This document shows positions 1 through 64,000 of a stretch of 64,000 nt of DNA, piece after piece; position 1 is the first letter of the stretch, and each line of letters opens with the position of its first letter. Origin of the DNA: an uncultured Gammaproteobacteria bacterium (GTDB lineage Bacteria; Patescibacteriota; Patescibacteriia; Magasanikbacterales; UBA922). Position numbers and translations under genes: made by a program. The stretch spans positions 128,092 through 192,091 of the forward strand of contig CAYMVY010000002.1 in NCBI GenBank assembly GCA_964394405.1. The letters are read 5' to 3'. The notes below the pieces were generated by a model. That model made no database searches. It was not told where the DNA came from and saw only the letters and a list, made by a program, of their open reading frames with translations.

Positions 1-643
1 CATATGCATTGAAATGTGTATCAAATGTTTTTGCGAGCGCTCCTGAGGCTACTGTCTCGAGCATCGGTGTTTCGACCTCGATGAATCCCTTACTGTGCAT
101 GAATTCACGAAGAGCTCGAACCAATTTTGAGCGTGTGAGTATTTTGTCTTTCAAATCTTTGTTTATCAAAAAATCCAGATAGCGTTTTCGCATCTTCAAT
201 TCTTCATCCTGTAGTCCATAAAATTTATCGGGTAGCGGAAGAAGCGCCTTTGTAAGTACATTCCATGAAGTTGCGAGAATCGATTCTTCGCCTTTTTGTG
301 TAACACCTCGAGCACCAGTTATTTCCACAATATCTCCTGCATCAATTTTTTTGACAAATAATTTGTATGATTCATCACCTACATCATCTTTTTTCATGAC
401 TACCTGCATTTTTCCACTCGCATCTTCAATATGGGCGAATGTTAATTTCCCCATTTCTCGCTTGGTCATGATTCTGCCTGCTATAGTCAACTCAGTACCA
501 TGAGGGCTTGCGAGTGCCTCATCGACCATATGAGTTCTGTGTGATTCCCTGGGATAGGCGTCTACTCCCACATCCTTCAAATCTTTGAGTTTTGCAAGTC
601 TAACACTTCTTTCATCATTAATATTGACCAGATTTTGCTCCAT
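1..643 (-). CDS. lysS: Lysyl-tRNA synthetase, N-terminal portion (3' end runs off the window)
   Basis: Reverse-strand translation from ATG at about 641-643 reads MEQNLVNINDERSVRLAKLKDL... and continues into a class II LysRS-like anticodon-binding and catalytic N-terminus to the window edge. Not in the ORF track because it is truncated. Confidence 0.75.
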   Translation of the reverse strand, partial: MEQNLVNINDERSVRLAKLKDLKDVGVDAYPRESHRTHMVDEALASPHGTELTIAGRIMTKREMGKLTFAHIEDASGKMQVVMKKDDVGDESYKLFVKKIDAGDIVEITGARGVTQKGEESILATSWNVLTKALLPLPDKFYGLQDEELKMRKRYLDFLINKDLKDKILTRSKLVRALREFMHSKGFIEVETPMLETVASGALAKTFDTHFNAY

Positions 644-772
644 AAAAACGCTAAATTACGATGTTTTAGTTGGTTTTATAGTATCAGAAACCTCTAAAAA
701 ATACAAACATCCTGTCTATAGGGAAAAAGAAACAAAAAACGCCCTTATTGAGCGTTTTTAACCACGACAAGA

Positions 773-1234
773 TTAGGCGACACTCTCAATCTTGAATTCC
801 TGCGGACCAGCCGGTAATTGTATTACCACCTTGTCCCCCTTTTTTTTATCAAGAAATGCGCTACCCAATGGAGACTCATTGGAAATTCGTCCCTCGACGG
901 GGTTCGCTTCTTGGGCACCCACAATCGTATACTCTTTTTTCTTACCTTTTACCGAGACTACAATTCGGGATCCTATTTCAACTACACCACTTTTTCCATC
1001 TTTTTCTGAAATAACCTCGGCGTTGTCAATTAGATATTCAAGTTCTTTGACACGTGTTTGTGCCCAGGCCATGTCTTCTCGAGCCGCATGGTACTCTGCA
1101 TTTTCAGACAAATCACCCATCTGACGAGCCTCATCAATACGTTTTGCTAGTCCTGGAATTTTTTCCTCTTTCAGCATTTTCAGTTCTTGTTGCAGCTTAT
1201 CAATTTTTTCTTTGGTCATGTATTGTGGTGACAT
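773..1234 (-). CDS. greA: Transcription elongation factor GreA
   Basis: 153 aa. N-terminal coiled coil with the DLSENAEY acidic-tip motif and a C-terminal FKBP-like domain typical of GreA. Confidence 0.9.
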   Translation of the reverse strand: MSPQYMTKEKIDKLQQELKMLKEEKIPGLAKRIDEARQMGDLSENAEYHAAREDMAWAQTRVKELEYLIDNAEVISEKDGKSGVVEIGSRIVVSVKGKKKEYTIVGAQEANPVEGRISNESPLGSAFLDKKKGDKVVIQLPAGPQEFKIESVA

Positions 1235-1380
1235 AGTATCGTCAGTTTATCTATTAAAAAAATCCTTACTTAGTCCGGGATCAAAATTAGTTTAGCATAT
1301 CTCAGTCCAAAGTCAAAAGTCTGTAAAGTCGAAAGTGGAACGTGCATAACTTTATGGACTTTTGACTTTACCACTTTCAA

Positions 1381-3420
1381 CTATTTCCCCGTGTATTTCC
1401 CCCACCATCGGTAAAATTCTGCTGCAATATGTGACGCGGTCCGACTTCCTTCACCACCCTCTTCAAGCATGATAGTTACCACAATCTCGGGCTTGTTGAA
1501 TGGGGCAAATGAGGTGAACCATGCATGCGTGCTTCGATTGGAATTCCATTGAGCAGTACCTGTCTTCCCTGCCACAGAAAAAGGAAGTGAACGAAGAACT
1601 CCGCATGGTCCGGTATCGATACAATCTTTCATACCGAGTTGCACTATTTCTAGATATTGTCTTCCAATAATATTTGTTTTACTTTTTTCTGGTGCGATTA
1701 TTTTTTCTGTTTTTGTTTTTGGGTCAATAGTCGAGTGTACTACATGCGGTCGATATACGGTCCCTTTGTTTGCAATAGTTGCAGTCATTGATGCAATTTG
1801 TAGCGGTGTAGTGAGGAAGTCTCCTTGACCGATTGAAAAATTATACGTATCTCCTACATACCATTCTTCTCCCTTGGTTTGTTTTTTCCATTCCGGAGTC
1901 GGGAGTAGCCCGTCGTATTCACCTGGAATATCGATACCTAGTTTAGTGCCAAATCCATATTTTCTCAAATATTCATTTATTTTGGTCACACCCAACCCTT
2001 CGAAATCTTTGTATCCCCCACCGATATAGTAATAGAATGTATTTACTGACCATGAAATTGATTTTCGCACGTCAGTAATTCCACTTCCAACTGGAGTCCA
2101 GTCTGGAAAAAATCTTCCCCCCACCGAAATACCCCCGGTACTATTTATAGTTGTTTTTGCGGTAATAATTCCTTCGGAGAGTGCTGCGGAGGCAACTGCA
2201 GGCTTGATTACTGACCCTGAAGGGTATGAGCCGCCGATCGCGCGATTAAAGAGCGGGCGATCCTCATTCGCAAGATATTCCGCATACTGTGCTGCGTCGA
2301 TGCCACCTGAAAAATCGTTATTATCAAATCCTGGCAGACTCACGAGTGCAAGCACTTCACCATTTTGTGGATTCAATACTACTCCAGATGCGCGAGTGCG
2401 ATCATTTTTTTTCAACCACTCTTTGAGTATTTCTTCCAGTTTGTCTTGCATCTTGTAATCAATTGACAACTTGATGTGATTACCTGGCGTGGGATCGATT
2501 GCAGCGAGTACTGTCTGTTCTGCGCCTTTTGCATTTACCTCAATACGCTTTTGTCCATAACTTCCTCGCATGATACCTTCGTATGACTGCTCCACCCCTG
2601 TTTTTCCAATAGAATCTGATGGTAAATATCCTTTCTCATATAGATTCTCTAGTTCTTCAGGCGAAAGTTTTCCAATATACCCGAGGATGTGAGAAAGCGA
2701 GCTTGCTTGTGACGATTTTTCTATTTTCTCAACCTCTGTCTCTGATAGGAGTTTTGTTGTGGTTGAGAGCACGATAGCTTCTGGATTTTTGGTGAGGTAT
2801 AGCCGTTTACTACCGCGCTGAATGGTAATCCCTGGAAGAGTATCTGATGCGATGAGAATTTTTAGCGCCGCGTCATAGGGAATATCTTCGGTTATGACGA
2901 TTGAGTCATGTCGGTAATTGCGGTATTTGTGGAGTACGTCCTCTATACCTTCAGCATCACTACCGGTGATCTCTGCTAACCCTTGTATTACTTTCTGTAA
3001 TTCATTTCTATCTCGCGGAAGGTCCTGGGGAATTACGGCAAGTGAGAAATTGGGAATGTTTTCGGTCAATTGTATTCCATTCCGATCATAGATGACGCCA
3101 CGTTCTGCAGGAACAGGAATAATTCTCTGTCTGTTTCCCTCTGCTTTTACCTCAAATGCGTTTCGTTCGAGAATTTGGATATATACAAGTCTTCCCATCA
3201 TTCCCAGAATAAGTATGGTTGCAATCGCTAGAAATAGAAACATTTTTCTGTCAGAAAAGCTGGTACCGATATGTGAAGTTCCGGAATGTCTGATATCCTC
3301 GCTTTGTGAAATACTTTTTGGTGTAAAGGAATTTTCAATCCATGCCAATCGGTATTTGCCATGTAGTGTATCTTTTTCTAGATCTTTTCCTGGAGTTTTT
3401 GCAAATGGGTCGATGAACAT
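1381..3420 (-). CDS. mrdA: Penicillin-binding protein 2 (peptidoglycan D,D-transpeptidase) of the elongasome
   Basis: 679 aa. N-terminal TM, PBP dimerisation domain and transpeptidase domain with the KTG motif (VAGKTGTAQ). Lies directly downstream of mreBCD. Confidence 0.85.
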   Translation of the reverse strand: MFIDPFAKTPGKDLEKDTLHGKYRLAWIENSFTPKSISQSEDIRHSGTSHIGTSFSDRKMFLFLAIATILILGMMGRLVYIQILERNAFEVKAEGNRQRIIPVPAERGVIYDRNGIQLTENIPNFSLAVIPQDLPRDRNELQKVIQGLAEITGSDAEGIEDVLHKYRNYRHDSIVITEDIPYDAALKILIASDTLPGITIQRGSKRLYLTKNPEAIVLSTTTKLLSETEVEKIEKSSQASSLSHILGYIGKLSPEELENLYEKGYLPSDSIGKTGVEQSYEGIMRGSYGQKRIEVNAKGAEQTVLAAIDPTPGNHIKLSIDYKMQDKLEEILKEWLKKNDRTRASGVVLNPQNGEVLALVSLPGFDNNDFSGGIDAAQYAEYLANEDRPLFNRAIGGSYPSGSVIKPAVASAALSEGIITAKTTINSTGGISVGGRFFPDWTPVGSGITDVRKSISWSVNTFYYYIGGGYKDFEGLGVTKINEYLRKYGFGTKLGIDIPGEYDGLLPTPEWKKQTKGEEWYVGDTYNFSIGQGDFLTTPLQIASMTATIANKGTVYRPHVVHSTIDPKTKTEKIIAPEKSKTNIIGRQYLEIVQLGMKDCIDTGPCGVLRSLPFSVAGKTGTAQWNSNRSTHAWFTSFAPFNKPEIVVTIMLEEGGEGSRTASHIAAEFYRWWGKYTGK

Positions 3421-3454
3421 ATTCTAAAAAGGCACAAGATGAATATCGCAACAG

Positions 3455-4006
3455 TTAAGAATATCGTATTCTCTCCTTTGTAACCATATTACCTACTTTG
3501 AGTAGTATTGCATAGAGCGGTATTGAGATGAGCGCGGTGGTAAGGATTTCGATACCGAATCGTTGTATTAATGAAGTAGAAATGATACTTGATTCCTCCT
3601 GTGCGAGGATACTTGCGAGAGTAGTTCCAGAGATGTAGAGCAATTTATATACCGTCATTCCGAATACCGTGAGTATGCCCGCAGTCCAGATTGAGAGATT
3701 GGTAAAAATTTCTTCAAAGAACCAGAAAACTCCGAGCACGCTGAATACCCCTGCGCACAATTGTATACCGAATGGTTGAGAAGCAAGAATATCCAGAATC
3801 ATATAGATGCTAAAAGCAAACCAGACGATTTTTCCGCGAGCACCGCGCATGATTACAATTACAAAGAATAACATGAGTATGTCAATGTAGGTAAATACTC
3901 CTGGGAGCAGATTGGTGAGAAAGAGTTTTAAAAAAATTAACCCTGCTATTAGGGTTCCATACCATAAGCCGAGTATGATTTTTTTTGCGATATTATTCTG
4001 TCGCAT
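3455..4006 (-). CDS. mreD: Rod shape-determining protein MreD-like polytopic membrane protein
   Basis: 183 aa, very hydrophobic, multi-TM. Sits between mreC and pbp2 and overlaps the mreC stop by 14 nt. Confidence 0.55.
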   Translation of the reverse strand: MRQNNIAKKIILGLWYGTLIAGLIFLKLFLTNLLPGVFTYIDILMLFFVIVIMRGARGKIVWFAFSIYMILDILASQPFGIQLCAGVFSVLGVFWFFEEIFTNLSIWTAGILTVFGMTVYKLLYISGTTLASILAQEESSIISTSLIQRFGIEILTTALISIPLYAILLKVGNMVTKERIRYS

Positions 4007-4796
4007 GTGTGGTGGTAGTGATAATAATTGAGACTGTGTTTACGTATGAGAGGTCGGCAATCGGATTGAGAATCGCCTGTTGAAATGGTTGCAAAGGTTG
4101 TTTTTCTATAAATTCCACTTTTCCTATCATGAGGCCGCGAGGCATATTCTCTGTGAGTCCTGAGGTGACGACAATATCACCTGGATTTACAATTTCGTTT
4201 TGTGGAATAAAGTTCATCTGTACTCCGATATCATATCCTCCCTCGACAAGCCCGATGGTCCGCTCTCCATTGAGGAGTGTTGCTCCAATTTTGCTCTGAT
4301 TATCATTAATCAATCGGACGTGAGAAATCGTATCGAATGCCTGAATTACAGTTCCAACCAACACTCCATCACCTACGATGACTGGGTTTGTTGCTACAAC
4401 ACCATCGGCTAACCCTCTATTGATCGTTACGACGGTGCTTAGCGGGTCTACTGTTCTCCCGATTACCTCAGCACCCACACGTTCAAATGAATGTTTTGAA
4501 AAAAAACTAAGCTGCTTGCGTAGCTCTTCATTTTCTTCTTTTAATTGCACCAGTTCGGCTGTATCGATTGCGCATACGGCTTCTACTAGCTCTCGATCAA
4601 ACGTCTGGGTAAGCTTTTCATTGATTGAATTTTCTCTATCTACACCCAATTCCCTACTATACGAAAATTGTGAACCTTTATAAAAAAAACGTAGAATGAA
4701 GTTTTCTAGCGGTTTCAATACTCCGAGTGACTGCATTACAACAACGCTCAAAATTATGATACCTATACTTACTATTGTCCGGTATCTTTTTTTCAT
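3993..4796 (-). CDS. mreC: Rod shape-determining protein MreC
   Basis: 267 aa. N-terminal TM, coiled coil (ELVQLKEENEELRKQL), then beta-rich domain with G-rich motifs (VVTSGL..). Immediately downstream of mreB. Confidence 0.8.
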   Translation of the reverse strand: MKKRYRTIVSIGIIILSVVVMQSLGVLKPLENFILRFFYKGSQFSYSRELGVDRENSINEKLTQTFDRELVEAVCAIDTAELVQLKEENEELRKQLSFFSKHSFERVGAEVIGRTVDPLSTVVTINRGLADGVVATNPVIVGDGVLVGTVIQAFDTISHVRLINDNQSKIGATLLNGERTIGLVEGGYDIGVQMNFIPQNEIVNPGDIVVTSGLTENMPRGLMIGKVEFIEKQPLQPFQQAILNPIADLSYVNTVSIIITTTTHATE

Positions 4797-4809
4797 ATAA
4801 CTCTACGTA

Positions 4810-5853
4810 TTATATCTCTCTCGCTGAAGGAAGGGTGACTTGTTTCAATAGTTCGTCATCTTCGAGTAGTAATCCCGCGCCACGTACTACGGCTGTCAAT
4901 GGATCATCGGCAACTCTCACCGGTATCTCTGCTGCGCGAGCAATGACTACGTCGAGGCCTTCGAGCAATGCGCCTCCACCGACCAATAGAATACCCCGCT
5001 CGTGAATATCTGCGGTCAGTTCAGGTGGGGTGACTTCGAGTGTCATTTTGATATGATCGACAATTGTCTTTACACTGCGACTGAGCGCCTGTCTCACATG
5101 TTCGTCTGAAACCATAATTTCCTTTGGAAGACCAGTAACTGAATCTCGTCCGCGCATCGGGAACTCAACACGTTCTTTTCGTGGCAGTGCTCCTCCTGCT
5201 TTTATTTTTATTTCTTCTGCATGCGCTTCACCCACGAGGAGTTTGAATACTTCTCTCGCATATTGAATAATATTTCGATTCATTTCATCACCTGCGATTT
5301 TGGTGGATTTCCAGGTCACTACACCGCTGAGAGAAATGATTGCAATCTCGGTGTTGCCACCACCAATATCTACAATCATATTTCCGACCGGGTCACGCAC
5401 GGGCATGCGCGCACCAATTGCTGCTGCCATAGGCTCCTGGACGATATACACTTCTTTTGCCCCTGCAGCGAGAGTTGCATCCTCTACCGCCTTCACCTCT
5501 ACCTCAGTCACATCGAGGGGCACCACAATGACCACGCGAGGTCTGGTGAAGAAAGAAAAAGAGGATTTGGTGACTTTCTCAATAAAAAATTTGAGCATTT
5601 TTTCAGTAACTTCATAATCAGAAATAACTCCTCCGGAAAGCGGACGAGTCACTTCGATATGTGGCGGGGTTTTTCCCAACATCTCCTTTGCCTCATGCCC
5701 CACAGCGAGAATCTGCTCTGTTTTGGTATTTATCGCAACGAATGATGGTTCATTGATCACGATCCCCTTCTCAGGGCTATACACCAGCGTATTCGCTGTC
5801 CCTAGATCGATTGCGAGACTACTGTTTTTGGCTTTAAACCAGTTTTTGATCAT
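4810..5853 (-). CDS. mreB: Rod shape-determining actin homolog MreB
   Basis: 347 aa. Classical MreB motifs: LAIDLGTANTLVY, phosphate-1/2 and adenosine motifs, DIGGGTTEIA-like. Confidence 0.95.
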   Translation of the reverse strand: MIKNWFKAKNSSLAIDLGTANTLVYSPEKGIVINEPSFVAINTKTEQILAVGHEAKEMLGKTPPHIEVTRPLSGGVISDYEVTEKMLKFFIEKVTKSSFSFFTRPRVVIVVPLDVTEVEVKAVEDATLAAGAKEVYIVQEPMAAAIGARMPVRDPVGNMIVDIGGGNTEIAIISLSGVVTWKSTKIAGDEMNRNIIQYAREVFKLLVGEAHAEEIKIKAGGALPRKERVEFPMRGRDSVTGLPKEIMVSDEHVRQALSRSVKTIVDHIKMTLEVTPPELTADIHERGILLVGGGALLEGLDVVIARAAEIPVRVADDPLTAVVRGAGLLLEDDELLKQVTLPSAREI

Positions 5854-5866
5854 ATCTTTGTTTTGT

Positions 5867-5936
5867 GGTCTGATTTAATAGCACACAGATACCCAGATTC
5901 ACCCGGATTTAATCCCGGATTATCCTGAGAATTTGT
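5867..5936. repeat. About 70-nt palindromic intergenic element, copy 1, in the mreB 5' leader
   Basis: ttaatagcacacagat...tgtgtgctatt. An 11-bp terminal inverted repeat encloses cccggatttaatcccgga. Shares a 16-nt identical core and further similarity with the copy at 29579-29645. Confidence 0.5.
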
Positions 5937-5946
5937 GTGCTATTGT

Positions 5947-7194
5947 TTACTTCGCTGAGGATACAAATTCTTCAATCGTTATGATTGTTGATTTTTCTTC
6001 TGAACGTTTTTTAAATTCAACAGAATTATTCGCGAGTGTTTTTGGACTCACGACGACACGCACTGGAATTCCGATCAGGTCACTGTCTGCAAATTTTTCT
6101 CCAGCACGCATATCGCGATCGTCGTAGAGTACTTCAATACCTTTTTTTATTAACTGCTCATACAGATCATTGCACTTTGCAATATCACTACTTTCTCTGC
6201 ACAGCGATACAAGGTGGATTTTGAATGGAGCGACAGATTCTGGCCAGAGAATTCCCTTTTCATCATTGCGTAGTTCAACTACTGTTCCCATCAATCGTCC
6301 GAGCCCAATACCGTAACTTCCCATAATGACTGGGTATAGCTTTCCATCCTCATCGGTAAACGAAAGATTGAGTGGTTCTGAAAATCTTGTTCCCAAACTA
6401 AAAATATTACCCACTTCAACAGCTTTTTCTAAGGCAAGATCTTCTTTTGCAATGCCTAGATCAGCGAGAACCTCATCAGTGTATACTTCTTTATTAATCG
6501 CCAGTTTCTTTTCCTTCTCTACATAAATTTCGTCCTCTCCTGCCTCAGTCAGTGTCTGAAATTCATGAGAATATTTTGAAAAACTTCCGCCTGATGCAAA
6601 CGTCAGGTATGTTTTTTCTCCAATTCCTACACGCGAGAAGACTCGATGATAAGCATCCTTTACCTGTTCATAGAATGCACCATGCTCTTCTTCGGTTCTT
6701 GAAAAAGAATACAGATCTTTCATCACAAACTCACGTCCGCGCATGATTCCGCTTTTTGAGCGAAGTTCATTTCTGAATTTAGTTTGAAATTGGTACACTC
6801 CGCATGGTAAGTCTTTGTACGAACTAATAAAATTCGTCATGAGAGTTGTCAGAGGCTCTTCGTGAGTAAACGCCAGTCCAAGTTCAGTATCATTTTTTAA
6901 TTTTGTTTTAAACCAATTATCTACCACCTCGTCGATCCATCTGCCCGTTTTTTCCCAGGTGGTTTTTTCTTGAAGTGCGGTTAGAGATACTTCTTGCCCA
7001 CCTATAGCACTCATCTCCTCTCTGATAATCTGTTCAATTTTTTTTAAAACTCGAAGTCCGAGTGGTAATAATGAATACACCCCTGCCATTTCTTTGTGAA
7101 TAAAACCTGCACGAATCAATAATTGTGCATTTTTTGATACTTCATCTCCGGGAGCTTCTTTTCTGGTTTTGGTAAATAACTGTGTTTGTCTCAT
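5947..7194 (-). CDS. proS: Prolyl-tRNA synthetase, short bacterial form without editing (INS) domain
   Basis: 415 aa. Class II motifs, proline-binding region and C-terminal anticodon-binding domain. No insertion domain, judged by length. Confidence 0.9.
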   Translation of the reverse strand: MRQTQLFTKTRKEAPGDEVSKNAQLLIRAGFIHKEMAGVYSLLPLGLRVLKKIEQIIREEMSAIGGQEVSLTALQEKTTWEKTGRWIDEVVDNWFKTKLKNDTELGLAFTHEEPLTTLMTNFISSYKDLPCGVYQFQTKFRNELRSKSGIMRGREFVMKDLYSFSRTEEEHGAFYEQVKDAYHRVFSRVGIGEKTYLTFASGGSFSKYSHEFQTLTEAGEDEIYVEKEKKLAINKEVYTDEVLADLGIAKEDLALEKAVEVGNIFSLGTRFSEPLNLSFTDEDGKLYPVIMGSYGIGLGRLMGTVVELRNDEKGILWPESVAPFKIHLVSLCRESSDIAKCNDLYEQLIKKGIEVLYDDRDMRAGEKFADSDLIGIPVRVVVSPKTLANNSVEFKKRSEEKSTIITIEEFVSSAK

Positions 7195-7199
7195 AAAAA

Positions 7200-7604
7200 T
7201 TAATGTTGGGTCAAATGTTTCTTGGTAAAATTACTCAAAGATAAATCAAACGAAACCACAACAATACAGATGGTTCCAAACACGAGGGCATTGAATAGAC
7301 CTAGTACTGACATAGATTGGAGATAGAGTCCTGCGATTGCGAGAACACTTAGTATACATGCTGTTCTGAAACTCATGCGCACATGTCGGAACAGTGGCAT
7401 CTCCCGGACTCCAAATAGTCGATAAATTCCAAACACAATGAGGGAAATCGTGCCAATGAGCGCAAAAAGCAGGCTGATATAGAAAAAAGCAAACCCCATT
7501 GCACCTGTCTGAAATGGATCAATATTCAGAATAACAAAAATCCATGCTGCCCAGCAGAGTAGTGTCGAGAATATCATGGTTACGAGGTACTGTTTCAAGT
7601 TCAT
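7200..7604 (-). CDS. Hypothetical polytopic membrane protein
   Basis: 134 aa, four predicted TM helices, no recognisable motifs. Confidence 0.45.
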   Translation of the reverse strand: MNLKQYLVTMIFSTLLCWAAWIFVILNIDPFQTGAMGFAFFYISLLFALIGTISLIVFGIYRLFGVREMPLFRHVRMSFRTACILSVLAIAGLYLQSMSVLGLFNALVFGTICIVVVSFDLSLSNFTKKHLTQH

Positions 7605-7664
7605 ACCAATCGGTTAACTTCATACAGAATAACACGCTCGCCTATACTTTGCAACCTCAAAAAA

Positions 7665-7964
7665 TCATGCAAGATAGCGTACGCGGTCTACCTCATTTTT
7701 TCCTATTTTTTCGTTTATTTTAGCCACAATCTCAAGTTGTCGTAGTCGAATTTCCTGAGCAACCGATGAACTTCCGCAACTCACGGTTAGTGTCCTGTTT
7801 TTGAGGAAGAGTGGGCGGACATGAGCACCAATTTCTGCTCCAAGCAGACTTTCAATAACTTCCTTTGCAACTTCAACCACGTTTGATGTCTCGATCTGAC
7901 GCTTAAGCGTACTGTTTCCAGATAACTTTGAAAGTATTGTGTCGCCCAGTGGGGTGAAAGGCAT
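7665..7964 (-). CDS. DUF721 (DciA-like) family small protein
   Basis: 99 aa. Length and sequence character recalled to resemble DUF721 proteins. The call is by recollection, not search. Confidence 0.4.
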   Translation of the reverse strand: MPFTPLGDTILSKLSGNSTLKRQIETSNVVEVAKEVIESLLGAEIGAHVRPLFLKNRTLTVSCGSSSVAQEIRLRQLEIVAKINEKIGKNEVDRVRYLA

Positions 7965-8031
7965 AGAAGTTTAATTAGTAACACTGTAACACTAATGAAG
8001 TAAAAAGGCAAAAGAATTGAACTTCAGTATT

Positions 8032-10974
8032 TTACTGTCTAAATTCACAGATGTTTCTAAACTCGCAATATTTACATACAAACTGACTTGGTGTCGCTAT
8101 GAACTTCCCTTCTCTGATTTTTTCAATAGTGGTCTCTAATTTTTCTTTGAGTTTTTCTACGTCTTTTGGTTCAGCTTGAAACGAGGTGCGCATCCCATCG
8201 TTTACATAATAAAACGTGAGTTTTCCTACGGGACCAATATGACGATACTCTGGTAGTGTTTCCGCGGCAATGTGGTAGAGCAACAACTGTTGTTTGTCAT
8301 CAGTATCGAGCGTTTCTTTTGAATTTCCGGTTTTGTAATCAATAATTTCAAGCGAACCATCAGCTTGCTGGTCAATACGGTCAATACGTCCATTGATTAC
8401 ATATTCCCCCACCTTCACCTTGAACCAGCCTTCGAGTGCTACGGGAATAGTCCAGTGACCCTGCTGTGTTGTATAGAAAACTTTTAAAATTTCTTTACCT
8501 TTTTCATAATATTTTTCTCGTTGTTGTTTGTCCTGATACCAATCATTGATCCACGATTCATCATACATTTTGTATAATTCTTCCAGGGTCGGAACTTGTA
8601 CCTCTCCATTATTCTGTTCAGATGAAGGTGCGGCGATATCGAATAAAGAAACTTGTGTGACTCGGTTTAATTCTTGTACTCGGGTATAGAATTTTTGCAT
8701 GGTCGCATGAATACTGTTTCCAAAACTAAAACTCGCAGTACCTTTTGATTGGATTTTTAGTACATGAGCTAGTTTGTATTGATAGGGACATTTGAGAAAA
8801 CTGATGATTTGCGAGTGAGAGAATTTTTTTGGTATTTCGTATACCACTTCTGCATTTTTTGGTTGAGGTGTTTTTTTATACGTTCCAAGATCAGTACTAC
8901 CTTCTGCATGTGTGCTGGTACCAGCGAAACCAATTTCATCGAGGAATCTGCTTATTTTTTTCTTTCGTTTTCTATCTTCTCCATAGTAGTCAGCACTAGA
9001 AAAGTACAACTGTTCTTTTGCGCGAGTAACCCCTACGTAAAATAATCTACGTTCTTCTTCGGTATGAAAATCTGCATTATCAGACAAATGTTCATGAATA
9101 AGTTCAGAGGGTAATTCAATTCCTGATGAACGTGCGCGTGTAGGAAATCGTTCTTCTACACAATTCACCATAAAGACAAACTTGTATTCAAGCCCTTTTG
9201 ACGCATGAACCGTCATCACATTTACCGACTCACTGGTTTCTCGTGGCTGGAAAATTTTTCCCTGATCACCTGACTCGAGTACAAAATCAAAATGTTCAAC
9301 AAACCCAAGTACATTTGCTCCTGGAGTTATCTCTTCGTAACCACGAATCAGATCAAACACTTGTTTCAGATACTGAATTTGACGAACTACTTGCCTGTTA
9401 CCTTTGCCCTCCTCATGTGTAAGATATGCTAAATATCCCACCGTTTCCAAAAAATCATATAATACTGCGGTCGGTTTTTCATGTTTTGCAGCTTCAATCC
9501 CCTTTTTCACACTTGAGACCAGTGAATCAAGGTGCAGTATACTTGCATCAGTCACATATAATTCTTTTGCTCGGCCAAGAGCTTCGAAATAGCTAATAGA
9601 TTTTCGTTTTGCTCCTGAAACCAGTCTCTGAACATCGCTTGGATCGACTGAAATACACGGTAATCGCATAAGACGATACCATGAATCATCCTCATATTGT
9701 CTTGCAACAATCCGGAGAAATGCTAATACATCGAGTACTATCGGCTGACGATACAGTCCACCCGATGCGAGAAATTCATAAGGGATCCCATAGGTCTCTA
9801 GCGCATTTAGAAACGGTTGCGCATGGCTATTTGCTCGAACGAGTATTGCAAAATCATCCCAGGTTGCTTCCTCGTGTTGCTTTTTTAATTCTACTATTTT
9901 TTTTATCACAGCAAACACTTCGGCATCCAGTGTTTCAGTATGTAAGTGCTCGATTATACATTTTTCTATTTTTCCCTTTGCAACTAGTTTTTTGTCAATT
10001 GATAATTTTGCTTCGAGTCGATCAGGGTTATTGAATACAATTGATTTGTAAGCGAGGTCGAGAATTGCTTGACCTGAGCGATAGTTCTCGGTCAACACCA
10101 CTTCAGCAGCTTTGGGAAAATCTTCTTTGAAACGTAAGATGATCGATACGTTTGACCCACGGAATGAATAAATAGACTGGTCATCATCCCCCACGACAGT
10201 TAATTGTGATTTTTCTGCTAGAAGTCTAATCAATTCGTATTGCGCATAATTTACATCTTGAAATTCATCTACCAACACGTGTGTGAACTGAGTCTGAATC
10301 GCTTTCAGAATATTCGGACGTTCTTTTAGTAGTTTTACTGAATAATAAATCAGATCGCCAAAATCAAGCGCATTGTTTTCCAAAATCAGCTTATTATATG
10401 TGTGATATGCATTTGCAATTTCAATCAGACGATTTTTTTCTTGCACTCCTGCTTCATCTTTATCGAGAATCAATCCTTCGACATGGTCGATATAGTTTTG
10501 TGCTGAAATAAGTTCATCTTTTGCTTTGGAAAAGTGATCAAGGAGTGTATGAATATTTGAATTAGGATTTCCCAGTGGTCGATAATAATCGAGATTAAAA
10601 TCATAGATGTGATCGCGTACGAGGAGCCATGCATCGGTATCAGTGATGAGTCGGAAATTTTTTGGCAACCCAATTTCAAAGCCAAATTTTTCGAGTAATC
10701 GCTGACAAAACGTATGGAACGTGGAAATCTGCAGTTCGGTATATCCGAGCTCAATTTCAGAATCAACCCGTTCTTGCATTTCATTGGCAGCTTTCTCAGT
10801 AAACGTGAGGGCTAAAATATTCTCAGGTTCGGCAATACCACTAGCTAGTAAATGAGAAATTTTTTTGGTAATAACTGTCGTTTTTCCTGTTCCTGCTCCT
10901 GCAACAATAAGCAAAGGACCGTCGACATACTCGACCGCCCTTTGTTGTGCTTCATTAAGACGATTTTCCCCCAT
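8032..10974 (-). CDS. UvrD/PcrA-family SF1 helicase fused to a C-terminal Cas4/AddB-like PD-(D/E)XK nuclease domain with a Cys cluster
   Basis: 980 aa. Walker A AGAGTGKTTV, UvrD motifs and DEFQD Walker B. The C-terminus has CPYQYK...IDRID...IIDYKTG...CKYCEFRNIC, i.e. a PD-(D/E)XK core plus four Cys. Confidence 0.85.
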   Translation of the reverse strand: MGENRLNEAQQRAVEYVDGPLLIVAGAGTGKTTVITKKISHLLASGIAEPENILALTFTEKAANEMQERVDSEIELGYTELQISTFHTFCQRLLEKFGFEIGLPKNFRLITDTDAWLLVRDHIYDFNLDYYRPLGNPNSNIHTLLDHFSKAKDELISAQNYIDHVEGLILDKDEAGVQEKNRLIEIANAYHTYNKLILENNALDFGDLIYYSVKLLKERPNILKAIQTQFTHVLVDEFQDVNYAQYELIRLLAEKSQLTVVGDDDQSIYSFRGSNVSIILRFKEDFPKAAEVVLTENYRSGQAILDLAYKSIVFNNPDRLEAKLSIDKKLVAKGKIEKCIIEHLHTETLDAEVFAVIKKIVELKKQHEEATWDDFAILVRANSHAQPFLNALETYGIPYEFLASGGLYRQPIVLDVLAFLRIVARQYEDDSWYRLMRLPCISVDPSDVQRLVSGAKRKSISYFEALGRAKELYVTDASILHLDSLVSSVKKGIEAAKHEKPTAVLYDFLETVGYLAYLTHEEGKGNRQVVRQIQYLKQVFDLIRGYEEITPGANVLGFVEHFDFVLESGDQGKIFQPRETSESVNVMTVHASKGLEYKFVFMVNCVEERFPTRARSSGIELPSELIHEHLSDNADFHTEEERRLFYVGVTRAKEQLYFSSADYYGEDRKRKKKISRFLDEIGFAGTSTHAEGSTDLGTYKKTPQPKNAEVVYEIPKKFSHSQIISFLKCPYQYKLAHVLKIQSKGTASFSFGNSIHATMQKFYTRVQELNRVTQVSLFDIAAPSSEQNNGEVQVPTLEELYKMYDESWINDWYQDKQQREKYYEKGKEILKVFYTTQQGHWTIPVALEGWFKVKVGEYVINGRIDRIDQQADGSLEIIDYKTGNSKETLDTDDKQQLLLYHIAAETLPEYRHIGPVGKLTFYYVNDGMRTSFQAEPKDVEKLKEKLETTIEKIREGKFIATPSQFVCKYCEFRNICEFRQ

Positions 10975-10990
10975 ATAGTCGACTCAACTC

Positions 10991-11947
10991 TTAGTACTGT
11001 AGTTTCACTGGTGCTGGCACCGTGACTTCGTTAGTAGTTTTTTCTGGTGCAATTACTGGGAAACATTGTCTGCCAGCGCCATGTTCATATCCGAACATGT
11101 TTGGTTCTGCAGGAGTGTATCGCGTTATTGAATCATTTAGTGCTTCATTTGACGACATAGTGAACGTCGCACAGAGTTCATACTCTCTTTTTCCTGTTGC
11201 CCGGTATTCATACTCAATTCCTGTTTCAGGATCATTGATAATGCCACCAAAATAATACGGAGGCGTATTCAATTCTGCCAATGCTGCAGGAAGTTTACCT
11301 AGCTGTGTGTAGTATGCGTCAATCGAGTATTTGAGACTTTGAAGATGTTGTGATCGCATACTATCGAATCGTAGCGCCCGTTGTTTTGTAGGACTACCAA
11401 TGAGAAAGAAAGCTCCAACTACAAATACTGCGACCAACCCGATAGCGCCGTATCTGAATACGCTTCGTCTTACTTTGGTAAGCGCATCTCGAATATCATA
11501 GAGATAGTATGCAAAAATCATTGCAGCGACTAATAGAACTGAGAGTGCTTTGAGGAAGAATCGAACCGTGAGCTCACCTGAAAGGAAACTATTCAAAATT
11601 GAAATGAGTGAACCAATAATCATGAATGTTGCCACAAACAGAGTAAGGTATACGAGCCACTTACGAACACCTATTGTTTTTAATTCAGGGCTTTTTGTAT
11701 ACCCTTTCTGCAAATACCATGCAGACCAGATGTAGACTGGAAATACGACGACGAGTGTTGCTATTGCAAAACGGAGCGGACCATTGCTCATATCGTAGTA
11801 ATAGTAGTCTGGAAGAAGCGCGTCAGGGAAAAAGCGATTTACATACTGAAACATGAGGGTGATAAATGCGGTCGCGCTCATGTAGAGGGTAACGATTGAG
11901 AGCAGATGAAGGAATGTGTCACGTGCGGTGGATTTGTGTTCTGACAT
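10991..11947 (-). CDS. Hypothetical membrane protein (N-terminal multi-TM, C-terminal soluble domain)
   Basis: 318 aa, about five TM helices, then a Tyr/Gly-rich C-terminal domain. No confident family. Confidence 0.45.
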   Translation of the reverse strand: MSEHKSTARDTFLHLLSIVTLYMSATAFITLMFQYVNRFFPDALLPDYYYYDMSNGPLRFAIATLVVVFPVYIWSAWYLQKGYTKSPELKTIGVRKWLVYLTLFVATFMIIGSLISILNSFLSGELTVRFFLKALSVLLVAAMIFAYYLYDIRDALTKVRRSVFRYGAIGLVAVFVVGAFFLIGSPTKQRALRFDSMRSQHLQSLKYSIDAYYTQLGKLPAALAELNTPPYYFGGIINDPETGIEYEYRATGKREYELCATFTMSSNEALNDSITRYTPAEPNMFGYEHGAGRQCFPVIAPEKTTNEVTVPAPVKLQY

Positions 11948-11957
11948 AGAGGATAGA

Positions 11958-12476
11958 TTAGTTAATTAGAGAAATAAGTTTGGTAATCATTTTTTTGACA
12001 TCTTCAGTATACTGTTTTTCCAGATCTTCTTTAGAAAGATTTTCAACCAATCCTACGTATACACTTGGGACGACTGCTTTCATCTGCAGATACATGAATA
12101 TTGCCATCAGGTGCTCAATCATGCGAGCCCCACCGATTTTACCCGATGACACGCCGACAACCCCTACAGCTTTTCCCTCATATTCTCTATACGCCATATC
12201 AAGGAGTAATTTGAATTCTCCAGGATAACTCCGATTGTATTCTGGAATGACGAAGATGAATCCAGCAGCTCGTTTGGCGATTTCTTTCCAACGTTTTGTC
12301 TTGTCACTCTCTTCCCAGCTTGGGATAGTCCGAGGTATTTCAACAAAATCTTTGACGTCAATAAATTCAGTTTCGATATCAAATAACTGTGCAGCCGAGT
12401 GTACAAATTTTGCTACTTTTTCTGACTGTCTTCCTTCTCGTGCAGTGCCGAGAACAATTGGGATGTAGGGCTTCAT
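11958..12476 (-). CDS. NAD(P)H-dependent FMN reductase (flavodoxin-like fold)
   Basis: 172 aa. GTAREGRQSE near the N-terminus and PEYNRSYPG motifs typical of the SsuE/YieF/ArsH-like FMN reductase family. Confidence 0.75.
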   Translation of the reverse strand: MKPYIPIVLGTAREGRQSEKVAKFVHSAAQLFDIETEFIDVKDFVEIPRTIPSWEESDKTKRWKEIAKRAAGFIFVIPEYNRSYPGEFKLLLDMAYREYEGKAVGVVGVSSGKIGGARMIEHLMAIFMYLQMKAVVPSVYVGLVENLSKEDLEKQYTEDVKKMITKLISLIN

Positions 12477-12529
12477 ATACTACGTATTATATATACTAGA
12501 GTAACAGATTCGCTTATTTGAGGCAACTA

Positions 12530-12557
12530 TTGACAAAAATCAATCATCATCTATACT
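12530..12557 (+). promoter_or_regulatory. Candidate sigma70-type promoter (TTGACA-16-TATACT) facing high-GC island A
   Basis: ttgacaaaaatcaatcatcatctatact read directly. Lies in the AT-rich host-like spacer just before the GC jump. Confidence 0.3.
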
Positions 12558-12659
12558 ATAGCCCTCCTCACGCTGATTCTCTAACAGAAGAACAACAGCC
12601 ACAGCACCATGACTGAGGAGTAATGTGTGCTTTTTCTGGAGCAACTAATGGATCCGTAT

Positions 12660-13169
12660 ACCTTCACCCAGCGCACCGGTAATGCCTTCCTCGCTCTGCC
12701 CCGTGTGACTGTCTACGACTGCCACATCCCCGTCTTCTCCCGCACCTTCACCATCCTGCATCAGGATGACCTCCGCCAGCTGATCTTCATGATGGGCGTC
12801 GCGCGTGTCATCCAGACGACGGAGAAGGCGCACGAGCTCTACAGCGCGCTCGGTCTGGACATGCTCCCGAACATGGGGGCGATCGCTGAGCGTATGTCCG
12901 GCATGAGGAAGCTGAAGCCCGCGAACGGTCTCGAGTACATCATGACCGATGACTCGCCCCGTAGCATGCGTCTCCAGGGCGCCCGCCTGCCCGAGGTGCA
13001 TAGCTACCGCGATGCGTTCCTCCAGGTCCTCGGCCTCCACAAGTACGACCAGGTCTCGCCTGCGGAAGGCGTGACCCTGCTCGATCAGGTGCTCAAGGCT
13101 GATCTGCCGATGGATCAGGACATCGCCATGAAGATCGCGATCATCGCCGGCACCTTCGACTTGTTCTGA
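12660..13169 (+). CDS. Hypothetical protein of high-GC island A (169 aa from ATG 12660, or 180 aa from 12627)
   Basis: Strong GC3 bias on the plus strand. The antisense 175-aa ORF is Arg/Leu/Glu-rich, typical of a non-coding frame. GGAG sits 7 nt before ATG 12660. No recognisable domain. Confidence 0.5.
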   Translation, partial: TFTQRTGNAFLALPRVTVYDCHIPVFSRTFTILHQDDLRQLIFMMGVARVIQTTEKAHELYSALGLDMLPNMGAIAERMSGMRKLKPANGLEYIMTDDSPRSMRLQGARLPEVHSYRDAFLQVLGLHKYDQVSPAEGVTLLDQVLKADLPMDQDIAMKIAIIAGTFDLF

Positions 13170-13375
13170 CACACAAGTTTCTCTAGCCTTCCCAGGAAGG
13201 TATTGCAGGTAGAGAAGAAACTACACGACGATTGGGACGCGTGAAAACGCGTTTGGAGATTGGACGAATCCTGCTTCGTCCTTCCTACTACTATCTTTAA
13301 TTATTAGAGGTAATTGAGGAATAAAAAGCCGCTTATGGGCGGTCTTTTTGTTTTTGTCAGTTTTACCCTCTAACC

Positions 13376-13404
13376 TTGACAAAAGGGCTTAATTGTGCTA
13401 TACT
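13376..13404 (+). promoter_or_regulatory. Strong consensus sigma70-like promoter TTGACA-17-TATACT inside island A
   Basis: ttgacaaaagggcttaattgtgctatact. A structured GC-rich leader and two small ORFs follow. Confidence 0.4.
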
Positions 13405-13513
13405 GAGCTGTTTCCGTATCTAACCGCAGGTTGTAGAGGTCGTACCTCATTGAAGTACCCCCTCTACAGCGCTACGGAATGGATCCGTCGCTGAGACCCC
13501 TTGGAGAGGACAA

Positions 13514-13642
13514 ATGAAGAAGTATCTCATTGCCGCTGGACTGACGATCGGACTCACCTTGATGGTGGTCCGCGTGGTCACCTGGGTCGTTAACGAGGCC
13601 CCGGTCGTTCCGGAGCGGCACCAGTTCGTGTACGACCCGTGA
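13514..13642 (+). CDS. Small hydrophobic peptide (42 aa) MKKYLIAAGLTIGLTLMVVRVVTWVVNEAPVVPERHQFVYDP
   Basis: GGAGAGG SD 6 nt upstream of the ATG. Single TM helix plus charged tail. Inside high-GC island A. Not in the ORF track (under 60 aa). Confidence 0.35.
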   Translation: MKKYLIAAGLTIGLTLMVVRVVTWVVNEAPVVPERHQFVYDP

Positions 13643-13658
13643 ACATCGGGACGTGCAA

Positions 13659-13730
13659 CATGCTCGGCAGCGCGTCGGTCATCGCTATCGTGGTGGTCAT
13701 CGTGGCCATCCTGAAAGCGTGCTACGCGTG
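13659..13730 (+). CDS. Very small hydrophobic peptide (23 aa) MLGSASVIAIVVVIVAILKACYA
   Basis: Begins 17 nt after the previous ORF. Entirely hydrophobic. A GC-rich hairpin (gggcggtgtcgcaagacgccgccc) follows. Confidence 0.25.
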
Positions 13731-13807
13731 AAACCTAACAACTGGGCGGTGTCGCAAGACGCCGCCCGAACCCAACTATCATTTTAAATCTTTGAAGTGA
13801 TTGAGGA

Positions 13808-13839
13808 CCCTGTACCAGAACGGTACAGGGTTTTGATTT
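13808..13839 (+). terminator. Rho-independent terminator hairpin ending island A (ccctgtacc agaac ggtacaggg + T-run)
   Basis: Perfect 9-bp stem followed by ttttgattt. Confidence 0.5.
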
Positions 13840-13844
13840 GCACA

Positions 13845-15620
13845 CTACTCAATAAACCCTCCAACTTGCGTGCCCCAGAGTTCCTGGTATATTCCTGTTT
13901 TTTTACTTACCAATGCTTTGTGAGTACCTTGTTCGACTATTTTTCCTTTGTCCACTACGATAATTCGATCCATATGCATGATAGTCGATAATCGATGCGC
14001 GATTGCAATGACTGTTCTTCCTTTTACCAATTCATGTAATGCTTCCTGGATCAACCTTTCTGATTCTGAATCAAGGCTTGAAGTAGCTTCGTCGAGTACG
14101 AGAATCGGAGCGTCCTTCAACATTGCTCGTGCCATAGCGATACGCTGACGCTCCCCACCAGATAATTTCACTCCTCGTTCCCCTACCATCGTGTCATAAC
14201 CTTGTGGAAACGACGTAATAAATTCATGGCATTGCGCACGCTTCGACGCAATAATCATTTCTTTTTCAGTAGCATCTGATCTCCCGTACATAATATTCTC
14301 TCTCACGCTACGATGAAACAATACAGGATCTTGTGGTACGTATGCAATCGCACGCCACAGACTTTCCTGGGTTACTTCGGTAATCGGAGTATTATCAATT
14401 TTGATGGCACCTTTTGAAACGTCGTAGTAGCGAAGTAGTAGTTTTACGATAGTTGACTTCCCTGCTCCTGAATGCCCGACGAGCGCTACTTTTTCTCCAG
14501 GACGTACCAAAAGTGAGAAGTCATTCAGCAATGCTTTTTTAGCATTGTATTTGAATGTCACTCGCTCGAACTTAATACTCCCTTTAGTAACTTCAAGATT
14601 AATTGCATCCTTTTTATCAGTAATCCCATGTGGCGTGTAGTAAATAGCGGCAAATTCTTTTGCATCTGCAAAATGTTCATATACATCACGAAAACTTCGT
14701 GCAAAATTCCATACACGATGAAATACTGCAAGCGAATAGCCATTTATCAGGACCAAGTCTCCAATAGTGAGTGTGCCCGCACGCCAAAACTGTAAGGCGA
14801 GATAGAGTAGTACTATTTCAAATAAAGTCATAAGTGCACCCTGTAAACCATCAAGTTTGATTGTGAGTACACGCGAAAAGAAACGTCGTGATCGTACTTC
14901 CTCTGATACGGTGTCAAAATTCTTTTCTTCTTTGAGGTATGATGAAAACAACTTTACATTTGGATAATTGGTGACAATATCAGCCAATACACCTGTTTGT
15001 TTGCTCTCGGCTTCACTTCTGAGTGCGTCAAATTTTAATTTATAGAGACTTGTGTAATATGTTGCTGCTAGGTATAGAATCAACCATCCGAACAGAAGAA
15101 GTCCAAATATATAATTGGTCATGAACAATACTACACCGATCGATAGAATTAAAAATCCTGAGCCGAATAGTGTGTATTGAAGAAAATCAATCATGATCAC
15201 CGTAAATGCGCTTTCAAATTTTCGCATGTCTGAGATAAGCGAACCAATGTATTTGTTTTCAAAAAAATTAAACGAATGACGAAGAGTGGTTTTTAACATT
15301 TCATTATATAATTTTTTTCGTACGTGCATTTCCGATCGTGCACGGAAGTAATGATGCAAGCGATCAGAAATCCAATTCATGCAGAGCAGTCCTAAAATCA
15401 AAAAAACCGCCTGCAATGCTTCGTTATATGCCATTTCTCTGGTAAACGTTTCATTCGTTAGTGCATCAATCAATAGTTTGTAGAAATATGGATATGCTAG
15501 ATCTCCTGCATTCCACAATATAATAAATATCGAAGAAACAACAAAAGACCATTTGAATGGACGTAAATATTTCCAAAATAATTGTAACACTTGCTTATTG
15601 GTAACTTCGGAGGGTTTCAT
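13845..15620 (-). CDS. ABC transporter, fused permease/ATP-binding exporter (MsbA/LmrA-like)
   Basis: 591 aa. Six-TM domain, then Walker A GHSGAGKST, ABC signature LSGGERQR and Walker B ILVLDEATS. Confidence 0.9.
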   Translation of the reverse strand: MKPSEVTNKQVLQLFWKYLRPFKWSFVVSSIFIILWNAGDLAYPYFYKLLIDALTNETFTREMAYNEALQAVFLILGLLCMNWISDRLHHYFRARSEMHVRKKLYNEMLKTTLRHSFNFFENKYIGSLISDMRKFESAFTVIMIDFLQYTLFGSGFLILSIGVVLFMTNYIFGLLLFGWLILYLAATYYTSLYKLKFDALRSEAESKQTGVLADIVTNYPNVKLFSSYLKEEKNFDTVSEEVRSRRFFSRVLTIKLDGLQGALMTLFEIVLLYLALQFWRAGTLTIGDLVLINGYSLAVFHRVWNFARSFRDVYEHFADAKEFAAIYYTPHGITDKKDAINLEVTKGSIKFERVTFKYNAKKALLNDFSLLVRPGEKVALVGHSGAGKSTIVKLLLRYYDVSKGAIKIDNTPITEVTQESLWRAIAYVPQDPVLFHRSVRENIMYGRSDATEKEMIIASKRAQCHEFITSFPQGYDTMVGERGVKLSGGERQRIAMARAMLKDAPILVLDEATSSLDSESERLIQEALHELVKGRTVIAIAHRLSTIMHMDRIIVVDKGKIVEQGTHKALVSKKTGIYQELWGTQVGGFIE

Positions 15621-15646
15621 AATGCATATAAGTATATCATAAAAAC

Positions 15647-15676
15647 AAAAACAGCCTCGTTTTGAGGCTGTTTTTG
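15647..15676 (-). terminator. Intrinsic terminator downstream of atpC (aaaacagcctcg tttt gaggctgtttt)
   Basis: Perfect 10-bp hairpin with flanking A/T runs on both sides, so it could act in both directions. Confidence 0.55.
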
Positions 15677-15679
15677 TTG

Positions 15680-16099
15680 CTATCGTGTAGGTCTGTATTT
15701 CTTTGCAATACGCAATCGATTGAGTTCTTTTTCAAGAGAAGCTTGGACACGTGCGAAGTCTACGTCTGCAGATTTCTCTTCTGCTGCGAGCAATTCTTCT
15801 GCTCGTTTTCTTCCAGCCTCAGCGCGTTCGAGATCAATTTCTTCTGCTCGCTCTGCGCTATCTGCTAAGATGTAGACTGTGTTATCACTTCGTACTTCAG
15901 CTACTCCGCCCGAAACTGCAATTGGTACTTCATGATCTTTTTTGAATACAATCAATTCACCCGCGTCAAGAATAGTAATAAGCGGAACATGGTGTGGCAA
16001 AACCGTAATATATCCTTCCTTTGTCGGGATGGTTACTTTGGTCACTTGTTCGTCTGCATAGACGATACCTTCTGGTTTTACAATTTTGAAATTAATCAT
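15680..16099 (-). CDS. atpC: F1 ATP synthase epsilon subunit
   Basis: 139 aa. N-terminal beta-sandwich (MINFKIVKPEG...) and C-terminal helical hairpin. Confidence 0.9.
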   Translation of the reverse strand: MINFKIVKPEGIVYADEQVTKVTIPTKEGYITVLPHHVPLITILDAGELIVFKKDHEVPIAVSGGVAEVRSDNTVYILADSAERAEEIDLERAEAGRKRAEELLAAEEKSADVDFARVQASLEKELNRLRIAKKYRPTR

Positions 16100-16183
16100 A
16101 GTTAGCTAATAGAACACGGATGGTCACGGATTAATTCAATTTGGAATTTTATTTGAACTTTTAAATTTGAACTTTGGGCTTTT

Positions 16184-17575
<1,392 letters not shown>

Positions 17576-17590
17576 TTATTATAGATTATA

Positions 17591-18520
17591 TTAATTTTCC
17601 AGTGCAGCCGCTCCTCCAGCGATTTCTGCAATTTCTTTCGTAATACCAGCTTGTCTTGCTTTATTGAATTCTATGGTTAATGCGTCAATCATGTCCCCTG
17701 CCGCCTCTGTCGCATTCTTCATCGCGACCATACGAGCGCTATGCTCACTTGCCCTCGATTCCAGAAGTGTCTGATAGAGCTGGACTTCGAATAGTCGGGG
17801 TAAGACTGTCTCCATAATCATTGTTGTATCTGGTTCAAATTCATATTCTGTCGTATCCTCCACTTTCACTTCTTTTTCAGCTTTTTCTTCTCCTACATCA
17901 TCGAGCATTGTGTCAATATCTTCTTTGGTAATGGGGAGTAATTTTCGTATTTTTGGAACTTGTACGATACTTGATTTGAAATCCGTGTATGCCACAAGCA
18001 CTGCATCATATTCACCTGATTTGAATTTCTCAAGTGCAGTATTCGTAATTGGGAGAATATCTTCTACGGTCGGATTATCACGAATTGCGTCATATGCTGC
18101 GATGAGCGGATAATTGAATCGCTTTGCAAAATAAGCACTCTTTTTTCCAACTCCAATAATGTCATACATCAAATCATTGGCGGACACATCACCAAACACG
18201 TCTGCGCGTGTAAGAAGATTTCTAGTTTTTTTGAAAATATTTGAGTTGAAACTTCCCGCAAGTCCTCTATTTGAACTGAACAACACTACTAATACTTTTT
18301 TTACCGGACGTACTTCGGTCAGTGGACTTTTTACTTCACCATTCATACTCAATTTTTCCATGAGTTCACGCGCAAGTAACGCATAGGTGCGGGTTGCAGT
18401 CACTGCTTGGATTGCTTTTCGCATTTTTGCAGCCGAAACCATCTCCATTGCTTTGGTGATTTTTTTCGTGTTTTTCACGGATTTGATTCGTTGTTTGATC
18501 GCTTTTCCGCTGACTGCCAT
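17591..18520 (-). CDS. atpG: F1 ATP synthase gamma subunit
   Basis: 309 aa. Conserved N-terminus (IKQRIKSVKNTKKITKAMEMVSAAKMRKA) and C-terminal helix. Confidence 0.9.
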   Translation of the reverse strand: MAVSGKAIKQRIKSVKNTKKITKAMEMVSAAKMRKAIQAVTATRTYALLARELMEKLSMNGEVKSPLTEVRPVKKVLVVLFSSNRGLAGSFNSNIFKKTRNLLTRADVFGDVSANDLMYDIIGVGKKSAYFAKRFNYPLIAAYDAIRDNPTVEDILPITNTALEKFKSGEYDAVLVAYTDFKSSIVQVPKIRKLLPITKEDIDTMLDDVGEEKAEKEVKVEDTTEYEFEPDTTMIMETVLPRLFEVQLYQTLLESRASEHSARMVAMKNATEAAGDMIDALTIEFNKARQAGITKEIAEIAGGAAALEN

Positions 18521-18526
18521 ACGATA

Positions 18527-20017
18527 TTATTTTGCAAATTCTTTAATTGCTTCTTTTAATTCTTTTTCCACGTCCTCATTCCAGTCACCTTTCTTGATTT
18601 TTCCAAGAAGCGCTGATTTTGATTTTTTCATAAATTCAAGAAACTTCTGTTCAGTTTCCTTTACCGCTGAAACCTCAACAGCATCAAATAATCCCTGTGA
18701 CATCGCGTAGATGGATGCAACCTGCTCCTCTACTGCCTGAGGAGCATACTGAGGTTGTTTCAAAAGTTCAGTCATTCGGCGACCACGTTCGATAGATTTC
18801 TTGGTTTCTGGATCAAGATCACTTGCGAATTGTGCAAATGCTTCAAGTTCTCGGAACTGTGCAAGTCCAAGTTTCAAACTTCCTGCGACTTTTTTCATTG
18901 GTTTAATCTGTGCTGATCCTCCTACACGAGATACCGAGAGACCTACGTTTAGCGCTGGGCGGATACCACGGAAGAAGAGATCTGTTTCAAGGAAGATCTG
19001 TCCATCAGTAATCGAAATTACGTTTGTTGGAACGTATGCTGAGATATCTCCTGCCTGAGTTTCGATAATAGGTAATGCGGTAATTGATCCCCCACCATTT
19101 TCTTTATTGAGACTGCAAGCGCGCTCTAATAAGCGTGAGTGGAGATAAAATACGTCTCCAGGATATGCTTCACGTCCTGGTGGGCGTCGGAGCAAGAGTG
19201 ACATTTCGCGATATGCCCAAGCTTGCTTGGTCAAATCATCATAGATAATCAATACATCTTTTCCTTTGTCCATGAAATATTCTCCAATTGCAACTCCTGC
19301 ATATGGAGCAAGATATGACATCGGAGCAGGTTCAGATGCACCAGCAGATACTACAATTGTATAATCCATCGCTCCCGCTTCTTTCAATTTTGACACAATT
19401 CGGGCAACTTTTGATTCTTTTTGTCCAACAGCAACATAGATACAAATAATATCCTGACCTTTCTGATTGAGAATAGTATCGATTGCGATTGCGGTTTTTC
19501 CAGTCTGACGATCACCGATGATAAGCTCGCGTTGTCCACGTCCTACCGGGATGAGCGCATCAATCGCTTTGATACCAGTCTGCATCGGACGACTTACTGG
19601 TTCACGAGTCATTACACCTGGCGCAATTCGTTCTACTGGATAGAATGTTTTGGTATTAATCGCGCCCTTTCCATCAATTGGTTCACCAATCGCATTTACT
19701 ACGCGACCAATGAGTGCGTCAGCAACCGGAACAGACATGATACGTCCTGTTCTTTTTACCGTATCACCTTCTTTAATATGCTGATATGAGCCTAAGATTA
19801 CCGCACCTACAGTTTCTTCCTGCAAATTCAACGCAATACCAAACGTATTTCCTGGGAATTCCAACATTTCCTGAGCCTGACATTTCTCAAGCCCGCTCAT
19901 GCGCGCGATTCCGTCCCCAATTTCAATAACGGTACCTACTTCTTCGACCTGGACTTCTTTTTTGAACGATTCGATATTTTTCTTAAGTGATGCAATCACT
20001 TGATCGGTATATGCCAT
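18527..20017 (-). CDS. atpA: F1 ATP synthase alpha subunit
   Basis: 496 aa. P-loop GDRQTGKTA and conserved alpha motifs. Confidence 0.97.
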
Positions 20018-20030
20018 ATGATGTATGAAA

Positions 20031-20414
20031 TTATAGTTGTTGTTTTAGTTTTTCAAGCTGACCTTTGATACTTCCGTCGAAAATTTCATTTTCAGTTTTA
20101 ACCGTTATTCCTCCAAGCAGTGTTGGGTCAATCGTCACTGACGCTTCTACTTTTTCTCCAAAATGTTTACTAATTTGCTTTATTGAACTCTCTGATAATT
20201 CTCTCGCACTCATTATCTCGATCATCTGTATACCTTCAGCTTGTTTCGCATATGTTTCATACTCTTTTATGATGCGATCTGCTTTCCCTAGCATTTGCTT
20301 ACTTTGTAGAAACAGGAGGAAATTTTTTGTTACAGACTCAAGCTCAGCACCTTTCAGCCCTCTAGTGCTCTCAAATAAAATTTTTCCATATTGTTTCGTA
20401 AGCAATTTTGCCAT
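20031..20414 (-). CDS. atpH: F1 ATP synthase delta (OSCP) subunit, unusually short
   Basis: 127 aa. The C-terminus [33 protein letters not shown] matches the delta signature. The N-terminal domain is reduced. Confidence 0.7.
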
Positions 20415-20416
20415 AT

Positions 20417-20995
20417 TTATTTGATTGTTTTTAAAATATCCTCTACAAACTTCTTATCCTTTTTGTCATCCATTTTTTCTCCCAATACTTTTTCCATTGC
20501 AGTCACCACAATTTCTACTGTTTCTTTTCTTAGACTTGCCCGCATTTCTGTTTTTTCGACTTCAATATTTTTCTTTGCTTGCAAAACTAGCGCTTCTACC
20601 TCATCTTTGGTCTTCTGTTTCATCGTCTCCTGCACTCGTGTAGCTTCTTCTTGCGCGCCTGCAATAATCGCATTTGCTTCTTTTTTTGCTTCTTCCAATT
20701 TTTCTTGGAATTTTACTTCACTCATTTTGAGATTTGTTTCGACTTCTTTTGCACGATCAAGACTTTCATCAATAATATTTTTTCTTTCTTCCATCTTTTT
20801 TGTTAATGGTTTTAGAATCAAAAACCACAAAATTAGAGCAACAATCGCAAAATTGAGTAATTGAAATAAAAATAGCGGACCATTGATGCCAAGGCTCGCC
20901 AAAATTCCCACATCTTCTGTAGGAAGAGTGGTCTGTGATTGTGTCTCTTCTGTAACTTTTGCTAATTTCATAAAACCGTGGGACAAATAAATCAA
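20417..20995 (-). CDS. atpF: Fo ATP synthase b subunit (copy 1)
   Basis: 192 aa. One N-terminal TM, then a long charged coiled coil. Confidence 0.8.
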   Translation of the reverse strand: MIYLSHGFMKLAKVTEETQSQTTLPTEDVGILASLGINGPLFLFQLLNFAIVALILWFLILKPLTKKMEERKNIIDESLDRAKEVETNLKMSEVKFQEKLEEAKKEANAIIAGAQEEATRVQETMKQKTKDEVEALVLQAKKNIEVEKTEMRASLRKETVEIVVTAMEKVLGEKMDDKKDKKFVEDILKTIK

Positions 20996-21030
20996 TGTGG
21001 TATCCCGACATCGTCAGGATACCAGTCGAA

Positions 21031-21315
<285 letters not shown>

Positions 21316-21353
21316 TTAACCTCGCGGTGCAGTCTCTGATTAAAGAATAATAT

Positions 21354-21377
21354 GGTAGAAAAATATTTTCTTCTACC
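21354..21377 (-). other. Hairpin within the atpB-atpE spacer (ggtagaa aaatatt ttcttctacc)
   Basis: 7-8 bp inverted repeat inside the 127-nt intra-operon spacer. A possible processing or attenuation element. Confidence 0.3.
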
Positions 21378-21388
21378 AAGAATACTCT

Positions 21389-22174
21389 CTAATGAGCTTC
21401 AGCGCCATGTGGTGCCTGACTATTCACGGTCAAATATACCAAGGTAAGCATTGCAAATACGCTTGCCTGAATCAACCCAACTAATAGCTCAAGTAACATA
21501 AATGGCGCAGGAACAACAGCGGCAACAAGTGCCGACATTACCGTAATCAAAACTTCTCCTGCAAAAATGTTTCCAAATAAACGAAGTGAAAGAGATAATA
21601 CTTTTGCTGCCTCACTAATGATTTCTAGAATTCCTACCCCAAATTCTATGAGTGCAGTCAAAATTGCCATGGGTCCTTTTGGAATACTTTTAATGACCCC
21701 GCCAATCTGGATAAATTTACCTAAGTGTGTGAATACACCAATAGCGAGAAAAGCATAGACATGGGACGCAATTACTGCAACTAGTGCCATAACAAGCGTA
21801 AGATTCAAATCAGAATTTGCGGGGCGAAGTACCATATTATGCCCGAGCGTAATACTTCCCGTACCAGGTAAAAGACCCAACCAATTGGAAAGTAAAATAA
21901 AAAAGAAGATCGATCCAACTATTGGTAAAAAGCGAATAGTTTTTTTTCGATCTCCTGTGACTTGGTCGAAATATGGGAGTAATAGTTCTAGAATATATTC
22001 AAATCCATTTTGCAATTTTCCTGGTCGCATCAGCACATTACGTTTAATCATGATTCCTACTATCAGTAAAATGATGATTGCAATCCAAACATTCACAACT
22101 GTATTGGTAACCGGAACTGGTCCCATCTGGAACAATACTTCTGGTGCAAGTGTTGGAATGTGGATTTCCGCCAT
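21389..22174 (-). CDS. atpB: Fo ATP synthase a subunit (copy 1)
   Basis: 261 aa. Conserved LSLSLRLFGNIFAGEVL with the essential Arg. Confidence 0.9.
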   Translation of the reverse strand: MAEIHIPTLAPEVLFQMGPVPVTNTVVNVWIAIIILLIVGIMIKRNVLMRPGKLQNGFEYILELLLPYFDQVTGDRKKTIRFLPIVGSIFFFILLSNWLGLLPGTGSITLGHNMVLRPANSDLNLTLVMALVAVIASHVYAFLAIGVFTHLGKFIQIGGVIKSIPKGPMAILTALIEFGVGILEIISEAAKVLSLSLRLFGNIFAGEVLITVMSALVAAVVPAPFMLLELLVGLIQASVFAMLTLVYLTVNSQAPHGAEAH

Positions 22175-22177
22175 ATA

Positions 22178-22468
22178 CTATTCACTTTGATTCTTATCTT
22201 TTTCTATAGCCTGATATTTTGTATTGTATTCTTTTGCTTTCTTATAGATCAGTTTCCCTGAGACGAGCGCAGCAAGAGCAAAGGCTGTAACCGTAAACCA
22301 TGGTGCGTACCCATATTTCCCCTCCAGCCATTGTCCGATAAGAACGAATCCAACTACAGGTATTGCTATGGTTGCCCCAAAATCTCCGATAATAGCTAAG
22401 CCCAGCATTACATACTCTCGATCAGTCGATTTTTTAGGGTTTTTAGTCTCCATACAAAGCGTCCTCAA
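22178..22468 (-). CDS. AtpZ/AtpI-like small membrane protein (ATPase_gene1 family)
   Basis: 96 aa. AIPVVGFVLIGQWLEGKYGYAPWFT matches the GxWLD...PWF pattern of atp operon leader proteins. Confidence 0.6.
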   Translation of the reverse strand: MRTLCMETKNPKKSTDREYVMLGLAIIGDFGATIAIPVVGFVLIGQWLEGKYGYAPWFTVTAFALAALVSGKLIYKKAKEYNTKYQAIEKDKNQSE

Positions 22469-22474
22469 GTGTAG

Positions 22475-22503
22475 AGGAAAAATCGCTATTTGTCAATATA
22501 TTT
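22475..22503 (-). promoter_or_regulatory. Candidate promoter TTGACA-17-TACACT upstream of atpZ-atpB (minus strand)
   Basis: Reverse complement reads ttgacaaatagcgatttttcctctacact, followed by GAGGA and the atpZ start. Confidence 0.3.
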
Positions 22504-22582
22504 TTATGTTTATCCCCATGTGTAGGGTTATAGTATACCTGCCCCATATAGTACTTTCTTTACAATACCCTCATTCATAACA

Positions 22583-22613
22583 ATAAAAGAGCTCTATTAG
22601 AACTCTTTTATTG
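22583..22613 (-). terminator. Palindromic terminator downstream of the second Fo module (aataaaagag ctctattag aactcttttatt)
   Basis: Perfect 10-bp stem with A/T-run arms. It separates the two Fo modules into distinct transcription units. Confidence 0.45.
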
Positions 22614-22634
22614 TCTTTACAAAAACCTGACACA

Positions 22635-23147
22635 CTAGGACTTTTGCATGTCAGAAATCAATCGGTTGGTCAGTTGTGTATCAATCGCGTCTGTAACCCC
22701 TTCTCCTAGTACTTTTTCTACGGCACCCACCACTAATTCAGCAGTCTCTTTGCGTAGTTCATATTGCATCTGCTCTTTCTCTGCCGCAATCGTAGTTTTT
22801 GCTTGTGCAACAATTCCTGCCACATCCTCTTTTGCTCTCTGCCGCATACTTTCAGCTAGTACTGATGATTCGGTAACCGCCTGCCCAATAATACTATTTG
22901 CCTGTTTTTTTGCATCTTCAAGTATTTCTTCTGAATTACGCCGTGCCATTGCCACATCCATCTCAGATTTTTTAAAATTTTCTTCTGTTTCTTCTGCCAT
23001 ACGCTTACGATCTTCAATCACTTTTAGTATCGGCACAAAAAATAGACGTTTGAGAATATAAAATACAAGCAAAAAATTAATGAGGTTGAAAAGCGCCATT
23101 TTCCACTCAAATCCTACTTTCCCTAATGTCTCTAGAATATACTCCAT
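22635..23147 (-). CDS. atpF: Fo ATP synthase b subunit (copy 2)
   Basis: 170 aa. N-terminal TM plus charged coiled coil. Paralogous to 20417-20995. Confidence 0.75.
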   Translation of the reverse strand: MEYILETLGKVGFEWKMALFNLINFLLVFYILKRLFFVPILKVIEDRKRMAEETEENFKKSEMDVAMARRNSEEILEDAKKQANSIIGQAVTESSVLAESMRQRAKEDVAGIVAQAKTTIAAEKEQMQYELRKETAELVVGAVEKVLGEGVTDAIDTQLTNRLISDMQKS

Positions 23148-23171
23148 AGTTCGGTGACGTAGCTCAATTTA

Positions 23172-23387
23172 CTAGATAATAAAGAATGCTACGAATGCGT
23201 AAATCGCGGTTGATTCTGCAAGTGCTACGCCGATGATCATTTTGGTGAATAAGCTGTTCTCAACCATTGGATTTCTTCCAATAGCCTCGAAAGCTTTACC
23301 AATAAGATACCCCTCACCTATTGCTGAACCAAACATTGACAAAGTTGCCATCCCCTTTGCAATTAATCGTGCTGCTTCGATTTCCAT
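23172..23387 (-). CDS. atpE: Fo ATP synthase c subunit (copy 2, Na+-binding signature)
   Basis: 71 aa. Helix 1 AIGEGYLIGKAFEAIGRNP and helix 2 VALAESTAIYAFV. The E/ES-T/Y ligand set corresponds to I. tartaricus Q32/E65/S66/T67/Y70. Confidence 0.85.
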   Translation of the reverse strand: MEIEAARLIAKGMATLSMFGSAIGEGYLIGKAFEAIGRNPMVENSLFTKMIIGVALAESTAIYAFVAFFII

Positions 23388-23457
23388 ATAGTTATATTTA
23401 CACTATTAAATTAAATAAAAAACATATTATCACCAATCGAGTAGTCAATTGGTAATA

Positions 23458-24249
23458 TTATGTTTTCTGTTGTTCCTGCGTTGCCACTGCGAGTGTAATG
23501 TATGCAGCTGTCAACGAACCAAACACCATCGCCTGCAATACCCCGACTAGGAGGTTCATTGCAGTCCATGGTGCTGGTACGAGCACTGCAAGTGCTCCTA
23601 GGAATATCGCTGCCAAAACTTCGCCCGCATACATATTTCCAAACAAACGCAACGAAAGGGAGATGACTTTTGCAAATTCTGAAACAATATCCAATAATCC
23701 AATAAAAAAGTCAATAATCGCGAGCATTCCTGCACCAACACCTTTTCTGAAACCTTCAAATATTTCTTTTATTTTCACAAATTTTCCAATGTGTCCAAAT
23801 AATCCAAAATCTCTAATACTCATCACATTTGCGAGTATGACCATCGCGAGCGCGATACTAAATGTCATGTTGAAATCATTGGTAGGGGTGCGGAAAAGCG
23901 AAACCCCATTGTATGTGATTGCCGAGAGACCTGGGATTAGCGTGACGATATTTGAAAAACCCAAGAAAAGAAATAATGCACCAATCAGGGGGAGTAATTT
24001 TTTTGCAAGTTTCTCATTTCCGGTAATTGATGTAAGTAACCCTACAAATACTTCAACAATCTTTTCCACCAATGCTTGGAACGAAGTAGGCACATTGTTT
24101 TTTCTTCTGTATATTGAAAGTGAAATACATAAGAAAAATAACGTAACCATTACCCCCATAAGCATTGCATTGGTAAATTCAAAACTCCCAATCGAGAATA
24201 TCGTCTCTGGGCGAATTGAGATTTGTTCTGAAGGTACTTGCAGAAACAT
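23458..24249 (-). CDS. atpB: Fo ATP synthase a subunit (copy 2)
   Basis: 263 aa. Conserved ISLSLRLFGNMYAGEVL with Arg. Confidence 0.85.
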   Translation of the reverse strand: MFLQVPSEQISIRPETIFSIGSFEFTNAMLMGVMVTLFFLCISLSIYRRKNNVPTSFQALVEKIVEVFVGLLTSITGNEKLAKKLLPLIGALFLFLGFSNIVTLIPGLSAITYNGVSLFRTPTNDFNMTFSIALAMVILANVMSIRDFGLFGHIGKFVKIKEIFEGFRKGVGAGMLAIIDFFIGLLDIVSEFAKVISLSLRLFGNMYAGEVLAAIFLGALAVLVPAPWTAMNLLVGVLQAMVFGSLTAAYITLAVATQEQQKT

Positions 24250-24250
24250 A

Positions 24251-24613
24251 TTACTCTGGTTGTTTTTTTTCTTCTACATCTTTCTCTCCCTGATCAATCG
24301 CCTTGCGCTCTTTTTCAAGCTTAAGATACATTCGGATCACGAGTGTCCATGATAGTATAAATGTGAAAACCAGTGTGAGAACTGAACCTAAGGGGCGCAT
24401 ATTGAATCTGGTATCCAAATACTTACCCAAAAAATACCCCGAAACTGCAGGAATTCCAAAAATAAACAAAATTCGAAGCATCAAAACAAATGTTTTGTGC
24501 TGAAAGGCTTCCCTTTTTTGCTGATTATTTTGTATATCCATATTATTGAAAACCACATAAGCATATACAAAAAATACCATCTCGTCAATGGTATTTTTTG
24601 GTTTATGCACCAT
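24251..24613 (-). CDS. AtpZ/AtpI-like small membrane protein (second copy, divergent)
   Basis: 120 aa. LRILFIFGIPAVSGYFLGKYLDTRFN resembles the ATPase_gene1 GxxLD motif. It heads the second Fo module. Confidence 0.45.
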   Translation of the reverse strand: MVHKPKNTIDEMVFFVYAYVVFNNMDIQNNQQKREAFQHKTFVLMLRILFIFGIPAVSGYFLGKYLDTRFNMRPLGSVLTLVFTFILSWTLVIRMYLKLEKERKAIDQGEKDVEEKKQPE

Positions 24614-24620
24614 CTAGACA

Positions 24621-25478
24621 TCATATCTTAATACGCGAAAATAGACTCATGGTATTATGCTCGATCTGTTTTATCATCTTAGAGACGTCTACACCCCTAA
24701 CCGATGCAAACTTCTTGATCACTTCCTCAACCATCCAGGGTTCGCATTGCTCTCCTCTATAGGCCTGGGGGGCTAAGAATGGCGCATCAGTTTCAACCAA
24801 AATTCGATCAAGCGGGATATTCTGTAACACCTTCTCAAGCTCTAGCTGGGGTCCTGGATTGGTCTTCTTTGCAGGAAATGTAACTACTCCGGTAAAACCG
24901 AGATTAAACCCAAGCTCGAGATATTGTTCTGCTTCCACCCAATTTCCGGTGTAGCAATGTACTACTCCACGAATGAGTGTTCCTTTTTCTTTTTTAATTT
25001 CTCGCAATAGTTCAATCATTTCACCATGTGCATCTCGTACATGCATAACAAGTGGTAGACCGAACTCACTCGCCACCTCATAATGTTTTTTAAACACTTC
25101 TTTTTGTGCCGAGAGAATTAATTCTTCTGACTGATCTTTGGGAATATGAAATCGATCAAGTCCTGTTTCACCCACTGCGATTACTCGTGGATTTTTCGCA
25201 AGTTCACGATAAAACTCTGGATTAAAATCTTCTCCACGTGAAGTAAAATTGGTAGTTTCTTCATATACATCTACTTCGTGGATATGAATCGGATGAAGGC
25301 CGATTGTTGCATACATCCAATCATACTTTTCTGCCATCTCCACACCTTTTTTACTGGTACTTTCCTGAGTACCAACCAAATTCAAAATCATGCCCTTTTC
25401 TTTTGTACGAGCAATAACCTCATCTCGATTATTCTCGAATGCTTTGAAATGAATGTGGCAATGGGTATCAATCATCAT
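24621..25478 (-). CDS. tatD: TatD-family metal-dependent hydrolase (DNase)
   Basis: 285 aa. N-terminal DTHCHI and conserved His/Glu/Asp ligands of the TIM-barrel TatD fold. TGA stop. Confidence 0.9.
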   Translation of the reverse strand: MMIDTHCHIHFKAFENNRDEVIARTKEKGMILNLVGTQESTSKKGVEMAEKYDWMYATIGLHPIHIHEVDVYEETTNFTSRGEDFNPEFYRELAKNPRVIAVGETGLDRFHIPKDQSEELILSAQKEVFKKHYEVASEFGLPLVMHVRDAHGEMIELLREIKKEKGTLIRGVVHCYTGNWVEAEQYLELGFNLGFTGVVTFPAKKTNPGPQLELEKVLQNIPLDRILVETDAPFLAPQAYRGEQCEPWMVEEVIKKFASVRGVDVSKMIKQIEHNTMSLFSRIKI

Positions 25479-26008
25479 AGTGAACTTTCTATTTTATCTA
25501 CCGTAGTTTCAAGAGCACGTAGTGCTTCTGGAAATAATGGTATAAGTAAGGACGCAAACGCAATTACTGAAGGCGCGAATGTGGACGTAAGAATCGAATC
25601 CATCACTCGATCACCAAGAGGAAATTTATCAATAAAGTAGAGCACTAGTCCGATAGTGAGAATTCCTTCTGCAGCACCGACAATCATACCAAGGAATCGG
25701 TTTAAGGCTTTTTTGAATGGAATGGGAATAATGAATCCACCAATTTTTCCAATCAGCCAGAACGCAGCGCCAATTGCACGAGTGATAATAAAGAATATAA
25801 CAATAAACATGACCACACGTGACACATTTTCTCCCCAACCGACTGTATTCATGAGCCACTGTGCCCCGCCTTCATAATATCTGCTTGCAATATACGCTCC
25901 TACAACTGTGCCAAAAAGTGAGCCAAGAGTATGAAATAGCCCAAACCACAAACCGCCCAGTGCAAACAGGGCGGTAATGATGATAATAATGATGTCGAGC
26001 ATGTTCAT
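25475..26008 (-). CDS. cvpA: CvpA-family membrane protein
   Basis: 177 aa, four TM, CvpA-like (IITALFALGGLWFG...). 4-nt overlap with tatD. Confidence 0.75.
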   Translation of the reverse strand: MNMLDIIIIIITALFALGGLWFGLFHTLGSLFGTVVGAYIASRYYEGGAQWLMNTVGWGENVSRVVMFIVIFFIITRAIGAAFWLIGKIGGFIIPIPFKKALNRFLGMIVGAAEGILTIGLVLYFIDKFPLGDRVMDSILTSTFAPSVIAFASLLIPLFPEALRALETTVDKIESSL

Positions 26009-26039
26009 ATATTCATGGCTGCCCGAACTGTGTTTTCAA

Positions 26040-26624
26040 CTAGTTCAAGACAAGAGAATCGAAAAAGTGTGCGGATGGAACTTCATACCCAGCATCGTAT
26101 GCATAGTTCAGTGCATAGAATTTGTTTCCATTCAAAACATGTCTTCCTTTGAAGTATCCGACACCTCCCTGGACACTGATGAGATAATCCATTGCAGGAT
26201 AACCCTGGTAAGTAACGCTCTCAACTGAAGTTACCTCGCCACCTAGAGATGCTGCTACAATGTCTACACTGTTGAGTAATAATTCTTCGGTATTTGAAAG
26301 ATCATAGTCTTCTGGATATTCGGTAAACATGGACTGCCAGATACTCTGGTCTTCTGCTGTATATTGATAAATATAGGTAGGAATTGATCTACCATCTTTC
26401 AGTGCCATTGCCCCTTCTGAATACATTGGTGGCATTGGGAAATACACCCCATAGTTACCCTGCTCAAAGGTGAAATTTGCGGAATAATCAGTGTTTTCTT
26501 CGGATAACTGAACTTCGCTGACAGGCCCAGTTGTAGAATCATCCTGTGACCACATCACCACGAGAATGATTACTACCAAGACACCACCGAGAATCAGCGC
26601 TTTCTTCATTAAATTATTTACCAT
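26040..26624 (-). CDS. Hypothetical membrane-anchored secreted protein (paralog of 37345-37920)
   Basis: 194 aa. N-terminal TM, then shared motifs YQYTAEDQSIWQ, TEYP, YQGYPAMDY, FKGR, FFDSL. Confidence 0.5.
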   Translation of the reverse strand: MVNNLMKKALILGGVLVVIILVVMWSQDDSTTGPVSEVQLSEENTDYSANFTFEQGNYGVYFPMPPMYSEGAMALKDGRSIPTYIYQYTAEDQSIWQSMFTEYPEDYDLSNTEELLLNSVDIVAASLGGEVTSVESVTYQGYPAMDYLISVQGGVGYFKGRHVLNGNKFYALNYAYDAGYEVPSAHFFDSLVLN

Positions 26625-26719
26625 ACATATGGTTTAAAAAATTATAGATTTTAGTATAGCGTATTTGAGATTTGAGTACAAATGGGGGCTTAGATAGAGT
26701 CGAAAGGAATTCAAATTCG

Positions 26720-27031
26720 TTAGACCCGTCCAATTTGTGCTCTATTCTTGAAATAATTTCGAATCATCCAGATTATGCTTCCGAGAAACCAAAATAAAAG
26801 TGTATAAAAAATGAATAGAAAAATAATGATAGAAACTATGGGATGAAACAGCGTAAATTGAAACCCAGAGACCATGTTGATAGGTGCATAAAACAAAGAT
26901 ACAGCGGTTTCATTACAAACCATGGTAATACTATTACACCAAAACAAACTAATCATTGAGAGCGCTGAAAATGTAAAACCAGAGAATAAAAACCAAAATT
27001 GAATTCTTTTTGGAGGAAAGGTTAGTTTCAT
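26720..27031 (-). CDS. Small hypothetical membrane protein (FPPKRIQ ... IWMIRN family, copy 1)
   Basis: 103 aa, two to three TM. Shares N- and C-terminal motifs with the adjacent gene. Confidence 0.4.
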   Translation of the reverse strand: MKLTFPPKRIQFWFLFSGFTFSALSMISLFWCNSITMVCNETAVSLFYAPINMVSGFQFTLFHPIVSIIIFLFIFYTLLFWFLGSIIWMIRNYFKNRAQIGRV

Positions 27032-27405
27032 ATTTTTTTATTTCTATTTCGAATCATCCAAATTACATACCCGATAAACCATGTTATAGGACCATAAAAT
27101 ATTATTGGTGGCGTCACTAAAAATAATAACATAAATGGTTTTGAAAAGAATATGGATGGAGCGTTTTGTAATAACTCAGCAGATTTCAAATAAGGAAAAT
27201 AGGAAAAACTTTGCATTTCTTTGAAGAATGAATGGCATTCTATTCTATACTCACCACACTTTCGATAATCAATGATGTCCTCCCCTAGGGAGAAAGCAAC
27301 TAGCCACACCCCCAGACTTGCTAACAAGCTAATTATTTGAATTTTCTTAGGAGGAAAGCGCGGTTTTACAATTTGAACTTCATTTGGGGGAGAAATTATT
27401 TTCAT
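27028..27405 (-). CDS. Small hypothetical membrane protein (FPPKKIQ ... IWMIRN family, copy 2)
   Basis: 125 aa. Tandem paralog of 26720-27031 with a 4-nt overlap. Confidence 0.4.
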   Translation of the reverse strand: MKIISPPNEVQIVKPRFPPKKIQIISLLASLGVWLVAFSLGEDIIDYRKCGEYRIECHSFFKEMQSFSYFPYLKSAELLQNAPSIFFSKPFMLLFLVTPPIIFYGPITWFIGYVIWMIRNRNKKI

Positions 27406-27413
27406 ACCTCTTA

Positions 27414-28034
27414 TTATTTAATAAAAAGCATAAAAAATAAACAAGCCAATAGACTTAAATTAACCGCCACCAAAAGAACGACCCTCATGGCATAAAAAGT
27501 TGAGGTATCTTGTAGCTTCTTATAACCGAATCGTTTTCTGTAATAGTTATGATAGCTGTAACGGTAGAGAATGTGTAGCACCCAAATTAATTGACTCATT
27601 AAGACACTAATCAGTAGCAAAACCACGACTATAACCTTTCCCCAAAAGGGGCAAGGACTCGCAGAACTAAGACAATATGTATGGGTCGTGCTAATACTAA
27701 TGGTAGTAATTAATAAACCAATCAACAATAGTAACAGGATTACTAACCATTTTTTATATTTTCCCAGAGGACTATTTGGCGATACAGCTGATTCTTTGAT
27801 TAAACGAAAGTCAGAAGTGCTTTTTTTACTTATCAATACCAAGATTAAACTGAGAATAAAAATACCAAACATAGACAAAACCTGTGTTTTATCTACTATT
27901 AGTTCGCATTTTGGATTATCCCAAATTCTACATATATGATTTGGATTATCACTACTTATTCCAAATGCTATTGATGCTAAAATAAAGATAAATAATGCAA
28001 TTTTTTGATAGGACGTGAATTTATTTGGTTCCAT
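27414..28034 (-). CDS. Hypothetical polytopic membrane protein
   Basis: 206 aa, about five TM, no motifs. Confidence 0.4.
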   Translation of the reverse strand: MEPNKFTSYQKIALFIFILASIAFGISSDNPNHICRIWDNPKCELIVDKTQVLSMFGIFILSLILVLISKKSTSDFRLIKESAVSPNSPLGKYKKWLVILLLLLIGLLITTISISTTHTYCLSSASPCPFWGKVIVVVLLLISVLMSQLIWVLHILYRYSYHNYYRKRFGYKKLQDTSTFYAMRVVLLVAVNLSLLACLFFMLFIK

Positions 28035-28037
28035 ATA

Positions 28038-29570
28038 TCATTCTTTCTCCAATCTCGGAAACACTGGATCACCCTTCTTAATTTCCTGTCCTGCTTCCAG
28101 ATTCCCCCATTTCGTAATTTCAGATAACACTAATTTTGTATGTTCAACACCGAGTGATGTGAGAATTTTTTCTGCAGCGGATGGAATTAATGGAAGCAAA
28201 GAAACTCCAAGATGGAATAGTCCTTCTGAGATCTGATAGAGATGTCCCGTAATATCTTCTCCTGCTTTTGCTTTTTCCCATGGTTTGTACGAAGAAATTG
28301 CCGTGTCAATTTGCGTCGTCAATTTATTGATATGCTGGATCACTTCATCAAACGAATAGTTTTCAAATGAAGCAATGTATTCTTTCCAAAATGTTTCTAC
28401 ACCAAAAATATCCTCTGAATTTTTTTCAGGAATTTTGTTCTCAGTATATTTCTCAAGCATGGTGAGAATTCGGTGCGTCAAATTTCCGATTCCATTTGCA
28501 AGGTGGGCTGTATAGAATTCTTCAAATCTAATTTTTGAGTAATCCCCGTCTTGTGCTGCAGGAATTGCACCGAGGAGATAATAGCGAGTCGCATCTACTC
28601 CGTATTTTTCTACGACTTCTCCTGGATCAATCACATTACCGAGAGATTTACTTATTTTTTCTCCTTCGACCGTCACATATCCATGAATGAATATTTCAGT
28701 TGGCAATGGAACTCCAGCTGAGAGTAAGAATGCTGGCCAGTAGAGTACATGAAATTTGCCAATTCCTTTTCCTATTACATGCGCCACTTGTCTATCTTTT
28801 TCTTGTACCCAATATGCGTCATACTTCTTTTCATCGCCACCATACCCAAGCGCAGTAATATAATTTGATAATGCGTCTACCCATACGTACATGATCTGCG
28901 ATTCATCACCTGGGACTGGTACTCCCCAGCCATGCGCACGTTCAATCGAGCGTGAAATACTAAAATCTTCGAGTCCGCGATCAATAAATGCTAGCCATTC
29001 GTTCTTGCGAGCTTCTGGATAAATTTTGATTACGTTTTTTTCAACTAACTCTCGAAGTTGTTTTGAATAGTTACCCAGTTTAAAAAAATAATTTTCTTCT
29101 TCCACAATTTCAACTGGTTTTTTGTGTTCAGGACATAATGTTCCATCGATCAGCTCTTCTTCGGTGTAAAAAGCTTCACACCCAACACAATACAATCCCT
29201 TATATTCCTTTTTGTATACGTCTTCTGGTTTGAATGCTTCCCACAATTTTTTTGCTCCATCAAAATGTCGTTTTTCAGTGGTTCGAATAAAATCATCGTA
29301 CGAAATATCAAGTACTGTTTTAAATTTCTTAAAATGTTCTGCATTATCTGCCACAAATTTCTCAACTGTTTCTCCTGCTTTTTCTGCAGCTTGCACATTT
29401 TTCAGTGAGTTTTCATCAGTACCAGTCAAAAAAAACACATCCCGACCATTCAATCGTTCGAATCTTGCTCTGGCATCCGTTTGTACGTACTCAAGAGCAT
29501 GCCCAATGTGAGGTTTGGCATTTACGTATGGAATTGCGGTTGAAATGTAAAATGGTTTGTTTTTTTTCAT
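28038..29570 (-). CDS. metG: Methionyl-tRNA synthetase (short form)
   Basis: HIGH motif PHIGHALEY and KMSKS motif KISKSLGN. Start set at MKKNKPFY because the longer ORF-track start reads through the upstream repeat element. Confidence 0.9.
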   Translation of the reverse strand: MKKNKPFYISTAIPYVNAKPHIGHALEYVQTDARARFERLNGRDVFFLTGTDENSLKNVQAAEKAGETVEKFVADNAEHFKKFKTVLDISYDDFIRTTEKRHFDGAKKLWEAFKPEDVYKKEYKGLYCVGCEAFYTEEELIDGTLCPEHKKPVEIVEEENYFFKLGNYSKQLRELVEKNVIKIYPEARKNEWLAFIDRGLEDFSISRSIERAHGWGVPVPGDESQIMYVWVDALSNYITALGYGGDEKKYDAYWVQEKDRQVAHVIGKGIGKFHVLYWPAFLLSAGVPLPTEIFIHGYVTVEGEKISKSLGNVIDPGEVVEKYGVDATRYYLLGAIPAAQDGDYSKIRFEEFYTAHLANGIGNLTHRILTMLEKYTENKIPEKNSEDIFGVETFWKEYIASFENYSFDEVIQHINKLTTQIDTAISSYKPWEKAKAGEDITGHLYQISEGLFHLGVSLLPLIPSAAEKILTSLGVEHTKLVLSEITKWGNLEAGQEIKKGDPVFPRLEKE

Positions 29571-29578
29571 AGGTCTAG

Positions 29579-29645
29579 TTAATAGCACACAGATTACCAG
29601 GATTTCCATGATAATCCGGGTAATCATGGCAATCTGTGTTCCATT
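29579..29645. repeat. About 70-nt palindromic intergenic element, copy 2, in the metG 5' leader
   Basis: ttaatagcacacagat...atctgtgttccatt with a nested hairpin ccatgat aatccgggta atcatgg. Homologous to 5867-5936. Confidence 0.5.
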
Positions 29646-29657
29646 GACGAAAAAATA

Positions 29658-30338
29658 TTACCTCTGCCCTCGCACTACCACCACAAACTCCCCTTTTTCT
29701 GAAATATCCATATCTTTAATTTCTTCAATCGTTCCACTATACGTTGTTTCAAATTTTTTGGTAAGTTCACGACATAATACGACCTGTCTTATGCTTTCAA
29801 GGACCTCAGCGAGTTCATCAATACATTTTTTGATCCTATGATTCGATTCGTAGAATACTACCGTGTATTCTGAATTTTTAACTTCCTCAAAAAAAGATTT
29901 TCTTCCTTTCTTGTGCGGAGGAAAACCGAGGAACAAAAATTTATCTGTCGGAAAACCTGATATTGAAAGAGCTGAAATTACGGCACTTGCGCCTGGAATT
30001 GGAATAATCAGGCATTCCGGCAAACGTTCTCGAACGTTTGCTACAAGAATATTCCCTGGATCGCTTATCCCTGGAGTTCCGGCGTCTGATACACAGGCAA
30101 GAGTCTTACCACTTCTCAAAAGCTCAATAATTTCATTAATCACCGTATCAGTGGAATGATGATGATAGCTTTTTGTTACTTTTTTCAAATTATACCTGGT
30201 AAGTAGATTCGCAGTCACACGAGTATCTTCGCACAAAATCACATCCACCGCAGAAAGTACTTCAAGAGCGCGACTTGAGATGTCAGATAGATTTCCGATG
30301 GGGGTTGCCACTATATAGAGTATTCCAGTTTTTTCCAT
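29658..30338 (-). CDS. rsmI: 16S rRNA (cytidine1402-2'-O)-methyltransferase RsmI
   Basis: Tetrapyrrole-methylase fold with IVATPIGNLSDIS and CEDTR motifs. Start set at MEKTGILY. Confidence 0.85.
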   Translation of the reverse strand: MEKTGILYIVATPIGNLSDISSRALEVLSAVDVILCEDTRVTANLLTRYNLKKVTKSYHHHSTDTVINEIIELLRSGKTLACVSDAGTPGISDPGNILVANVRERLPECLIIPIPGASAVISALSISGFPTDKFLFLGFPPHKKGRKSFFEEVKNSEYTVVFYESNHRIKKCIDELAEVLESIRQVVLCRELTKKFETTYSGTIEEIKDMDISEKGEFVVVVRGQR

Positions 30339-30408
30339 AGTATAAAGTATCCACATCGTAGCAGAAAAATGGCTGCATGTAAACAAATATGTGTCATAAA
30401 AACAGAAT

Positions 30409-30430
30409 GCCCCCGTACGAATACGGGGGC
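30409..30430 (-). terminator. GC-rich hairpin terminator of island B (gcccccgta cgaa tacgggggc)
   Basis: Perfect 9-bp G/C stem, lying downstream of the 30442-31011 ORF on the minus strand. Confidence 0.45.
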
Positions 30431-30441
30431 CCAAGCAAAGA

Positions 30442-31011
30442 TCAGTAGTCGCAAGACCCCTCCGTCCTCACGGCGATAAAACGGGTGTTGTCCTGCCATT
30501 CGTCCGTAGTCTTCATGAGCACGAGCTTGCGGGTGGCGAGCCTATCATTCATCACATCGAGGCAGGGTGTCATGGATTCCCCTTCTACCACGATGGTCAC
30601 GGTCCCGAGAGACACGATCGGTCCAGCCCAGACGTAGGATCGCGGGTATTGTTCCGCGAATGAGAGCAGATGTATGAGCTCACCTGGTTCGAGGCATCGT
30701 TCATGGATTTCGAGAAGGGCCTCCTCGGTGGTGACGCTTCGGCCGAAGTAGACGAACGTGAGGTCGACCGAGTAGATCTCATGACCTTCACTCGGGAAGT
30801 GCTCGCTCGTGAAGTACTCTTCCGATTCGACGTAGGCTCCGATCCGCTCGACCCTCTCCTCGACCTCGATGCTCTCGTCGATGTGAGTAGGACAGAACGC
30901 ACCATCCATGCAGTGGGTCATGTGAAACGGACGGAAGCTCTCGCTTTCGCACGAGATGTTCGAGAACGAAGATGTTAGAGCACATATCGCGATGAAAAGA
31001 ACTCGAGGCAT
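30442..31011 (-). CDS. Hypothetical secreted Cys-rich acidic protein of high-GC island B
   Basis: 189 aa. Signal-peptide-like MPRVLFIAICALTSSFS, six further Cys, GC3-rich codons. AGGAGAAGGAGA sits 6 nt before the ATG. Overlapping frames are Arg/Ser-rich artefacts. Confidence 0.5.
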   Translation of the reverse strand: MPRVLFIAICALTSSFSNISCESESFRPFHMTHCMDGAFCPTHIDESIEVEERVERIGAYVESEEYFTSEHFPSEGHEIYSVDLTFVYFGRSVTTEEALLEIHERCLEPGELIHLLSFAEQYPRSYVWAGPIVSLGTVTIVVEGESMTPCLDVMNDRLATRKLVLMKTTDEWQDNTRFIAVRTEGSCDY

Positions 31012-31181
31012 TGTCTTTCTCCTTCTCCTACAGTTGCGCCCTTAATCGACACACCGTATGCGGAACAAGGGCTAGACACTGATTCTACGCTAATCTATCT
31101 ATTCACTATTGTCAAATTTTTACAACTGGAACACATCTACTATTTTTGTTATACTACCTTATGTTCATAATTAAAACTCTT

Positions 31182-33470
31182 ATGCAATTATATAAAAAGG
31201 CTTTTTTAGTTTTTATTTCGATTGTTCTCACGCTCCCGAGTTCACTCTCTGCTGCCACTTTTGATCCTAATTTTCTCATTAGTGATGAAGAGCTGCAGAA
31301 CTGGCAGAGTATGAATCGTGAAGACATACAGGCATTCCTGAACGATAAGGGCGGGTATATTGCGACATGGGCTGGTCCTGATAAGGATGGTGTCAACCGT
31401 CCAGTATCAGATATTATTCATCGAGCAGCAGTAGACAACAAAATTAACCCTAAATACTTGTTGGTAAAGCTCCAGAAAGAGCAGAGTCTCATCACCGAAG
31501 ACAGTCCTACTCAGAAGCAGCTTGACTGGGCAACCGGGTATGGCGTGTGTGACAGCTGCTCAATGGATGACCCCAATATTCAAAAACACAGAGGATTTGG
31601 AGTTCAGGTGGATAGTGCCGCAGGCATCATGCGTTGGTATTATGAAAATGTGCATTCACAAGGATGGATAAAAAAACCTGCGACCGCGTATCTTATTGAC
31701 AGCACACCAGTGACCCCGGCAAATTTTGCTACCGCTTTTCTCTACACATACACTCCGCATATTCACGGGAATTTGAATTTTTGGAAATTATGGCAAGAAT
31801 GGTTTGATCAGGTGTATCCTGATGGTTCTCTTATTAAGACTGCGAATTCTCCAGATGTATATCTTATCCAGGACGGTGAGAAGAGAAAATTTACAAGCCT
31901 GACTGCGCTTGCCACACGTTTTAACCCGAAGTTGATTCTCACAGTTCCCGAGAGTGAATTATCCAGATATGCTGAGGGAAAAAATATTTCTCTTCCCAAC
32001 TACTCTATTGTTTTTGATGGATCCACCTATTATCTCCTCGACTATGATTTCAAACATCGATTTGCAAGTGCTGAGACAGTAAGGCAAATCGGCTACAACC
32101 CTGATGAAATAATCAATGTTGAGCCAGGTGACCTCAATTCCTACATTCAGGGAAATATCATCGAGAGTAATACCACCTCCCCTCTCGGGCGTATTATTGA
32201 AGTTAGAGAATCAAAAAATCAATACTTTGTGGAGGCGGGTGTGATGCATCCCCTATTCGATCCTGCACTTATAAAGATAAATTTTCCTCACTTAAGTCTT
32301 GAAAAAGTTTCTTCTGGTGAATTTAGTTCCCTTGGACTTACATTTGGAGACCCTATCCTTCCCAAAGATGGTACTGTCCTTGGTGTGAAGGGGTACAATG
32401 AAATCTACGTCATGGAGAAAGGAAAAAAACGTCATATCGCAAGTGAGGCTGTGTTCAATGGACTTGGCTACTCATGGAGTAATATTGTATGGGTTAATGA
32501 GTATTTGGGTACTGCCATAGAAACTGCCGAACCGATATACCTCAAATCCAGTCCTTCTTCATCATCTTCACAATTTACTAGCTCACCTGCTAATCAGACC
32601 TCTAAGATTGATACACCCACGTCTCCCTCAACACCTGTCACCAAAAAACCAATTGATTACTTAGTCAGAACACCTGCTGATAAGATTTCTTTTGTCGGAG
32701 AAAAATTTGAAACCCCAATTGAATCATACATAGTTGCTGACTATGAAACAGGTACAATCGTCTCGGGGAAAAATATTGATACTATTCGTCCTCTTGCCTC
32801 ACTCTCAAAATTAATGACCGCGCAAGTGCTCCTGGATAAAAAAATTTCTCTGACTGATTCAACTACCTATACAGCTGCATTACATAAATCAAACTATCAT
32901 AATTATACTATCGCCGAAGGAGATCAAATTCCCAACAAGTATCTCTTTTATTCCATGCTAGTTTCATCAAATAATACTGCGTCAGTCATGCTAGTTCGGA
33001 ATCTCGGATACGACATGAGTGGTTTTTCTTCACTTATGAATAGCAAAGCACAAGAGCTCGGGCTCCCTACTATGTCATTTGTCGAATCCTATGGATACGA
33101 CCCTCGAAACCAGGCAACACCTCGTGAAGTCCTCGCATTATTCCAAGAAGTGCTCAAAAATGATACTATAAAAAATAGTCTAGGTATGCCCACCCTCTCA
33201 TACGAGGAAATCATGAGCAATGATACCGTGGTCACACATACAGAGTCTCACAGTAATTCCCTATTAAAGCGAGCAAACCTACCCTACGCCATACTCGCGA
33301 GTAAGACTGGATTTCTCTATGAATCAGGGGCTAATCTTGCAATGTTAATCGAGAGAAAAAGTGACGGGAAAAAATTAATTGTACTCACAATGGGTAATCC
33401 TGACTTTGGCACTGACTCCAGATTCGATGAACCAGCACGACTCACTTCATGGGCTATACAAAATTTTTAA
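31182..33470 (+). CDS. Large secreted protein with C-terminal serine-type D-Ala-D-Ala carboxypeptidase (peptidase S11, PBP5/DacA-like) domain
   Basis: Signal peptide from MQLYKK. About 430-aa N-terminal domain of unknown function, Ser/Pro/Thr linker, then SxxK (ASLSKLM), S-N (VSSNN) and KTG (SKTGF) motifs. Confidence 0.75.
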   Translation: MQLYKKAFLVFISIVLTLPSSLSAATFDPNFLISDEELQNWQSMNREDIQAFLNDKGGYIATWAGPDKDGVNRPVSDIIHRAAVDNKINPKYLLVKLQKEQSLITEDSPTQKQLDWATGYGVCDSCSMDDPNIQKHRGFGVQVDSAAGIMRWYYENVHSQGWIKKPATAYLIDSTPVTPANFATAFLYTYTPHIHGNLNFWKLWQEWFDQVYPDGSLIKTANSPDVYLIQDGEKRKFTSLTALATRFNPKLILTVPESELSRYAEGKNISLPNYSIVFDGSTYYLLDYDFKHRFASAETVRQIGYNPDEIINVEPGDLNSYIQGNIIESNTTSPLGRIIEVRESKNQYFVEAGVMHPLFDPALIKINFPHLSLEKVSSGEFSSLGLTFGDPILPKDGTVLGVKGYNEIYVMEKGKKRHIASEAVFNGLGYSWSNIVWVNEYLGTAIETAEPIYLKSSPSSSSSQFTSSPANQTSKIDTPTSPSTPVTKKPIDYLVRTPADKISFVGEKFETPIESYIVADYETGTIVSGKNIDTIRPLASLSKLMTAQVLLDKKISLTDSTTYTAALHKSNYHNYTIAEGDQIPNKYLFYSMLVSSNNTASVMLVRNLGYDMSGFSSLMNSKAQELGLPTMSFVESYGYDPRNQATPREVLALFQEVLKNDTIKNSLGMPTLSYEEIMSNDTVVTHTESHSNSLLKRANLPYAILASKTGFLYESGANLAMLIERKSDGKKLIVLTMGNPDFGTDSRFDEPARLTSWAIQNF

Positions 33471-33480
33471 TACACTCGTT

Positions 33481-34275
33481 ATGCCTCTCGTATTTGCCGC
33501 AATCACACCTCACTCTCCTGTACTAATCCCGCAAATTGGGAAAAATGATCATCACAAAGCGCAAAAAACTCTTGAGGCACTTTCGACACTCGAAGAAAAT
33601 CTATATATTTCAAAGCCGCATGTTATTATTGTTTTTACTGCCCATGCGCAAGCTTTCCCCGATACATTTGTTGTGAATGCTCACACTAATTTTACCTCCT
33701 CATTTGAAGAATTTGGCGACCACTCACTACAGAATACCTACCTTGGTTCACCTGATTTTGCAGCCAAACTTTCCCACGGGGCTAGTCGCGAACATATCCC
33801 GCTACGACTAGTCAGTGAAAAACAACTTGATCACGGGTGCAGTGTTCCACTCTACTACCTCACCTCTCATCTTCCACAGATAAAGGTAGTACCTATTGGA
33901 CCCTCAGATCTCCCCCCTACCACACATCTGTCATTTGGCAATCTGATCAAAGAAATCTGTATGGACTCGGATAAACGAGTCGCTCTCATCGCTTCTGCAA
34001 ACCTCTCACACGGAATTACGACTGATTCTCCTGCTGGTTTTCGAGTGAATGGGCAGAAATTTGACAAGAGTATTATTGAACTTCTCGAGTCTCACAATAC
34101 GACGGGAATTGCCACACTTGACCCTGCACTTGTAAAAGACGCAGCAGAAACAGGTTATACCTCCATTCTACTTCTCCTCGGTGCCCTAAAAAATATCGAC
34201 TACGAATTCAAGCATCTTGCCTATGAAGCGCCATTTGGCGTAGGATACCTCACAGCCGAGTTTATCTTTTCATAA
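33481..34275 (+). CDS. LigB/MEMO1-superfamily (class III extradiol dioxygenase-like) protein
   Basis: About 264 aa from MPLVF. Motifs ITPHSP, LDHGCSVPL and SANLSHG resemble the DODA/YgiD/MEMO1 metal-binding His pattern. Confidence 0.5.
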   Translation: MPLVFAAITPHSPVLIPQIGKNDHHKAQKTLEALSTLEENLYISKPHVIIVFTAHAQAFPDTFVVNAHTNFTSSFEEFGDHSLQNTYLGSPDFAAKLSHGASREHIPLRLVSEKQLDHGCSVPLYYLTSHLPQIKVVPIGPSDLPPTTHLSFGNLIKEICMDSDKRVALIASANLSHGITTDSPAGFRVNGQKFDKSIIELLESHNTTGIATLDPALVKDAAETGYTSILLLLGALKNIDYEFKHLAYEAPFGVGYLTAEFIFS

Positions 34276-34281
34276 AAACAC

Positions 34282-36198
34282 ATGATTGCGTCAGTCGTGC
34301 CTCTCAAGCGCCTCCCGCGCTTTTCTTCAATTTTTGATTATGCAATTCCGCATACTCTTGAAAATGATGTACTACCAGGACAACTGGTAATCATTGAGTT
34401 TAGAAAGAAAAAAGAATTTGCCATTATTCTCCGGACATCGACCGAACACAGCACTGAATTTGCCTACAAACCTATAGACTCTATTGTTCATCCAATTCCA
34501 ATATTTTTAACAACACACCTACGTTTATTACAGCAGCTTTCAGTACTCTACGCCGTATCTCTCGCAACACTTTGCAAAACCTCGTTATTACCTTTGCAAA
34601 AACGAAAACTTACAAAAATAATACTTACTCCCGAGGCATTACTTCCGACCCATAGCACTACTCCATCCCAGTCTTATGTACTGTACCAAACTGAACAGGA
34701 GCACCGTGCACTATTTGGCAATCTTACCGAGTCCCACACTACACTAGTCCTCGTTCCTGAAGTTTCAAAACTTGCAGACATACACCGGTTTATAACAGAT
34801 ACTACTAATTCTCCAATTCTTATCTGGAGATCGGATCTTTCAATCAAGGAAAAATATGATCTTTGGCTCCGTGTACGGAATGCTACCGAACCTATTATTA
34901 TCATCGGAGCCCGAAGCGCTCTTACCCTGCCATTTAGAAGACTCGATCGAATTATCATGGATTTTGAGCACGATGAGCAGTATAAAAATTATGATCAACA
35001 GCCAAAATTTCACACTAAAGATATCGTCGCCCTTCTTGCGAACTTATACCAATGTCAAGTCACCTACTCCAGTTTTTCTCCGAGCTTTGACTGTTATTAT
35101 TCAATTGTAAAAAATTCCCTACCTTGTACCACAGGAAATCATACCTATCAGTCAGGACTTCTCTTTATCACAGATACTACATCCAACTCCATCCGGATTA
35201 TCGAACACACCCAGCAGACCCGCGAAGACCGTATATGTTCAATTGCTATTGAAGATTCTATTCGTGAAATTGCTCAAAAACAAGTCGGTGATGCGACCAT
35301 TCTTGTCCAGCGAAAAGGTTATGCGACTACGGTCATCTGCAAAGATTGCGGACACATTGAAGTCTCAAAGGAGTCAGGGGTGCCCATGATTTATCGAACA
35401 GAGACTCGTATGACGCACGCGCCCTACAGCGGAGAAAGGCGTCCACTACCACTGACCTGTAGTTCGTGCGGTTCGACCACACTTAGACTGCAAGGTATTG
35501 GTACTGAGAAGGTCGCCTCGTTTTTTTCTGATATTTTTAAGAAGGAAAACATCAACATGCCTATTTTTCGGATTGATGACAACACCGAGCATTCTACATT
35601 CGAAAAATTATCAGCAGATACTCCACGACTCTTGATTGGCACTGAGAAAATACTCTCATACATACGCCACGATAAAACTCAGGCATACGTTATTCTCGAT
35701 TTTGATCGTTTTCTTGCAATCCCTGAATACAATTCTTTTGAACATGCAGTACATCTCGTCGATGAGCTTAATTACTATCGAAGCCACAATTCCCAATTAT
35801 TACTCGAAGTCTCTTCGGGAGAAAAAAACTTCTTTAGACTGTTCAAAGAACGAGATCGTGTATACCGTACTGAACTTAGTCTACGACAACAGCTGGGTTA
35901 TCCTCCATATCAAAGTATGATAAAATATACCGTAGCATCTTTTTCTAGAGGAAGTGCTCAAACATTGGCACATAATCTCAGACAAGAGATTGCACTACGA
36001 TTGACAAATAGGGGTATTCCTGCTACACTCAGCGAAATTTACGAGACGCATCCTAATTTTGAAAAAATGAAATACTGGTGTGGAATATTGCTAAAAACAA
36101 ATTCTGAAAATGTTTTAAAAATAGCTGAAATAATCCATCCACATTTACCCAAAGAATGTATTGTCGACATACATCCTCTCTCTGTACTATCTCCTTAG
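34282..36198 (+). CDS. priA: Primosomal protein N' (PriA) homolog with degenerate helicase motifs
   Basis: 638 aa. PriA-like N-terminus, Cys4 zinc-ribbon insert (CKDCGH...CSSCGS) and C-terminal domain. No GKT/GKS anywhere. Motif II reads DFEH instead of DEEH. Conserved priA-def gene order. Confidence 0.65.
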   Translation: MIASVVPLKRLPRFSSIFDYAIPHTLENDVLPGQLVIIEFRKKKEFAIILRTSTEHSTEFAYKPIDSIVHPIPIFLTTHLRLLQQLSVLYAVSLATLCKTSLLPLQKRKLTKIILTPEALLPTHSTTPSQSYVLYQTEQEHRALFGNLTESHTTLVLVPEVSKLADIHRFITDTTNSPILIWRSDLSIKEKYDLWLRVRNATEPIIIIGARSALTLPFRRLDRIIMDFEHDEQYKNYDQQPKFHTKDIVALLANLYQCQVTYSSFSPSFDCYYSIVKNSLPCTTGNHTYQSGLLFITDTTSNSIRIIEHTQQTREDRICSIAIEDSIREIAQKQVGDATILVQRKGYATTVICKDCGHIEVSKESGVPMIYRTETRMTHAPYSGERRPLPLTCSSCGSTTLRLQGIGTEKVASFFSDIFKKENINMPIFRIDDNTEHSTFEKLSADTPRLLIGTEKILSYIRHDKTQAYVILDFDRFLAIPEYNSFEHAVHLVDELNYYRSHNSQLLLEVSSGEKNFFRLFKERDRVYRTELSLRQQLGYPPYQSMIKYTVASFSRGSAQTLAHNLRQEIALRLTNRGIPATLSEIYETHPNFEKMKYWCGILLKTNSENVLKIAEIIHPHLPKECIVDIHPLSVLSP

Positions 36199-36207
36199 CC
36201 TATCTAT

Positions 36208-36705
36208 ATGCTTCCCATTATTACTACTCCAAATAAAATTCTAGAGACACGGGCACGAGAACTCACTCCTGATGAAATTGATTCTCAGCCAATTCAGTCA
36301 TTGATTGATGCAATGATACCAACTATGTATTCGAATGAGGGTATTGGGCTTGCGGCACCGCAGGTAAATCATTCAGTGCGTGTATGTATCATAGGCAAAG
36401 GAGCAGTGAAGCTCGACCGCAAAACAACCCTCCCCCACGAAGATTTAGTTCTGATTAATCCGGTGTGGGAAAAGACCAGTAAAAAAACAAATAATGATCA
36501 GGAAGGCTGTCTCTCTATCCCTGGTATATATGGCACTGTCAAACGGTACTCACATATCCACGTTGAGGCACTTGATCGTCATGGTAAAAAACTATCATTT
36601 GAGGCACGAAATTTCTTTGCTCGAGTGATACAACACGAGGTCGACCACTTGGACGGAGTATTATTTACCACCAAGGCAAGCGATCTGAGACAAATAAAAA
36701 AATAA
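36208..36705 (+). CDS. def: Peptide deformylase
   Basis: 165 aa. Motifs GIGLAAPQV, EGCLSIPG and HEVDHLDG. Confidence 0.92.
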   Translation: MLPIITTPNKILETRARELTPDEIDSQPIQSLIDAMIPTMYSNEGIGLAAPQVNHSVRVCIIGKGAVKLDRKTTLPHEDLVLINPVWEKTSKKTNNDQEGCLSIPGIYGTVKRYSHIHVEALDRHGKKLSFEARNFFARVIQHEVDHLDGVLFTTKASDLRQIKK

Positions 36706-36812
36706 AAATTTCATGTGTACGTGTATTTTATTTTTCCGTATTCACCTATACTCCACAGTTTGCATACAATCAACACCCTAAAAAATCAGAGTAACAGTAC
36801 CCAATTTTAGGA

Positions 36813-36841
36813 TTGACTAATCGGTAATACTAGTATATACT
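36813..36841 (+). promoter_or_regulatory. Candidate promoter TTGACT-17-TATACT upstream of tRNA-Asn
   Basis: ttgactaatcggtaatactagtatatact read directly, about 18 nt before the tRNA 5' end. Confidence 0.3.
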
Positions 36842-36859
36842 GTACTCCAGACTTTATAT

Positions 36860-36931
36860 TCGGCGGTAGCTCAGTGGTAGAGCAATTGGCTGTTAACCAA
36901 TGGGTCCTGGGTTCGAGCCCCAGCCGCCGAG
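36860..36931 (+). tRNA. tRNA-Asn (anticodon GTT)
   Basis: Cloverleaf: acceptor TCGGCGG/CCGCCGA, D-arm GCTCAGTGGTAGAGC, anticodon loop CTGTTAA, T-arm GGGTTCGAGCCCC. No encoded CCA. Confidence 0.85.
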
Positions 36932-36994
36932 CACCTAAACTCGTACTAGAAATAGTCCGAGTTTTTTGTTATATTTTTATTATCACACACTCTT

Positions 36995-37297
36995 ATGATT
37001 AAAAAAACATACAAAATTAGAGTAACAGTATGGCTCTATCCCGGAGTAGCCGGTTGGCATTTTGTGACTTTACCCAAAAAACAAGCGCACGAAATACGAA
37101 AAAATTTTGGAGTAAGAAAAAGAGGGTGGGGGTCTATACCCATTACTGCTACAATACATAACACAAGCTGGAATACTTCCATATTTCCAGACAAAAAAAC
37201 TGATTCATACCTACTCCCACTCAAAGCTCAGGTCCGGAAAAAAGAGAAGATATACGCTAATCAAACAATAACTCTTACTATAACACTGAAGCAATAG
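36995..37297 (+). CDS. DUF1905-family small protein
   Basis: 100 aa. Pattern W.Y...P...KRG...W.TS...YLLPLK..VRK matches DUF1905 as I recall it. Confidence 0.5.
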   Translation: MIKKTYKIRVTVWLYPGVAGWHFVTLPKKQAHEIRKNFGVRKRGWGSIPITATIHNTSWNTSIFPDKKTDSYLLPLKAQVRKKEKIYANQTITLTITLKQ

Positions 37298-37344
37298 AAA
37301 AAACTCTCCCTAGGGAGAGTTTTTTGCCTCTAATATGTTCGAGA

Positions 37345-37920
37345 TTATTTACCAATTTTCAATGAGTTGAAGAAATTCTCAGACGCAACTTCTTTGCCTT
37401 CATCGTAGATATACACTACTGAATATAGCTTGTGTCCATCTAAAATATTTCTACCCTTAAACACATACTTCTGTTCAGGAAGATTAATTACATAATCGAT
37501 TGAAGGGAAGCCCTGATATTTTCCAACCTTGGTTGAAGCAATTTTACCCTCAATTGAAGCTTCGGTTCCACGGACTGTATTCAACAATACCCCCTCTGGA
37601 TTTGAGACATCAGAACTTTTGGGATATTCGGTGTACAATGCCTGCCAGACACTTCCATCTGCGGCGCGATACTGGTAGAGATTGGTCGGATACGTTTCAC
37701 CCTTGCTTGTAGTCATGGTTCCGGGAGTGTACTGAGGTGTTCCTTCAAAATAGATCGAAAAATTCCCCACATCAGAGGTGAAATTCTGGTTAGTAAGTTC
37801 TGTGGTACTATCTTCGCCCACTTCATCCGCTACATCAGGTGTCTCAACCGTGCTGCCCCACCAGATAAAGAGAATAAATAACACGAGAAGCACACCCAGC
37901 CCAATTAATACTTTTTTCAT
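37345..37920 (-). CDS. Hypothetical membrane-anchored secreted protein (paralog of 26040-26624)
   Basis: 191 aa. N-terminal TM, then YQYRAADGSVWQ, TEYP, YQGFPSIDY, FKGR, FFNSL. Confidence 0.5.
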   Translation of the reverse strand: MKKVLIGLGVLLVLFILFIWWGSTVETPDVADEVGEDSTTELTNQNFTSDVGNFSIYFEGTPQYTPGTMTTSKGETYPTNLYQYRAADGSVWQALYTEYPKSSDVSNPEGVLLNTVRGTEASIEGKIASTKVGKYQGFPSIDYVINLPEQKYVFKGRNILDGHKLYSVVYIYDEGKEVASENFFNSLKIGK

Positions 37921-38078
37921 ATCGTATTAATGATTAAAGATTAAAATTCGAAATTTATACTAGTATACCCGAGTTTATATACTTACACAATAATACCCTT
38001 CTTCACCCACCCCTTCCCTTGGTGGTAAAGTTTTGAAAAATGAGTTATGCTGTATGCTATATTCCCTATGAAAACTTT

Positions 38079-39299
38079 ATGAAGAAAATAATTGTTTTTT
38101 GTGTTATTTTTTCTCTGTTTTTCCCCTTCGTTTCCCGTAGTGAGACTATCCCTGGTTCAGTGGGCGAAGCTATTGAGCAAGATTCTTCGTTCACGTTCCC
38201 AGAAGACACTACCGAAGAAGGAGTTCCGGTACCCGTGCAAGATGAATTTTATCGAGGAAAAATCGAGCGAATTATTAACGCATACACTAGCCCAGGCTAC
38301 GGTCCAGGAACTGAAGCATACATACAGGAGCTTGAGGTTCGTCTCATTTCAGGGCCAGAGAGTGGTACTGTGTTGAATGTGATTAATGAAATAGCAGAAA
38401 ATAATCGTGACACACGCGAATTGCATGAAGGTGATCTTATTGTCGTTGGAAAAAGTATTATTGGTGCTGAGACGCAATACTACATTACCGATGTATATCG
38501 TCTCAATGCTTTATGGATCATTCTTTCTGCCTTTGTAATCATTGTGCTCCTACTCACTAGATTACATGGTATCCGCGCGTTCCTTGGTCTTGGTATCAGT
38601 TTTTTGGTTATTGTGTGGTTTATTGTTCCCCGAATTCTTGCTGGAGACAACCCGATTATGATAAGTCTAATAGGTACCGCAGTAATTGCTGCTACATCTA
38701 TTTACGTGGCACATGGATTTTATCGACGAACCACTATTGCATTTTTGGGCACCATGATCTCCATAGCACTAGCTCTCACGCTTTCCTATATTCTTGTCAC
38801 TATTACTCAATTATTCGGCATGGGCACCGAGGAAGCTTTTTATCTCCAGTTTGCACCAGGAGCTTCGATCAATCTCCAAGGATTATTACTCGGTGGCATC
38901 ATTATTGGAGTCCTGGGAATTCTTGATGATATTACGACTGCGCAGGCTGCGGTCGTAGAGCAAATACATTATGCAAATCCAGAACTTGGTGCCGTAGAAT
39001 TATACAAACGTGCATCATTGGTAGGACGAGAGCACATTCTTTCCCTAGTAAACACACTTGTACTTGCCTACACCGGTGCCTCGCTACCACTCCTACTATT
39101 ATTCAAAGTATACGAACGACCCGCGTGGATGACGCTTAATAGTGAAATTATCATGGAGGAGGTAATACGTATGCTCATTGGAAGTATTACACTTATTCTT
39201 GCAGTTCCGATTACGACATTTCTAGCTGCGAGATATTATAGTAAAATGAAACAAAAAAATACTGCTAAAAAAATAGCAGCACCTACCCATACGCATTAG
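38079..39299 (+). CDS. YibE/F-family polytopic membrane protein
   Basis: N-terminal TM, periplasmic domain, then a multi-TM YibE/F-like region (LIGTAVIAATSIYVAHGFY...). Start set at MKKIIVF. Confidence 0.65.
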   Translation: MKKIIVFCVIFSLFFPFVSRSETIPGSVGEAIEQDSSFTFPEDTTEEGVPVPVQDEFYRGKIERIINAYTSPGYGPGTEAYIQELEVRLISGPESGTVLNVINEIAENNRDTRELHEGDLIVVGKSIIGAETQYYITDVYRLNALWIILSAFVIIVLLLTRLHGIRAFLGLGISFLVIVWFIVPRILAGDNPIMISLIGTAVIAATSIYVAHGFYRRTTIAFLGTMISIALALTLSYILVTITQLFGMGTEEAFYLQFAPGASINLQGLLLGGIIIGVLGILDDITTAQAAVVEQIHYANPELGAVELYKRASLVGREHILSLVNTLVLAYTGASLPLLLLFKVYERPAWMTLNSEIIMEEVIRMLIGSITLILAVPITTFLAARYYSKMKQKNTAKKIAAPTHTH

Positions 39300-39870
39300 C
39301 ACTCGTGTGGAATTGTTGTATATGCAACATACACTGGTTCCTACACATGATAAATTTAGTGTATCTTTTACCATCACCTGACTCCTGATTTTCAAGTGTA
39401 GAGGCAATAGTAAAACCACATTTTTTATATAGATTAATCGCAACTTCTTGTCTAGTATTCACTTTGAGTTCAATAACTCGCGCATGGTGTAGATGATCGA
39501 GTTTCCAGATTATTGCTTCGAGCAGTTTTTGACCAACCCCTCTCCCACGATAGTTTTTTTGAACATACAACTCTTTTAATCTCCAGACATTTTCTAATAC
39601 TTTTTCAGCACCTATAGTCCCGATAATATTGTTGTTCATTTTTGCTACGATAAAAAAATCATGTGAATTTGGTTCACACGATTGATTAATTCTCTCTTGC
39701 CACTGCGCGCTGCTTAATGTTACTTCATCCTCATAAGATTTTTTAAACGCATGAGGCTCATTTTTGAGAGCTTCAAGGCGAAGCGTGCGAAGCTCTTTCC
39801 ATTCATTTATTTTTGGAATTGTAATTTCTATCTTTGGTATATCAATGAAATTACTGGTATATACTGCGGA
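39283..39870 (-). CDS. GNAT-family N-acetyltransferase; start codon uncertain
   Basis: The ORF-track ATG (39639) covers only the C-terminal half (acetyl-CoA motif QKNYRGRGVGQKLLEA). The same frame stays open upstream to 39870 and encodes a coherent GNAT N-terminus (IEITIPKINEWKELRTLRLEALKNEPHAF...) with no ATG/GTG/TTG. Confidence 0.55.
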   Translation of the reverse strand, partial: SAVYTSNFIDIPKIEITIPKINEWKELRTLRLEALKNEPHAFKKSYEDEVTLSSAQWQERINQSCEPNSHDFFIVAKMNNNIIGTIGAEKVLENVWRLKELYVQKNYRGRGVGQKLLEAIIWKLDHLHHARVIELKVNTRQEVAINLYKKCGFTIASTLENQESGDGKRYTKFIMCRNQCMLHIQQFHTSANAYG

Positions 39871-39873
39871 TCA

Positions 39874-41760
39874 TTATAGCACATTTTTCACCTTTGCAAC
39901 AATAGCAGTAGCATCAATTCCTGCCGCATGATACAGTTCTTCTGCGGTACCGGACAACTGATACTCAGTCACCCCGAGCATGTCGTATTTTTCATACGTA
40001 ATCCCTCGAATAGCACACTCTCTTGCAAGCATTCCACCAAGTCCTGAATATGGATTATGATCTTCAACGGTCACTACCCTGCCTGTCTTCTTGATTGATT
40101 TAAAGATGGTTTCATCAAATGCTTTGATTGAACTTGCGACAACTATTTCAACGGTGATTCCTTCAGATCTCAGCACTTCCCACGCACGGAGTGCTTCGAT
40201 CACGACTCCCCCTATAGCAACGATCGTTACACCATCTCCTTCCCTCAATAAATCAGTTCGTCCGTAGACATACTCATACTTTTCATCAAACAATATACCG
40301 CCATTCTCTTTGATAAGTACAGGAAGCTTATGTCTACCCATCCGCATATACACATTCCCCTGGTGAGCGGCAGCAAATCGCACCATTCGATCACACTGAT
40401 TGGGATCTGCAGGCTCGAGATGCATGGTATTTAAAAATCCGACGACTGAACCTGAATCATCAATTGCCTGATGTGTCGGACCATCTTCCCCTACTGAAAG
40501 ACCACAATGAGTTGCTACCATTTTGACATTAGTTTCATTAATGTCATTCACCCGAGCTTGATCTTTTGCTCGACTAGTCATGAACGCGCCAAAGGTAGAA
40601 CAGAATGGAACAAAACCTGCAATCTCAAATCCTGCTGATGCCGATACCATGAGCTGTTCTGCGACCCCGCATTCAATATGGCGCTCAGGAAATGCATTGC
40701 GCACTCCGTCAGTTTTTACTGACCCCGCGAGATCTGCGGTCAGAGCCAGGATATGCTGGTTTAGTTTTGCAAGATCAACAAGTGCAGCACCATATGCACT
40801 GCGACAATCAGTGATTGTATCAGTCGTATACAATTTTGGTTTCCCAGATTTTATTTTTTTAACTAGACTTCCCAGTTGTACATGCTTCCAGACTGGCGGT
40901 TTGATCCGAATACTTTTTCTAAATTTGTTGAGTATTTGATCTTCCTCAGCGCTCAAACTAAGATGCGCTACCGCTTCTGTAATCTGTTCCTTGCGTGGTG
41001 CGGCGCCATGCCAGGTAGACTGATAGTTCCTACCGTCTTTTTCCATAAAATCCACCCCCTTACCCATAATCGTATGAGCACAAATGAATGTGGGGTATCC
41101 ATTTCGATTCTGGGCAATTTCCAATGCTTCAAAAATATCATTATAATTGTGCCCATCCATTTCAAGCACATTCCATCCTCCAGCCTTGAACACTTCTGCT
41201 GGATTGTAAGGCATAATAGATTTAGCTGAGCCAGAAAGCTGAACCCGGTTATAATCCATCGCAACAATTATATTATCCAGCTTATATTTACGTGCAAAAT
41301 TCATTGCTTCATATATCTGTCCTTCATTCCCTTCTCCGTCGCCCATAAGCACAAAGACACGTCGTGCATCTTTTTTTATTTTAAAACCTAATGCGGTACC
41401 GCACGCAACACTGAGACCAATACCTAGTGGACCCGTACCGTACCATACACCAGGCACATGACGAGTCACATGTCCTTCGAACTTAGAACCAAATTTTCTA
41501 AATCCTTCGACCACTTCTTCTTTTGACACCCATCCCATTTCAGCCAAAACTGAGTAAACGGCCGGTGAGATGTGCCCATTTGAAATAAACACAGGTTCAC
41601 CTGTGTGTGAGATTATTGAAGTATAGAGGGCTGACAAATAATCAATAGATGAGAGTGATCCGCCCGGATGCCCACTACCAGCGTGTGCAGTCATCTCAAG
41701 AATTGTTTTGCGACAAGATTTGGCAAATAGTTGGGCGAGTTGTTTGGTACTGACAGGCAT
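39874..41760 (-). CDS. tkt: Transketolase
   Basis: 628 aa. TPP-binding GHPGGSLS and conserved transketolase motifs throughout. Confidence 0.95.
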   Translation of the reverse strand: MPVSTKQLAQLFAKSCRKTILEMTAHAGSGHPGGSLSSIDYLSALYTSIISHTGEPVFISNGHISPAVYSVLAEMGWVSKEEVVEGFRKFGSKFEGHVTRHVPGVWYGTGPLGIGLSVACGTALGFKIKKDARRVFVLMGDGEGNEGQIYEAMNFARKYKLDNIIVAMDYNRVQLSGSAKSIMPYNPAEVFKAGGWNVLEMDGHNYNDIFEALEIAQNRNGYPTFICAHTIMGKGVDFMEKDGRNYQSTWHGAAPRKEQITEAVAHLSLSAEEDQILNKFRKSIRIKPPVWKHVQLGSLVKKIKSGKPKLYTTDTITDCRSAYGAALVDLAKLNQHILALTADLAGSVKTDGVRNAFPERHIECGVAEQLMVSASAGFEIAGFVPFCSTFGAFMTSRAKDQARVNDINETNVKMVATHCGLSVGEDGPTHQAIDDSGSVVGFLNTMHLEPADPNQCDRMVRFAAAHQGNVYMRMGRHKLPVLIKENGGILFDEKYEYVYGRTDLLREGDGVTIVAIGGVVIEALRAWEVLRSEGITVEIVVASSIKAFDETIFKSIKKTGRVVTVEDHNPYSGLGGMLARECAIRGITYEKYDMLGVTEYQLSGTAEELYHAAGIDATAIVAKVKNVL

Positions 41761-41879
41761 ATCTTAAACTCAAAGCTAATAACTCAAATGTCAAAACTTA
41801 CGTGTAGGATGTAAGTATACCATACTTCAGTTTTAAATTTTAAGTTATAATTTTACGTTTTGATATTTGAGTTTTGAAT
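41761..41879. repeat. AT-rich structured spacer with about 20-bp inverted repeats (aactcaaatgtcaaaac / gttttgatatttgagtt), family member 1
   Basis: Shares aaactcaaagctMa and cgttttgaYatttgagttttga blocks with 43245-43377. Confidence 0.45.
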
Positions 41880-43244
41880 TTAATCTATTGAAACAGTTTT
41901 TACATTCACGAACTCTCGAAGTCCGAAATATGAGAGTTCGCGACCTATCCCTGACTTTTTTATTCCTCCAAACGGAAGTCGTGGGTCTGACTTTACTATT
42001 GAGTTTACAAATACACATCCAGCTTCAATTTGCGGAATCAGATGCTCAATTTGCTCTCTATCATTTGACCAGAGTGAACTCCCAAGCCCGAATCGAGTAT
42101 CATTCGCAACTGCGATTGCCTCTACCTCATCTCTCACTTTGATAACTGACGCAACTGGTCCAAAAATTTCTTCATCATACGCGGGCATACCAGGCACCAC
42201 TTCCGTGAGTATGGTCGGCGCGTAAAAATATCCAGATCTCTCGAACCGACTGCCACCAATTTTTATTGACGCACCTTTTTCGACAGATGCCCTCACCTGT
42301 TTGTCGATGTCCTCAAGTGCTGAAAGTGAGGCGACAGGACCAATCCTGGTTTCAATTTTTGTCGGATCATCTGGAATATAGTTTTTGAATTCAGCGGTAA
42401 ATAATTCCAAAAATCTATCGTACACTGATTCTTCGACAATAAACCGTTTTGCCGCAATACAACTCTGTCCGCAGTTCTGAAGCCGTGCTGCAGCGCCTAT
42501 TTTTGCAGCTTTTTCAACATCCGCGCTTGCAAGTACAATATACGCATCACTTCCGCCAAGTTCAAGCACTGATGGCTTGATTTCATCCCCTGCAATCTCT
42601 GCAACTTTTCGCCCCGCCCATTCACTCCCAGTGAGAGTAACTGCTTTCACCCGAGAATCCCGAATAATTTGTTCAGTTCTACTACCACTCACAAATAGAT
42701 TCTGAAATATTCCTTCTTCATATCCGGATTCAAGAAATATATGTTCAATTGCTTCAGCACAGCGAGGCACATTTGATGCGTGTTTCAATAATCCGACATT
42801 CCCTGCCATCAGCGCTGGTGCAGCAAAGCGGAGTACCTGCCAAAATGGAAAATTCCACGGCATAACTGCAAAGATAATGCCCAGTGGCTCGAATGCTACA
42901 TAGCTCTCTCGTGCATCAGTCTTGACTTGTTCACTTTCAAGCATTTTTGGTCCATGCTCTGCATAATACTCGCATGCCCACGCACATTTCTCAATCTCGG
43001 CAATCGATGGAGTAATTGGTCGACCGATTTCTTCAGTAATTAATCTACCGTATTTTGAAGAATTTTCTCGAAGATGCTTTGCTACTTGAAAAAGCATTTC
43101 AGAGCGTTTTTCGATTGATACTTTTTTGTATATGTCAAAAACTGATTGAGCTTTTGCAATCTTACCTTTAATTTGTTCATCAGTAAGTTCGTCAAACTTC
43201 TGAACATCTTCACCTGTTGCTGGGTTGTGAGAGATTATGGGCAT
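41880..43244 (-). CDS. NAD(P)+-dependent aldehyde dehydrogenase (SSADH/GabD-like)
   Basis: 454 aa. ALDH glutamate and cysteine active-site regions (ELGGSDA; CGQSCIAAKR). Confidence 0.88.
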   Translation of the reverse strand: MPIISHNPATGEDVQKFDELTDEQIKGKIAKAQSVFDIYKKVSIEKRSEMLFQVAKHLRENSSKYGRLITEEIGRPITPSIAEIEKCAWACEYYAEHGPKMLESEQVKTDARESYVAFEPLGIIFAVMPWNFPFWQVLRFAAPALMAGNVGLLKHASNVPRCAEAIEHIFLESGYEEGIFQNLFVSGSRTEQIIRDSRVKAVTLTGSEWAGRKVAEIAGDEIKPSVLELGGSDAYIVLASADVEKAAKIGAAARLQNCGQSCIAAKRFIVEESVYDRFLELFTAEFKNYIPDDPTKIETRIGPVASLSALEDIDKQVRASVEKGASIKIGGSRFERSGYFYAPTILTEVVPGMPAYDEEIFGPVASVIKVRDEVEAIAVANDTRFGLGSSLWSNDREQIEHLIPQIEAGCVFVNSIVKSDPRLPFGGIKKSGIGRELSYFGLREFVNVKTVSID

Positions 43245-43377
43245 AGTAACGAGTTCAAAACTTAAAACTCAAAGCTCAAAATTATAATTCAAATCTATAA
43301 ACTGTAATTGCACCTGTATTAGTTTTGAACTTTTAGTTACAGTTTTGCGTTTTGACATTTGAGTTTTGAGTTACAGT
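43245..43377. repeat. AT-rich structured spacer with inverted repeats, family member 2
   Basis: aaaactcaaagctcaaaa pairs with ttttgacatttgagtttt. Shares 23-nt blocks with 41761-41879. Confidence 0.45.
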
Positions 43378-45012
43378 TTACACAGGACAAACTTTATCCT
43401 GCAACTCCTTTGTAAACACTTTGTAATTTTCAGTGTAATCAACCGGGACTTCAATCACATGAACTCCTGACATAGACAGCGTTTTTTCTAATAGAAGCTT
43501 CAAGGGTTCTGATTCTGACACTCGATATCCATGCGCCCCATAACTCTCTGCATATTTTACAAAATCAGGATTACCAAAATTGAGTCCAAAATCAGCCATC
43601 TTCTGACTTTCTTGTTTCCACTTGATCATACCATACCCATTATCATTCAGAATAAGGATAACCAAATCAAGTTTGAGCCTGATTGCAGTTTCTAATTCCT
43701 GAGAATTCATCATAAATCCCCCATCTCCAGCAACTACCACTACTTTTTTCTCAGAGTTAACGAGTTTTGCGGTAATTCCCCCAGGAAGTCCAGCACCCAT
43801 CGTTGCAAGCGCATTATCGAGGAGTAGTGTATTCCGTTCATGAGTTTTGAAATACCGTGCAAACCAGAGCTTGTACATTCCATTATCAAGCGACAAAATT
43901 CCATCACGGGGCAGTACTTCCCGTACGTCTTGTACCACATGCTGTGGTTTCATCGGGAATGAACTGCTCGAAACTTCATTCAGTTTATCTTCAATATATT
44001 TCTTTACTTTTAGCGGATAGGAGTTATCCCATGATTTCGGTGATATTTTTTCTGTCATTTGCCATAGCGCATTTCCAATATCCCCTAGCACTTCCCATTG
44101 AGGAAAATAAATATTGTCTACATGTGCTCCAAAAAAATTTATATGGATTACACCCTGGCCTTGTCTCATGAAAAATGGTGGCTTCTCAATCACATCATGA
44201 CCTATATTGATAATCAGGTCAGCACGATCAACTGCGCAATGTAGATAATCATTTGCAGACAATGCGGCGCATCCGATATGCAGTGGATGCGACTCGTCGA
44301 TCACTCCCTTACCCATCTGGGTGGTAAAAAATGGAATGTGTGTTTTCTCAATAAACCCGAGAAGAGATTTACTCACTAGTTTGCGGTTTGCTCCAGCACC
44401 AACAAGAATGAGCGGATATTTTGCCGCTTCGATCATTTCAACAGCTTTATTCACTGCTTTTTCCTCTGCCGCAGGTCGTCTGGTTGTATGTATTTCAAAT
44501 AGCGAAACGTTTTCAACTTCTTCTGCAGCAACATCCTCAGGTAATTCGAGATGAACTGCTCCAGGGCGTTCTTCAAGTGAAATTCTGAAAGCTTCTCTTA
44601 CCAATGCGGGAATATTTTGAGCATGTACAATTTGCTTGGTAAATTTCGTAAGTGGGCGCATCATCTGGACCGTATCAATAATCTGAAAATGCCCCTGCTT
44701 ACTCTTCTTGATCGGCTTTTGCCCTGTAATCATGAGCATAGGCATTGCTCCTAATTGCGCATACGCTGCTGCAGTGACTAGATTGGTGGCTCCAGGACCC
44801 AATGTAGACAAGCACACACCAACTTTCCCTGTAAGTCTGCCATAGGTTGCGGCCATAAACCCAGCACTCTGTTCGTGACGAGTGACTACAAGTTTGATCG
44901 ATGAACGACTGAGTGAATCCAAAAAATCAAGATTCTCTTCTCCAGGAATTCCAAAAATATACTCAACACCTTCATTTTCAAGTGCTTTGACGAATAATTC
45001 GGATGCTTTCAT
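43378..45012 (-). CDS. TPP-dependent acetolactate synthase-like enzyme (AlsS/IlvB family)
   Basis: 544 aa. N-terminal Pyr domain (IFGIPGEENLDF), central FAD-like domain and C-terminal TPP motif GDGGFMMNSQELETA. Confidence 0.8.
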   Translation of the reverse strand: MKASELFVKALENEGVEYIFGIPGEENLDFLDSLSRSSIKLVVTRHEQSAGFMAATYGRLTGKVGVCLSTLGPGATNLVTAAAYAQLGAMPMLMITGQKPIKKSKQGHFQIIDTVQMMRPLTKFTKQIVHAQNIPALVREAFRISLEERPGAVHLELPEDVAAEEVENVSLFEIHTTRRPAAEEKAVNKAVEMIEAAKYPLILVGAGANRKLVSKSLLGFIEKTHIPFFTTQMGKGVIDESHPLHIGCAALSANDYLHCAVDRADLIINIGHDVIEKPPFFMRQGQGVIHINFFGAHVDNIYFPQWEVLGDIGNALWQMTEKISPKSWDNSYPLKVKKYIEDKLNEVSSSSFPMKPQHVVQDVREVLPRDGILSLDNGMYKLWFARYFKTHERNTLLLDNALATMGAGLPGGITAKLVNSEKKVVVVAGDGGFMMNSQELETAIRLKLDLVILILNDNGYGMIKWKQESQKMADFGLNFGNPDFVKYAESYGAHGYRVSESEPLKLLLEKTLSMSGVHVIEVPVDYTENYKVFTKELQDKVCPV

Positions 45013-45059
45013 ATAAATAATAGTTCATCCCGATTTAATCGGGATTGGCTATGGACTAT

Positions 45060-45470
45060 CTACTTCTTCAACAAATCTCTAATCTCCTCAAGCAAAACTT
45101 CCTGCTTTGGTGGAGTCGCTGGCTCTGGTTCTTCTTTTTTCTTTGCCATTTTATTAGCAATCTTCACCATCATAAATACCGCAAGGGCAATAATAAGGAA
45201 ATCAATTACGTTTTGAATAAACATGCCGTAATTAAAAGATACCGCTTGACTCACCACCTCACCTGCAGCATTAAGTTCTTCTGGTTTTAACACTACTTTT
45301 AAATTTTTAAAATCAACCCCACCAATCACATACCCAAGTGGAGGCATGATAATATCCGCAACGAGAGAGGAAACAATTTTCCCAAATGCACCACCGATAA
45401 TAATACCGACAGCCATATCGATCATATTCCCCCGCATGGCAAATTTTTTGAAATCCTGGATAAAGCTCAT
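45060..45470 (-). CDS. mscL: Large-conductance mechanosensitive channel MscL
   Basis: Motifs [27 protein letters not shown] and [12 protein letters not shown]. Confidence 0.9.
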
Positions 45471-45572
45471 ACACAATACATTATATTATTTGTAGACTGG
45501 TTAATTAAAACACAGATTATATAGAGATGCAATGAATGTATATCTTTACAAATACACTAATTTATGATATAC

Positions 45573-45601
45573 ATCTCCTTCCTCACGACGAGGAAGGAGA
45601 T
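45573..45601 (+). promoter_or_regulatory. Perfect hairpin sequestering the Shine-Dalgarno of the island C ORF (atctccttcct cacgacg aggaaggagat)
   Basis: 10-11 bp perfect stem whose 3' arm is the AGGAAGGAG ribosome-binding site, 6 nt before ATG 45606. Confidence 0.45.
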
Positions 45602-45605
45602 GATC

Positions 45606-45941
45606 ATGGCTGTACTGAAGTTTGAAAAGTACGACAACGAAAAGGCCGCTCTCGCCGCAGAAGAGGATGCTATCGACCTGCTCATACCCCTCCAGGTAGG
45701 GAGTGCCGAAGCGGCACGACGTGGTAGTGTTCTCATCTACATCCCGAAGGATAATACGGGTGAAGGTGAATACGAGCTCGAACACGCCGAAATCATGCAT
45801 CACGACCCCAAACGGCGTACTGTACTGGTCGAGGTGCAGGACGATGGCCAGGGTCCCAATGAGAACCCGCGAGCAGGGCAGGTGGTAGAACTCCCGGACG
45901 ACACCCTCTGCTACGTCGCACCACCAGCCACCTCCGAGTAG
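45606..45941 (+). CDS. Hypothetical acidic small protein of high-GC island C (about 112 aa)
   Basis: GC3-rich codons on the plus strand. The antisense 151-aa ORF looks like an artefact. No recognisable domain. Confidence 0.45.
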   Translation: MAVLKFEKYDNEKAALAAEEDAIDLLIPLQVGSAEAARRGSVLIYIPKDNTGEGEYELEHAEIMHHDPKRRTVLVEVQDDGQGPNENPRAGQVVELPDDTLCYVAPPATSE

Positions 45942-45964
45942 CACACCATACAACTCAGGAGGTT

Positions 45965-45999
45965 GTGTCAGGTCGGAGGCTCTGCTTCCGACCTGACAC
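45965..45999 (+). terminator. GC-rich terminator of island C (tgtcaggtcggag gctctgc ttccgacctgaca)
   Basis: 13-bp near-perfect stem followed by attt-rich sequence. Confidence 0.5.
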
Positions 46000-46079
46000 A
46001 TTACACACCCCCATTTTGATCGTAATACATTTTTTAAATTTATTCAGTTGAAGGAACTTTATTTACAAAAGTATAATTA

Positions 46080-46107
46080 AAAATTTCCCTATAAAGGGAA
46101 ATTTTTG
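46080..46107 (-). terminator. Terminator hairpin downstream of the cupredoxin gene (aaatttccc tataa agggaaattt)
   Basis: Perfect 10-bp stem with flanking A/T runs. Confidence 0.5.
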
Positions 46108-46137
46108 TTATTAGCATTATAATACAGTCTGTGAAAT

Positions 46138-46626
46138 TTATTCTACAATCAACTTACCAAACATCCCGTTCTGTCTATGTTTCCCCACACTGCAGTAATA
46201 TTCGAATGTTCCGGTTTTGTCAGCAGTGAATTCCACTGTTTCACTTTGACCTGCTGCAATCTGTTTGGTCTTGACATTAAATTCATCGAGTACCCAGTCA
46301 TGAAAACCTTCTGCATTTATGAACGTTACTTTCACTTTATCACCCTTTTTTACTTTCATTTCTTTAAGATCAAAGGACAAGCCTTTTCCAGTTACGGTGA
46401 ACTCAACGAGTTTTGGAGTATCAACATTGACTTCCACATCAGCTCCAACATCCACCGTTACCCCAGCACTATCATCAGTATCATTGACAGCAGGAGTTTC
46501 TGTTGGCTGAGTCGTAGTCTGATCTGCCGGCTTACTTGGAGTGGTATTCGTTTCTACATTTGCGGTGGTCGAACATCCCGCACCGACCAGGAGAAGTGCT
46601 GCAGCAAAGATAAACATTTTTTGCAT
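46138..46626 (-). CDS. Cupredoxin (type-1 blue copper, plastocyanin/azurin-like) lipoprotein
   Basis: 162 aa. Signal and lipobox-like LVGAGCS, Thr/Pro-rich linker, then copper ligand pattern H..C....H....M (FHDW ... YCSVGKHRQNGM). Confidence 0.7.
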   Translation of the reverse strand: MQKMFIFAAALLLVGAGCSTTANVETNTTPSKPADQTTTQPTETPAVNDTDDSAGVTVDVGADVEVNVDTPKLVEFTVTGKGLSFDLKEMKVKKGDKVKVTFINAEGFHDWVLDEFNVKTKQIAAGQSETVEFTADKTGTFEYYCSVGKHRQNGMFGKLIVE

Positions 46627-46700
46627 AGAGTTCTATTAGTTAATAATCTTATAAAATAAAAGTATAAAATGGTTTAAACCAGTCGTCAATTGGGGATAAC

Positions 46701-46973
46701 CTATGCCTTTGGAGGAGTTGAAGAGGATGCGTCTATGCCATTGGAATTCTGGTTGATTTTTGCGACCCCAAAGAGATAGATGATTTCCAAAATACCCATA
46801 GTATTGATTATGAGTAGTGCTACAAACCAACCCTTCTCCCCTCGTCTTGCAGCATGCCAGAGTGCAAGCCCTTTCCAGATAAGAGACCAGAGCACAAACA
46901 GGAAGAAAAACCCTGCAAATCCTGCGATAAAGCCTGGCGCAGACCAACCTCCGAGAAAGTCCATGTATTCCAT
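46701..46973 (-). CDS. Small hypothetical two-TM membrane protein
   Basis: 90 aa. The overlapping ORF 46636-46947 is rejected. Confidence 0.4.
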   Translation of the reverse strand: MEYMDFLGGWSAPGFIAGFAGFFFLFVLWSLIWKGLALWHAARRGEKGWFVALLIINTMGILEIIYLFGVAKINQNSNGIDASSSTPPKA

Positions 46974-47021
46974 ATGGTATGTGTTAACGGTGACTTATAG
47001 ATCCACTATACGCTTATTTTT

Positions 47022-48146
47022 TCACGGTGCCAATGGGAAAGTTATTTCGAGTGTTCCCGTACTCACCCACTGTCTCAGAGTTTCGTCTCCAATTGACACA
47101 CGAGCAAGGGCAGATAAAATCTGTTCACGCTCAGTAGTGTCTGCGACCAATGGCTGACTTTGTGTATTGATATGTACTGGAATTAACTTGATTTGTGCAT
47201 CAATTTTTTCGCTATCTTTTTCAAGTGTCAGAGATAGTAATAATCCTTGCATGGTTTCAAGCGAAAAATATTGATCGAACACAAAATTTCCTAGACTATA
47301 AAAAATTGGTTTACCTTTATACAGCTCAATTGGCTGGATCACATGGGGATGTGCGCCAATCACTATGTCTACACCAGCATCAATCATTGCGTATGCTTCT
47401 TGTTTTTGCGCCGTATTTACCCTATCTGTTATATATTCTGTCCCCCAATGCGGATAAGCAATAATGATATCAACTTCTGGACGAATATTTTTAATTTCAG
47501 TTATCACATTATCAAAACCAGTCCCAATAAGCTCATGAAAGCCGACAAATCCAATCTTGATTCCATTTTTTTCAACAATCGCTGAAAGCTTTTGTCCCTC
47601 ACGGTTATTTGGATCACCAAACCACCCTATCCCTGCTTCATCAAGAAATTTCTTGGTTTGCTCAAGCCCCTCAAATCCAAAATTGGTCGTGTGATTATTC
47701 GCAAGACTTACGATGTCAAAATTTTCTTTGAGTGTTGTTGTAACTTTTGGAGAGAAAGTGAAGCTAAAGCGCGCGCCACCCACACCATTTGCGATAGATT
47801 TATTGGTAGTAATCGGCCCCTCCAGATTTACTACTCGAAGATCTGCCTCTCGAAGGGTTGATGAAATCAGACGAAATGCATACCCAAAATCATTGTGTTT
47901 CTGGGCCAGAAGAAGCATGGTCCGATCGAGCATGATATCTCCTGCTGCCAACAAGGTAAGGCGTTTTTTTTCTATGACTTTGTCTCCCTCCTCTTTTACC
48001 TCTTCTTCAATTACTACTTTTTTCTCCGTAACACCTACTGTTTCTGATTCAATCGGACTCGAAGGCCATAGTAGCCACACAACTATAACAAGAGTGCAGG
48101 TAGAAGCACTTGCTATTGCAATGTATTTCCAGAAGTTGGGGTGCAT
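47022..48146 (-). CDS. capA: CapA/PgsA-family metallophosphatase (poly-gamma-glutamate capsule biosynthesis protein CapA-like)
   Basis: 374 aa. N-terminal TM, then LLAAGDIMLDR, VVNLEGP, GAHPHVIQP and SLGNFVFDQ motifs. Confidence 0.85.
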   Translation of the reverse strand: MHPNFWKYIAIASASTCTLVIVVWLLWPSSPIESETVGVTEKKVVIEEEVKEEGDKVIEKKRLTLLAAGDIMLDRTMLLLAQKHNDFGYAFRLISSTLREADLRVVNLEGPITTNKSIANGVGGARFSFTFSPKVTTTLKENFDIVSLANNHTTNFGFEGLEQTKKFLDEAGIGWFGDPNNREGQKLSAIVEKNGIKIGFVGFHELIGTGFDNVITEIKNIRPEVDIIIAYPHWGTEYITDRVNTAQKQEAYAMIDAGVDIVIGAHPHVIQPIELYKGKPIFYSLGNFVFDQYFSLETMQGLLLSLTLEKDSEKIDAQIKLIPVHINTQSQPLVADTTEREQILSALARVSIGDETLRQWVSTGTLEITFPLAP

Positions 48147-48269
48147 ACGAAATCTAGTATACCAACCCTCTGTAGATTTGACAAAAAAACTATTTTATGA
48201 TATATTTTCACGTTGCTCTTTTCGAAAACAGGCTGCCCTACCTTCTAACCCAAAAACTGGCGGAGAATC

Positions 48270-48809
48270 ATGATCATTAACAAAAGCCTGTCCGTCTCAG
48301 CAGTGACCAATCAGTGCGGAAAAATCAACGCAGTCTCCAGGGATGGAAAACTGCACATCACCTACACCGGCCCCACTCTCTCCCATGAGACGGTCGAAAA
48401 AGTGATCAGCGCTATGGTTACCGAGATCGACAACTCCATCCCGCAGATCCTGCAGCCTTCAGATAAAGGCAAAGTACTCGATACTCCCGAGATCCTGTGG
48501 CCAGTACTCGACATCGAGGTCAGAACGCTCCCACTCCTCCAATATGGAAACCAGTGGGAGAGTACTCGTGCGCTCAATGGCATGATGGATGCCAACATAC
48601 GATACCTCGGACAACTGGTGCAGAGGACTGAGAAGCAGATAATCACCGGCCTTCCTCGAGTAGACTGGCCACTCAAGCATTTCGGTCGCAAATGCTTGAA
48701 GGTGGTTAAAGACTGCATCTCACCCTTGGGCGTGCATTTCGGGATGGACATCCTCGGCTGGGTCCCGCCTGATGAACGCCTCATGATGCCTACCGAGCAG
48801 GACACCTAA
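48270..48809 (+). CDS. High-GC island D protein with C-terminal RNA polymerase alpha-subunit CTD-like (HhH) domain
   Basis: 179 aa. Residues about 75-170 align by eye with E. coli RpoA 250-325: ILWPV.DIEV.., IRYLGQLVQRTE vs IHYIGDLVQRTE, FGRKCLKVVKD...GVHFGM vs LGKKSLTEIKD...GLSLGM, WVPP vs WPP. The N-terminal 75 aa are unrelated to the alpha NTD. Confidence 0.55.
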   Translation: MIINKSLSVSAVTNQCGKINAVSRDGKLHITYTGPTLSHETVEKVISAMVTEIDNSIPQILQPSDKGKVLDTPEILWPVLDIEVRTLPLLQYGNQWESTRALNGMMDANIRYLGQLVQRTEKQIITGLPRVDWPLKHFGRKCLKVVKDCISPLGVHFGMDILGWVPPDERLMMPTEQDT

Positions 48810-48843
48810 AGCGCCCCCCCTCTGTGGGCGCGCACCCCCCTTA

Positions 48844-48895
48844 CCCCACGCGTAGTGTAGCAATACGGCTACACACTACACGCGTGGGGTTTTAC
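48844..48895 (+). terminator. Long GC-rich palindromic terminator of island D (ccccacgcgtagtgtag...ctacactacacgcgtgggg + T-run)
   Basis: Extended imperfect palindrome followed by ttttacatttt. Confidence 0.45.
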
Positions 48896-48904
48896 ATTTT
48901 ATAC

Positions 48905-48937
48905 AAAAACATCCCGACTAATTCGGGATGTTTTTAT
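48905..48937. terminator. Bidirectional terminator between convergent genes (aaaacatcccga ctaatt tcgggatgtttt)
   Basis: Perfect 12-bp stem flanked by A-run and T-run. Confidence 0.6.
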
Positions 48938-48942
48938 TACTA

Positions 48943-50445
48943 TTAACCTCTTGGTTCTACTGCCGGTTCTTTCATGGTATCAAACGGCATAATCTGAATT
49001 GGTTCTTCGGCTTGTTTTTCAAGTTCAGTTAACATTTCTTTGGCAAGCGGGATCACAATTTTATTCTGCCATAATCCTTCACCTTGTAATCTCTCAAAAT
49101 CTTTGACCTCAACAATGAGCGCAGGTACAAATATTTCGCTTGATGTACCATTACTCTCATTATACTGCCATCGGCGCATATATCCAGATTCTGAATTTTC
49201 TAGTTCTGCATCTACTGTCTTTGTGGGTTCTGCGTATACTGCCATTCTACCCTTCTCAATAAGAGCTCGGATTCTCGCTTCGTCGGTTTCTCCCTCATAT
49301 GCGGATCCGCTAAACGTTTTGGTCATGATTCCATCTACACTTGTGACTTTCATTTCTTTGGTATTGATATTCACGCGGATACCCATCGGCTCACCATGCT
49401 CCTCATACACTGGTTTTCCATTAATCATAAGCTGGTATACGACGGTATGGATGTTTGAGATGTAGAAATCGCTCTTATTTTCTGCGCGTTCATATCCGAT
49501 TCTCCAGCGTGAATCTACCTGCCCCTCTCTATAGGATTTCATATCGATTCCATACTCACGGAGAAACGCACCAGCAATATCTATCAAACGGCTTTCTTCG
49601 GGAACTTCATCAATCGTGATTCTATTCGGATCGACACAGAATCCATTGGAACAATCAATCATCGGTCGAGCTGAACGCCAGGTAGGATAATTCTCAGAAA
49701 TCGAGACAAATCCTCCAATCATGTCTACATTCACCACATACCCCTGATTCCTGTCTTCAACAAGGGAAAAATTCTGCACTTGAGCCTGGCGCAATTTCCC
49801 CAGATCAAAGATGCCGAGTTTTATTTTCTGCAATATTCCAGAGTACTGCTTTGCCGCGTCAATTCCCGATTCTCGTTTGAGCACTTCAATATTTTCACTC
49901 AATTCAGGTAGCTCGCCTGAAAATGTAAAGTTGTAATTGATGTACACGGGATTATAGATCATGGAAGTTCCACTGATTTTTGCCATATCACCCCCCATAC
50001 CGAATGCCATGTTTGCTGTGCTACCCTGCGCAGCCTCAGTACTATTTGTATTCACTGTGACTGGCGCGAGCGGACCAAAAGCATTTCTCTCAGCCTTGAC
50101 CACTCGTGTCCCTGCTGTAAAGCTGTTTTTTGCTAGCTCTGTCGACATATCTGAACTAAGATATATCACTGGAAGCGCAATCGCAAGTGTCGCAATTGCC
50201 CCACTCAATGTATATACAAACTTTGATTTAAAGAATGAGAATGTTTGTTTTTCTTTTTTGGTCTCAGACGAAAATTTCTCAAGGACTTTTGTTTTCAGTT
50301 CGCGAGCAAAATTCTCATCGAATTGTGTATTTGGTTTATTTTTTATCATACTCTCAACTATTTGTGCGATTTCCACCTGATGATTCTTCAGCTCAGGGTC
50401 GATTCTGTAGAGCTCATCAAGAATGAATTGAATATTTTTTTCCAT
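48943..50445 (-). CDS. Putative anti-sigma factor (single-pass membrane protein with large extracytoplasmic domain)
   Basis: 500 aa. Cytoplasmic N-terminal helix-rich about 75 aa, one TM (LSGAIATLAIALPVIYL), then a large external domain. Sits immediately downstream of the ECF sigma gene. Confidence 0.45.
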   Translation of the reverse strand: MEKNIQFILDELYRIDPELKNHQVEIAQIVESMIKNKPNTQFDENFARELKTKVLEKFSSETKKEKQTFSFFKSKFVYTLSGAIATLAIALPVIYLSSDMSTELAKNSFTAGTRVVKAERNAFGPLAPVTVNTNSTEAAQGSTANMAFGMGGDMAKISGTSMIYNPVYINYNFTFSGELPELSENIEVLKRESGIDAAKQYSGILQKIKLGIFDLGKLRQAQVQNFSLVEDRNQGYVVNVDMIGGFVSISENYPTWRSARPMIDCSNGFCVDPNRITIDEVPEESRLIDIAGAFLREYGIDMKSYREGQVDSRWRIGYERAENKSDFYISNIHTVVYQLMINGKPVYEEHGEPMGIRVNINTKEMKVTSVDGIMTKTFSGSAYEGETDEARIRALIEKGRMAVYAEPTKTVDAELENSESGYMRRWQYNESNGTSSEIFVPALIVEVKDFERLQGEGLWQNKIVIPLAKEMLTELEKQAEEPIQIMPFDTMKEPAVEPRG

Positions 50446-50503
50446 ACAGTGATTACTGGGTTATTTTTAAATAAATTGGATATCCTTACACTTGTACTAC
50501 GCA

Positions 50504-51070
50504 TTACTGCGACTGAAGTAACAACGCGATATAGACTCCAATTGGTACGTGTGTTCGAAGTTCTTTTAATGCACGCGATGCTGCCATTTTCAAACTTGCT
50601 TCGCTTTTTCCCAATACTTCAGCGATTTCTTTGTACGAGAGTTCGTCCCATACACGCAGTGTAATAATCTCACGTTCGCGCTCTGATAATTTTTCCAATG
50701 CGATTTCTACTTTTTTGAGCATGTCTTTATTTTCTATCTGTGTTTTCAAATCTTTCGTATCTGCCACATCAAAATCTTCGGGAAATCCGGTTGTTTTTTT
50801 GTTCACCCGATATTGATCTACCAGCGTATTCCTCGCTATTCGATACAGCCACGATGCTGCAGAGCCTTTCTTTGGATCAAATGATCCTATGTGTTCAAGT
50901 GCTTTCATGAATGTGTCTGCTACAATGTCTTCAGCAGATTGCCTATCTTTCACGCGAAAAAAGGCATAATCATAGAGTTTTTTTACAAATCCATCATAGA
51001 CTTCACCAAAAGCTTGTCTATCGCCATTTTGGGCGCGCACCAGCTTTTCTTCAAATACACCTAAAGACAT
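50504..51070 (-). CDS. ECF-subfamily sigma-70 factor
   Basis: 188 aa. Region 2 (YDYAFFRV, DIVADTFMKAL) and region 4 HTH (ELSYKEIAEVLGKSEASLKMAASRALKEL). Confidence 0.85.
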   Translation of the reverse strand: MSLGVFEEKLVRAQNGDRQAFGEVYDGFVKKLYDYAFFRVKDRQSAEDIVADTFMKALEHIGSFDPKKGSAASWLYRIARNTLVDQYRVNKKTTGFPEDFDVADTKDLKTQIENKDMLKKVEIALEKLSEREREIITLRVWDELSYKEIAEVLGKSEASLKMAASRALKELRTHVPIGVYIALLLQSQ

Positions 51071-51257
51071 AGTACAAAATTAAAATCTGTATATAGTATA
51101 CGATAAACGATACAAAAAGTAACATACGGTAATTTTATACACATCACCATATTTTCTCATACACTATAACGTGGTACGCTATTACCCTTCCAGGTTTTAC
51201 GGCATACTTGGGAGAGGTGCTACCGTCCACAATGCCGTCCAAGGAGAGAGTGGCCAC

Positions 51258-51626
51258 ATGGCCCACGTGTTTACGATGCTGATCGAGGGTGATAAAAACC
51301 CGAGCGAAGGTGATCTGTACCTGCTTTTCATGAAGTCTCGTGACTTCTTCGGTGAATGCGAAGCGACCTTCTACGGAAAGGATTCAAAGACTGGTCAACC
51401 GATTCAACGCTCCTGCCTCATCTCGAGTGTCGGATGGGTTCCGAAATCTATGAATAGCCTGAAAATCGAAGGCTCCTACCGCATCACTGATGAGTGCCCC
51501 TCGGTTCATATTCCGGAGTACAACCCCCTGAAGAAAACCGGCACGATGACTTACACTCTCCCCAAGCCCAACGCGGGAGAGCTGATGGAAGAGGTCCACT
51601 TTGGCCAGGAGCTGGCTGTCGCCTAA
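51258..51626 (+). CDS. Hypothetical small protein of high-GC island E (about 122 aa from MAHVFTML)
   Basis: AAGGAGAGAG SD precedes this ATG. The ORF-track GTG start at 51171 lacks an SD. GC3-rich. No domain recognised. Confidence 0.45.
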   Translation: MAHVFTMLIEGDKNPSEGDLYLLFMKSRDFFGECEATFYGKDSKTGQPIQRSCLISSVGWVPKSMNSLKIEGSYRITDECPSVHIPEYNPLKKTGTMTYTLPKPNAGELMEEVHFGQELAVA

Positions 51627-51648
51627 TCCTCGATAATTGAGCGTCGTT

Positions 51649-51698
51649 ATCCGCACCCGTATTGTTCAGTCTACCGGATTGTCCAGTCGGGTGCGGAT
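51649..51698 (+). terminator. GC-rich terminator of island E (atccgcacccg ... cgggtgcggat)
   Basis: Perfect 11-bp stem with about 28-nt loop, then gctttctt. Confidence 0.4.
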
Positions 51699-51763
51699 GC
51701 TTTCTTATTGCAAAAAATCAGCACATAGTATATACTGTTTTCTTTACACTTGTTCAGAATCAT

Positions 51764-52450
51764 ATGGAAATCCAAAAGAAAAAAGTTGCGGTATTTGATA
51801 TTGATGGAACCATTTTTCGCTCAAATTTGCATTTTGAGTTGTTCAAGGGATTGGTCGAGTATGGAATATTCCCTGCAATCGTTCTAAAAGAAATTGAAGA
51901 ATACCATGATGACTGGATCAACCGACGGGGACATTATCGAGATTTTGAACAATCCCTCATCGTCTCGTACCGTAATAGATTGAGAGGAAAAGTTGCCGAG
52001 GACATTGAAAAAGTAAGTCGGTATGTAGTGGCGGAAAAAATAGAACATGTCTACGTATATACCCGCGATCTTATTGAAAAGCTTCGTCCAGAATATACAC
52101 TTCTCGCGATTTCTGGATCTCCTCGAGAAATTGTTGATGCATTCACCGAAAACTGGAAATTTGATAAAGCTTATGGGACGATTTATGCATCAGAAGATGG
52201 TGTCTATACTGGAGATGTATCTTTTGCGTCCTACGAAGTAAAGGATACTACATTGAAAAATTTCTGCGCTGAGAATGGATTATCTCTCGAAGGATCCATC
52301 GGTGTTGGTGATACCAGTGGAGATGTGGCATTTCTTAACCTAGTCGAATATCCTATTGCATTCAATCCGAGTAGAGAGTTATTTGAAACAGCGGCGGAGC
52401 GAAAATGGAAAACAGTCGTTGAACGTAAAGATGTAATCTACGAACTATAA
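51764..52450 (+). CDS. HAD-superfamily hydrolase (HAD-IB / phosphoserine-phosphatase-like)
   Basis: Motif I VFDIDGTIF, then motif II, and motif IV GVGDTSGD. Start set at MEIQKKK. Confidence 0.75.
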   Translation: MEIQKKKVAVFDIDGTIFRSNLHFELFKGLVEYGIFPAIVLKEIEEYHDDWINRRGHYRDFEQSLIVSYRNRLRGKVAEDIEKVSRYVVAEKIEHVYVYTRDLIEKLRPEYTLLAISGSPREIVDAFTENWKFDKAYGTIYASEDGVYTGDVSFASYEVKDTTLKNFCAENGLSLEGSIGVGDTSGDVAFLNLVEYPIAFNPSRELFETAAERKWKTVVERKDVIYEL

Positions 52451-52804
52451 TCCCAAAAAACCCCCGACTATGTTGCCGGGGGTTTTTGTTTTTTAATCTC
52501 TATCCGTCTCTCTCTTTTCACGCTCTTTCTTTTCTTCCTCTTTTTTTTCCTTATGATCTTCACGTGCATCTTTCATACCTGCTCTGAACCCTTTCATAAA
52601 GTTCTTTCCAATATCCGATCCTGATGTATTATCTGACATACGTATAGGGGTTACTCCCTGTACCTCTTCACTCTATCATTTTAAAAGAAGCACCGGATGA
52701 ATGAAACTCTTTATTCCACTATATACCCCTATGCCCATGTGGTCAAATTTTACCCTACTCCCACACGTAGGCTAAATAGCAAAATAGTGCTATGATACAG
52801 ATCT

Positions 52805-53302
52805 ATGCAACTACCCTATCGTAAACCAGGAAAATATGGTCAGGAAAAACTTGACCCATTTATGACTGAAGCAAAGCATGCAGAGCTGACACATGATCTC
52901 GACCAACTTTACAAAATACAGCCAACTGCAGCCGCTGAAGTAGCACGTTTGGCAGAATTGGGAGATTTTTCAGAAAATGCGGAATATCAATTGGCCAAGG
53001 GAAGACTTCGTGGCATCAACCAGCGGATATTGGTATTAGAAAATCAACTAAAACACGCAGTACTCATACGTCCCAAAAAACATGGAAGCACCGTAGGACT
53101 TGGTGATACTGTTACCGTAGAAGTTAACCACAAGCAAAAGACATATCAAATACTTGGATCATCGGAGACAGATCCGGAAAAAGGAATCATTTCGCATAAT
53201 TCCCCTATTGGAGAAGCTTTGATTGGAGCAACGGTCGGAGACACTGTTACCATACAGCGTGGCGACACATCGATAACATATACAATTCTTGCAATCACGT
53301 AG
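52805..53302 (+). CDS. GreA/GreB-family transcript cleavage factor (second paralog)
   Basis: 165 aa. DFSENAEY acidic-tip motif and C-terminal FKBP-like domain. Only loosely similar to greA at 773-1234. Confidence 0.75.
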   Translation: MQLPYRKPGKYGQEKLDPFMTEAKHAELTHDLDQLYKIQPTAAAEVARLAELGDFSENAEYQLAKGRLRGINQRILVLENQLKHAVLIRPKKHGSTVGLGDTVTVEVNHKQKTYQILGSSETDPEKGIISHNSPIGEALIGATVGDTVTIQRGDTSITYTILAIT

Positions 53303-53303
53303 T

Positions 53304-54497
53304 TCAATAGCGCAACTCTCTCTCAAGGAGCTCTTTTCCTTTTTCTTGCCATATTTCCTGATTGGTGTGTTCCATTTCGAGAATATAATCTTCGACAATA
53401 CCTCTCCGCTCGCTTTTTTCTGAGAGCGTTCTGATATATCTTTCGAGAATATCATACTGAATTTGCAATCGTGTATCATCCGCATCCACCTGTAGCCAGA
53501 GATTATTTTCAAATGCCCAGACGATGAATTCTTGGTCTTCTTTTTTTTCGTCAATCAATTTTAACAATCCTTCTTGGATCACCTTGGCGTCTGTCCCACT
53601 ATAATCATCTTTTGAAAGGTGATTTTTGATCGGATTGAGTGTTGATTCTAGATACTTACTCAGTTCTTCTGGAATATACGGAATATCCGCCACTGAATGT
53701 GGTGGCTTCATTGCGAGTGTAATATATTCTGGATGTCTAGCAATATCCATCTGTGAAAGTGCCCGCGCAATTGCCTCTGCTTCATCAAACGAGAGATCTG
53801 TCTTTACAATTTTATAGATAATATAATGCAGTGCTGTATCAATTTTTGACGATTCATCTGGCACATAATCAACCAACATTTTTTTGATAAACGTAGAATG
53901 ATTGTGTGCCCGTTGTGGCTCTCCAATGGCATACACATGCCGTTGACGAAGCCACTGCAATGTTTCGGTGGTGGGCAATCTCAAACTTCGTAGAATTCCT
54001 AGTGTTTCTGAAAAACCAACAATCACCAGATAATCAGCTTTCATGCCTAATATTTTTTCTATCTGTCCAATACCATATTCAATTCCAACCAATCCGCATG
54101 AATTCGATACATAATAATCAGAGGAGGTGGTACCTACCCCTGGCGGAAGTGGAGAGTACGTGCCTCGAGGAACCGCAGTGATGGTGACTCGTTGTTTTTT
54201 CTCATTAATCTCTATCATCTGAATTACATCACAATGTCCACTACTCTGCCCTACACGCTTATCCAAGCCAATCAAAAGTACACGGACCATGCCGTCCTCA
54301 CCAAATGGGTCAGCTTCTTTTCCTCCCACTACACGTGAGCGACGGGCATCCAGTACGCGTTGGATTGCTTCAGCGCTTGCCCTCTCCATAGCTCCACCCG
54401 GGTCTCCTGCACGAAACCACAAAATATTCTTCCAGAGGTACCATCCGGTGAAGCAAATAACGAGGACTAAGATTGTTACTAATAGTGCTTTTTTCAT
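53304..54497 (-). CDS. LCP-family (LytR-CpsA-Psr) protein with C-terminal extension
   Basis: 397 aa. N-terminal TM, then LCP core (VLLIGLDKR, GHCDVIQMIEINEKKQRVTITAVPRGTY, YLVIVGFSET). About 170-aa C-terminal region unknown. Confidence 0.7.
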   Translation of the reverse strand: MKKALLVTILVLVICFTGWYLWKNILWFRAGDPGGAMERASAEAIQRVLDARRSRVVGGKEADPFGEDGMVRVLLIGLDKRVGQSSGHCDVIQMIEINEKKQRVTITAVPRGTYSPLPPGVGTTSSDYYVSNSCGLVGIEYGIGQIEKILGMKADYLVIVGFSETLGILRSLRLPTTETLQWLRQRHVYAIGEPQRAHNHSTFIKKMLVDYVPDESSKIDTALHYIIYKIVKTDLSFDEAEAIARALSQMDIARHPEYITLAMKPPHSVADIPYIPEELSKYLESTLNPIKNHLSKDDYSGTDAKVIQEGLLKLIDEKKEDQEFIVWAFENNLWLQVDADDTRLQIQYDILERYIRTLSEKSERRGIVEDYILEMEHTNQEIWQEKGKELLERELRY

Positions 54498-54572
54498 GAA
54501 GCCTATTGTACTTAGTTATACCAAAAAATACAACGCCCTATTGGACACTTTTTTTGTTCACATTATACACCT

Positions 54573-55493
54573 CTATATCTTTTTCGGAAATAATACTGAC
54601 AAGAGGAGTGACAATCCTAGAGCGGACATGATGATGGTAAAAGAGGTTAAGGAAGAGAGATGGATATGGAATAATCCTGCAAGCATCTTTAATCCGATAA
54701 AGACGAGGATAAAAGAAAGCCCTTTTTGTAAATAATGAAACTTATGAACTACACCTTCAATAAGGAAGAAAAGCGCACGAAGCCCCATGATCGCGAATAT
54801 GTTTGAGGTAAATACGATAAAAGGATCTTGAGAAATTGAAAACGCTGCGGGAATAGAATCGACCGCAAATATAATGTCCGTACCTTCTACTAGTAGCACA
54901 ATCATGAACAATACCGTTGCGTGCCACTTCCCATTTTCCTTGAGGAAAAATTTACCGTCATGGTAATTGGTGCTAAAGCGAAAAATTTTCTTTGCAAATT
55001 TGAGGATAGCATGTTCATGAAAGTCAGCATGTTCTTCTTTCTTATCTCTAAAGAGTTTGACGCCGGTATAGAGCAAAATCGCCCCAAAAATATAGAGTAC
55101 CCAATGGAACTGGCTGATAATATATGCGCCCACTCCAATAAAAATTGCACGGAATACAATAGCCCCTATGATCCCCCAGAAAAGAACTTTGTGATAATAT
55201 TTTTCCTCTAATCCAAAGAAGTTGAAAATAAGTAATATAACGAACAGATTATCAACTGAGAGCATCTTCTCGGTAACATAGGCGCTCATGAATGCTGCCG
55301 CCTGATCTCCCCCCTGCATCCACCAGATGAGTCCAGCAAAGGCACATGAAATACCAATCCAAAACACGGACTGAAGAAACGCTGACTTGAGCGAAATCTT
55401 GTGAGCTTTTTTATTGAAAAATCCCAAATCAGCTACCAAAAAGCCTACAATAATTACTGCAAAGATAATAAATAGATTGAGTTCAGAGAGCAT
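54573..55493 (-). CDS. terC: TerC-family integral membrane protein
   Basis: 306 aa. TerC motifs, including the conserved Asp-containing helix EKMLSVDNLFVILLIF. Confidence 0.85.
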   Translation of the reverse strand: MLSELNLFIIFAVIIVGFLVADLGFFNKKAHKISLKSAFLQSVFWIGISCAFAGLIWWMQGGDQAAAFMSAYVTEKMLSVDNLFVILLIFNFFGLEEKYYHKVLFWGIIGAIVFRAIFIGVGAYIISQFHWVLYIFGAILLYTGVKLFRDKKEEHADFHEHAILKFAKKIFRFSTNYHDGKFFLKENGKWHATVLFMIVLLVEGTDIIFAVDSIPAAFSISQDPFIVFTSNIFAIMGLRALFFLIEGVVHKFHYLQKGLSFILVFIGLKMLAGLFHIHLSSLTSFTIIMSALGLSLLLSVLFPKKI

Positions 55494-55618
55494 AGCGATC
55501 TTTTAAGGTATGGTGTGCGTAATAAAGAGAAGTTTAAAATGCAACGAGATATGTATCAAACAAGTAAAATAACTATATTAAGTTAATTTTTCTCATATAT
55601 AGGTAAAATTCTTATTTA

Positions 55619-56656
55619 TTATCCACTTTTAAACTCCCCTACGATTGCTTCAAGTATATCGTGGAAGCTGATGATACCAAGAACATCACCTGTCCCTTTA
55701 TTATCAGTAATAAGTACAATACTCACTGATGATCTTTTAAGTCTTTCAATCGCCACGAGGGATGGTACATCCGCGTTGATATGCATCACTGGCTGAACGA
55801 GTGCTTGTAAATCGATCCCTCCTTTTTCATTCTTGAACAAATGAGACAACACATCTTTGGTCTCTATAGCACCCAGGTTTTTATCGAGTGATCCCTCGCA
55901 GACCGGAAAAACGGATCGGTCGCTTCCGGTTATTTTGTTTCTAATAGTCTCAACGGAATCATTGATATCAAGCCACACCACTTCCTCATCTGGCGTCATA
56001 AAATCACTAATCGGTCTATTTCCCAGATGAAATATACTTTCTACCATTTTTTGTTCCGCTCTCTCAAAAACTCCACTTTCAGCTCCTTCAGCAATCAGTA
56101 ATTTTATTTCCTCCTCACTAACTATCTGTTCAGTAGCAGACTTGATTCGAAGTAACTTGAGAAAAAAAGCTGTTGACCTACTTAGTAAGGCTACTGCTGG
56201 TGTAGCAAACCGCATAATCAGGGTAATAGGCCCAGCAACTCTCAAAGATATTTTCTCTGGATTGGAAAGAGCGATTTGCTTGGGAACCAATTCACCAATC
56301 ACGAGCGAAAGAAAGGTGATGATTATAACGACCACCGCAACACTAATTGGTTCTGCATATACAGCTAAGGTAGTAAATGTTTGCAACCATTGTTCCATGT
56401 GTTCAGCAACTGTCGCTCCACCAAACGCACCGGCAAATATTCCAATCATCGTAATACCTATCTGAACAGTGGAAAGCATTTCCGGAGATTTGCGAGTCAA
56501 GAATAATGCTTTTTGTGCTTTTACATTCCCCTGTTTTGATAGATGTTTCAAGCGACTTTTTTTCACACTTAATAATGCAATCTCAGATAAAGAAAAATAG
56601 CCATTGAGCACAATTAAGGCAACTATTAATACTATTTCGATTATAATGTTTGGCAT
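55619..56656 (-). CDS. CNNM/HlyC-CorC-family transporter (DUF21 + CBS pair), lacking the CorC_HlyC C-terminal domain
   Basis: 345 aa. DUF21 four-TM domain (NGYFSLSEIALLS), then tandem CBS domains. Confidence 0.85.
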   Translation of the reverse strand: MPNIIIEIVLIVALIVLNGYFSLSEIALLSVKKSRLKHLSKQGNVKAQKALFLTRKSPEMLSTVQIGITMIGIFAGAFGGATVAEHMEQWLQTFTTLAVYAEPISVAVVVIIITFLSLVIGELVPKQIALSNPEKISLRVAGPITLIMRFATPAVALLSRSTAFFLKLLRIKSATEQIVSEEEIKLLIAEGAESGVFERAEQKMVESIFHLGNRPISDFMTPDEEVVWLDINDSVETIRNKITGSDRSVFPVCEGSLDKNLGAIETKDVLSHLFKNEKGGIDLQALVQPVMHINADVPSLVAIERLKRSSVSIVLITDNKGTGDVLGIISFHDILEAIVGEFKSG

Positions 56657-56923
56657 ATAACGTACACAACTTATGGTGGTTTATTGTAGCATACTCTATA
56701 TTGTTTTAACAGCCCCAAACCTATGTTATACACAAACATTAAATTACCTACACAAAGCAATTTTTGAGATAAAATTCACTTATTTGTGTAATCTTATAAC
56801 ATTATAGAGTAATACTATAAAATCACTCTATAAGAATCAATTTGCCAGATGCCCTTTACAAATAAAACAAGGTAGTGTATACTTATATTATTAAATAGTT
56901 AAACAATAATTAAACAATCATAT

Positions 56924-57247
56924 ATGATTCGGGCAAAGGACATTGAAAAAAAACGTAAGATATTCAGCGAATCAGATACTAGTATGGTAGCTGGATTCAA
57001 GGTACTGAGCGACATCAATCGCTACAGGATTTTCCGCATACTCGCCGAACAGCCTCGACTTTCAGTGAGCAATATTGCAAAAATTTTGGACATTTCCCTA
57101 CCCTTAGCTTCCCAACATATCAAAGTCCTAACCCATGCAAAATTATTGCAGAAAGAGCGTGAGGGGAAGAAAGTTTTTCCAAAACTAGAACACACCAACC
57201 CATTCGTTCAAGCAATCGTTGCTACTATTCAACAAGTTCTAAAATAA
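56924..57247 (+). CDS. ArsR/SmtB-family HTH transcriptional regulator (no metal-binding Cys)
   Basis: 107 aa. LSDINRYRIFRILAEQP...VSNIAKILDISLPLASQHIKVL winged helix. Inverted repeats in the upstream AT-rich region may be its operator. Confidence 0.8.
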   Translation: MIRAKDIEKKRKIFSESDTSMVAGFKVLSDINRYRIFRILAEQPRLSVSNIAKILDISLPLASQHIKVLTHAKLLQKEREGKKVFPKLEHTNPFVQAIVATIQQVLK

Positions 57248-57606
57248 CCCTTTCTTATTCAATCTTAACATTCCACTCCTTGCCTAGAACAACTAGGTTA
57301 ATAACCGATGGGATACGAAAGTGTACTGGCCTGCTTACAAATGACCAGAAAAGAAAGGATAACAAAATATTCAACAGACCATAAATACATACTCATATGA
57401 ACTATACTACAAATAATACTGAAACCACCAAAGATACTACCAAAGAAAACATAGCAACTGGAGTATCTCTCGGCGTAAAAGATGCAGATAAAGAAAAAAA
57501 AGATGAGGGAAAAACTGACACTCAGAAAGAGGAAAATCGAACAAAATAACCCCACGCACAGTACTCACCTGTAGTGTACGCACTATCCCCGGTAACACAT
57601 CCCTCT

Positions 57607-58110
57607 ATGAACTCCAACCTACTCTTGGGCGCAATAACTGTCCCGATCCTCACTATGGGGGTCGGGTGTACAGTTCAAAATATCGACAACCAAATACATT
57701 CCAACTACGACAGCTCGTACACCACATACGCCACGTCTACTGAAGTGAGTTCGAGCGGTACGCTGCCGATATCATTCGTCATAGAGCCTGGGGTGCAGGT
57801 GGTACAAATTGACTCTGGTCCACCACTTATCACGACAGAGAATTATGGGACAGCTTTGAGTTTGTATGAAAAAAGTGGTATGCGCTTTGGATTTACCAAC
57901 TGCTCAAGTAATTTAAAGTCACTTATCACCCGGCCAGATATTAATTTTATGATCGATAATCGAGATAATAAAAGCCACACTATTGGAATCGGTGATAACA
58001 CATACACATTCGCTCCCTATGATTTTGCCATTGTTAAGATTAAAAAGGTAGGAAACTTCACAATAACTTGCGATGATAATGAAGTTGCCTATATTCAAAC
58101 AAAAAAATAA
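57607..58110 (+). CDS. Hypothetical secreted protein / possible lipoprotein
   Basis: From MNSNLLLGAITVPILTMGVGC (signal-like with Cys). GC declines through the ORF. No domain recognised. Confidence 0.4.
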   Translation: MNSNLLLGAITVPILTMGVGCTVQNIDNQIHSNYDSSYTTYATSTEVSSSGTLPISFVIEPGVQVVQIDSGPPLITTENYGTALSLYEKSGMRFGFTNCSSNLKSLITRPDINFMIDNRDNKSHTIGIGDNTYTFAPYDFAIVKIKKVGNFTITCDDNEVAYIQTKK

Positions 58111-58307
58111 CATCACTCGAATCTTATGACTAATAAAAACCCCGATGAAGATGCGGAAAACAAAAAGTACAACTTACAAGAATACTACGAAATAGGTAAA
58201 CGGATGGTCGAAGAAGATCTTAAACAAAGTTTTATCGAACAAAATAACGACAATAATCAAAAAAAATAAACTATCTTTTTATTCATCACACTAAATATAT
58301 TACTCAT

Positions 58308-58457
58308 ATGCTATGGACTATTGCTATTATCTTGATTGTTCTATGGTTACTCGGTCTACTTACATCTTACACACTTGGAGGCTTCATTCATATTCTACTC
58401 GTGATTGCGGTCATTATAGTACTAGTGAGACTAATTCGAGGTGAAAAAATAATCTAG
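58308..58457 (+). CDS. lmo0937-family small membrane protein (49 aa)
   Basis: MLWTIAIILIVLWLLGLLTSYTLGGFIHILLVIAVIIVLVRLIRGEKII. Closely resembles the widespread approx. 50-aa lmo0937-family small membrane proteins. Not in the ORF track (under 60 aa). Confidence 0.5.
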   Translation: MLWTIAIILIVLWLLGLLTSYTLGGFIHILLVIAVIIVLVRLIRGEKII

Positions 58458-58501
58458 ACTTACGTTAGAAGAGAAAATATCTATTATTAACAACAACCCC
58501 T

Positions 58502-58846
58502 ATGGACTCACATAATTCCCCTACTACCAAACCCTTATATCGTGGAACCCAGATTGTTTGGTATCTGGTCGGCATCATCGAAGTATTGCTCGGATTTCGA
58601 TTCATATTGAAACTCATGGGCGCCAACTCTACAGCAGGATTCACCAACTTCATATACATGATCACCAAACCCCTTACAATACCCTTTTCACGCGTATTCG
58701 GTGTAAGTCAGATCGAGGGTAGTTTGTTTGAGTGGACCACCTTACTAGCCATGGTAGTATACGTACTTCTTGGCTGGGGCATTATCAGACTATTCTTGAT
58801 GGGCAAAACTGTTTCGACTTCAGAGGCAGCGGAAAAACTTACATAA
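58502..58846 (+). CDS. Hypothetical two-TM membrane protein (possibly YggT-like)
   Basis: 114 aa, two hydrophobic helices. Family assignment uncertain. Confidence 0.4.
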   Translation: MDSHNSPTTKPLYRGTQIVWYLVGIIEVLLGFRFILKLMGANSTAGFTNFIYMITKPLTIPFSRVFGVSQIEGSLFEWTTLLAMVVYVLLGWGIIRLFLMGKTVSTSEAAEKLT

Positions 58847-58957
58847 AATTCAAAAATATAGAAATAGAAACAGTACGAGTATTTTCAGAAGAACAGACCA
58901 ATCAGTCTGTTCTTCCATTAAGTACCTGTAGACTGACTGCATTACTACAACACAATA

Positions 58958-60691
58958 TTGCATATGTATATGCACAATACACAATATCTACAATTAGTAC
59001 GTACTCATTTGAAGCCTATACTTATAGTAGTTACTCTAATTGTAGTTACCGTACTCTATGGGTGTGTATATTACAGAAATATACACACCAATCTTTCACA
59101 AGATCCTACACCAGATGAATTTTGGTTACATTTTCCAGGAGCAGAAAGTACCTCTAGCGGTATTCACTTCAAACCATTAGGTCGTGTCATTATTCACCAA
59201 GATGGTTCGGCAGGACAACCACATCCGCCAGTGAATTTGGCCGGTTCACATGTTGAGGTCACTGGTGATTTTAGAGTTACAGCGACACTAGTAGATATAG
59301 ACAAGCAGGCATCTCTCCGACTCTATGCCGGAGTTCCGATTGTTTATGATCAATGGCGGTATGAAACTCCCAGCGTCTCTATTGATGTGGAACAAAATCT
59401 GATTACGATGCGCGTCTGGGATGGTAGCTCATCTCATTCTATAGACATGAGAACCTATCCTGTTTCTCTTGGATCACAAACAACGATTTCTATAGAACAT
59501 ATACATGATCACATAAATATCGTTTTAAACAATCGACTATTGGGAAGTATTCCTGATCACGATATTTTTGAGAGCGGAAATATATGGTTTGGAGCAGATA
59601 GTCCGGAACTAAGCACTGGCTGGACACTCATTGCATTCAATGTACGTCCAGTTGGAAATGGAAGTGTTGAAATTATACCTGCCCCATCATTAGTTATAGA
59701 TCATGATGAAGAGAGTAGTTTGCGTAATTTAGCCGATATACATCCCCGGAAACTAAAAATTGGCGCGGCTATTGCCGTAGGTCCACTGGTTACACATGAA
59801 TCATATAGAATAGTAGCCCTGGGTCAGTTTAGTATGATGACACCTGAAAATAGTATGAAACCTCAATTTATTCACCCCCAACCTGATGTATATGTATTTG
59901 AAGAAGCAGATCAACTCGTTCTTGCTGCTGAAAAGAATGTGATGATGGTACATGGACACACATTACTGTACGATAAAAGCACTCCTCAGTGGATGATAGA
60001 CACTCCTGAATCACAACGAAAAGAAGTAATGCTCGACCACATTGAACATATTGTTGAACACTACAAAGGAAAAGTGTCAGGGTGGGATGTGGTCAATGAA
60101 CCGTTGTCCAAAAAACACGCTCTGTATGCAGATGGAGGTACTGGATTAGAACCAAATATCTGGTTTGAAGCCATGGGAGAAGAATATATCGACCTCGCAT
60201 TTGCTGCAGCGCACCAAGCTGACCCTTCGGCACAATTGTATTTGAATGATTTTGGTCTTGAGCGTGATGGAGAACGGTGGGATGCTCTGCTCCGCCTCGT
60301 CAAAAGACTGATACACAGAGGCGTACCTATCCATGGAGTTGGCTTTCAATCACATATCTATTCTGATGGTGACTATATTGATGCTAACGAACTCACCAAA
60401 CATATGGAGATATTAGCAACACTCGGACTCTCCACTCGTATATCAGAAATAGATGTAACCGGAGACGATCCTGATGAACAAATCAATCAATATGTGATAG
60501 CGCTGGACGTCTGTCTTCAGGCATCTAATTGTACCTCGTACACTACCTGGGGCATCACCGACCTCTATGGTTCTACCACCCGGTCTGACCGGTATCCACT
60601 GGTCTATGGTACCAGTTTGCTATGGGACACTGATATGAAAACTAAACCTGCCTATGGCGCACTGCAAAATAGACTTCAAGTGGTTGATTGA
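58958..60691 (+). CDS. Glycoside hydrolase family 10 (endo-1,4-beta-xylanase-like) with N-terminal TM and about 250-aa unknown beta-rich domain
   Basis: 577 aa. GH10 acid/base WDVVNEP and nucleophile ISEIDV (ITELD-type), plus HGHTLLY. Confidence 0.8.
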   Translation: MHMYMHNTQYLQLVRTHLKPILIVVTLIVVTVLYGCVYYRNIHTNLSQDPTPDEFWLHFPGAESTSSGIHFKPLGRVIIHQDGSAGQPHPPVNLAGSHVEVTGDFRVTATLVDIDKQASLRLYAGVPIVYDQWRYETPSVSIDVEQNLITMRVWDGSSSHSIDMRTYPVSLGSQTTISIEHIHDHINIVLNNRLLGSIPDHDIFESGNIWFGADSPELSTGWTLIAFNVRPVGNGSVEIIPAPSLVIDHDEESSLRNLADIHPRKLKIGAAIAVGPLVTHESYRIVALGQFSMMTPENSMKPQFIHPQPDVYVFEEADQLVLAAEKNVMMVHGHTLLYDKSTPQWMIDTPESQRKEVMLDHIEHIVEHYKGKVSGWDVVNEPLSKKHALYADGGTGLEPNIWFEAMGEEYIDLAFAAAHQADPSAQLYLNDFGLERDGERWDALLRLVKRLIHRGVPIHGVGFQSHIYSDGDYIDANELTKHMEILATLGLSTRISEIDVTGDDPDEQINQYVIALDVCLQASNCTSYTTWGITDLYGSTTRSDRYPLVYGTSLLWDTDMKTKPAYGALQNRLQVVD

Positions 60692-60781
60692 TCCGAGATA
60701 CAAAATAAAAGTACAAGTGTATAGGACGAGTTTTATCAACAAAAAAATAATACAATGATTCTCAGCTCAGTCAGGATTATT

Positions 60782-61102
60782 TTATTTGTCTAAAATAATT
60801 GCGTGAATAATCCCCCGGACTAACGGATTTTCCATATTAAGCTTCGAATACACAATATTCCCCACCTTCTCCTTGCAAATCAACTTTGCCTGAAATAATA
60901 CTTTGAGATGTATTGATGTAAGTGGTGTTGAGATATGTAAAATTTTAGCCAGACTACTTACCGCAATTTTGGGATGTTCCGCTAAAATACGAAAAATGCG
61001 ATAACGATTGACGTCACTCAAAGCTTTAAAAACTGACGCAGAGTTATAATCGTTGTCGTTATTTAATTTACGAATTTTTTTTATAACCTTTTCTTCTAAC
61101 AT
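60782..61102 (-). CDS. ArsR/SmtB-family HTH regulator (paralog of 56924-57247)
   Basis: 106 aa. The same LSDVNRYRIFRILAEHP...LAKILHISTPLTSIHLKVL core. No CxC metal site. Confidence 0.75.
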   Translation of the reverse strand: MLEEKVIKKIRKLNNDNDYNSASVFKALSDVNRYRIFRILAEHPKIAVSSLAKILHISTPLTSIHLKVLFQAKLICKEKVGNIVYSKLNMENPLVRGIIHAIILDK

Positions 61103-61115
61103 ACTGAAAAATGGC

Positions 61116-61742
61116 TTATGATTTCTTGTATTTATCCAGGTCCCGCTTTAGTTTTTCCATTTCTTTTTTTAAATTTTCCATTTCTTTTTCTCTGATCAAC
61201 ATGATTTGATTCACTTTTTCCAAATCTTTTACCCGTACTTCGAGTTCTGCAGTGCGCCTGCTCACCTCTAAGCTAAGTTTTTTTGAGTATTCCTTCAGCT
61301 GTTCCTCTAGTTGTACTTGCCTGGTAATATCCTCCATTGCCAAGAGAATGATAGGCTGTACTTGAGTGTCTGTGTACACACGGCGAGCATTGAGGATCAT
61401 GATGCGGTGACCAATTTTCAAAAAATTATGATCAACTTTAAAATCCTCAAAAAAGCTATTTTTGGGCAAAATATCTTCTAACAAAATTTTTAATTTTGGA
61501 ATATTCCACTGTCCATTTCCCAATTTATAGACAAGCTTCCCTTCTGTCTTTTTTACCTCTGTTTGAAACACACTATAAAAAGTTCTATTCGCGGACAACA
61601 CTTTGAGATCTTTATCCAGAACCAAAAAAGGCTCGCGGACTGTATCAACCACTGTTTTGATATACGTCCAAGCAACGTTCCATAGTTCATCAGCGTTAAT
61701 GTTACCACCCCCTCGCATCGATTCGGCTTTTGTGACAGTCAT
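61116..61742 (-). CDS. PAS-domain protein with C-terminal coiled coil
   Basis: 208 aa. PAS-like fold region (VVDTVREPFLVLDKDLKVLSANRTFYSVFQ ...) followed by a Lys/Glu-rich heptad coiled coil. Co-oriented with, and 13 nt from, the ArsR gene. Confidence 0.6.
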   Translation of the reverse strand: MTVTKAESMRGGGNINADELWNVAWTYIKTVVDTVREPFLVLDKDLKVLSANRTFYSVFQTEVKKTEGKLVYKLGNGQWNIPKLKILLEDILPKNSFFEDFKVDHNFLKIGHRIMILNARRVYTDTQVQPIILLAMEDITRQVQLEEQLKEYSKKLSLEVSRRTAELEVRVKDLEKVNQIMLIREKEMENLKKEMEKLKRDLDKYKKS

Positions 61743-61880
61743 ATTGAGTATTTAAAGCATCGTTTAAAGAATCGATACCTATTGCACTATAGCACGGATC
61801 AGCCAGATATACTAGCTCACCCTCTTCCACTGGTTACTTAGGACTTTTGCTGAATTTTTGACTGATACTATCAAATATAC

Positions 61881-63194
61881 CTATTTATGTTCACCAACAA
61901 ACAATTTCCGCTTGAGCCGATCAAAATCGTAGTATGAAGGAAAATATTCTTCAAAAAGCTTCATCGCGGGTTCACCTGCATATTCCTTGCGACGAGACGC
62001 ATACTGCATAGCAAGAATCATTTCTTCAGGCTCCCCTACACAATCAAAGGGTTTAAACCCTTCAATACCAAGGATACGTTTAAAAATAGGCAGCAGGCGC
62101 TTTTTCGCATATAGATCAGCGCCAAAGATATTAACCATTTCTTTTTTTGGCAGAAATGCGGAGAAGCAGGCAAAAAGAAATATACATTTCGGACATCGCT
62201 TACACCAATAATTTGTACGTGACAGACGCTGTATCACACGTGGCTCCCAAAAATAGGTATTGCAACTGGTGAAGTCGTGGAGGTACTGCGGATAGTCGAC
62301 AAAACGCTTTACAATCTCCAATTCACTATATTCCCGCAAAAGTGAGCGCGTGGAGATGTCTGGTGTGATACAGGATTGTATATACTCATTAATCAATTTT
62401 TCTGCCTCCGATGATTTGCACCACTGATGATTCACCGGCAAACCAAGATAATCCAAGTTTCCAAAATCAGCACTGCGCTCGTTTGAGAAAATTATTGAAT
62501 TGTAGCCGAGAAGTTCTGCAAGCAATGTTGCAATGAATGTGAAAGTAGAGACTGACGGGTACGCACCTGAAAATATCATCCACGGATCACGACGTCGATT
62601 GACGTTGATGGTTTTTGCGCCCACCAAATTCGCAATACGGTGGTGCGCCGGCGTGGGATTACAAGAAAAAAAATCGAATGGTGTACCCGATGCTTTTAAT
62701 ATTTCGGCGGAAAGAATAGAATCTTTGCCTGCACCGTTCAATAGAAGCGCACGCGTGGGGCGCTTGAATCGCGTGGCAGTCGGGGCGGTAGTAGAATCAT
62801 CGTACGGAAATGCAATAAGGTTGCGAAAATCAATCTGATTGACATAAAAAAATTCTCCGAGTCCATGCATATACAGCGTGTCCCAAAAATGCGCCTGCTC
62901 GCGTGTGAGTGTAAACCCCTCGATATGCATATTCCTGGTCGGAAATGCCGACCAGTAGTTGATACCAATCATGAGGAGAAGTGCTTGTAGTGTGGGTTCG
63001 AGCACACTCGCGGGTACTGTTCCCCACAATTCTGGAGCTACACCTGGAAACATGAGTCTGTCAGTAAACGTCTTATGTATCCCGAATGTAAATTCAATGT
63101 GATAAGTAAAAGTAATAATTGAATGTTTGGCATCAATCTGGTATGCACCAAACGTAAATGACGACGCGCGTAGTAATTTTGCCTGATGCCGCAT
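61881..63194 (-). CDS. Hypothetical PP-loop-like ATP pyrophosphatase-superfamily protein with C-terminal Cys cluster
   Basis: 437 aa. LLLNGAGKDSILSAE resembles the SGGxDS PP-loop. The C-terminal region has C..C and CKRCPKC. Confidence 0.35.
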   Translation of the reverse strand: MRHQAKLLRASSFTFGAYQIDAKHSIITFTYHIEFTFGIHKTFTDRLMFPGVAPELWGTVPASVLEPTLQALLLMIGINYWSAFPTRNMHIEGFTLTREQAHFWDTLYMHGLGEFFYVNQIDFRNLIAFPYDDSTTAPTATRFKRPTRALLLNGAGKDSILSAEILKASGTPFDFFSCNPTPAHHRIANLVGAKTINVNRRRDPWMIFSGAYPSVSTFTFIATLLAELLGYNSIIFSNERSADFGNLDYLGLPVNHQWCKSSEAEKLINEYIQSCITPDISTRSLLREYSELEIVKRFVDYPQYLHDFTSCNTYFWEPRVIQRLSRTNYWCKRCPKCIFLFACFSAFLPKKEMVNIFGADLYAKKRLLPIFKRILGIEGFKPFDCVGEPEEMILAMQYASRRKEYAGEPAMKLFEEYFPSYYDFDRLKRKLFVGEHK

Positions 63195-63222
63195 ATGTTG
63201 GTTTTCTATATTGTATTGAAGT

Positions 63223-63930
63223 TTATTTTATGGAAAACAATTTGGTGATGGATATCTTTTTTGGTTTTACTGAAAAGTCGAACCAACAAATAATTACACT
63301 CACAATTGCGGCGAAAAAACACCAGACTGAGGTAAAATTTACCAGATAGAGCTTCCATGCGACCAGCGCCAATATCCAGAATACAAAATACAAAAATTTC
63401 ACATTACGATTGCTCGAGATAAGTCCTGCAACAATAGTAGTAAGCCCATACGCTACGATTGCGAGTGTGCCAAATGAGGTCGTGTAGTCATAGTATATAC
63501 AACTATTCACGACAGTGGCTGGCGCTGGGCGCATAATAAATGCTCCATAGAGCGCAATACCCAACATAATTCCAGCTCCAGACAACCACATAAGTATCTG
63601 CTTCCGCCGAGGATTGTTCTCGAGTGCATAGACGCTCAATGGTACATACGCAGGCCACCAGAAGAGCGCAAAAAAGAGAAATAAATAGGTGAAAAGAAGG
63701 GTGTAGTCCCCGCTTCCCTCTATATTCAGCCACAACATCCCTTCGATTACTTGCTGAATAGCAAAAATAAGGGGAATAATTGCAATCGGCAAAGCCTTTT
63801 TGACTTTGTGATTTTTGATGACTGCGGCAGTGCCAGCCACAGAGAGGAGAGCTGCTGCGGTAAAGCTGGCTGCTGGAGAAAAACACATAACGTGTAAATT
63901 AGTGTGGAAAGTATAGCATGGAATAAACAA
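63223..63930 (-). CDS. Hypothetical polytopic membrane protein
   Basis: 235 aa, about seven TM helices. Confidence 0.45.
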   Translation of the reverse strand: MFIPCYTFHTNLHVMCFSPAASFTAAALLSVAGTAAVIKNHKVKKALPIAIIPLIFAIQQVIEGMLWLNIEGSGDYTLLFTYLFLFFALFWWPAYVPLSVYALENNPRRKQILMWLSGAGIMLGIALYGAFIMRPAPATVVNSCIYYDYTTSFGTLAIVAYGLTTIVAGLISSNRNVKFLYFVFWILALVAWKLYLVNFTSVWCFFAAIVSVIICWFDFSVKPKKISITKLFSIK

Positions 63931-63932
63931 AT

Positions 63933-63964
63933 AAAAAATCCTGAGTATGTATCAGGATTTTTTA
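63933..63964. terminator. Bidirectional terminator hairpin (aaaaaatcctga gtatgta tcaggatttttt)
   Basis: Perfect 12-bp stem with A-run and T-run flanks. Confidence 0.5.
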
Positions 63965-64000
63965 TTAGCTCGGGGACAGGGCGCTGCGCTATTCGAACAT

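Follow-up and report, generated by a model that had tools for sequence, protein, structure and literature searches.

Island A is a gene-swapping chromosomal spot with two separable GC-rich units in a Ca. Magasanikbacteria-like genome

Overall organization of island A

Island A is a single gene-swapping spot of the chromosome which carries two separable GC-rich units, an orphan gene (ORF173) and a tiny peptide operon. It lies at 12,500-13,840 of the window, by which we mean the whole stretch of 64,000 nucleotides analysed; all positions are those of the window and features are on the + strand unless stated otherwise. On balance we consider it probable that the island is what this strain carries in a flexible slot of the replacement type, in the chromosome of an uncultured, ultra-small CPR bacterium (Ca. 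Magasanikbacteria-like), and that it is made up of two autonomous cassettes. An initial annotation had described a GC3-rich ORF followed by a spacer with several hairpins, then a consensus promoter, genes for two tiny single-helix peptides and a terminator that closes the block, and all of these were found in the places it gave. Its view of them as one self-contained unit has to be given up: the island consists of two predicted transcription-unit-like cassettes rather than one.

GC content in the island reaches 0.60-0.67 as compared to a window mean of 0.409 (0.61-0.65 at 12650-13100 and 0.57 at 13400-13850, with flanks of 0.39-0.44), and over 150 nt at a time the maxima are 0.667 in 12591-13210 and 0.647 in 13431-13810. 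GC3 is 0.85 in ORF173, 0.81 in pep42 and 0.90 in pep30, as compared to 0.30-0.38 (about 0.33) in six neighbouring host genes. The atypical composition claimed earlier is therefore real (GC 0.60-0.67 vs 0.41; GC3 0.81-0.90 vs ~0.33). It is confined to the coding segments, while the regulatory DNA of the island is AT-rich, host-like and homologous to that of relatives. Several further GC3-rich orphans are present in the window, unrelated to ORF173 and to one another.

The abrupt change in composition at the flanks, and a recorded gene call that is the antisense ORF of 175 aa, could point to an artefact, either a chimeric metagenome assembly or a true gene on the opposite strand. This is scarcely conceivable, since identical junctions are seen in independent assemblies, the regulatory DNA of the island matches that of relatives and the frame statistics presented below speak decisively for the sense strand. 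Window 10565-16261 has a 100% identical counterpart in an independent Logan assembly, and a second strain (L001/L008) contains the island at ~98% identity. According to the literature on the run and project accessions, SRP286056 consists of Polish wastewater and river metagenomes.

A chromosomal slot with a fixed left edge

The slot is positioned between the FMN reductase/DUF5671 genes and atpC, the end of the atp operon, in a neighbourhood that comprises the atp operon, a UvrD/PcrA-like helicase, FMN reductase, MreBC and tRNA synthetases. The protein clusters (at least 90% identity) of atpC, the helicase and the DUF5671 protein have members named Ca. Magasanikbacteria. The left edge of the slot (12498..12538) is a block of the form AGAGTAACAGATT-N-GAGGCAACTA-TTGACAAAA, which precedes every content variant in L003, L006, L019, L017 and L009. 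It holds the -35 box of promoter P1, and its complementary strand has a TTGTCA box pointing to the FMN reductase gene; the opposite strand of the left edge of L003 scores as TTGTCA-17-TACAAT. The right boundary of the island is at ~13840, as L001 is collinear with the window up to 13839 and diverges completely beyond. Further to the right are an MsbA-like ABC exporter of host-like GC (13845-15620, - strand) and a palindromic terminator, T2 (15643-15679, - strand). A T2-like terminator directly follows the cassettes in L001, L002 and L006, so that the exporter, too, is to be seen as inserted into the slot.

About six slot variants, all from short contigs or MAGs, share this left edge. ORF173, the peptides and the ABC exporter are present in the window, and ORF173, the peptides, T2 and a 61-aa gene in L001. 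L006 contains the peptides and T2, L019 the peptides only and L003 one 44-aa peptide. Two orphans of 119 aa and 145 aa are found in L009-L016, and a 117-aa orphan with an ABC exporter in L017. Every variant has GC3-rich orphans, the ORFs of the slot showing GC3 of 0.5-0.9 as compared to ~0.33 in host genes. These alignments show a replacement hotspot where content is swapped at a fixed chromosomal position; they lend no support to the mobile block that the initial annotation had proposed to look for in other genomes.

A single mobile island, in which the entire 1.3-kb block is of foreign origin and moves as one, would fit the ~98% identity to the second strain followed by an unrelated right flank past 13840, and also the sharp compositional edges. 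The 1,461-bp Logan contig L001 moreover starts at window 12516 and ends ~140 bp beyond the right edge, so that the assembly broke close to the island. We nevertheless find this explanation improbable because the halves separate: the peptides occur alone in L006, L019 and L003, while P0002, the homologue of ORF173, is present in L002, where the 270 nt that follow it hold no peptide genes. A Pfam scan of 37 window proteins (3 island ORFs, 3 flanking genes and 31 others) detected no domain of an integrase, transposase or recombinase, no terminal inverted repeats were seen by eye at the junctions apart from a 74% imperfect repeat, and blastn and tblastn searches against phage and plasmid collections, as well as those of viral collections, returned nothing.

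The swapped slot resembles the replacement-type flexible islands of marine and other bacterial pangenomes, which are hypervariable slots between conserved core genes. It likewise has a fixed position, conserved flanks and unrelated content in different strains and lineages, presumably exchanged by homologous recombination in the conserved flanks. The differences are that the slot is tiny (0.4-3.3 kb), that its left breakpoint is the -35 box of a promoter and that it is filled with single orphan ORFs, each with a terminator of its own. As a rule, acquired genes are more AT-rich than the core, whereas the orphans of this slot are GC-richer.

The ORF173 cassette

The first unit is a new 846-bp insertion flanked by two TTGACAAAA boxes. 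Relatives match window 12498-12538 on the left of TTGACAAAA and 13385 onwards on its right, and the right-hand junction is the TTGACAAAA box of the peptide promoter P2. ORF173 is missing at the same slot in L003, L006, L019, L009 and L017, and the housekeeping orthologue that the initial annotation had thought of was not found at its position in any of them. A transposon with a 9-bp target duplication was considered and rejected, since no terminal inverted repeats are visible by eye within the two TTGACAAAA boxes and only the 74% imperfect inverted repeat was detected.

The predicted promoter P1 (12530..12557; TTGACA-16-TATACT) had not been listed in the initial annotation. It matches the sigma-70 consensus at 11 of 12 positions, on the assumption that CPR promoters follow sigma-70-like rules. 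The combination TTGACAAAA...TATACT occurs at two sites only in 64 kb, namely P1 and P2, as compared to 0.01 expected. Leader 1 (12564..12647), from a putative transcription start, includes a hairpin at its 5' end (CUCCUCA...UGAGGAG) and, at 12637-12640, an SD (GGAG), the TGGAG of which is invariant in alignment A3; its fold shows no excess of structure (z ~0). ORF173 (12648..13169) is an orphan, predicted soluble protein of 173 aa with no TM segment by hydropathy. The ORF had been given as 169-180 aa (12627/12660-13169); its presence is confirmed, and its start is revised to the ATG at 12648, which follows the SD and agrees with the homologue P0002, likewise beginning with MD.

Downstream of the gene, the MFE fold of the 3' UTR contains the three stem-loops noted earlier: gccttc/ccag/gaaggt (13186-13201), acgcgt-gaaa-acgcgt (13236-13253) and ggacgaa-tcctgc-ttcgtcc (13262-13281). 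The segment 13186..13281 has a z of -5.4, and two stem substitutions in L001 preserve pairing (13186 G>A, from G.U to A-U, and 13237 A>G, from A-U to G.U). These are followed by copy 1 of a tail motif (13290..13320; ACTATCTTTAATTATTAGAGGTAATTGAGGA) which forms an AU-rich 9-bp hairpin and aligns locally with copy 2 of the peptide unit at a score of 30 (shuffles: mean 15.8, maximum 26). The unit is closed by a predicted intrinsic terminator (13328..13356), identified by terminator scan and fold, in which the hairpin GCCGC-UUAU-GGGCGGU (13328-13343) precedes a T-run.

For this contig the recorded gene call (P0005, in NCBI and Logan) is the antisense ORF of 175 aa (12645..13172, - strand), and L004 carries the same antisense call. 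GC3 is 0.62 in the antisense frame as compared to 0.85 in the sense frame. All four differences from L001 are non-synonymous in the antisense frame, while in the sense frame they are four synonymous and no non-synonymous changes (pS 0.033, pN 0). Against L002 the pN/pS values are 0.356/0.399 for the antisense and 0.305/0.603 for the sense frame. The antisense ORF was ruled out as a real gene on GC3, pN/pS and the substitution pattern against L001, and it is a by-product of the high GC3 on the sense strand. The recorded call is therefore on the wrong strand, and such an annotation conceals a real protein family from sequence searches. The same substitutions indicate that ORF173 is under purifying selection.

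An exhaustive phmmer search, following up the homology search that had been proposed for the protein, identified P0002 as the sole homologue of ORF173 among 1.84 billion representative proteins, with 49% identity over the full length. P0002, too, is GC-rich and lies between AT-rich flanks (L002). A third phmmer match, P0003, was rejected as a spurious repeat protein, and word-indexed searches with the single sequence and the profile returned P0001 and P0002 only. No match was obtained in Pfam, PHROGs (none at E < 0.01), PADLOC or NCBIfam apart from a meaningless OXA-like one of 14 bits, and nothing among PDB sequences with the profile at E up to 10. The profile found no related locus in GTDB representative genomes, IMG/VR or JGI metagenomes. 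AlphaFold2 modelling from the two-sequence alignment gave an unusable model (pLDDT 38, pTM 0.28), with which fold-search matches would be meaningless. We regard ORF173 as a putative accessory protein.

The high GC3 may reflect recent acquisition from a GC-rich donor, such as the CPR cell's own host or its phage, of DNA that has not been ameliorated and has no special local function. A GC3 of 0.8-0.9 against 0.33 in the host is suggestive of this. So is the shift of the amino acids of ORF173 and P0002 towards GC-rich codons, R/(R+K) being 0.65-0.72 in both as compared to the host mean of 0.40, and so are the other GC3-rich orphans of the window. We take such a donor to be possible though not probable. 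Homologues were seen only in AT-rich Magasanikbacteria-like contexts in searches that covered 5.8 billion clusters, 1.84 billion representatives, GTDB representative genomes, JGI metagenomes, IMG/VR, phages and plasmids, and ORF173 shows strong purifying selection. Furthermore, the peptide orthologues all hold GC3 of 0.52-0.90, above the host level, despite saturated synonymous divergence, which suggests that the genes have been maintained or repeatedly replaced and speaks against a single recent event. The earlier term "foreign" thus suits the GC-rich coding segments; it does not suit the peptide module, which is resident in five lineages, or the host-like regulatory parts, and no donor was found in the searched collections.

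The likeness of the island to the phage moron, defined for HK97/HK022 phages (PMC3594210), is closest in the ORF173 cassette. Like a moron, the cassette is a predicted promoter-gene-terminator unit whose GC differs from its neighbours (GC3 0.85 in ORF173 vs ~0.33) and which is extra with respect to close relatives at the same place; the predicted promoter/terminator pairs of the island are P1 with 13328-13343 and P2 with the hairpin 13807-13831. In contrast to a moron, the island resides in a cellular chromosome among housekeeping genes and not in a prophage, with no match in phages or IMG/VR and none to a PHROG at E < 0.01. Its regulatory parts are host-like and the ORF alone is atypical, the ORF173 cassette has a higher GC content than the DNA around it, and its tail motif also occurs in a resident neighbour cassette. 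It seems plausible that the ORF173 unit is a moron-like cassette of 846 bp with its own -10, orphan protein, tail motif copy and terminator, and with two flanking TTGACAAAA -35 boxes that serve one predicted promoter each.

The peptide operon

The second unit, consisting of a promoter, a leader, the pep42 and pep30 genes and a three-hairpin tail, has conserved counterparts in four further lineages that are Ca. Magasanikbacteria-like. Its predicted promoter P2 (13376..13404; TTGACA-17-TATACT with a TG) has 11 of 12 sigma-70 matches under the same assumption for CPR promoters, and orthologues in L003, L006 and L019. Both P2 and the T-run terminator before it (13328-13343) stand as first described.

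Leader 2 (13411..13513) folds into a hairpin domain (13413-13483) and a helix (13484-13510) in which the SD GGAGAGG (13503-13509) is paired with an upstream anti-SD. The leader had been called structured, and it does fold, with a modest excess of stability: z is -2.1 in the window and -1.5 in L003, and in the MFE folds the SD is base-paired in either leader, despite their different sequences. A consensus structure of five sequences, each from a different lineage, has 90.5% of its cells paired with 8 pairs changed on both sides; 0 of 500 shuffles were as good, and slid controls were at most 53% paired. The SD helix is kept among relatives in silico, 3/4 of its pairs being changed on both sides. 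A uORF in leader 2 (MDPSLRPLGEDK, 13480-13518) was rejected, as a 1-nt indel in L006 changes its frame with respect to pep42 and L003 shows no conservation of it.

pep42 (13514..13642; MKKYLIAAGLTIGLTLMVVRVVTWVVNEAPVVPERHQFVYDP) is a putative single-helix membrane peptide with a best 17-aa Kyte-Doolittle window of 2.12. Orthologues are present in L001, L006 and L019; against L006 pN is 0.11, below the pS of 0.39, and a profile search returned the L001 peptide only. pep30 (13639..13731; (M/V)NIGTCNMLGSASVIAIVVVIVAILKACYA) is a second putative single-helix peptide, with a hydropathy of 2.94. Its start overlaps the stop of pep42, as GTGA in the window and as ATGA in L001, L006 and L019. The two peptides had been taken to be 42 aa and 23 aa long; the first length stands, and the second peptide is more likely of 30 aa, judging from the GTG at 13639 and its counterparts in relatives. 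The single 44-aa peptide of L003 shares with pep30 a hydrophobic stretch followed by KAC. The best hydropathy windows of pep42, pep30 and the L003 peptide range from 2.1 to 3.1, with one TM-grade window each. Net charge is +1 with mixed C-termini in pep42 and pep30, and -8 with an acidic tail in the L003 orthologue. Across lineages the peptide genes have GC3 of 0.52-0.90, above host level, with synonymous sites near saturation (pS about 0.7). Between close strains, the block that codes for the peptides shows an unusual degree of divergence.

The 3' UTR comprises three hairpins and folds with a z of -7.8. The first is GC-rich (13744..13767); its structure is kept with a different sequence in L003, and compensatory changes are seen in L006/L019. 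The second belongs to tail motif copy 2 (13775..13807; ACTATCATTTTAAATCTTTGAAGTGATTGAGGA), a 10-bp AU hairpin (13778-13801) which is nearly invariant in five lineages. The third is the predicted terminator of the cassette (13804..13839), with a stem of ACCCTGTACC/GGTACAGGGT (13807-13816 / 13822-13831) followed by TTTT; the terminator scan gave it no score because the T-run is short. Exact-pattern scans of JGI metagenomes and IMG/VR for the tail motif returned no match, the JGI collection being incomplete in this respect, as L006 itself comes from a JGI sample. Neither leader 2 nor the tail belongs to an Rfam 15 family. In the whole window one tRNA alone reaches the gathering score of Rfam 15; at E <= 10 the best sub-threshold matches (E 0.4-9) are far under gathering, with terminator-driven matches to Phe and Thr leaders at chance level.

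Taken together, these features suggest an operon in which a sigma-70-type promoter would drive a ~100-nt leader whose 3' helix pairs with the ribosome-binding site, so that translation of pep42 would be gated by refolding of the leader. pep30 could then be made through coupled re-initiation at the overlapping (A/G)TGA, and the three-hairpin 3' UTR with its nearly invariant AU hairpin may stabilise or regulate the mRNA. The most likely activity of the peptides would be a dose-limited membrane perturbation of the type-I-toxin-like kind, or that of a small membrane regulator.

Type I membrane toxins are hydrophobic peptides of <60 aa with a TM helix and RBS-sequestering mRNA elements (PMC8309996), in which cationic residues are generally C-terminal, and we infer that pep42 and pep30 resemble them as membrane peptides under translational gating. 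The likeness to Ibs, Fst/Ldr, TisB, AapA1 and BsrG lies in hydrophobic single-helix peptides of 30-44 aa, in a long 5' UTR that folds over the RBS in silico within a highly structured mRNA, and in an accessory, lineage-variable locus. A bona fide type I toxin-antitoxin system would go further, with pep42 and/or pep30 as toxins and, as antitoxin, an antisense sRNA over the 3' tail or a trans sRNA. Peptides below 60 aa, the SD sequestered in the predicted leader structure and the extraordinary conservation of the 3' UTR, as expected with an overlapping encoded RNA, would agree with this. We consider such a complete system rather unlikely, since no sigma-70-like promoter antisense to the peptide module was found in the window, L006 or L003, so that no antitoxin half is apparent, though a non-consensus promoter or a trans RNA would escape such a scan; by eye the minus-strand tail has a -10-like TAAAAT with no acceptable -35. 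Two peptides, predicted to be translationally coupled, are also atypical, and they have neither a conserved cationic C-terminus nor sequence similarity to known toxin families. Our literature search gave no report of type I systems in Patescibacteria, and known cases are limited to few phyla (PMC12390103).

The adjacent exporter raises another explanation, a two-peptide bacteriocin-type locus of class II whose products are exported by the ABC transporter. Two small, predicted co-translated peptides do adjoin an MsbA/HlyB-like exporter, pep42 has a GxxxG-like motif (GLTIG), and the peptide-coding block diverges unusually among close strains. It is nonetheless very unlikely. The exporter has ABC_membrane and ABC_tran domains only and no C39 peptidase domain, is host-like in composition and is convergent to the peptide genes. 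The two do not co-occur in relatives: the peptide module is found without the exporter in L001, L003, L006 and L019, and the exporter without peptides in L017. The peptides lack a double-glycine leader, and an immunity gene is not recognisable.

As two cassettes in series at one site, the island also invites comparison with integron cassettes, which it resembles in short single-ORF units placed serially by a resident promoter and in a conserved hairpin-forming motif at the 3' end of both cassettes. The left edge itself has a weak resemblance to the tail motif (64% over 25 nt). Unlike integron cassettes, which lack promoters and end in an attC imperfect palindrome beside a tyrosine-recombinase integrase (IntI), both units have their own predicted promoter, no integrase was found with Pfam among the 37 window proteins scanned, no attC R/L core sites were noticed, and the tail motif is missing in the cassettes of L009, L017 and L002.

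Implications for CPR genome variation

In the explanation we prefer, replacement at a flexible slot, the left edge is fixed in the conserved divergent-promoter block ending in TTGACA, and the contents differ by lineage as GC3-rich orphan ORFs set between an AT-rich promoter and terminator of host type. A broader proposal is that promoter-anchored swap slots are a feature of CPR (Magasanikbacteria) genomes, in which AT-rich promoter/terminator scaffolds are kept and unrelated GC3-rich orphans exchanged with no recognisable recombinase, that the flexible pool is GC-richer than the core, and that pep42/pep30 would be the first system of RNA-gated, type-I-toxin-like membrane peptides in Patescibacteria. 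We put this forward as speculation that is rather unlikely to hold.

The genomes of CPR/Patescibacteria are small, and a large part of their accessory content lacks annotation. The locus provides a concrete, alignable case of CPR genome variation, in which a very small slot, fixed at its promoter edge, is filled from lineage to lineage with other orphan genes whose codon composition is strikingly different. If the swap-slot reading is true, the flexible pool would be GC-richer than the core, the reverse of the usual rule. Should the GC3 excess of the slot be general, it would raise the question whether the accessory genes of CPR bacteria derive from the host organism, from GC-rich mobile elements or through biased gene conversion. 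If the peptide operon encodes a membrane toxin gated at translation, type-I-toxin-like systems would reach into a phylum with no reports of them, and the operon's conserved RNA element, the leader together with the 3' hairpin, would be open to study.

Delimitation and anatomy of Island A

In public databases, sequences that share 90% identity or more with the window's helicase, AtpC and DUF5671 proteins carry the name Ca. Magasanikbacteria, which makes the host a CPR/Patescibacteria bacterium. The same region was retrieved in other lineages via neighbouring proteins; L numbers denote recovered loci. Island A (12,500-13,840) is a real, well-delimited feature, marked by a sharp compositional break from the surrounding DNA. 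GC reaches 0.61-0.65 over its 173-aa ORF (ORF173) and 0.57 over its two peptide genes (pep42 and pep30); the flanks stand at 0.39-0.44 and the window as a whole at 0.409. By codon position, GC3 is 0.85 in ORF173, 0.81 in pep42 and 0.90 in pep30, as compared to 0.30-0.38 in six neighbouring host genes.

The anatomy given in the initial annotation was correct and every signal that it listed could be located: a large GC3-rich ORF, three stem-loops recovered by folding (13186-13201, 13236-13253 and 13262-13281), a terminator with T-run (13328-13343), a TTGACA-17-TATACT promoter (13376-13404, 11 of 12 consensus matches), a structured leader confirmed by folding, two tiny hydrophobic peptide ORFs and a closing hairpin (13807-13831). 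The spacer after ORF173 that holds the three stem-loops folds with z = -5.4. A second near-consensus promoter upstream of ORF173 (12530-12557) had been overlooked. The combination TTGACAAAA...TATACT occurs at only two sites in 64 kb, which are these two promoters (expected 0.01).

Two cassettes in one island

The peptide unit, consisting of promoter, leader, pep42, pep30 and tail, is found in L001 (a second strain with a ~98% identical island), L006/L007 and L019/L020, and L003 carries a one-peptide form of it. ORF173 is absent from L003, L006 and L019. These relatives match the window at 12498-12538, left of the TTGACAAAA box, and again from 13385 onwards, right of the box; this makes the ORF173 cassette an 846-bp insertion between the TTGACAAAA copies at 12530 and 13376, complete with a -10, leader, ORF, 3' hairpins and terminator of its own. 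Of the two cassettes, only the peptide unit is resident. The earlier view of a single unit thus does not hold, and Island A makes more sense as a pair of accessory cassettes occupying a hypervariable CPR slot than as one mobile island.

Short repeats are also present. An exact 11-mer, AATGGATCCGT, occurs at the start of ORF173 (12647-12657) and in the second leader (13478-13488), and an exact 10-mer, ACGCGTGAAA, in the ORF173 tail (13237-13246) and at the pep30 stop (13724-13733). The pairs are collinear, as if the peptide genes had been replaced by ORF173 in a duplicated module, but chance is possible for both (~0.3 exact 11-mers are expected per 1.5 kb). Like a 74% inverted repeat (12517-12539 / 13351-13373), these repeats could mark former recombination joints or have arisen by chance.

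Coding strand and family of ORF173

Both strands of 12645-13172 carry an open frame, and NCBI and Logan contigs record a 175-aa antisense ORF (- strand) as the gene. Several comparisons show that this call is wrong and that the sense strand codes. The sense frame has a GC3 of 0.85, the antisense frame one of 0.62; each of the four differences from L001 is silent when read in sense but changes an amino acid when read in antisense; and pN/pS against the distant homologue P0002 is 0.305/0.603 in sense and 0.356/0.399 in antisense. The initial annotation was right about a GC3-rich ORF, which it gave as 169-180 aa with starts at 12627 or 12660. Since P0002 aligns from its first residues (MD...) at ATG 12648, with GGAG 7 bases upstream, the start is placed there and the length at 173 aa.

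Homology searches leave ORF173 a near-orphan. No match was found in family libraries or among solved structures, and exhaustive phmmer against 1.84 billion representatives recovered, besides P0001 (an identical copy) and a spurious repeat protein, a single true homologue, P0002 (171 aa, 49% identity, E 3.5e-41); a profile search added nothing to these. The P0002 ORF is likewise GC3-rich (0.785) between AT-rich flanks (0.43-0.45). Arginine/lysine usage is shifted as well: the host mean R/(R+K) is 0.40, whereas ORF173 reaches 0.65 and P0002 0.72. No TM segment is predicted in ORF173, and its structure prediction is of low confidence (pLDDT 38).

The peptide operon

The peptides pep42 (MKKYLIAAGLTIGLTLMVVRVVTWVVNEAPVVPERHQFVYDP) and pep30 ((M/V)NIGTCNMLGSASVIAIVVVIVAILKACYA) each contain one TM-grade hydrophobic stretch. 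The pep42 stop overlaps the pep30 start (GTGA in the window, ATGA in L001, L006 and L019), which implies that pep30 is probably translationally coupled to pep42. Over long distances the peptides are under purifying selection, since pN against L006 (0.11 and 0.23) is below pS (0.39 and 0.81). In comparison with L001, 22/218 sites differ in the peptide-coding block, an excess over both the non-coding flanks (10/584, p = 7e-7) and ORF173 (4/522, p = 4e-9), with omega of ~1. Between close strains, the peptide codons alone thus seem to have undergone allelic replacement or diversifying selection.

The leader is predicted to fold into a long hairpin domain and, downstream of it, a helix pairing the SD. 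Over five lineages, 90.5% of cells are paired and 8 pairs are altered on both sides, whereas slid alignments reached at most 53% pairing with 2-4 two-sided pairs, and none of 500 shuffles attained the observed values. The 3' UTR forms three predicted hairpins (z = -7.8), of which the middle AU hairpin with UGAGGA is almost invariant in the five lineages although synonymous sites are near saturation (pS ~0.7), which marks it as a selected element. The ORF173 cassette has a diverged copy of this tail motif (13290-13320 vs 13775-13807; alignment score 30, shuffle maximum 26).

With its strong predicted promoter, a ribosome-binding site occluded in the predicted fold, very small single-helix products and an mRNA rich in structure, the operon is built like a dose-limited membrane-active peptide system. 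These are the features of membrane-type type I toxins (PMC8309996), and most likely the operon works like one. However, the antitoxin RNA that defines such systems was not detected, a search for a sigma-70-like antisense promoter in the peptide module of three lineages having found none, and the peptide C-termini are not consistently cationic; we therefore do not class it as a type I toxin.

The slot as a replacement hotspot

The site between the FMN reductase/DUF5671 genes and atpC is a replacement hotspot. It holds ORF173, the peptides and an ABC exporter in the window; ORF173, the peptides, the palindromic terminator T2 and a 61-aa gene in L001; the peptides, T2 and another GC-rich ORF in L006; only the peptides in L019; a single 44-aa peptide in L003; orphans of 119 aa and 145 aa in L009-L016; and a 117-aa orphan, the exporter and the 61-aa gene in L017/L018. 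A left-edge block, AGAGTAACAGATT-N-GCAACTATTGACA, is common to all variants.

T2 is single-copy in the window (15643-15679). In L001, L002 (the locus encoding P0002) and L006 it directly follows the cassettes, which shows that the MsbA-like exporter, of host-like composition and lying between the peptide terminator and T2 (within 13845-15679), was itself inserted. The exporter is present in L017/L018 and absent from L001, L003, L006, L009 and L019. A bacteriocin reading fails on the exporter, which lacks a C39 domain and, in relatives, is not found together with the peptides.

The 61-aa gene (L017 7460-7709, L001 1384-1461) encodes an AT-rich small membrane protein (MEPAISIGFALGQILNFAIF...SEKIDSISKK); co-oriented with atpC and missing from the window, it is another variable occupant. 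The FMN reductase gene is deleted in L006 (760-836) and L017 (~10050-10139; locus coordinates), where its first-codon remnant (atatacggttt) adjoins the conserved promoter block.

Scans of 37 window proteins revealed no integrase, transposase or recombinase domain, and the island had no match in phage or plasmid collections. The simplest explanation would therefore be that slot content is exchanged by homologous recombination between the conserved flanks. In a genome of 41% GC, GC3 ranges from 0.5 to 0.9 across all slot ORFs. Recent acquisition from a GC-rich donor would fit the codon and amino-acid skew; however, no such donor is present in any collection searched, and the orthologous peptide genes are above host GC3 in every lineage (L006 0.52-0.60, L003 0.67, L019 0.72, window 0.81-0.90).

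Other observations in the region

Further GC-rich ORFs lie elsewhere in the window. A 189-aa orphan (30442-31011, - strand; GC3 0.71, R/(R+K) 0.85), without Pfam, PHROG or PADLOC match, has its own TTGACA-type promoter region (~31080-31115) and GC hairpin/terminator (~30408-30432) and is flanked by RsmI-like and D-Ala-D-Ala carboxypeptidase-like genes. Between mscL and a cupredoxin gene, an orphan cassette (45540-46110) encodes 111 aa from ATG 45606 (GC3 0.62); the SD of this cassette is paired within its leader hairpin ctccttcctcacgacgaggaaggag, recalling the occluded SD of Island A, and downstream of the stop codon lies a GC hairpin, with an AT-rich terminator after it. A 179-aa ORF (48270-48930, GC3 0.67), followed by a long GC hairpin and terminator, matches Pfam RNA_pol_A_CTD above cut-off (E 4.6e-6, 26.7 bits), which makes its product a free-standing alpha-CTD-like protein encoded by an accessory cassette. 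A 122-aa orphan (51258-51626, + strand, GC3 0.66) divergently adjoins an ECF-type sigma factor gene (50504-51070, - strand).

The window also holds additional ATP-synt_B (170 aa) and ATP-synt_A (263 aa) genes at 22635-24249 (- strand), upstream of the main atp operon; the additional B subunit gene is present in L017 too. In L019 (4577-5508) the ATP synthase gamma gene is called in two pieces (175 aa and 102 aa), a possible result of frameshift, misassembly or insertion.

Relation to known systems

The ORF173 and peptide families are both effectively new, and their functions can only be inferred. ORF173 resembles a phage moron (PMC3594210) in all but its setting, which is non-phage, and the architecture is a variant of morons/flexible islets and of type-I-toxin-like peptides. 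Because the gene call on record is antisense, the actual 173-aa protein that this genome encodes is missing from the protein collection, and further members of its family may be concealed by antisense calls in the same manner.

Follow-up and report, generated by a model that had tools for sequence, protein, structure and literature searches.

We describe a bicistronic cassette of small membrane peptides that is real and previously unannotated and that founds a tiny, lineage-restricted family. It lies in a stretch of 64,000 nucleotides (the window) from an uncultured, ultra-small bacterium of the Candidate Phyla Radiation (CPR), where positions 13376-13838 of the plus strand form a complete transcription unit, with a promoter followed by a hairpin, a ribosome-binding site, two ORFs, 3' hairpins and a terminator. 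In our best reading, the two ORFs, pep42 and pep30, are carried by one bicistronic mRNA that comes from an autonomous cassette. As to function, we give about an even chance to a moron-like cassette of fast-diverging single-pass peptides, that is, accessory membrane micro-proteins that would be constitutively expressed and not antisense-controlled; a classical antisense-controlled toxin is less likely. The features of the unit and of its neighbor are as follows.

12530-13352, plus strand: unit 1, the ORF173 unit, with a structured, hairpin-rich 3' UTR; independent of unit 2 (the peptide unit)
12530-12557, plus strand: promoter of unit 1
12648-13169, plus strand: ORF173, an orphan ORF of 173 aa (GC3 0.85)
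13328-13352: bidirectional terminator of unit 1
13376-13404, plus strand: promoter of the peptide unit, TTGACA, 17 nt, TGcTATACT (extended TG), 11/12 to consensus
13430-13470, plus strand: leader hairpin H1, gttgtagagg...cctctacagc (inverted repeat I2, conserved helix)
13469-13491, plus strand: smaller leader hairpin H2, GCGcuACGGA...UCCGUCGC (from sequence reading and the MFE fold)
13503-13509, plus strand: Shine-Dalgarno sequence (SD) GGAGAGG, 4 nt 5' of the ATG at 13514 (from sequence reading)
13514-13642, plus strand: pep42 coding sequence, a predicted single-pass membrane peptide of 42 aa (ORF, GC3 0.81)
13639-13731, plus strand: pep30 coding sequence, a hydrophobic peptide of 30 aa (ORF, GC3 0.90)
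13743-13766, plus strand: 3' G+C-rich hairpin, GGGCGGUGUC-GCAA-GACGCCGCCC (conserved helix)
13775-13805, plus strand: A+U-rich block CTATCATTTTAAATCTTTGAAGTGATTGAGG, a 10-bp hairpin (nearly invariant)
13805-13838, plus strand: intrinsic terminator of the peptide unit (inverted repeat I7 and fold)

A preliminary description of this DNA had proposed a strong promoter, a structured 5' leader with gttgtagagg/cctctacagc pairing and a good SD for the first peptide. All three are found at the positions given above, and the pairing of the leader is conserved in homologues. The promoter is the only promoter-like match between 13300 and 13950, and its hexamers, spacing and TG are identical in two related metagenome-assembled genomes (MAGs), L003 and L004. 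The arms of H1 are 18 nt long and 83% complementary; the 5' arm resembles an SD (UAGAG), and C and U dominate the 3' arm (CUCUA). The counterpart of H2 in L003 and L004 is a GCGCA...UGCGC hairpin, and that of the SD is GGGAGGG in L003 and GGAGGGG in L004. The sequence of pep42 is MKKYLIAAGLTIGLTLMVVRVVTWVVNEAPVVPERHQFVYDP, and the GTG of pep30 (13639) overlaps its stop codon as GTGA, a 4-nt stop/start overlap. Both ORFs of the earlier description are present, but the second is better read as 30 aa than as the 23-aa product MLGSASVIAIVVVIVAILKACYA that would result from the alternative ATG at 13660. We prefer the longer form because the homologous contig L001 has ATGA at this place and a gene call of 30 aa: the gene calls on L001 give products of 42 and 30 aa, the second starting at the ATG within the ATGA overlap. 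The pep42 gene is called on L001 and on L046. At the other end, the terminator stops about 5-7 nt before the stop codon (13845) of a convergent ABC exporter gene.

The unit is part of a GC3-rich island (12516-13840) with 62% GC in a genome of 41% GC. This bears out the earlier claim of a foreign-GC island: GC content is 0.55-0.65 over 12600-13750 (about 0.58 in the peptide unit) against a window mean of 0.41, and the GC3 of ORF173, pep42 and pep30 (0.85, 0.81 and 0.90) contrasts with the 0.29-0.45 of housekeeping genes. The codon-position signature in GC3 of all three island ORFs is that of coding sequence from a G+C-rich source. The island lies on the plus strand and fills the gap between two minus-strand genes, for an FMN reductase (11958-12476) and for the ABC exporter (13845-15620), with two back-to-back transcription units, unit 1 for ORF173 and unit 2 for the peptides. 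The wider flanks consist of FMN reductase, DUF5671, ABC exporter and ATP synthase genes; the ATP synthase operon is present, and the window also encodes a UvrD-type helicase. With DUF5671, these genes indicate Candidatus Magasanikiibacteriota as the affiliation of the genome. A blastn search of the island against phages and plasmids gave no match. ORF173 itself has four synonymous and no nonsynonymous changes between the window and L001 (dS 0.034), and an exhaustive HMMER search of 1.8 billion representative proteins returned one true homologue, P0002, with 49% identity (locus L044), a further candidate, P0003, being rejected as a repeat-protein artefact. No relatives were found in the scanned genome, metagenome and viral contigs, and AlphaFold2 models of ORF173, alone or with its one homologue, were unusable (pLDDT 37-38). 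The peptide cassette is independent of ORF173, since L003 and L004 carry the cassette alone and L044 carries the ORF173 homologue alone.

The cassette type is present in three other lineages, L001/L046, L003 and L004. L001 is a contig of 1461 nt from another sample, in which the whole island is 97.3% identical over 12516-13839 and from 13840 onwards the right flank diverges completely. In L003 and L004 the cassette occupies the equivalent slot, without ORF173, and encodes one peptide of 40-44 aa in each case (MANFIGGIVFILFLVLMSRACVGLIAGPDEPETEEEDKVAVVDE in L003, MSNFIGSVVVVLFLVLMTKACVGAIAGPDPKEEDTTIVDR in L004). What unites the family is its promoter, its leader and 3' hairpins and the architecture of its peptides, and covariance models recover these loci only. 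The same slot in L002, L047 and L048 holds other cargo, or none of the peptide type. Further G+C-rich orphan cassettes are found in the equivalent slot, or in the slot on the opposite side of the ABC gene, in L002/L050, in L003 (a second unit) and in L047, and each slot cassette in the relatives has its own TTGACA... promoter and terminator. These sequence comparisons place the cassette in a slot of variable content, next to an ABC-exporter gene that is conserved. The closest named relative of the exporter protein is in L003, from Candidatus Magasanikiibacteriota (76% identity), and many matches lie near 46%. Two closer MAGs (95%) are labelled "uncultured Gammaproteobacteria," a label that does not fit the gene content. 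The cassette family is small, previously undescribed and so far confined to one narrow clade near Candidatus Magasanikiibacteriota. A DNA-pattern scan for the invariant 3' block gave one chance match among the metagenome contigs scanned (L045) and none among the viral contigs scanned.

Are the peptides real genes? The homologue at the equivalent place in L003 and L004 is under purifying selection, and we therefore regard them as such. Between these two lineages, dN/dS is 0.28, differences at the three codon positions number 15/5/18, and there is an in-frame indel of 12 nt, which is clear evidence for a translated and constrained product. The 22 substitutions that separate the peptide ORFs of the window from those of L001 include no frameshift and no stop. 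One could argue instead that the locus is a structured non-coding RNA and that its ORFs are incidental to the high G+C, given that the UTR elements are better conserved than the ORFs, that dN/dS is about 0.9 between the window and L001, and that G+C-rich DNA is expected to give long ORFs on both strands. We find this highly improbable: in addition to the deficit at second positions, the low dN/dS and the in-frame indel in L003 and L004, a strong SD at the correct spacing is present in every lineage, GC3 periodicity is present, the stop/start overlap is kept despite the change from GTG to ATG, and no Rfam family matches.

The description of the products as small hydrophobic peptides is also borne out, at 42 and 30 aa. 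All six peptides have a hydrophobic window of transmembrane (TM) grade (best 19-aa Kyte-Doolittle window 2.05-2.59; 2.06 for pep42 and 2.55 for pep30). Their common layout is a polar N terminus, some 15 hydrophobic residues, one Arg or Lys, another short hydrophobic stretch and finally a charged tail that contains Pro. At its N terminus (MNIG) and C terminus (KAC), pep30 resembles the MxNFIG...[KR]AC of the L003 and L004 peptides, and pep30 shares with pep42 an in-frame repeat of 18 nt (D3). These two observations suggest, and only suggest, that pep42 and pep30 could be diverged paralogues of one ancestral peptide gene. A reading of [KR]-A-C as a lipoprotein signal-peptide motif was rejected: by eye, L003 and L004 lack a positive N-region, the residue at position -2 is unusual, and processing would leave a mature pep30 of 3 aa. 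Searches with the peptides returned little. A Pfam scan of all six with E up to 10 gave only sub-threshold matches to LPAM_1 and SPAR; scans of ORF173, pep42 and pep30 with Pfam, NCBIfam, PHROGs and PADLOC gave nothing significant; sequence searches of the PDB with the peptides gave no match; a profile search with four peptides returned only the already known ones of L001 and L004; and the window's own pep42 is absent from a collection of 15 billion proteins.

The peptide ORFs are hypervariable. Between the window and L001, they differ at 22 of 218 nt, against 14 of 1106 nt in the remaining island (Fisher p = 1e-9), an about 8-fold higher density of substitutions. The changes are nearly neutral in their distribution, with dN 0.126 and dS 0.140 for pep42, dN 0.081 and dS 0.099 for pep30, and thus a dN/dS of about 0.8-0.9, and the replacements are mostly hydrophobic-for-hydrophobic. 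Measured against the local synonymous rate, divergence of the peptide region has been about threefold faster (p = 0.03). The mosaic recurs over a larger distance, where the comparison of the window with L003 gives identities of 93-94% for the promoter-proximal flank and the 3' module, 74% for the ABC gene and about 50% for the peptide ORFs. That the window and L003 are so alike in their UTR modules may come from recent recombination rather than from selection. Diversifying selection, or the replacement of alleles by recombination, would explain the divergence of the peptide ORFs. An origin from a diversity-generating retroelement was rejected, because the window holds no second or template copy and the substitutions are not adenine-specific.

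The untranslated parts of the unit are strongly structured. The mRNA of the whole peptide unit folds far better than its shuffles (z = -6.4). In the pairing of H1 across the four homologues, 95% of cells are paired and three pairs are compensatory, and the 3' G+C hairpin has two compensatory pairs across lineages; with four lineages, the basis of this covariation is thin. The A+U block (31 nt) is identical in the window, L001 and L003 and has four changes in L004. The SD is partly paired, with a mean unpaired probability of 0.2-0.5 in the four homologues, and the local hairpin is weak. The 3' module recurs next door: a related copy of the A+U block lies at the end of unit 1 (13296-13320; repeat D1, matched by the covariance model), repeats D1 and D6 are collinear between the 3' UTRs of the two units with a spacing of 487 nt, and the covariance model of the unit 2 3' UTR matches that of unit 1 (20 bits, E about 0.01). 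Since it is common to the unrelated ORF173 unit, we take the 3' module for a generic feature of the cassettes and not for a toxin-specific control; its hairpins could possibly be recombination handles. Covariance models of the leader and 3' UTR, run over the window and 19 related loci, found no further cassette copies. Rfam searches, at the gathering threshold and, over 12450-13900, with E up to 10, gave chance-level matches only, and a check by eye for long-distance pairing between the 5' and 3' ends, of the kind seen in hok or AapA1, revealed no conserved complementarity.

How could such a cassette work? In the moron-like reading that we favor, the peptides would be made at a high constitutive level, the stem-loops at the 5' and 3' ends would mainly stabilize and terminate the mRNA, and the products would insert into the bacterium's own membrane and act there as an accessory, strain-variable factor. 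Morons carry a promoter and a terminator of their own and deviate in GC content, and the first moron product to be characterized, gp15 of HK97, is a small inner-membrane protein of superinfection exclusion (PMC3594210). The peptide unit has its own promoter and terminator and a base composition (GC about 0.58 versus 0.41) unlike that of its surroundings; it is, as phage morons are, an independent promoter-gene-terminator unit inserted between unrelated genes, its products are small membrane proteins like gp15, and its presence varies among close relatives. Unlike morons, it lies in a bacterial chromosome, between the atp operon/ABC exporter and the FMN reductase gene, with no phage genes in the flanks and no recognizable prophage. 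Nor do the peptides have homology to gp15 or YebO, and none of the phages, plasmids and viral contigs scanned gave a match to the cassette. Hence, the cassette is not a moron in the strict sense, there being no flanking phage genes. Protection or exclusion at the envelope, as provided by the small membrane proteins encoded by morons, seems the most plausible function; a role in phage exclusion is suggested by the likeness to moron proteins, and beyond that analogy by nothing. The cassette peptides also resemble AcrZ, KdpF, MgtS and YohP in size, in their single TM helix and in being encoded by stand-alone small genes. Those proteins are conserved members of the core genome or of regulons and have native codon usage, whereas the cassette peptides are compositionally foreign, hypervariable and lineage-restricted. 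The strongly structured mRNA of the unit (z = -6.4), its partly paired SD and its small TM peptides with their charged tails would fit a type I toxin just as well.

The preliminary description had likened the locus to type I toxin-antitoxin systems. The likeness holds for the hydrophobic peptides, the promoter and the structured leader, and it ends at the antitoxin and at the toxin family, since we found no RNA antitoxin and no match to a toxin family. As a type I system, the peptides would be membrane-depolarizing toxins that are kept in check by the folding of their mRNA and by an antisense or trans RNA, perhaps from a non-canonical promoter, which we consider possible and on the doubtful side. 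To the same limited degree we could envisage control by folding, in which the anti-SD-like arm of H1 and a local SD hairpin hold translation back. The locus resembles Fst/Ldr, Hok, TisB, Ibs and AapA1: in those systems, too, a peptide of less than 50 aa, made of a single hydrophobic helix and a C-terminal tail that is polar or charged, is encoded by an accessory, patchily distributed locus with its own promoter and terminator in about 0.45 kb, and its mRNA is strongly folded, with an SD that, in the cassette, may likewise be partly occluded. As type I toxins are, the cassette peptides are small (<60 aa), hydrophobic and, by prediction, membrane-targeting, with one TM segment and a charged tail, and the unit is self-contained (~460 nt) within a variable accessory slot. 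Moreover, each of the four homologues has its SD partly paired, the CUCUA arm of H1, which does not vary, would be complementary to the SD of each lineage, and the peptide gene may have been duplicated in tandem (D3). Type I toxin genes often occur as tandem duplicates. In the window alone, transcripts of the ABC gene may run antisense over unit 2 as far as 13328-13352, because the unit 2 terminator read in reverse has no U tract; L003 and L004 do not have this arrangement. The search for an antisense promoter, which had been proposed as a check, had a negative outcome: at the standard threshold, neither the window nor L003 nor L004 has a sigma-70-like site on the antisense strand of the cassette or of its borders. 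With a relaxed threshold (8/12), such sites appear only in L003 and L004, where they lie inside the palindromic leader hairpin, and the window has none, so they are not conserved. The rest of the island holds no complementary repeat, no Rfam family and no Pfam family of type I toxins (Hok/Gef, Fst, Ldr, TisB, Ibs, etc.) gave a significant match, and our literature searches returned no account of type I toxins, or of cassettes like this one, for Patescibacteria. The cassette also differs from type I loci in having two translationally coupled peptides on one mRNA, an SD that may be largely accessible, no sequence similarity to known toxin families and a 3' RNA module that it has in common with an unrelated protein cassette. 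A cell could hardly tolerate an uncontrolled toxin behind a consensus promoter and a strong SD with only weak occlusion. Nothing that we found shows the cassette to be a toxin-antitoxin pair.

Another way of looking at the neighborhood is that the peptides are exported, as a bacteriocin-like or cytolytic two-peptide system that the adjoining ABC exporter would secrete and that would act on the host or on competitors of an episymbiont. The cassette always adjoins the 3' end of the exporter gene (ABC_membrane and ABC_tran domains), two peptides are co-translated, pep42 has a GxxxG motif (GLTIG), and the peptides diverge fast between strains. All the same, this is very unlikely, given that the exporter is kept at this position in the cassette-less relatives L002, L047 and L048, that its domains are only ABC_membrane and ABC_tran, without a peptidase C39 domain, that the peptides have no double-glycine leader, that the peptide and exporter genes are convergent and not co-transcribed, and that neither L003 nor L004 has an immunity gene. 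In particular, a class IIb two-peptide bacteriocin fails on its defining features, the GG leader and an exporter with a C39 domain. A short ORF behind a structured leader is also what one would see in a regulatory leader peptide, an attenuator or a riboswitch for an adjacent gene, and the preliminary description had mentioned a leader peptide. This has next to no probability and is refuted by the absence of any co-oriented downstream gene to regulate: the unit closes with its own terminator, and what follows is the stop codon of the ABC gene (13845-15620), convergent and on the opposite strand. The leader matches no riboswitch or other Rfam family and belongs to no adjacent gene, and the unit stands before different neighbors in L001 and L003.

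The moron-like peptide cassette may be part of a wider pattern. The peptide unit could be one cargo of an undescribed, integrase-less system of gene cassettes in CPR bacteria, a view that we think unlikely. Fixed chromosomal slots on both sides of the ABC exporter gene would hold GC3-rich orphan genes, each between a common promoter module (TTGACAAAA...) and a common 3' hairpin/terminator module; the conserved ends would serve as recombination handles for the swapping of cargo between strains, and the membrane peptides would be a class of cargo under diversifying selection, for example in conflicts with phages or with the host cell. CPR bacteria are regarded as poor in the classical systems of defence and of toxin-antitoxin type, and to our knowledge their small proteins are almost unstudied. 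With this locus there is a concrete family of small membrane-peptide genes, strongly signalled and missed by automatic annotation, with defined RNA elements and a measurable hypervariability at the level of strains. If the packing of GC3-rich orphan genes as independent promoter-terminator units were general, it would be relevant to the ways in which streamlined symbionts gain and try out new genes. A modular system of such cassettes in CPR genomes is so far weakly supported. At least four further GC3-rich orphan ORFs are found elsewhere in the window.

Five dispersed ORFs of the window, each of 150 to 190 amino acids, stand apart from all its other genes in third-position G+C (GC3), which is 0.64-0.85 in these five versus 0.29-0.45 elsewhere:

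12648-13169, plus strand, GC3-rich orphan ORF (ORF173)
30442-31011, minus strand, GC3-rich orphan ORF
45546-46001, minus strand, or 45564-45941, plus strand, GC3-rich orphan ORF with two alternative readings
48270-48809, plus strand, GC3-rich orphan ORF with a weak Pfam match to the RNA polymerase alpha CTD
51171-51626, plus strand, GC3-rich orphan ORF

They show no similarity to one another, being mutually unrelated, and, that weak match aside, Pfam assigned them no significant family. At least three of the five come with a TTGACA-type promoter and a hairpin terminator of their own. Taken together, the five appear to form a class of foreign, moron-like orphan cassettes spread throughout the genome.

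For ORF173, an almost complete orphan, 1.8 billion representative proteins yielded one homologue (49% identity). This homologue (L044 105-620), which lies on a short contig, is likewise a stand-alone cassette rich in G+C. No confident fold was obtained for ORF173 with AlphaFold2. Compared with L001, the second copy of the island from another sample, it carries four synonymous and no non-synonymous changes, a pattern of substitutions that shows strict purifying selection between the two copies. Its leader holds a mini-ORF of four codons (ATG ACT GAG GAG TAA, 12609-12623), and an exact 11-nt repeat, AATGGATCCGT, is common to the ORF173 start (12647) and the leader of the peptide unit (13478).

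In relatives, the conserved ABC exporter gene has a slot on either side, and these two slots are occupied by different G+C-rich orphan cassettes, with ORFs of 115 to 190 amino acids. Each of those in L003, which has the peptide cassette without ORF173, and in L002 and L047, which have other cargo, is equipped with a promoter and a terminator of its own:

L003 7780-8290, minus strand of the locus, slot cassette
L002 7780-8300, slot cassette
L047 2840-3900 and 5800-6300, slot cassettes

The slot borders of the window and L003 are 93-94% identical (12413-12538 versus L003 8677-8802; 13772-13839 versus L003 8293-8360), although the adjacent ABC genes are merely 74% identical, which suggests a recent recombinational exchange across the slot. 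A motif of about 25 nt, TTnGAGGnAA..TTGA, lies immediately 5' of promoter 1 and of both terminators, and an imperfect inverted repeat of 23 nt, with the -35 box within it, flanks the ORF173 unit at both ends (D1, I1; positions 12509-12539, 13296-13320, 13351-13373 and 13783-13807). One possibility is that these elements serve as recombination handles when cassettes insert; another is that terminator and promoter context has simply been duplicated.

Within 13805-13845, the end of the ABC exporter gene and the terminator of the peptide unit lie 7 nt apart. In reverse reading this terminator lacks a U tract, and on the minus strand no good terminator follows until the bidirectional one at 13328-13352, so that transcripts of the ABC gene may run antisense across the whole peptide unit in the window genome. 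Neither L003 nor L004, another relative with the peptide cassette, shares this arrangement.

The MAGs nearest to the window, L002 and L004 (ABC protein 95% identical), were deposited as "uncultured Gammaproteobacteria bacterium." These records are probably mislabelled, because gene content and all other relatives point to Patescibacteria/Magasanikiibacteriota.

Follow-up and report, generated by a model that had tools for sequence, protein, structure and literature searches.

Conservation of the PriA helicase motifs has been described throughout bacteria, the notable exception being Deinococcus-Thermus (PMC4504706, PMC5778457). D. radiodurans PriA has no ATPase or helicase activity, and binds ssDNA, fork DNA and DnaB (Lopper, Boone and Morrow 2015, PMC4504706). 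In E. coli, the K230R, K230A and K230D variants of PriA are ATPase-dead laboratory proteins that still assemble primosomes: the single K230R change abolishes activity (PMC5778457), while the priA300 allele (K230R) is competent for restart by way of PriA-PriB, and PriA carrying K230A can load DnaB in vitro (PMC5778457; PMC10175261). The 3'-end pocket of E. coli PriA has been defined as D17, Y18 and K61 (PMC5778457), its aromatic-rich loop forms crosslinks at the fork junction, into which it is wedged (PMC5175346; PMC10175261), and its Cys-rich region is the docking site for PriB (PMC10175261).

We analyzed a 64-kb stretch of DNA (the window) that carries a PriA-like gene between the following neighbors:

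31146-33470, plus strand: D-Ala-D-Ala carboxypeptidase-family protein (PBP), upstream neighbor, assigned by Pfam
33379-34275, plus strand: ORF of a LigB/Memo-family protein, upstream neighbor, assigned by Pfam
34282..36198, plus strand: candidate PriA-like pseudohelicase ORF of 638 aa, from the ORF listing, PriA homology and the AlphaFold model
36208..36705, plus strand: def, peptide deformylase (Pfam Pep_deformylase, 9.4e-50), 9 nt downstream of the priA-like ORF

The priA-like ORF starts with ATG, and its coordinates take in the stop codon. We found that the encoded protein matches Pfam PriA_3primeBD (PF17764) over aa 12-101 (E 8.6e-12) and the solved structures of K. pneumoniae and E. coli PriA over aa 145-559 (1e-31). 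Its scores fall below the NCBIfam PriA cutoffs, at 195 bits for TIGR00595 priA (cutoff 230) and 238 bits for NF004066 (cutoff 813), so that it misses the curated PriA threshold. Some members of its family carry "hypothetical protein" as their NCBI record name, a naming with which such scores are consistent. The AlphaFold model of the protein is confident throughout (pLDDT 92.3, pTM 0.90), and the top nine PDB matches to the model are PriA chains only (TM 0.65-0.81), led by fork-bound E. coli PriA (8fak_H, TM 0.81) and followed by the winged-helix deletion of E. coli PriA (6DCR, TM 0.71). The order of its domains (3' binding domain, helicase lobe 1, lobe 2 with an inserted Cys-rich region, and S10-like C-terminal domain) is the same as in canonical PriA from E. 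coli and K. pneumoniae (PDB 4NL4, 6DGD, 8FAK). Thus, the PriA architecture proposed in the first-pass annotation of this DNA is borne out by the PF17764 domain, the Cys-rich insert, the C-terminal domain and the match to the PriA fold.

The gene also occupies the position expected of priA. The same annotation had placed it in a conserved priA-def context, and indeed def adjoins the ORF here, and most of 43 related loci have a def gene 0-125 nt downstream of the priA-like gene; likewise, def lies 10 nt after the canonical priA of a Dehalococcoidia genome. The order PBP, LigB/Memo, priA-like, def, with its spacing, is common to these loci (L001-L043), and the gene calls of an independent contig (L081) agree on the upstream neighbors. 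This syntenic position supports orthology to priA. Pfam scans of 34 of the larger ORFs in the 64-kb window detected none of the restart partners sought (DnaB, loader, SSB, PriB, DnaT, DnaD) and no second priA; an Rfam search of a GC-rich island at 12.6-13.2 kb gave no match.

We compared the helicase motifs of the protein with those of 159 full-length family sequences, 92 canonical PriAs and 40 Gracilibacteria-type PriAs, locating the following sites:

34672..34716, plus strand: site of the deleted Walker A loop, between SYVLY and QTEQEHRALF, aa 131-145 (alignment, DSSP and motif scan)
34744..34764, plus strand: motif Ia, LVLVPEV, aa 155-161, retained (alignment)
34951..34971, plus strand: degenerate motif II, IIMDFEH, aa 224-230, with DFEH for DEEH and followed by DEQYK
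35068..35085, plus strand: degenerate motif III, SSFSPS, aa 263-268, for canonical GSATPS (alignment)
35632..35670, plus strand: degenerate motif V, LIGTEKILSYIRH, aa 451-463, for canonical IGTQMxAKGxDF (alignment)
35758..35790, plus strand: remnant of motif VI, VDELNYYRSHN, aa 493-503, for canonical TQVAGRAGR, with the arginine fingers lost

The first-pass annotation had noted that there is no GxGKT/S, that the Walker A lysine is missing and that DFEH stands in place of DEEH, and had predicted an inactive ATPase and helicase. Searches of the 638-aa protein with the patterns [AG]xxxxGK[ST], GxGK[ST] and GK[ST] gave zero matches, and a six-frame scan of 33300..36800 for Walker A gave a single irrelevant out-of-frame match, within def; the two agree on the absence of GxGKT/S. 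The lysine is absent as described, but the lesion goes beyond its loss, since a six-residue stretch of the P-loop is deleted: the alignment has a six-column gap in the pseudohelicase family opposite canonical GVTGSG, and DSSP assignment of the AlphaFold model joins beta1 (E129-134) to alpha1 (H138-143) through three residues (pLDDT 95 at aa 131-140). A shifted or frameshifted P-loop can be set aside, because none is encoded in any frame of 33300-36800. The AddA-like helicase, ABC ATPase and ATP synthase alpha and beta subunits in the window all have a normal Walker A.

Other motifs are affected as well. The Q-motif columns are empty in the alignment of the PriA-like protein. Motif II does read IIMDFEH, in which the first Glu of DEEH is replaced and Asp, second Glu and His remain, but its Phe is not a conserved feature: this position varies freely in the family (Y, F, D, R, Q, A, E, K, H), giving DYEH, DFEH, DDEG, DREH, DQEQ and other forms, with the Asp before it and the Glu after it retained in most cases. 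DEEH is found in 80 of the 92 canonical and all 40 Gracilibacteria-type PriAs. In motif III, family members most often have SFSP, compared to SATP in 89/92 canonical PriAs. Motif V retains G453 and T454 and has lost the remainder, and this GT is largely conserved in the family. The GRxGR of motif VI occurs in 0/158 pseudohelicase members, compared to 90/92 canonical PriAs (GRAGR, GRSGR or GRTGR) and 40/40 of the Gracilibacteria type (GRAGR or GRSGR), and an alignment-based count found motifs I and VI missing in 158 of the 159 full-length family sequences, compared to a near-universal occurrence of both in the canonical and Gracilibacteria-type sets. Motif Ia is kept (L155 in 91% and P159 in 96% of the family), with P159 invariant in all aligned sequences, active PriAs included. 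The first-pass annotation was silent on the loss of the Q motif and motif VI, on the absence of the winged-helix domain and on the state of the clade. Its prediction of inactivity is strengthened by the deleted P-loop and the lost Q motif and arginine fingers, and both sequence and model indicate that the PriA-like protein would be without ATPase activity.

We also examined the parts of the protein that correspond to the DNA- and fork-recognition elements of PriA, and found these to be largely retained:

34282..34584, plus strand: 3' DNA-binding domain, aa 1-101 (PF17764)
34336-34341, plus strand: 3'-end pocket residues D19 and Y20, equivalent to E. coli D17 and Y18
34468-34470, plus strand: 3'-end pocket residue K63, equivalent to E. 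coli K61
34588..34611, plus strand: basic linker LPLQKRKL, aa 103-110, replacing the winged-helix domain of canonical PriA (~70-100 aa)
34981..35022, plus strand: aromatic-rich loop, equivalent to motif IIa, YKNYDQQPKFHTKD, aa 234-247, retained with high conservation
35317..35481, plus strand: Cys-rich region, aa 346-400, with the outer CxxC pairs CKDC (353-356) and CSSC (393-396) kept
35902..36195, plus strand: C-terminal domain, aa 541-638, with YPPY, D629 and P632 conserved (pLDDT 90-97)

In a 24-member alignment F18, D19, Y20 and K63 are invariant, and among 158 family members the pocket residues Y20 and K63 are conserved at 99% and 88%. The aromatic loop is among the best conserved segments of the protein (K235 99%, P241 100%, D238 85%, and position 242 87%, mostly Arg), and it was picked automatically as a scanning pattern for the family. 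Conservation is similarly high in the C-terminal domain (P541 97%, P542 100%, D629 100%, P632 100%). The Cys-rich region is reduced: the inner two CxxC pairs are replaced by SKES (362-365) and HAPY (379-382), and four of the eight zinc cysteines are lost with them, whereas conservation in the family stands at 96% for the outer cysteines C353, C356, C393 and C396. The zinc insert with four cysteines of the first-pass annotation is present as the pairs CKDC and CSSC, which are the only two in the protein, and one of the two zinc sites is kept in the subclade to which the protein belongs; deeper members of the family have all four CxxC pairs, and a few members have none. In terms of overall conservation score, the helicase lobes reach 0.48 in the pseudohelicase family, compared to 0.66-0.71 in active PriAs, while the 3' binding domain scores 0.48, compared to 0.45 in active PriAs.

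The absence of the winged-helix domain is not specific to this family. The pseudohelicase family aligns with gaps throughout the winged-helix columns, but Gracilibacteria, Peregrinibacteria and other Patescibacteria have active PriAs that lack the domain too, so that we ruled out its loss as a pseudohelicase trait, and the domain is not essential to membership in the PriA family. The linker that replaces it is conserved, with L103, P104, Q106, K107, R108 and K109 invariant in the 24-member alignment, and the segment was also picked automatically as a scanning pattern. The winged-helix deletion of E. coli PriA, the second-best structural match, is engineered, and folds and crystallizes; its likeness to the family lies in the absence of the domain. 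A winged-helix deletion has reportedly been found to impair E. coli PriA in vivo (by Windgassen et al. in PNAS in 2018).

The short motif-intact PriAs (about 640-700 aa) of Gracilibacteria, Peregrinibacteria, Torokbacteria and the Parcubacteria group share the compact architecture of the PriA-like family, with a short basic linker, but differ from it in keeping GxTGSGKT, DEEH, SATP, GTQM and GRxGR; from these motifs, they are presumably active helicases. A motif-intact Torokbacteria protein (P0254, EVTGSGKT) scored 397 bits against the family profile, and the best 150 clusters (50% identity) in the family profile search were all of the short PriA type, with more than 380 bits at rank 150. A neighbor-joining tree with midpoint rooting separated the active and pseudohelicase forms; since long pseudohelicase branches distort the rooting, we read this tree only as an unrooted split.

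To judge the state of the gene across the clade, we considered its orthologs. Genomes of 43 species, mostly Magasanikbacteria, encode orthologs with the same lesions, in ORFs that are intact at about 570-660 aa, apart from a single shortened copy and two that are truncated at the edge of a contig. For pairs without saturation of synonymous sites, dN/dS of the gene was 0.08-0.18, indicating purifying selection. In addition, the Logan assembly of run SRR12404947 (a 6.5-kb contig) encodes an identical protein. The gene does diverge faster than its neighbors, with 66% identity at locus L001, compared to 73-90% for the flanking genes; thus, constraint is relaxed, though not absent.

The closest natural parallel is the PriA of Deinococcus-Thermus, which the first-pass annotation had invoked as a precedent; the precedent is real, in that loss of activity together with DNA and DnaB binding was shown for D. 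radiodurans PriA (PMC4504706). Both are natural homologs in which motifs I and II are degenerate throughout a lineage rather than by accident in a single genome. However, in Deinococcus-Thermus PriA a Walker A-like loop remains, with Lys changed to Arg (PMC4504706), whereas the PriA-like family has the loop deleted and has lost the Q motif and motif VI with it, and the protein is short (638 aa) and without the winged-helix domain. The family shares with active Patescibacteria PriAs both this short winged-helix-less architecture and local features (Arg for E. coli G37 and the DQxPR form of the aromatic loop), which argues for a loss independent of that in Deinococcus-Thermus. On comparison with the published description of Deinococcus PriA, the family is therefore probably a second, independent lineage of PriA pseudohelicases. 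Compared to canonical PriA, the protein keeps the 3'-end pocket, motif Ia, the aromatic loop, the outer zinc site and the YPP motif, and is missing the winged-helix domain, the Q motif, Walker A, motif VI and (in its subclade) the inner zinc site. The likeness to the E. coli K230 separation-of-function variants is in the damaged ATPase site. The K230 variants and the winged-helix deletion each carry a single engineered lesion in a protein that works with PriB, DnaT and DnaC, whereas the PriA-like family combines both kinds of lesion, and more, naturally and under purifying selection. Our full-text searches for literature on PriA in the Candidate Phyla Radiation or Patescibacteria, or as a pseudohelicase, found no description of this family.

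We refer to the protein as a pseudohelicase based on its clear descent from PriA, its loss of the residues for ATP hydrolysis and the selection of a folded protein across the lineage. We think it likely that this gene is the conserved priA ortholog of a Candidatus Magasanikbacteria-type genome, evolved into a pseudohelicase that needs no ATP to bind branched DNA and acts as a platform for the replicative helicase. The parts for ATP binding and hydrolysis would have been lost (Q motif, Walker A loop and motif VI arginine fingers gone; motifs II, III and V degenerate), and with the fork-recognition parts kept, the protein is most likely a passive fork sensor. Of the ssDNA, fork-DNA and DnaB binding seen in D. 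radiodurans, the DNA binding is suggested here by the conserved 3'-end pocket and junction loop. The protein would thus bind branched DNA in the absence of ATP and return the replicative helicase, directly or through an adaptor, to a lagging-strand template that would already be single-stranded. This ATP-free platform role, like the restart function and partners we infer, is proposed by analogy to helicase-dead E. coli PriA K230R and to the natural D. radiodurans PriA. An ATP-independent scaffold for recognition of forks or D-loops is our best reading of the sequence.

We considered that the protein might instead have been repurposed: having kept branched-DNA binding but given up replisome reloading, it would act as a protector or marker of forks or D-loops, as an inhibitor, or as a paralog beside a canonical PriA encoded elsewhere. 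The accelerated divergence, the lack of linked restart partners in the 64-kb window and the loss of the inner zinc site or of the entire Cys-rich region, the PriB docking site in E. coli, from some members would all fit such a change. In contrast, the gene holds the priA-def position, as canonical priA does in another phylum, and the closest precedent, D. radiodurans PriA, retains DnaB binding; the finding of no Magasanikbacteria-named motif-intact PriA among the 120 matches listed for each of three large searches argues weakly in the same direction. We regard repurposing as unlikely, while giving it some weight. We consider it far less probable that the protein is an NTPase or translocase with a non-canonical nucleotide site, made from D227 and E229 of motif II, G453 and T454 of motif V, other residues, or the weaker second site proposed for PriA. 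The large conservation of D227, E229 and the motif V GT might be taken this way, as might the mention of a possible second nucleotide-binding site, of location not known, in E. coli PriA (PMC5778457), but 158/159 members have neither the glycine-rich loop and its Lys/Thr, nor the Q motif, nor the two arginines of motif VI, the model leaves a 3-residue turn in place of the phosphate-binding loop, K230R alone kills the activity of E. coli PriA, and the excess conservation of the helicase lobes is gone. The conserved motif II and motif V residues could have structural roles or allow some residual ligand binding. Finally, a decaying pseudogene, or a P-loop missing through a sequencing error or frameshift, as raised in the first-pass annotation, or through an assembly artifact, is effectively refuted despite the missing catalytic motifs, sub-cutoff scores and faster evolution, given the intact ORFs and shared lesions in 43 species genomes (one copy shortened, two at contig ends), the low dN/dS, the kept synteny, the identical protein from an independent assembly, the very confident fold and the absence of a P-loop in any alternative frame.

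With the ATP-independent scaffold as the preferred reading, we somewhat favor the broader view that replication restart in an entire branch of Patescibacteria, of phylum level and represented by no fewer than 158 protein clusters (50% identity) from Magasanikbacteria and their relatives, relies on a minimal, ATP-free PriA, a naturally evolved fork sensor of second, independent pseudohelicase origin. The family has been stripped of the winged-helix domain, the P-loop and the arginine fingers, and in some members of one or both zinc sites; what remains would point to the 3'-end pocket, the junction loop, one zinc site and the C-terminal domain as the minimal needs of PriA. Since the proteins fall below the NCBIfam PriA cutoffs and some are named hypothetical, automated reconstructions could wrongly deny replication restart to these Patescibacteria. 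The family would also offer a compact natural scaffold (~640 aa) for structural and biochemical study of fork recognition without ATP-driven movement. If this view is correct, the partners in these cells would differ from the PriB/DnaT and DnaD/DnaB/DnaI systems examined to date, loss of the motor would be recurrent under selection, having occurred in a second lineage that is larger and more radically stripped, and fork recognition with partner recruitment would be the irreducible function of PriA.

The PriA-like gene lies where the first-pass annotation had placed it, directly upstream of the peptide deformylase gene (def), which begins 9 nt past its stop codon, as expected of the priA-def context:

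34282-36198, + strand: PriA-like ORF with an ATG start, encoding 638 aa (the focal protein)

The assignment to PriA is well founded, based on Pfam, NCBIfam and solved-PriA sequence matches. Residues 12-101 correspond to Pfam PriA_3primeBD, 13 NCBIfam PriA models match the protein, each under its curated cutoff (TIGR00595, 195 bits vs a cutoff of 230 bits), and residues 145-559 match the sequences of solved K. pneumoniae and E. coli PriA (~1e-31). We found no [AG]xxxxGK[ST], GxGK[ST] or GK[ST] in the focal protein, as had been claimed, and a six-frame scan of 33300-36800 revealed no hidden or shifted P-loop; Walker A is normal in the other P-loop proteins of the window. A sequencing or assembly artefact is ruled out, since the identical protein, flanked by the same genes, is encoded in a Logan assembly made independently from run SRR12404947. 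Thus, the absence of Walker A is genuine.

Multiple alignment with PriA orthologs, which the first-pass annotation had suggested, revealed lesions beyond those it had described. One alignment contained the focal protein and 15 relatives, some close and some distant, along with 9 canonical PriAs, and the second contained 159 family sequences, 92 canonical PriAs and 40 Gracilibacteria-type PriAs (short, winged-helix-less, motif-intact PriAs of other Patescibacteria).

Elements altered in the focal protein relative to canonical PriA
Walker A: canonical GVTGSGKT; deleted in the focal protein (FLLhGVTGSGKTEVY aligned to SYVLY------QTEQEH)
Q motif (LTxxQxxA): canonical present; focal absent
Winged-helix domain: canonical ~70-100 aa; focal absent, with the invariant linker LPLQKRKL (aa 103-110) instead
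Motif III: canonical SATP; focal SFSP
Motif V: canonical IGTQMxAKG; focal IGTEKILSY
Motif VI: canonical QVAGRAGR; focal DELNYYRSH, with both arginine fingers lost
Inner two CxxC pairs: canonical present; focal SKES and HAPY

Motif II does read DFEH (IIMDFEH, aa 224-230), retaining the Asp, the second Glu and the His; motif Ia (LVPE), the motif IV region (RKGYA), the GT of motif V, YPPY and the C-terminal domain signature are also kept. The Cys4 zinc insert that had been described corresponds to the outer zinc-binding cysteines, which remain as the only two CxxC pairs (CKDC 353 and CSSC 393).

In an AlphaFold model of the focal protein (83-sequence alignment; mean pLDDT 92.3, pTM 0.90), strand 129-134 is joined to helix 138-143 by three residues only, leaving no space for a phosphate-binding loop. 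The top Foldseek matches in the PDB were all PriA chains, the best being fork- and PriB-bound E. coli PriA (8fak_H, TM 0.81), followed by the engineered winged-helix-deletion protein (6dcr_A, TM 0.71) and K. pneumoniae PriA in the apo or ADP-bound form (4nl4, 0.72). The better fit of the model to the fork-bound state is of interest, although we put little weight on it.

The focal protein belongs to a family of predicted pseudohelicases. The initial database search yielded 24 clusters as a block (608-641 aa, 100%-30% identity), none of which had Walker A; every more distant full-length match checked had GxTxSGKT and DEEH. Scanning GTDB species, each represented by one genome, we recovered 43 loci that encode a full-length relative. 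Walker A was absent from all 43, and most carried the label Candidatus Magasanikbacteria or Patescibacteria. When 1.84 billion cluster representatives were searched with a profile, the best 150 matches were all of the short type, and since the score at rank 150 still exceeded 380 bits, the family must extend beyond the matches listed. By an alignment-based count, motifs I and VI are absent in 158 of 159 full-length sequences, the sole exception being a motif-intact, winged-helix-less PriA from Candidatus Torokbacteria (P0254). Taxon labels are unreliable on many metagenome bins; many related bins (L001-L004, L007, L008, L017, L021 and others) are titled "uncultured Gammaproteobacteria bacterium" but have the Patescibacteria-type gene order seen here, and their PriA-like proteins share 31-66% identity with the focal protein. 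These titles are probably generic mislabels.

Cysteine loss in the family is graded, from 8 in deep members to 4 in the window's subclade and 0 in a few. A subset of ~570-585 aa lacks the whole Cys-rich zinc region, including the proteins at loci L041 (4454-6205) and L043 (10001-11707), in neither of which is there any CxxC, and cluster representatives P0161, P0172, P0174, P0177, P0192, P0229 and others. In E. coli PriA, the Cys-rich region contributes to the ssDNA pore. It is also, in part, the docking site for PriB (PMC10175261).

Might the genome encode a second, intact priA, leaving this gene a stray paralogue? This is possible, but the syntenic position of the gene speaks against it, as does, weakly, the fact that no intact PriA labelled Magasanikbacteria was among the 120 matches listed for each of three database searches. 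The 43 loci share the gene order rsmI (opposite strand), D-Ala-D-Ala carboxypeptidase, LigB/Memo, priA-like and def, with gaps or overlaps typically <25 nt, and in a Dehalococcoidia genome def follows a canonical priA by 10 nt. This conserved order, with def after a canonical priA, favours orthology, and thus supports the reading of the focal gene as the priA orthologue. In the window itself, the cluster is compact:

31146-36705: same-strand D-Ala-D-Ala carboxypeptidase-family, LigB/Memo-family, priA-like and def genes, with few-nt gaps or overlaps, kept in ~40 species

Decay, which the first-pass annotation had offered as one outcome, is rejected by dN/dS values of 0.08-0.18 (pairs with unsaturated synonymous sites), a clear sequence signature of purifying selection on the family. 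The focal protein does diverge faster than its neighbours and than active PriAs. Measured as mean top-residue frequency, conservation in active PriAs is highest in the helicase lobes (0.66-0.71) and lowest in the 3' binding and C-terminal domains (0.45-0.47), whereas in the pseudohelicase family the lobes fall to 0.48 and the 3' binding domain remains at 0.48. Constraint derived from catalysis thus appears to be gone, while that from DNA recognition is kept.

The conserved parts of the family likewise point to fork recognition. The 3'-end pocket of E. coli PriA consists of Asp17, Tyr18 and Lys61 (PMC5778457); the focal counterparts D19, Y20 and K63 are invariant in a 24-member alignment, and across 158 members Y20 is 99% and K63 88% conserved. 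The aromatic-rich loop following motif II, which crosslinks at the fork junction (PMC5175346), has as its counterpart YKNYDQQPKFHTKD (aa 234-247), chosen as a search pattern by our locus-finding step. No stretches of the family are better conserved than this loop and the basic linker LPLQKRKL. Since the linker occupies the place of the winged-helix domain, which in E. coli touches parental duplex DNA (PMC10175261), a reasonable guess by analogy is that it contacts DNA.

The claim of an inactive scaffold is supported by the deletion of Walker A and the loss of the Q motif and motif VI. We propose that the focal protein would bind an abandoned fork or D-loop independently of ATP, hold ssDNA of the lagging-strand template between lobe 2, the Cys-rich region and the C-terminal domain, and then recruit the replicative helicase. 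With no motor, it could not clear a duplex lagging arm, and so would act only at forks that expose ssDNA or after processing by another enzyme. This mechanism would parallel those of ATPase-dead E. coli PriA K230R/A, which still supports PriA-PriB restart in vivo and retains DnaB loading in vitro (PMC5778457, PMC10175261), and of D. radiodurans PriA, which has no ATPase or helicase activity but binds ssDNA (Kd ~215 nM), fork DNA (~109 nM) and DnaB (PMC4504706). Among 34 of the larger ORFs in the 64-kb window that were scanned against Pfam, none encodes a restart partner. One candidate for DNA-end or fork processing beyond the reach of a motorless PriA is encoded there:

8032-10974, - strand: 980-aa AddA-like fusion of a UvrD/Rep-type helicase and a PD-(D/E)XK nuclease, with Walker A intact (AGAGTGKT at aa 25)

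Other features of the window include:

12627-13172: GC-rich island of ~550 bp
21389-22174, - strand, and 23458-24249, - strand: two paralogous ATP synthase A-chain (subunit a) genes
58958-60691, + strand: 577-aa protein with a glycoside hydrolase family 10 (xylanase) domain (aa 264-570, E 7e-76)

The island (GC 0.50 in the 2-kb bin 12001-14000, vs ~0.40 elsewhere) has long ORFs on both strands (180 aa, +; 175 aa, -). Nothing in Rfam matched it, even when the threshold was permissive, and it may represent a gene of foreign origin or an unusual one. The subunit a paralogues (37% identity over 243 aa, ~1.3 kb apart) adjoin F-type ATPase alpha, gamma and beta genes (16184-20017). The glycoside hydrolase is unusual cargo in a small Patescibacteria genome.

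PriA pseudohelicases are already known as a kind from Deinococcus-Thermus, in which, as published, the Walker A-like loop is still there with Lys replaced by Arg (PMC4504706). In the focal family, by contrast, that loop has been deleted, and neither the Q motif nor motif VI is left, making it more extreme than those known before. We found no published description of it in the full-text literature. The compact form is not peculiar to the family: presumably active PriAs of 640-700 aa that have every helicase motif and no winged-helix (locus L059 7807-9840; representatives P0254, P0265-P0384 and P0390 onward) are common in Gracilibacteria, Peregrinibacteria, Torokbacteria, the Parcubacteria group and other Patescibacteria, and are also found in a few other candidate phyla, including some Omnitrophica and NPL-UPA2 genomes. 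They correspond in nature to the winged-helix deletion engineered in E. coli. Both these compact PriAs and the pseudohelicases have Arg at the E. coli G37 position and the DQxPR form of the aromatic loop, and an unrooted distance tree splits the active forms cleanly from the pseudohelicases. The simplest history suggested by these sequences is a single loss of ATPase, in a Magasanikbacteria-centred branch, from a compact active Patescibacteria PriA; given the features shared with the compact PriAs, the loss was probably independent of that in Deinococcus-Thermus. The family has a practical consequence for annotation, and is relevant to researchers on replication restart and on reduced genomes.

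Follow-up and report, generated by a model that had tools for sequence, protein, structure and literature searches.

How can a gene be translated when its ribosome-binding site is folded into a perfect hairpin, and what is such a gene doing in a bacterium whose own genes hardly use Shine-Dalgarno (SD) motifs? This question is raised by a short GC-rich stretch, referred to here as island C, within 64,000 nt of DNA (the window) from an AT-rich CPR bacterium related to Ca. Magasanikbacteria. An earlier note on this locus, made from the sequence, described a foreign open reading frame whose ribosome-binding site is locked in a stem of 10-11 bp with a 7-nt loop, and it regarded the arrangement as translational repression that can be relieved by temperature, an sRNA or a protein. 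Here we report where the island comes from, how its start region folds, which transcripts it is predicted to give, and which of the possible explanations agree with these data.

Acquisition of island C

Island C covers 429 bp (45572-46000, + strand), with a strong hairpin at either end, and was delimited by its composition and by the empty sites in relatives. Its GC content is 0.566, compared with 0.409 for the window, and the edges are sharp and lie at the two hairpins. The foreign GC that had been ascribed to the open reading frame thus holds (56.6% for the island and 40.9% for the window). The island is flanked by two host genes on the minus strand, namely mscL (45060-45476; Pfam MscL, E = 4e-47), which is divergent from the island gene, and a cupredoxin gene (46138-46626; Pfam Copper-bind and Cupredoxin_1). 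The distance from the mscL start at 45476 to the cupredoxin stop at 46138 is 661 bp in the window.

Relatives were found by scanning GTDB species genomes with the neighbouring TPP enzyme, and two of them, L002 and L003, were syntenic. L003 belongs to Ca. Magasanikbacteria UBA922, and its proteins show 82% (TPP enzyme), 82% (MscL), 79% (aldehyde dehydrogenase) and 75% (the next gene) identity to those of the window; in this genome, DUF5652 and mscL are about 57 bp apart. The distance from cupredoxin to mscL is 99 bp in L002, a 2.8-kb contig (CAYWFD010000094.1). Spacers of 57-99 bp mean that the site is empty in both relatives. Judged by its composition and these empty sites, island C is an insertion that was acquired horizontally. 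In a scan of metagenomes for MscL, which could have given further occupied or empty sites, the MscL proteins obtained were all distant (64% identity at most) and came from unrelated taxa.

The L002 contig keeps the gene order of the window (cupredoxin, mscL, TPP enzyme, aldehyde dehydrogenase) with 63-81% amino-acid identity, and it is filed under an 'uncultured Gammaproteobacteria' bin. It is probably misbinned, because its gene order and identity match the CPR genome.

No target-site duplication beyond the chance level flanks island C, an 8-mer being shared by 35% of random position pairs. The neighbouring genes that were scanned are housekeeping genes (mscL, cupredoxin, TPP enzyme, aldehyde dehydrogenase, PGA_cap, sigma factor, GreA and others), and no transposase, integrase or recombinase gene was found among them.

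The orphan gene and the 3′ end of the island

The open reading frame of the island (45606-45941, + strand) is identical to the NCBI gene call P0001 and encodes an acidic protein of 111 aa with a pI of 4.46. This agrees with the acidic product of about 112 aa described before, and the NCBI start is the ATG at 45606. The protein is hydrophilic (GRAVY -0.5) and contains 23 D+E and 10 K+R residues. Both strands of the island are open, over 125 and 151 codons, and an open frame of such length was found in about 9% of island shuffles; the length of the frame is therefore weak evidence. The composition of the + frame is more informative. Its period-3 chi2 is 46.5, whereas 2000 shuffles averaged 6 and never exceeded 24, and the canonical coding pattern was observed, with G at 0.46 and T at 0.07 in position 1 and A at 0.39 in position 2. 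This strong three-base periodicity indicates that the + frame is coding.

It might be argued that there is no protein gene at this place, and that the island either encodes a structured non-coding RNA or has its gene in the minus strand (the 151-aa frame at 45546-46001). The fold of the whole island (z = -5.9) would fit with such an idea, as would the openness of both strands and the frequency of equal-length frames in the shuffles. However, the periodicity lies far beyond the shuffle maximum, and the + frame is canonical with a hydrophilic product, whereas Cys, Trp and Phe abound in the minus-strand product and a homology search with it found no homologue. Antisense frames tend toward products rich in these three residues. 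A non-coding RNA was rejected on the period-3 signal and on the absence of Rfam matches, and we consider it extremely improbable that the island holds no protein gene on the + strand.

The protein is an orphan. The homology search that had been proposed as a check found only the protein itself, both among 5.8 billion clusters and among 1.84 billion representatives (the latter searched in full with HMMER). Pfam, PHROGs, PADLOC, NCBIfam and PDB gave no matches, and neither did tblastn of phage, plasmid, viral-contig and metagenome-contig sequences. A single further record exists, a Logan contig of SRR12404947, which is 100% identical and is not independent. AlphaFold run without an alignment gave a mean pLDDT of 40, an unusable model.

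Downstream of the gene, a second hairpin closes the island (45964-45980 / 45984-46000, + strand). It has a 17-bp stem with one G-U pair, a 3-nt loop and a folding energy of -31.4 kcal/mol, and it is unique in the window. The sequence that follows it is AUUACACACCCCCAUUUUG, and since an adjacent U tract is absent, the hairpin is not a canonical intrinsic terminator; the terminator scan did not list the site 45964-46000. The 13-bp GC-rich terminator that had been assigned here is therefore right as to a strong hairpin, but the stem is 17 bp long and has no U tract. A canonical bidirectional terminator, made of an A run, a 12-bp stem and a T run, was listed by the scan at 46079-46106 and begins 78 nt beyond the 3′ hairpin. 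This predicted terminator serves the cupredoxin gene and possibly the island transcript too.

Folding of the ribosome-binding region

At its other end, island C opens with a perfect 13-bp inverted repeat around the 5-nt loop ACGAC (45572-45584 / 45590-45602, + strand), as read from the sequence. The two arms, CATCTCCTTCCTC at 45572-45584 and GAGGAAGGAGATG at 45590-45602, are complementary at 13 of 13 positions. The 5′ arm contains the anti-SD-like CAUCUCCUUCCUC and the 3′ arm GAGGAAGGAGAUG. The SD-like tract GAGGAAGGAG (45590-45599, + strand) is read inside the 3′ arm, and an alternative in-frame ATG (45600-45602, + strand), which would give a product of 113 aa if used, is also inside the stem. 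The ATG at 45606 comes 3 nt after the stem; its distance from the GGAG core is 6 nt, as had been noted. The description of a ribosome-binding site held in a perfect hairpin was likewise borne out, with the palindrome at the place reported; the perfect pairing stands, and the real dimensions are 13 bp and 5 nt, not 10-11 bp and 7 nt.

The isolated hairpin folds with -22.4 kcal/mol according to RNA folding. A 101-nt context of the hairpin reached -31.7 kcal/mol, whereas dinucleotide-preserving shuffles had a mean of -14.7 with an sd of 2.7 (z = -6.4); none of the 200 shuffles folded as well. The span from -30 to +30 around the island C start codon gave -19.6 kcal/mol, while the same span of 58 host genes gave a mean of -6.0 (sd 4.3), so that the island start lies at z = -3.2. 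About 12 perfect hairpins of at least 10 bp are present across the 64 kb, among which the one at 45572 is the richest in G-C pairs. Few of these hairpins lack A and T runs at their sides, and this one, being among them, does not have the shape of a terminator; those at 15644, 37298, 46079, 48905 and 63930 carry A/T runs on their flanks in the style of bidirectional terminators. When the complete stem is transcribed, the folding model leaves the SD unpaired at 37 °C with a probability of 0%. Other copies of the arms were not found within the window, and the stem is known from one sequence, with no homologue that carries it. The hairpin and the foreign orphan gene behind it are real.

A perfect stem may arise without any function. 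The 5′ arm could be an inverted duplication of the SD region, produced by template switching or snap-back repair at the junction, in which case the stem would be recent and unselected and the gene possibly silent. The stem sits exactly on the AT/GC boundary, its perfection suggests youth, and it precedes an orphan in one genome only, the relatives being without it. These features are balanced by others: the reading frame is intact with a strong coding signal, neither a target-site duplication nor any other junction signature was found above chance, and another GC-rich island of the window, island A, appears to have an analogous pairing of its 5′ end with its SD, together with the 8-mer TCCTCACG at the matching offset from the -10 hexamer. 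We therefore consider a neutral by-product to be rather unlikely.

Predicted promoter and start of the transcript

The best promoter-like site found upstream of the gene by a consensus scan is TTTACA-17-TGaTATACA (45545-45573, + strand). It consists of a candidate -35 element TTTACA (45545-45550), a 17-nt spacer with TG, and a candidate -10 hexamer TATACA (45568-45573), the last two bases of which are the first two bases of the hairpin. The host promoter consensus obtained in the promoter scan, TTGACA-17-TATACT, precedes the tRNA-Asn, cupredoxin and capA-like genes, and a promoter of this type is also found before islands A, A2 and D. The island C promoter is absent from the list of the promoter tool because position 6 of its -10 hexamer is A and not T. 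It is identical at 23 of 29 positions to the promoter of island D (48178-48206), and the two have in common a 16-nt spacer block, ACTAWTTTATGATATA, which occurs elsewhere in the window never with fewer than two mismatches. This suggests that islands C and D carry a common promoter module.

The promoter of the capA-like gene (PGA_cap; 48146-48184, - strand) lies back to back with that of island D, and their -35 elements overlap. No more than 9 nt separate the end of its -10 hexamer TATACT from the ATG, and the capA-like mRNA would therefore have no leader or almost none.

Transcription from the candidate promoter of island C would be expected to start near 45579-45582, which is 6-9 nt past the -10 hexamer and inside the 5′ arm. 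As this promoter ends within the 5′ arm, its predicted transcripts retain a stem of only about 4-7 bp. The positions 45574-45584 are pyrimidines throughout, and for want of a purine at which transcription could begin, the exact position is uncertain; the true start could be upstream, with a complete lock, or at A45585, with no stem left. Two weaker candidate promoters are located upstream, TTGAAA-18-CACAAT at 45448 (promoter tool) and TAGACT-16-GATTAT at 45493 (read from the sequence), and both would yield a fully locked transcript. The folding model is sensitive to the choice of 5′ end. With a 5′ end at or before 45572 the stem is complete (13 bp) and the mean unpaired probability of the SD is 0.00; at 45575 it is 0.002 with a stem of 10 bp; at 45578 it rises to 0.29 with 7 bp and at 45580 to 0.51 with 5 bp; and at 45582, where about no stem is left, it is 0.72.

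The explanation that we prefer is that island C may be a self-contained cassette of one gene, acquired horizontally and organised like a moron (promoter, foreign open reading frame, 3′ hairpin), placed between mscL and the cupredoxin gene of its AT-rich host. A ribosome-binding region derived from the donor, consisting of GAGGAAGGAG and the first AUG, would be clamped by an anti-SD-like pyrimidine tract at the promoter, and the stem would act as a constitutive brake on translation with no sensor. Transcripts begun upstream of 45572 would be translationally locked, and those from its own predicted promoter, starting at about 45579-45582, would keep a stem of about 4-7 bp and be partly translatable. 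Expression would therefore be low and tied to its own promoter. We give an even chance to this reading, a moron-like cassette with a constitutive brake that depends on the start site; in it we infer the promoter, the start site, the consequence for translation and whatever benefit the cell may have. Several points speak against the brake. The promoter is a consensus match only, and its -10 hexamer ends in A and not in the conserved T. A start inside the stem leaves the perfect symmetry of the untranscribed positions 45572-45579 without an explanation at the RNA level. Moreover, the host possibly lacks an anti-SD, so that the 'SD' may be irrelevant.

The second of these points would be answered if the symmetry belonged to the DNA. 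The 31-bp palindrome may be the operator of a dimeric repressor or a cruciform-prone block of the promoter, with the RNA stem incidental, and this would account for the symmetry of 45572-45579, which is possibly untranscribed. The palindrome starts in the -10 hexamer and spans the predicted start site, and island D has a perfect 10-bp palindrome, TTTTCGAAAA, just 3′ of its related promoter. On the other hand, half-sites of 13 bp are long for an operator, the half-site has no second copy in the window, and no regulator gene is present in or beside the island. The 3′ arm also coincides exactly with a functional-looking SD and AUG, which points to a logic at the RNA level. We consider an element acting on DNA unlikely.

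The position of the predicted start also bears on the possibility that the hairpin mainly stabilises the mRNA, in which case the 5′ and 3′ hairpins would shield it from 5′-end-dependent and 3′ exonucleolytic decay and the occlusion of the SD would be secondary. Very stable hairpins are found at both ends of the island (-22.4 and -31.4 kcal/mol), and a stable hairpin close to the predicted 5′ end is a feature of islands A2 and B as well. Nevertheless, a stabilising hairpin has no need to include the SD and the AUG, and it requires a start at or before 45572, whereas the best promoter predicts otherwise. It seems improbable to us that protection of the mRNA is the main role of the stem.

Possible control by temperature, ligands and trans-acting RNA

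The constitutive brake that we prefer differs from the regulated translational switch of the earlier note, in which heat, an sRNA or a protein would open the stem. Known cis-repressors have this architecture of an SD and an AUG within a stem, and the 5′ arm, which mimics an anti-SD, could in principle be displaced by a purine-rich trans RNA. In the melting model of the complete stem, the unpaired probability of the SD was 0.000 at 37 °C, 0.002 at 65 °C and 0.022 at 85 °C. Relief by temperature is thus excluded in silico, with the SD at least 98% paired (unpaired about 0.02) at 85 °C. An RNA thermometer of the ROSE or fourU type was rejected, since the stem is perfect at 13 of 13 positions with no mismatch and stays paired at 85 °C in the model.

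An alternative fold that exposes the SD, which would have spoken against the occlusion, was not found in 461 nt of context; the MFE and centroid structures keep the stem in both the 101-nt and the 461-nt contexts. The distance from the promoter to the stem is less than 30 nt (at most about 30), too short for an aptamer. The search of Rfam gave no matches at the gathering score, and only chance miRNA and sRNA matches at E up to 10. A translational riboswitch was rejected for these reasons, namely no space for an aptamer, no alternative fold and no Rfam match.

Complements to the arms that could act in trans were not found above chance within the window. There are five near-matches including both arms, that is, three beyond them, with 1.6 expected, and 5 of 100 shuffles reached five. 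Relief by an sRNA hence found no partner in the window. The earlier proposal of translational repression is supported in part: the burial of the SD and start codon in a perfect stem stands, relief by temperature is excluded in the model, and the window shows no sRNA partner above chance. Together with the absence of SD use in the host, these results make a regulated switch improbable.

Shine-Dalgarno motifs in the host and in the six islands

The motifs AGGA, GGAG, GAGG or AAGG were searched in the 19-nt span that lies between 22 and 4 nt before the start codon. They were present in 2 of the 58 host genes, and about 11 would be expected by chance in a rough estimate from base composition. The relatives gave similar counts, with 1 of 12 genes in L003 and 0 of 9 in L004. 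Going by these counts, the host is essentially without SD use. In about half of Parcubacteria the 16S rRNA is reported to have lost the anti-SD motif (PMC9297842), and the scarcity of SD motifs in the host, a Parcubacteria-type CPR bacterium, agrees with this loss. It is therefore doubtful that the 'SD' of island C works as an SD in this cell.

The islands present a different picture. Six GC-rich islands, designated A, A2, B, C, D and E, are found in the window, and a strong SD is present at every one of them (GAGGAG, GGAGAGG, AGGAGAAGGAGA, GAGGAAGGAG, GGCGGAGA and AGGAGAGAG). The five islands besides C, located at 12560-13290, 13376-13835, 30382-31075, 48178-48895 and 51160-51700, have 53-61% GC compared with 41%, and they sit between housekeeping genes. 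Each island contains one open reading frame, or in A2 two coupled small hydrophobic ones, and a downstream hairpin that is mostly terminator-like. The island proteins showed no similarity when compared with each other. The SD motifs and the higher GC suggest that the islands came from one or more SD-using donors of higher GC.

The open reading frame of island A (12627/12648-13169) encodes an orphan as well. At the predicted 5′ end of its transcript, CUCCUCACG, the sequence CUCCUCA pairs with UGAGGAG beside a start codon. This pairing, together with the common offset of TCCTCACG, is a hint, suggestive only, of design rather than accident.

The 8-mer TCCTCACG occurs three times in the window (12565, 30465 and 45580), with 1.2 expected, and all occurrences are inside GC islands. 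It lies 7 nt past the -10 hexamer in island A and 6 nt past it in island C, at the predicted mRNA 5′ end.

A broader version of our reading would make the six SD-bearing orphan cassettes a class, in which a common 5′ anti-SD-like YCCUCACG would pair with the imported SD and silence or gate translation, in a host whose ribosomes would not depend on SD pairing. In islands A and C, YCCUCACG stands equally far from the -10 hexamer. That all six belong to such a class appears quite unlikely to us.

In the 179-aa product of the island D frame (48270-48809, + strand), the stretch of residues 98-170 matches the RNA polymerase alpha C-terminal domain, with E = 5e-6 in Pfam, E = 2e-10 in NCBIfam and 29% identity to rpoA of proteobacteria. 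The product is a standalone alpha-CTD-like protein on foreign DNA.

Relation to known systems

The layout of island C is similar to that of a phage moron, as defined by Hendrix and Juhala and reviewed in PMC3594210. It has a promoter-like site, a single open reading frame and a 3′ hairpin, its GC content is deviant, and it is inserted between genes that are adjacent in relatives. Unlike a phage moron, it lies among chromosomal housekeeping genes with no recognisable prophage, and its product has no PHROG match and no homologue in phage collections. A small open reading frame followed by a palindromic element is also found in integron cassettes with their attC sites. However, the 3′ element of island C is a simple, near-perfect stem of 37 nt without R and L boxes, the islands are dispersed with a predicted promoter apiece, and no integrase was found in the neighbouring genes scanned.

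In thermometers of the ROSE and fourU type, the stem that pairs the SD is imperfect and opens at physiological temperatures. Island C resembles these thermometers and the expression platforms of riboswitches in that its SD and start codon are paired with an upstream anti-SD-like tract, but its stem is far too stable and has no mismatches, bulges, aptamer or family match. As to its kind, it is an SD-occluding stem in a moron-like acquired gene, which is an ordinary device. What is unusual is the setting, in which a CPR genome that makes no use of SD motifs carries a set of SD-bearing, GC-rich orphan cassettes. Taken alone, island C is one further SD-occluding stem before an orphan gene and is not generalisable; among the six cassettes it is the most extreme, with its SD buried in a perfect stem. 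If the cassettes are expressed, they would be a natural test of how non-SD ribosomes deal with SD-bearing, structured foreign mRNAs, and also of how ultra-small symbionts domesticate or silence acquired genes.

The primary transcripts of type I toxin mRNAs such as hok, tisB, zorO and aapA1 are translationally inert, and their SD is occluded until the 5′ end is processed. The 5′-proximal anti-SD of island C, and the dependence of its translatability on the nature of the 5′ end, are like those of such mRNAs. Its product, however, is an acidic and hydrophilic protein of 111 aa and not a small hydrophobic toxin, and island C gave no PADLOC match for a type I toxin-antitoxin system and has no evident antisense RNA gene. 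Island A2 looks closer to this class than island C does.

Island A2 (13376-13835, + strand) has no long open reading frame. It has the promoter TTGACA-17-TGcTATACT, a structured leader and a terminator at 13807-13831, and it folds with z = -5.9 and gave no Rfam match. Two small hydrophobic frames, at 13514-13642 (42 aa) and 13639-13731 (30 aa), are joined by a GTGA stop/start overlap. A2 may encode small membrane proteins or a type-I-toxin-like pair.
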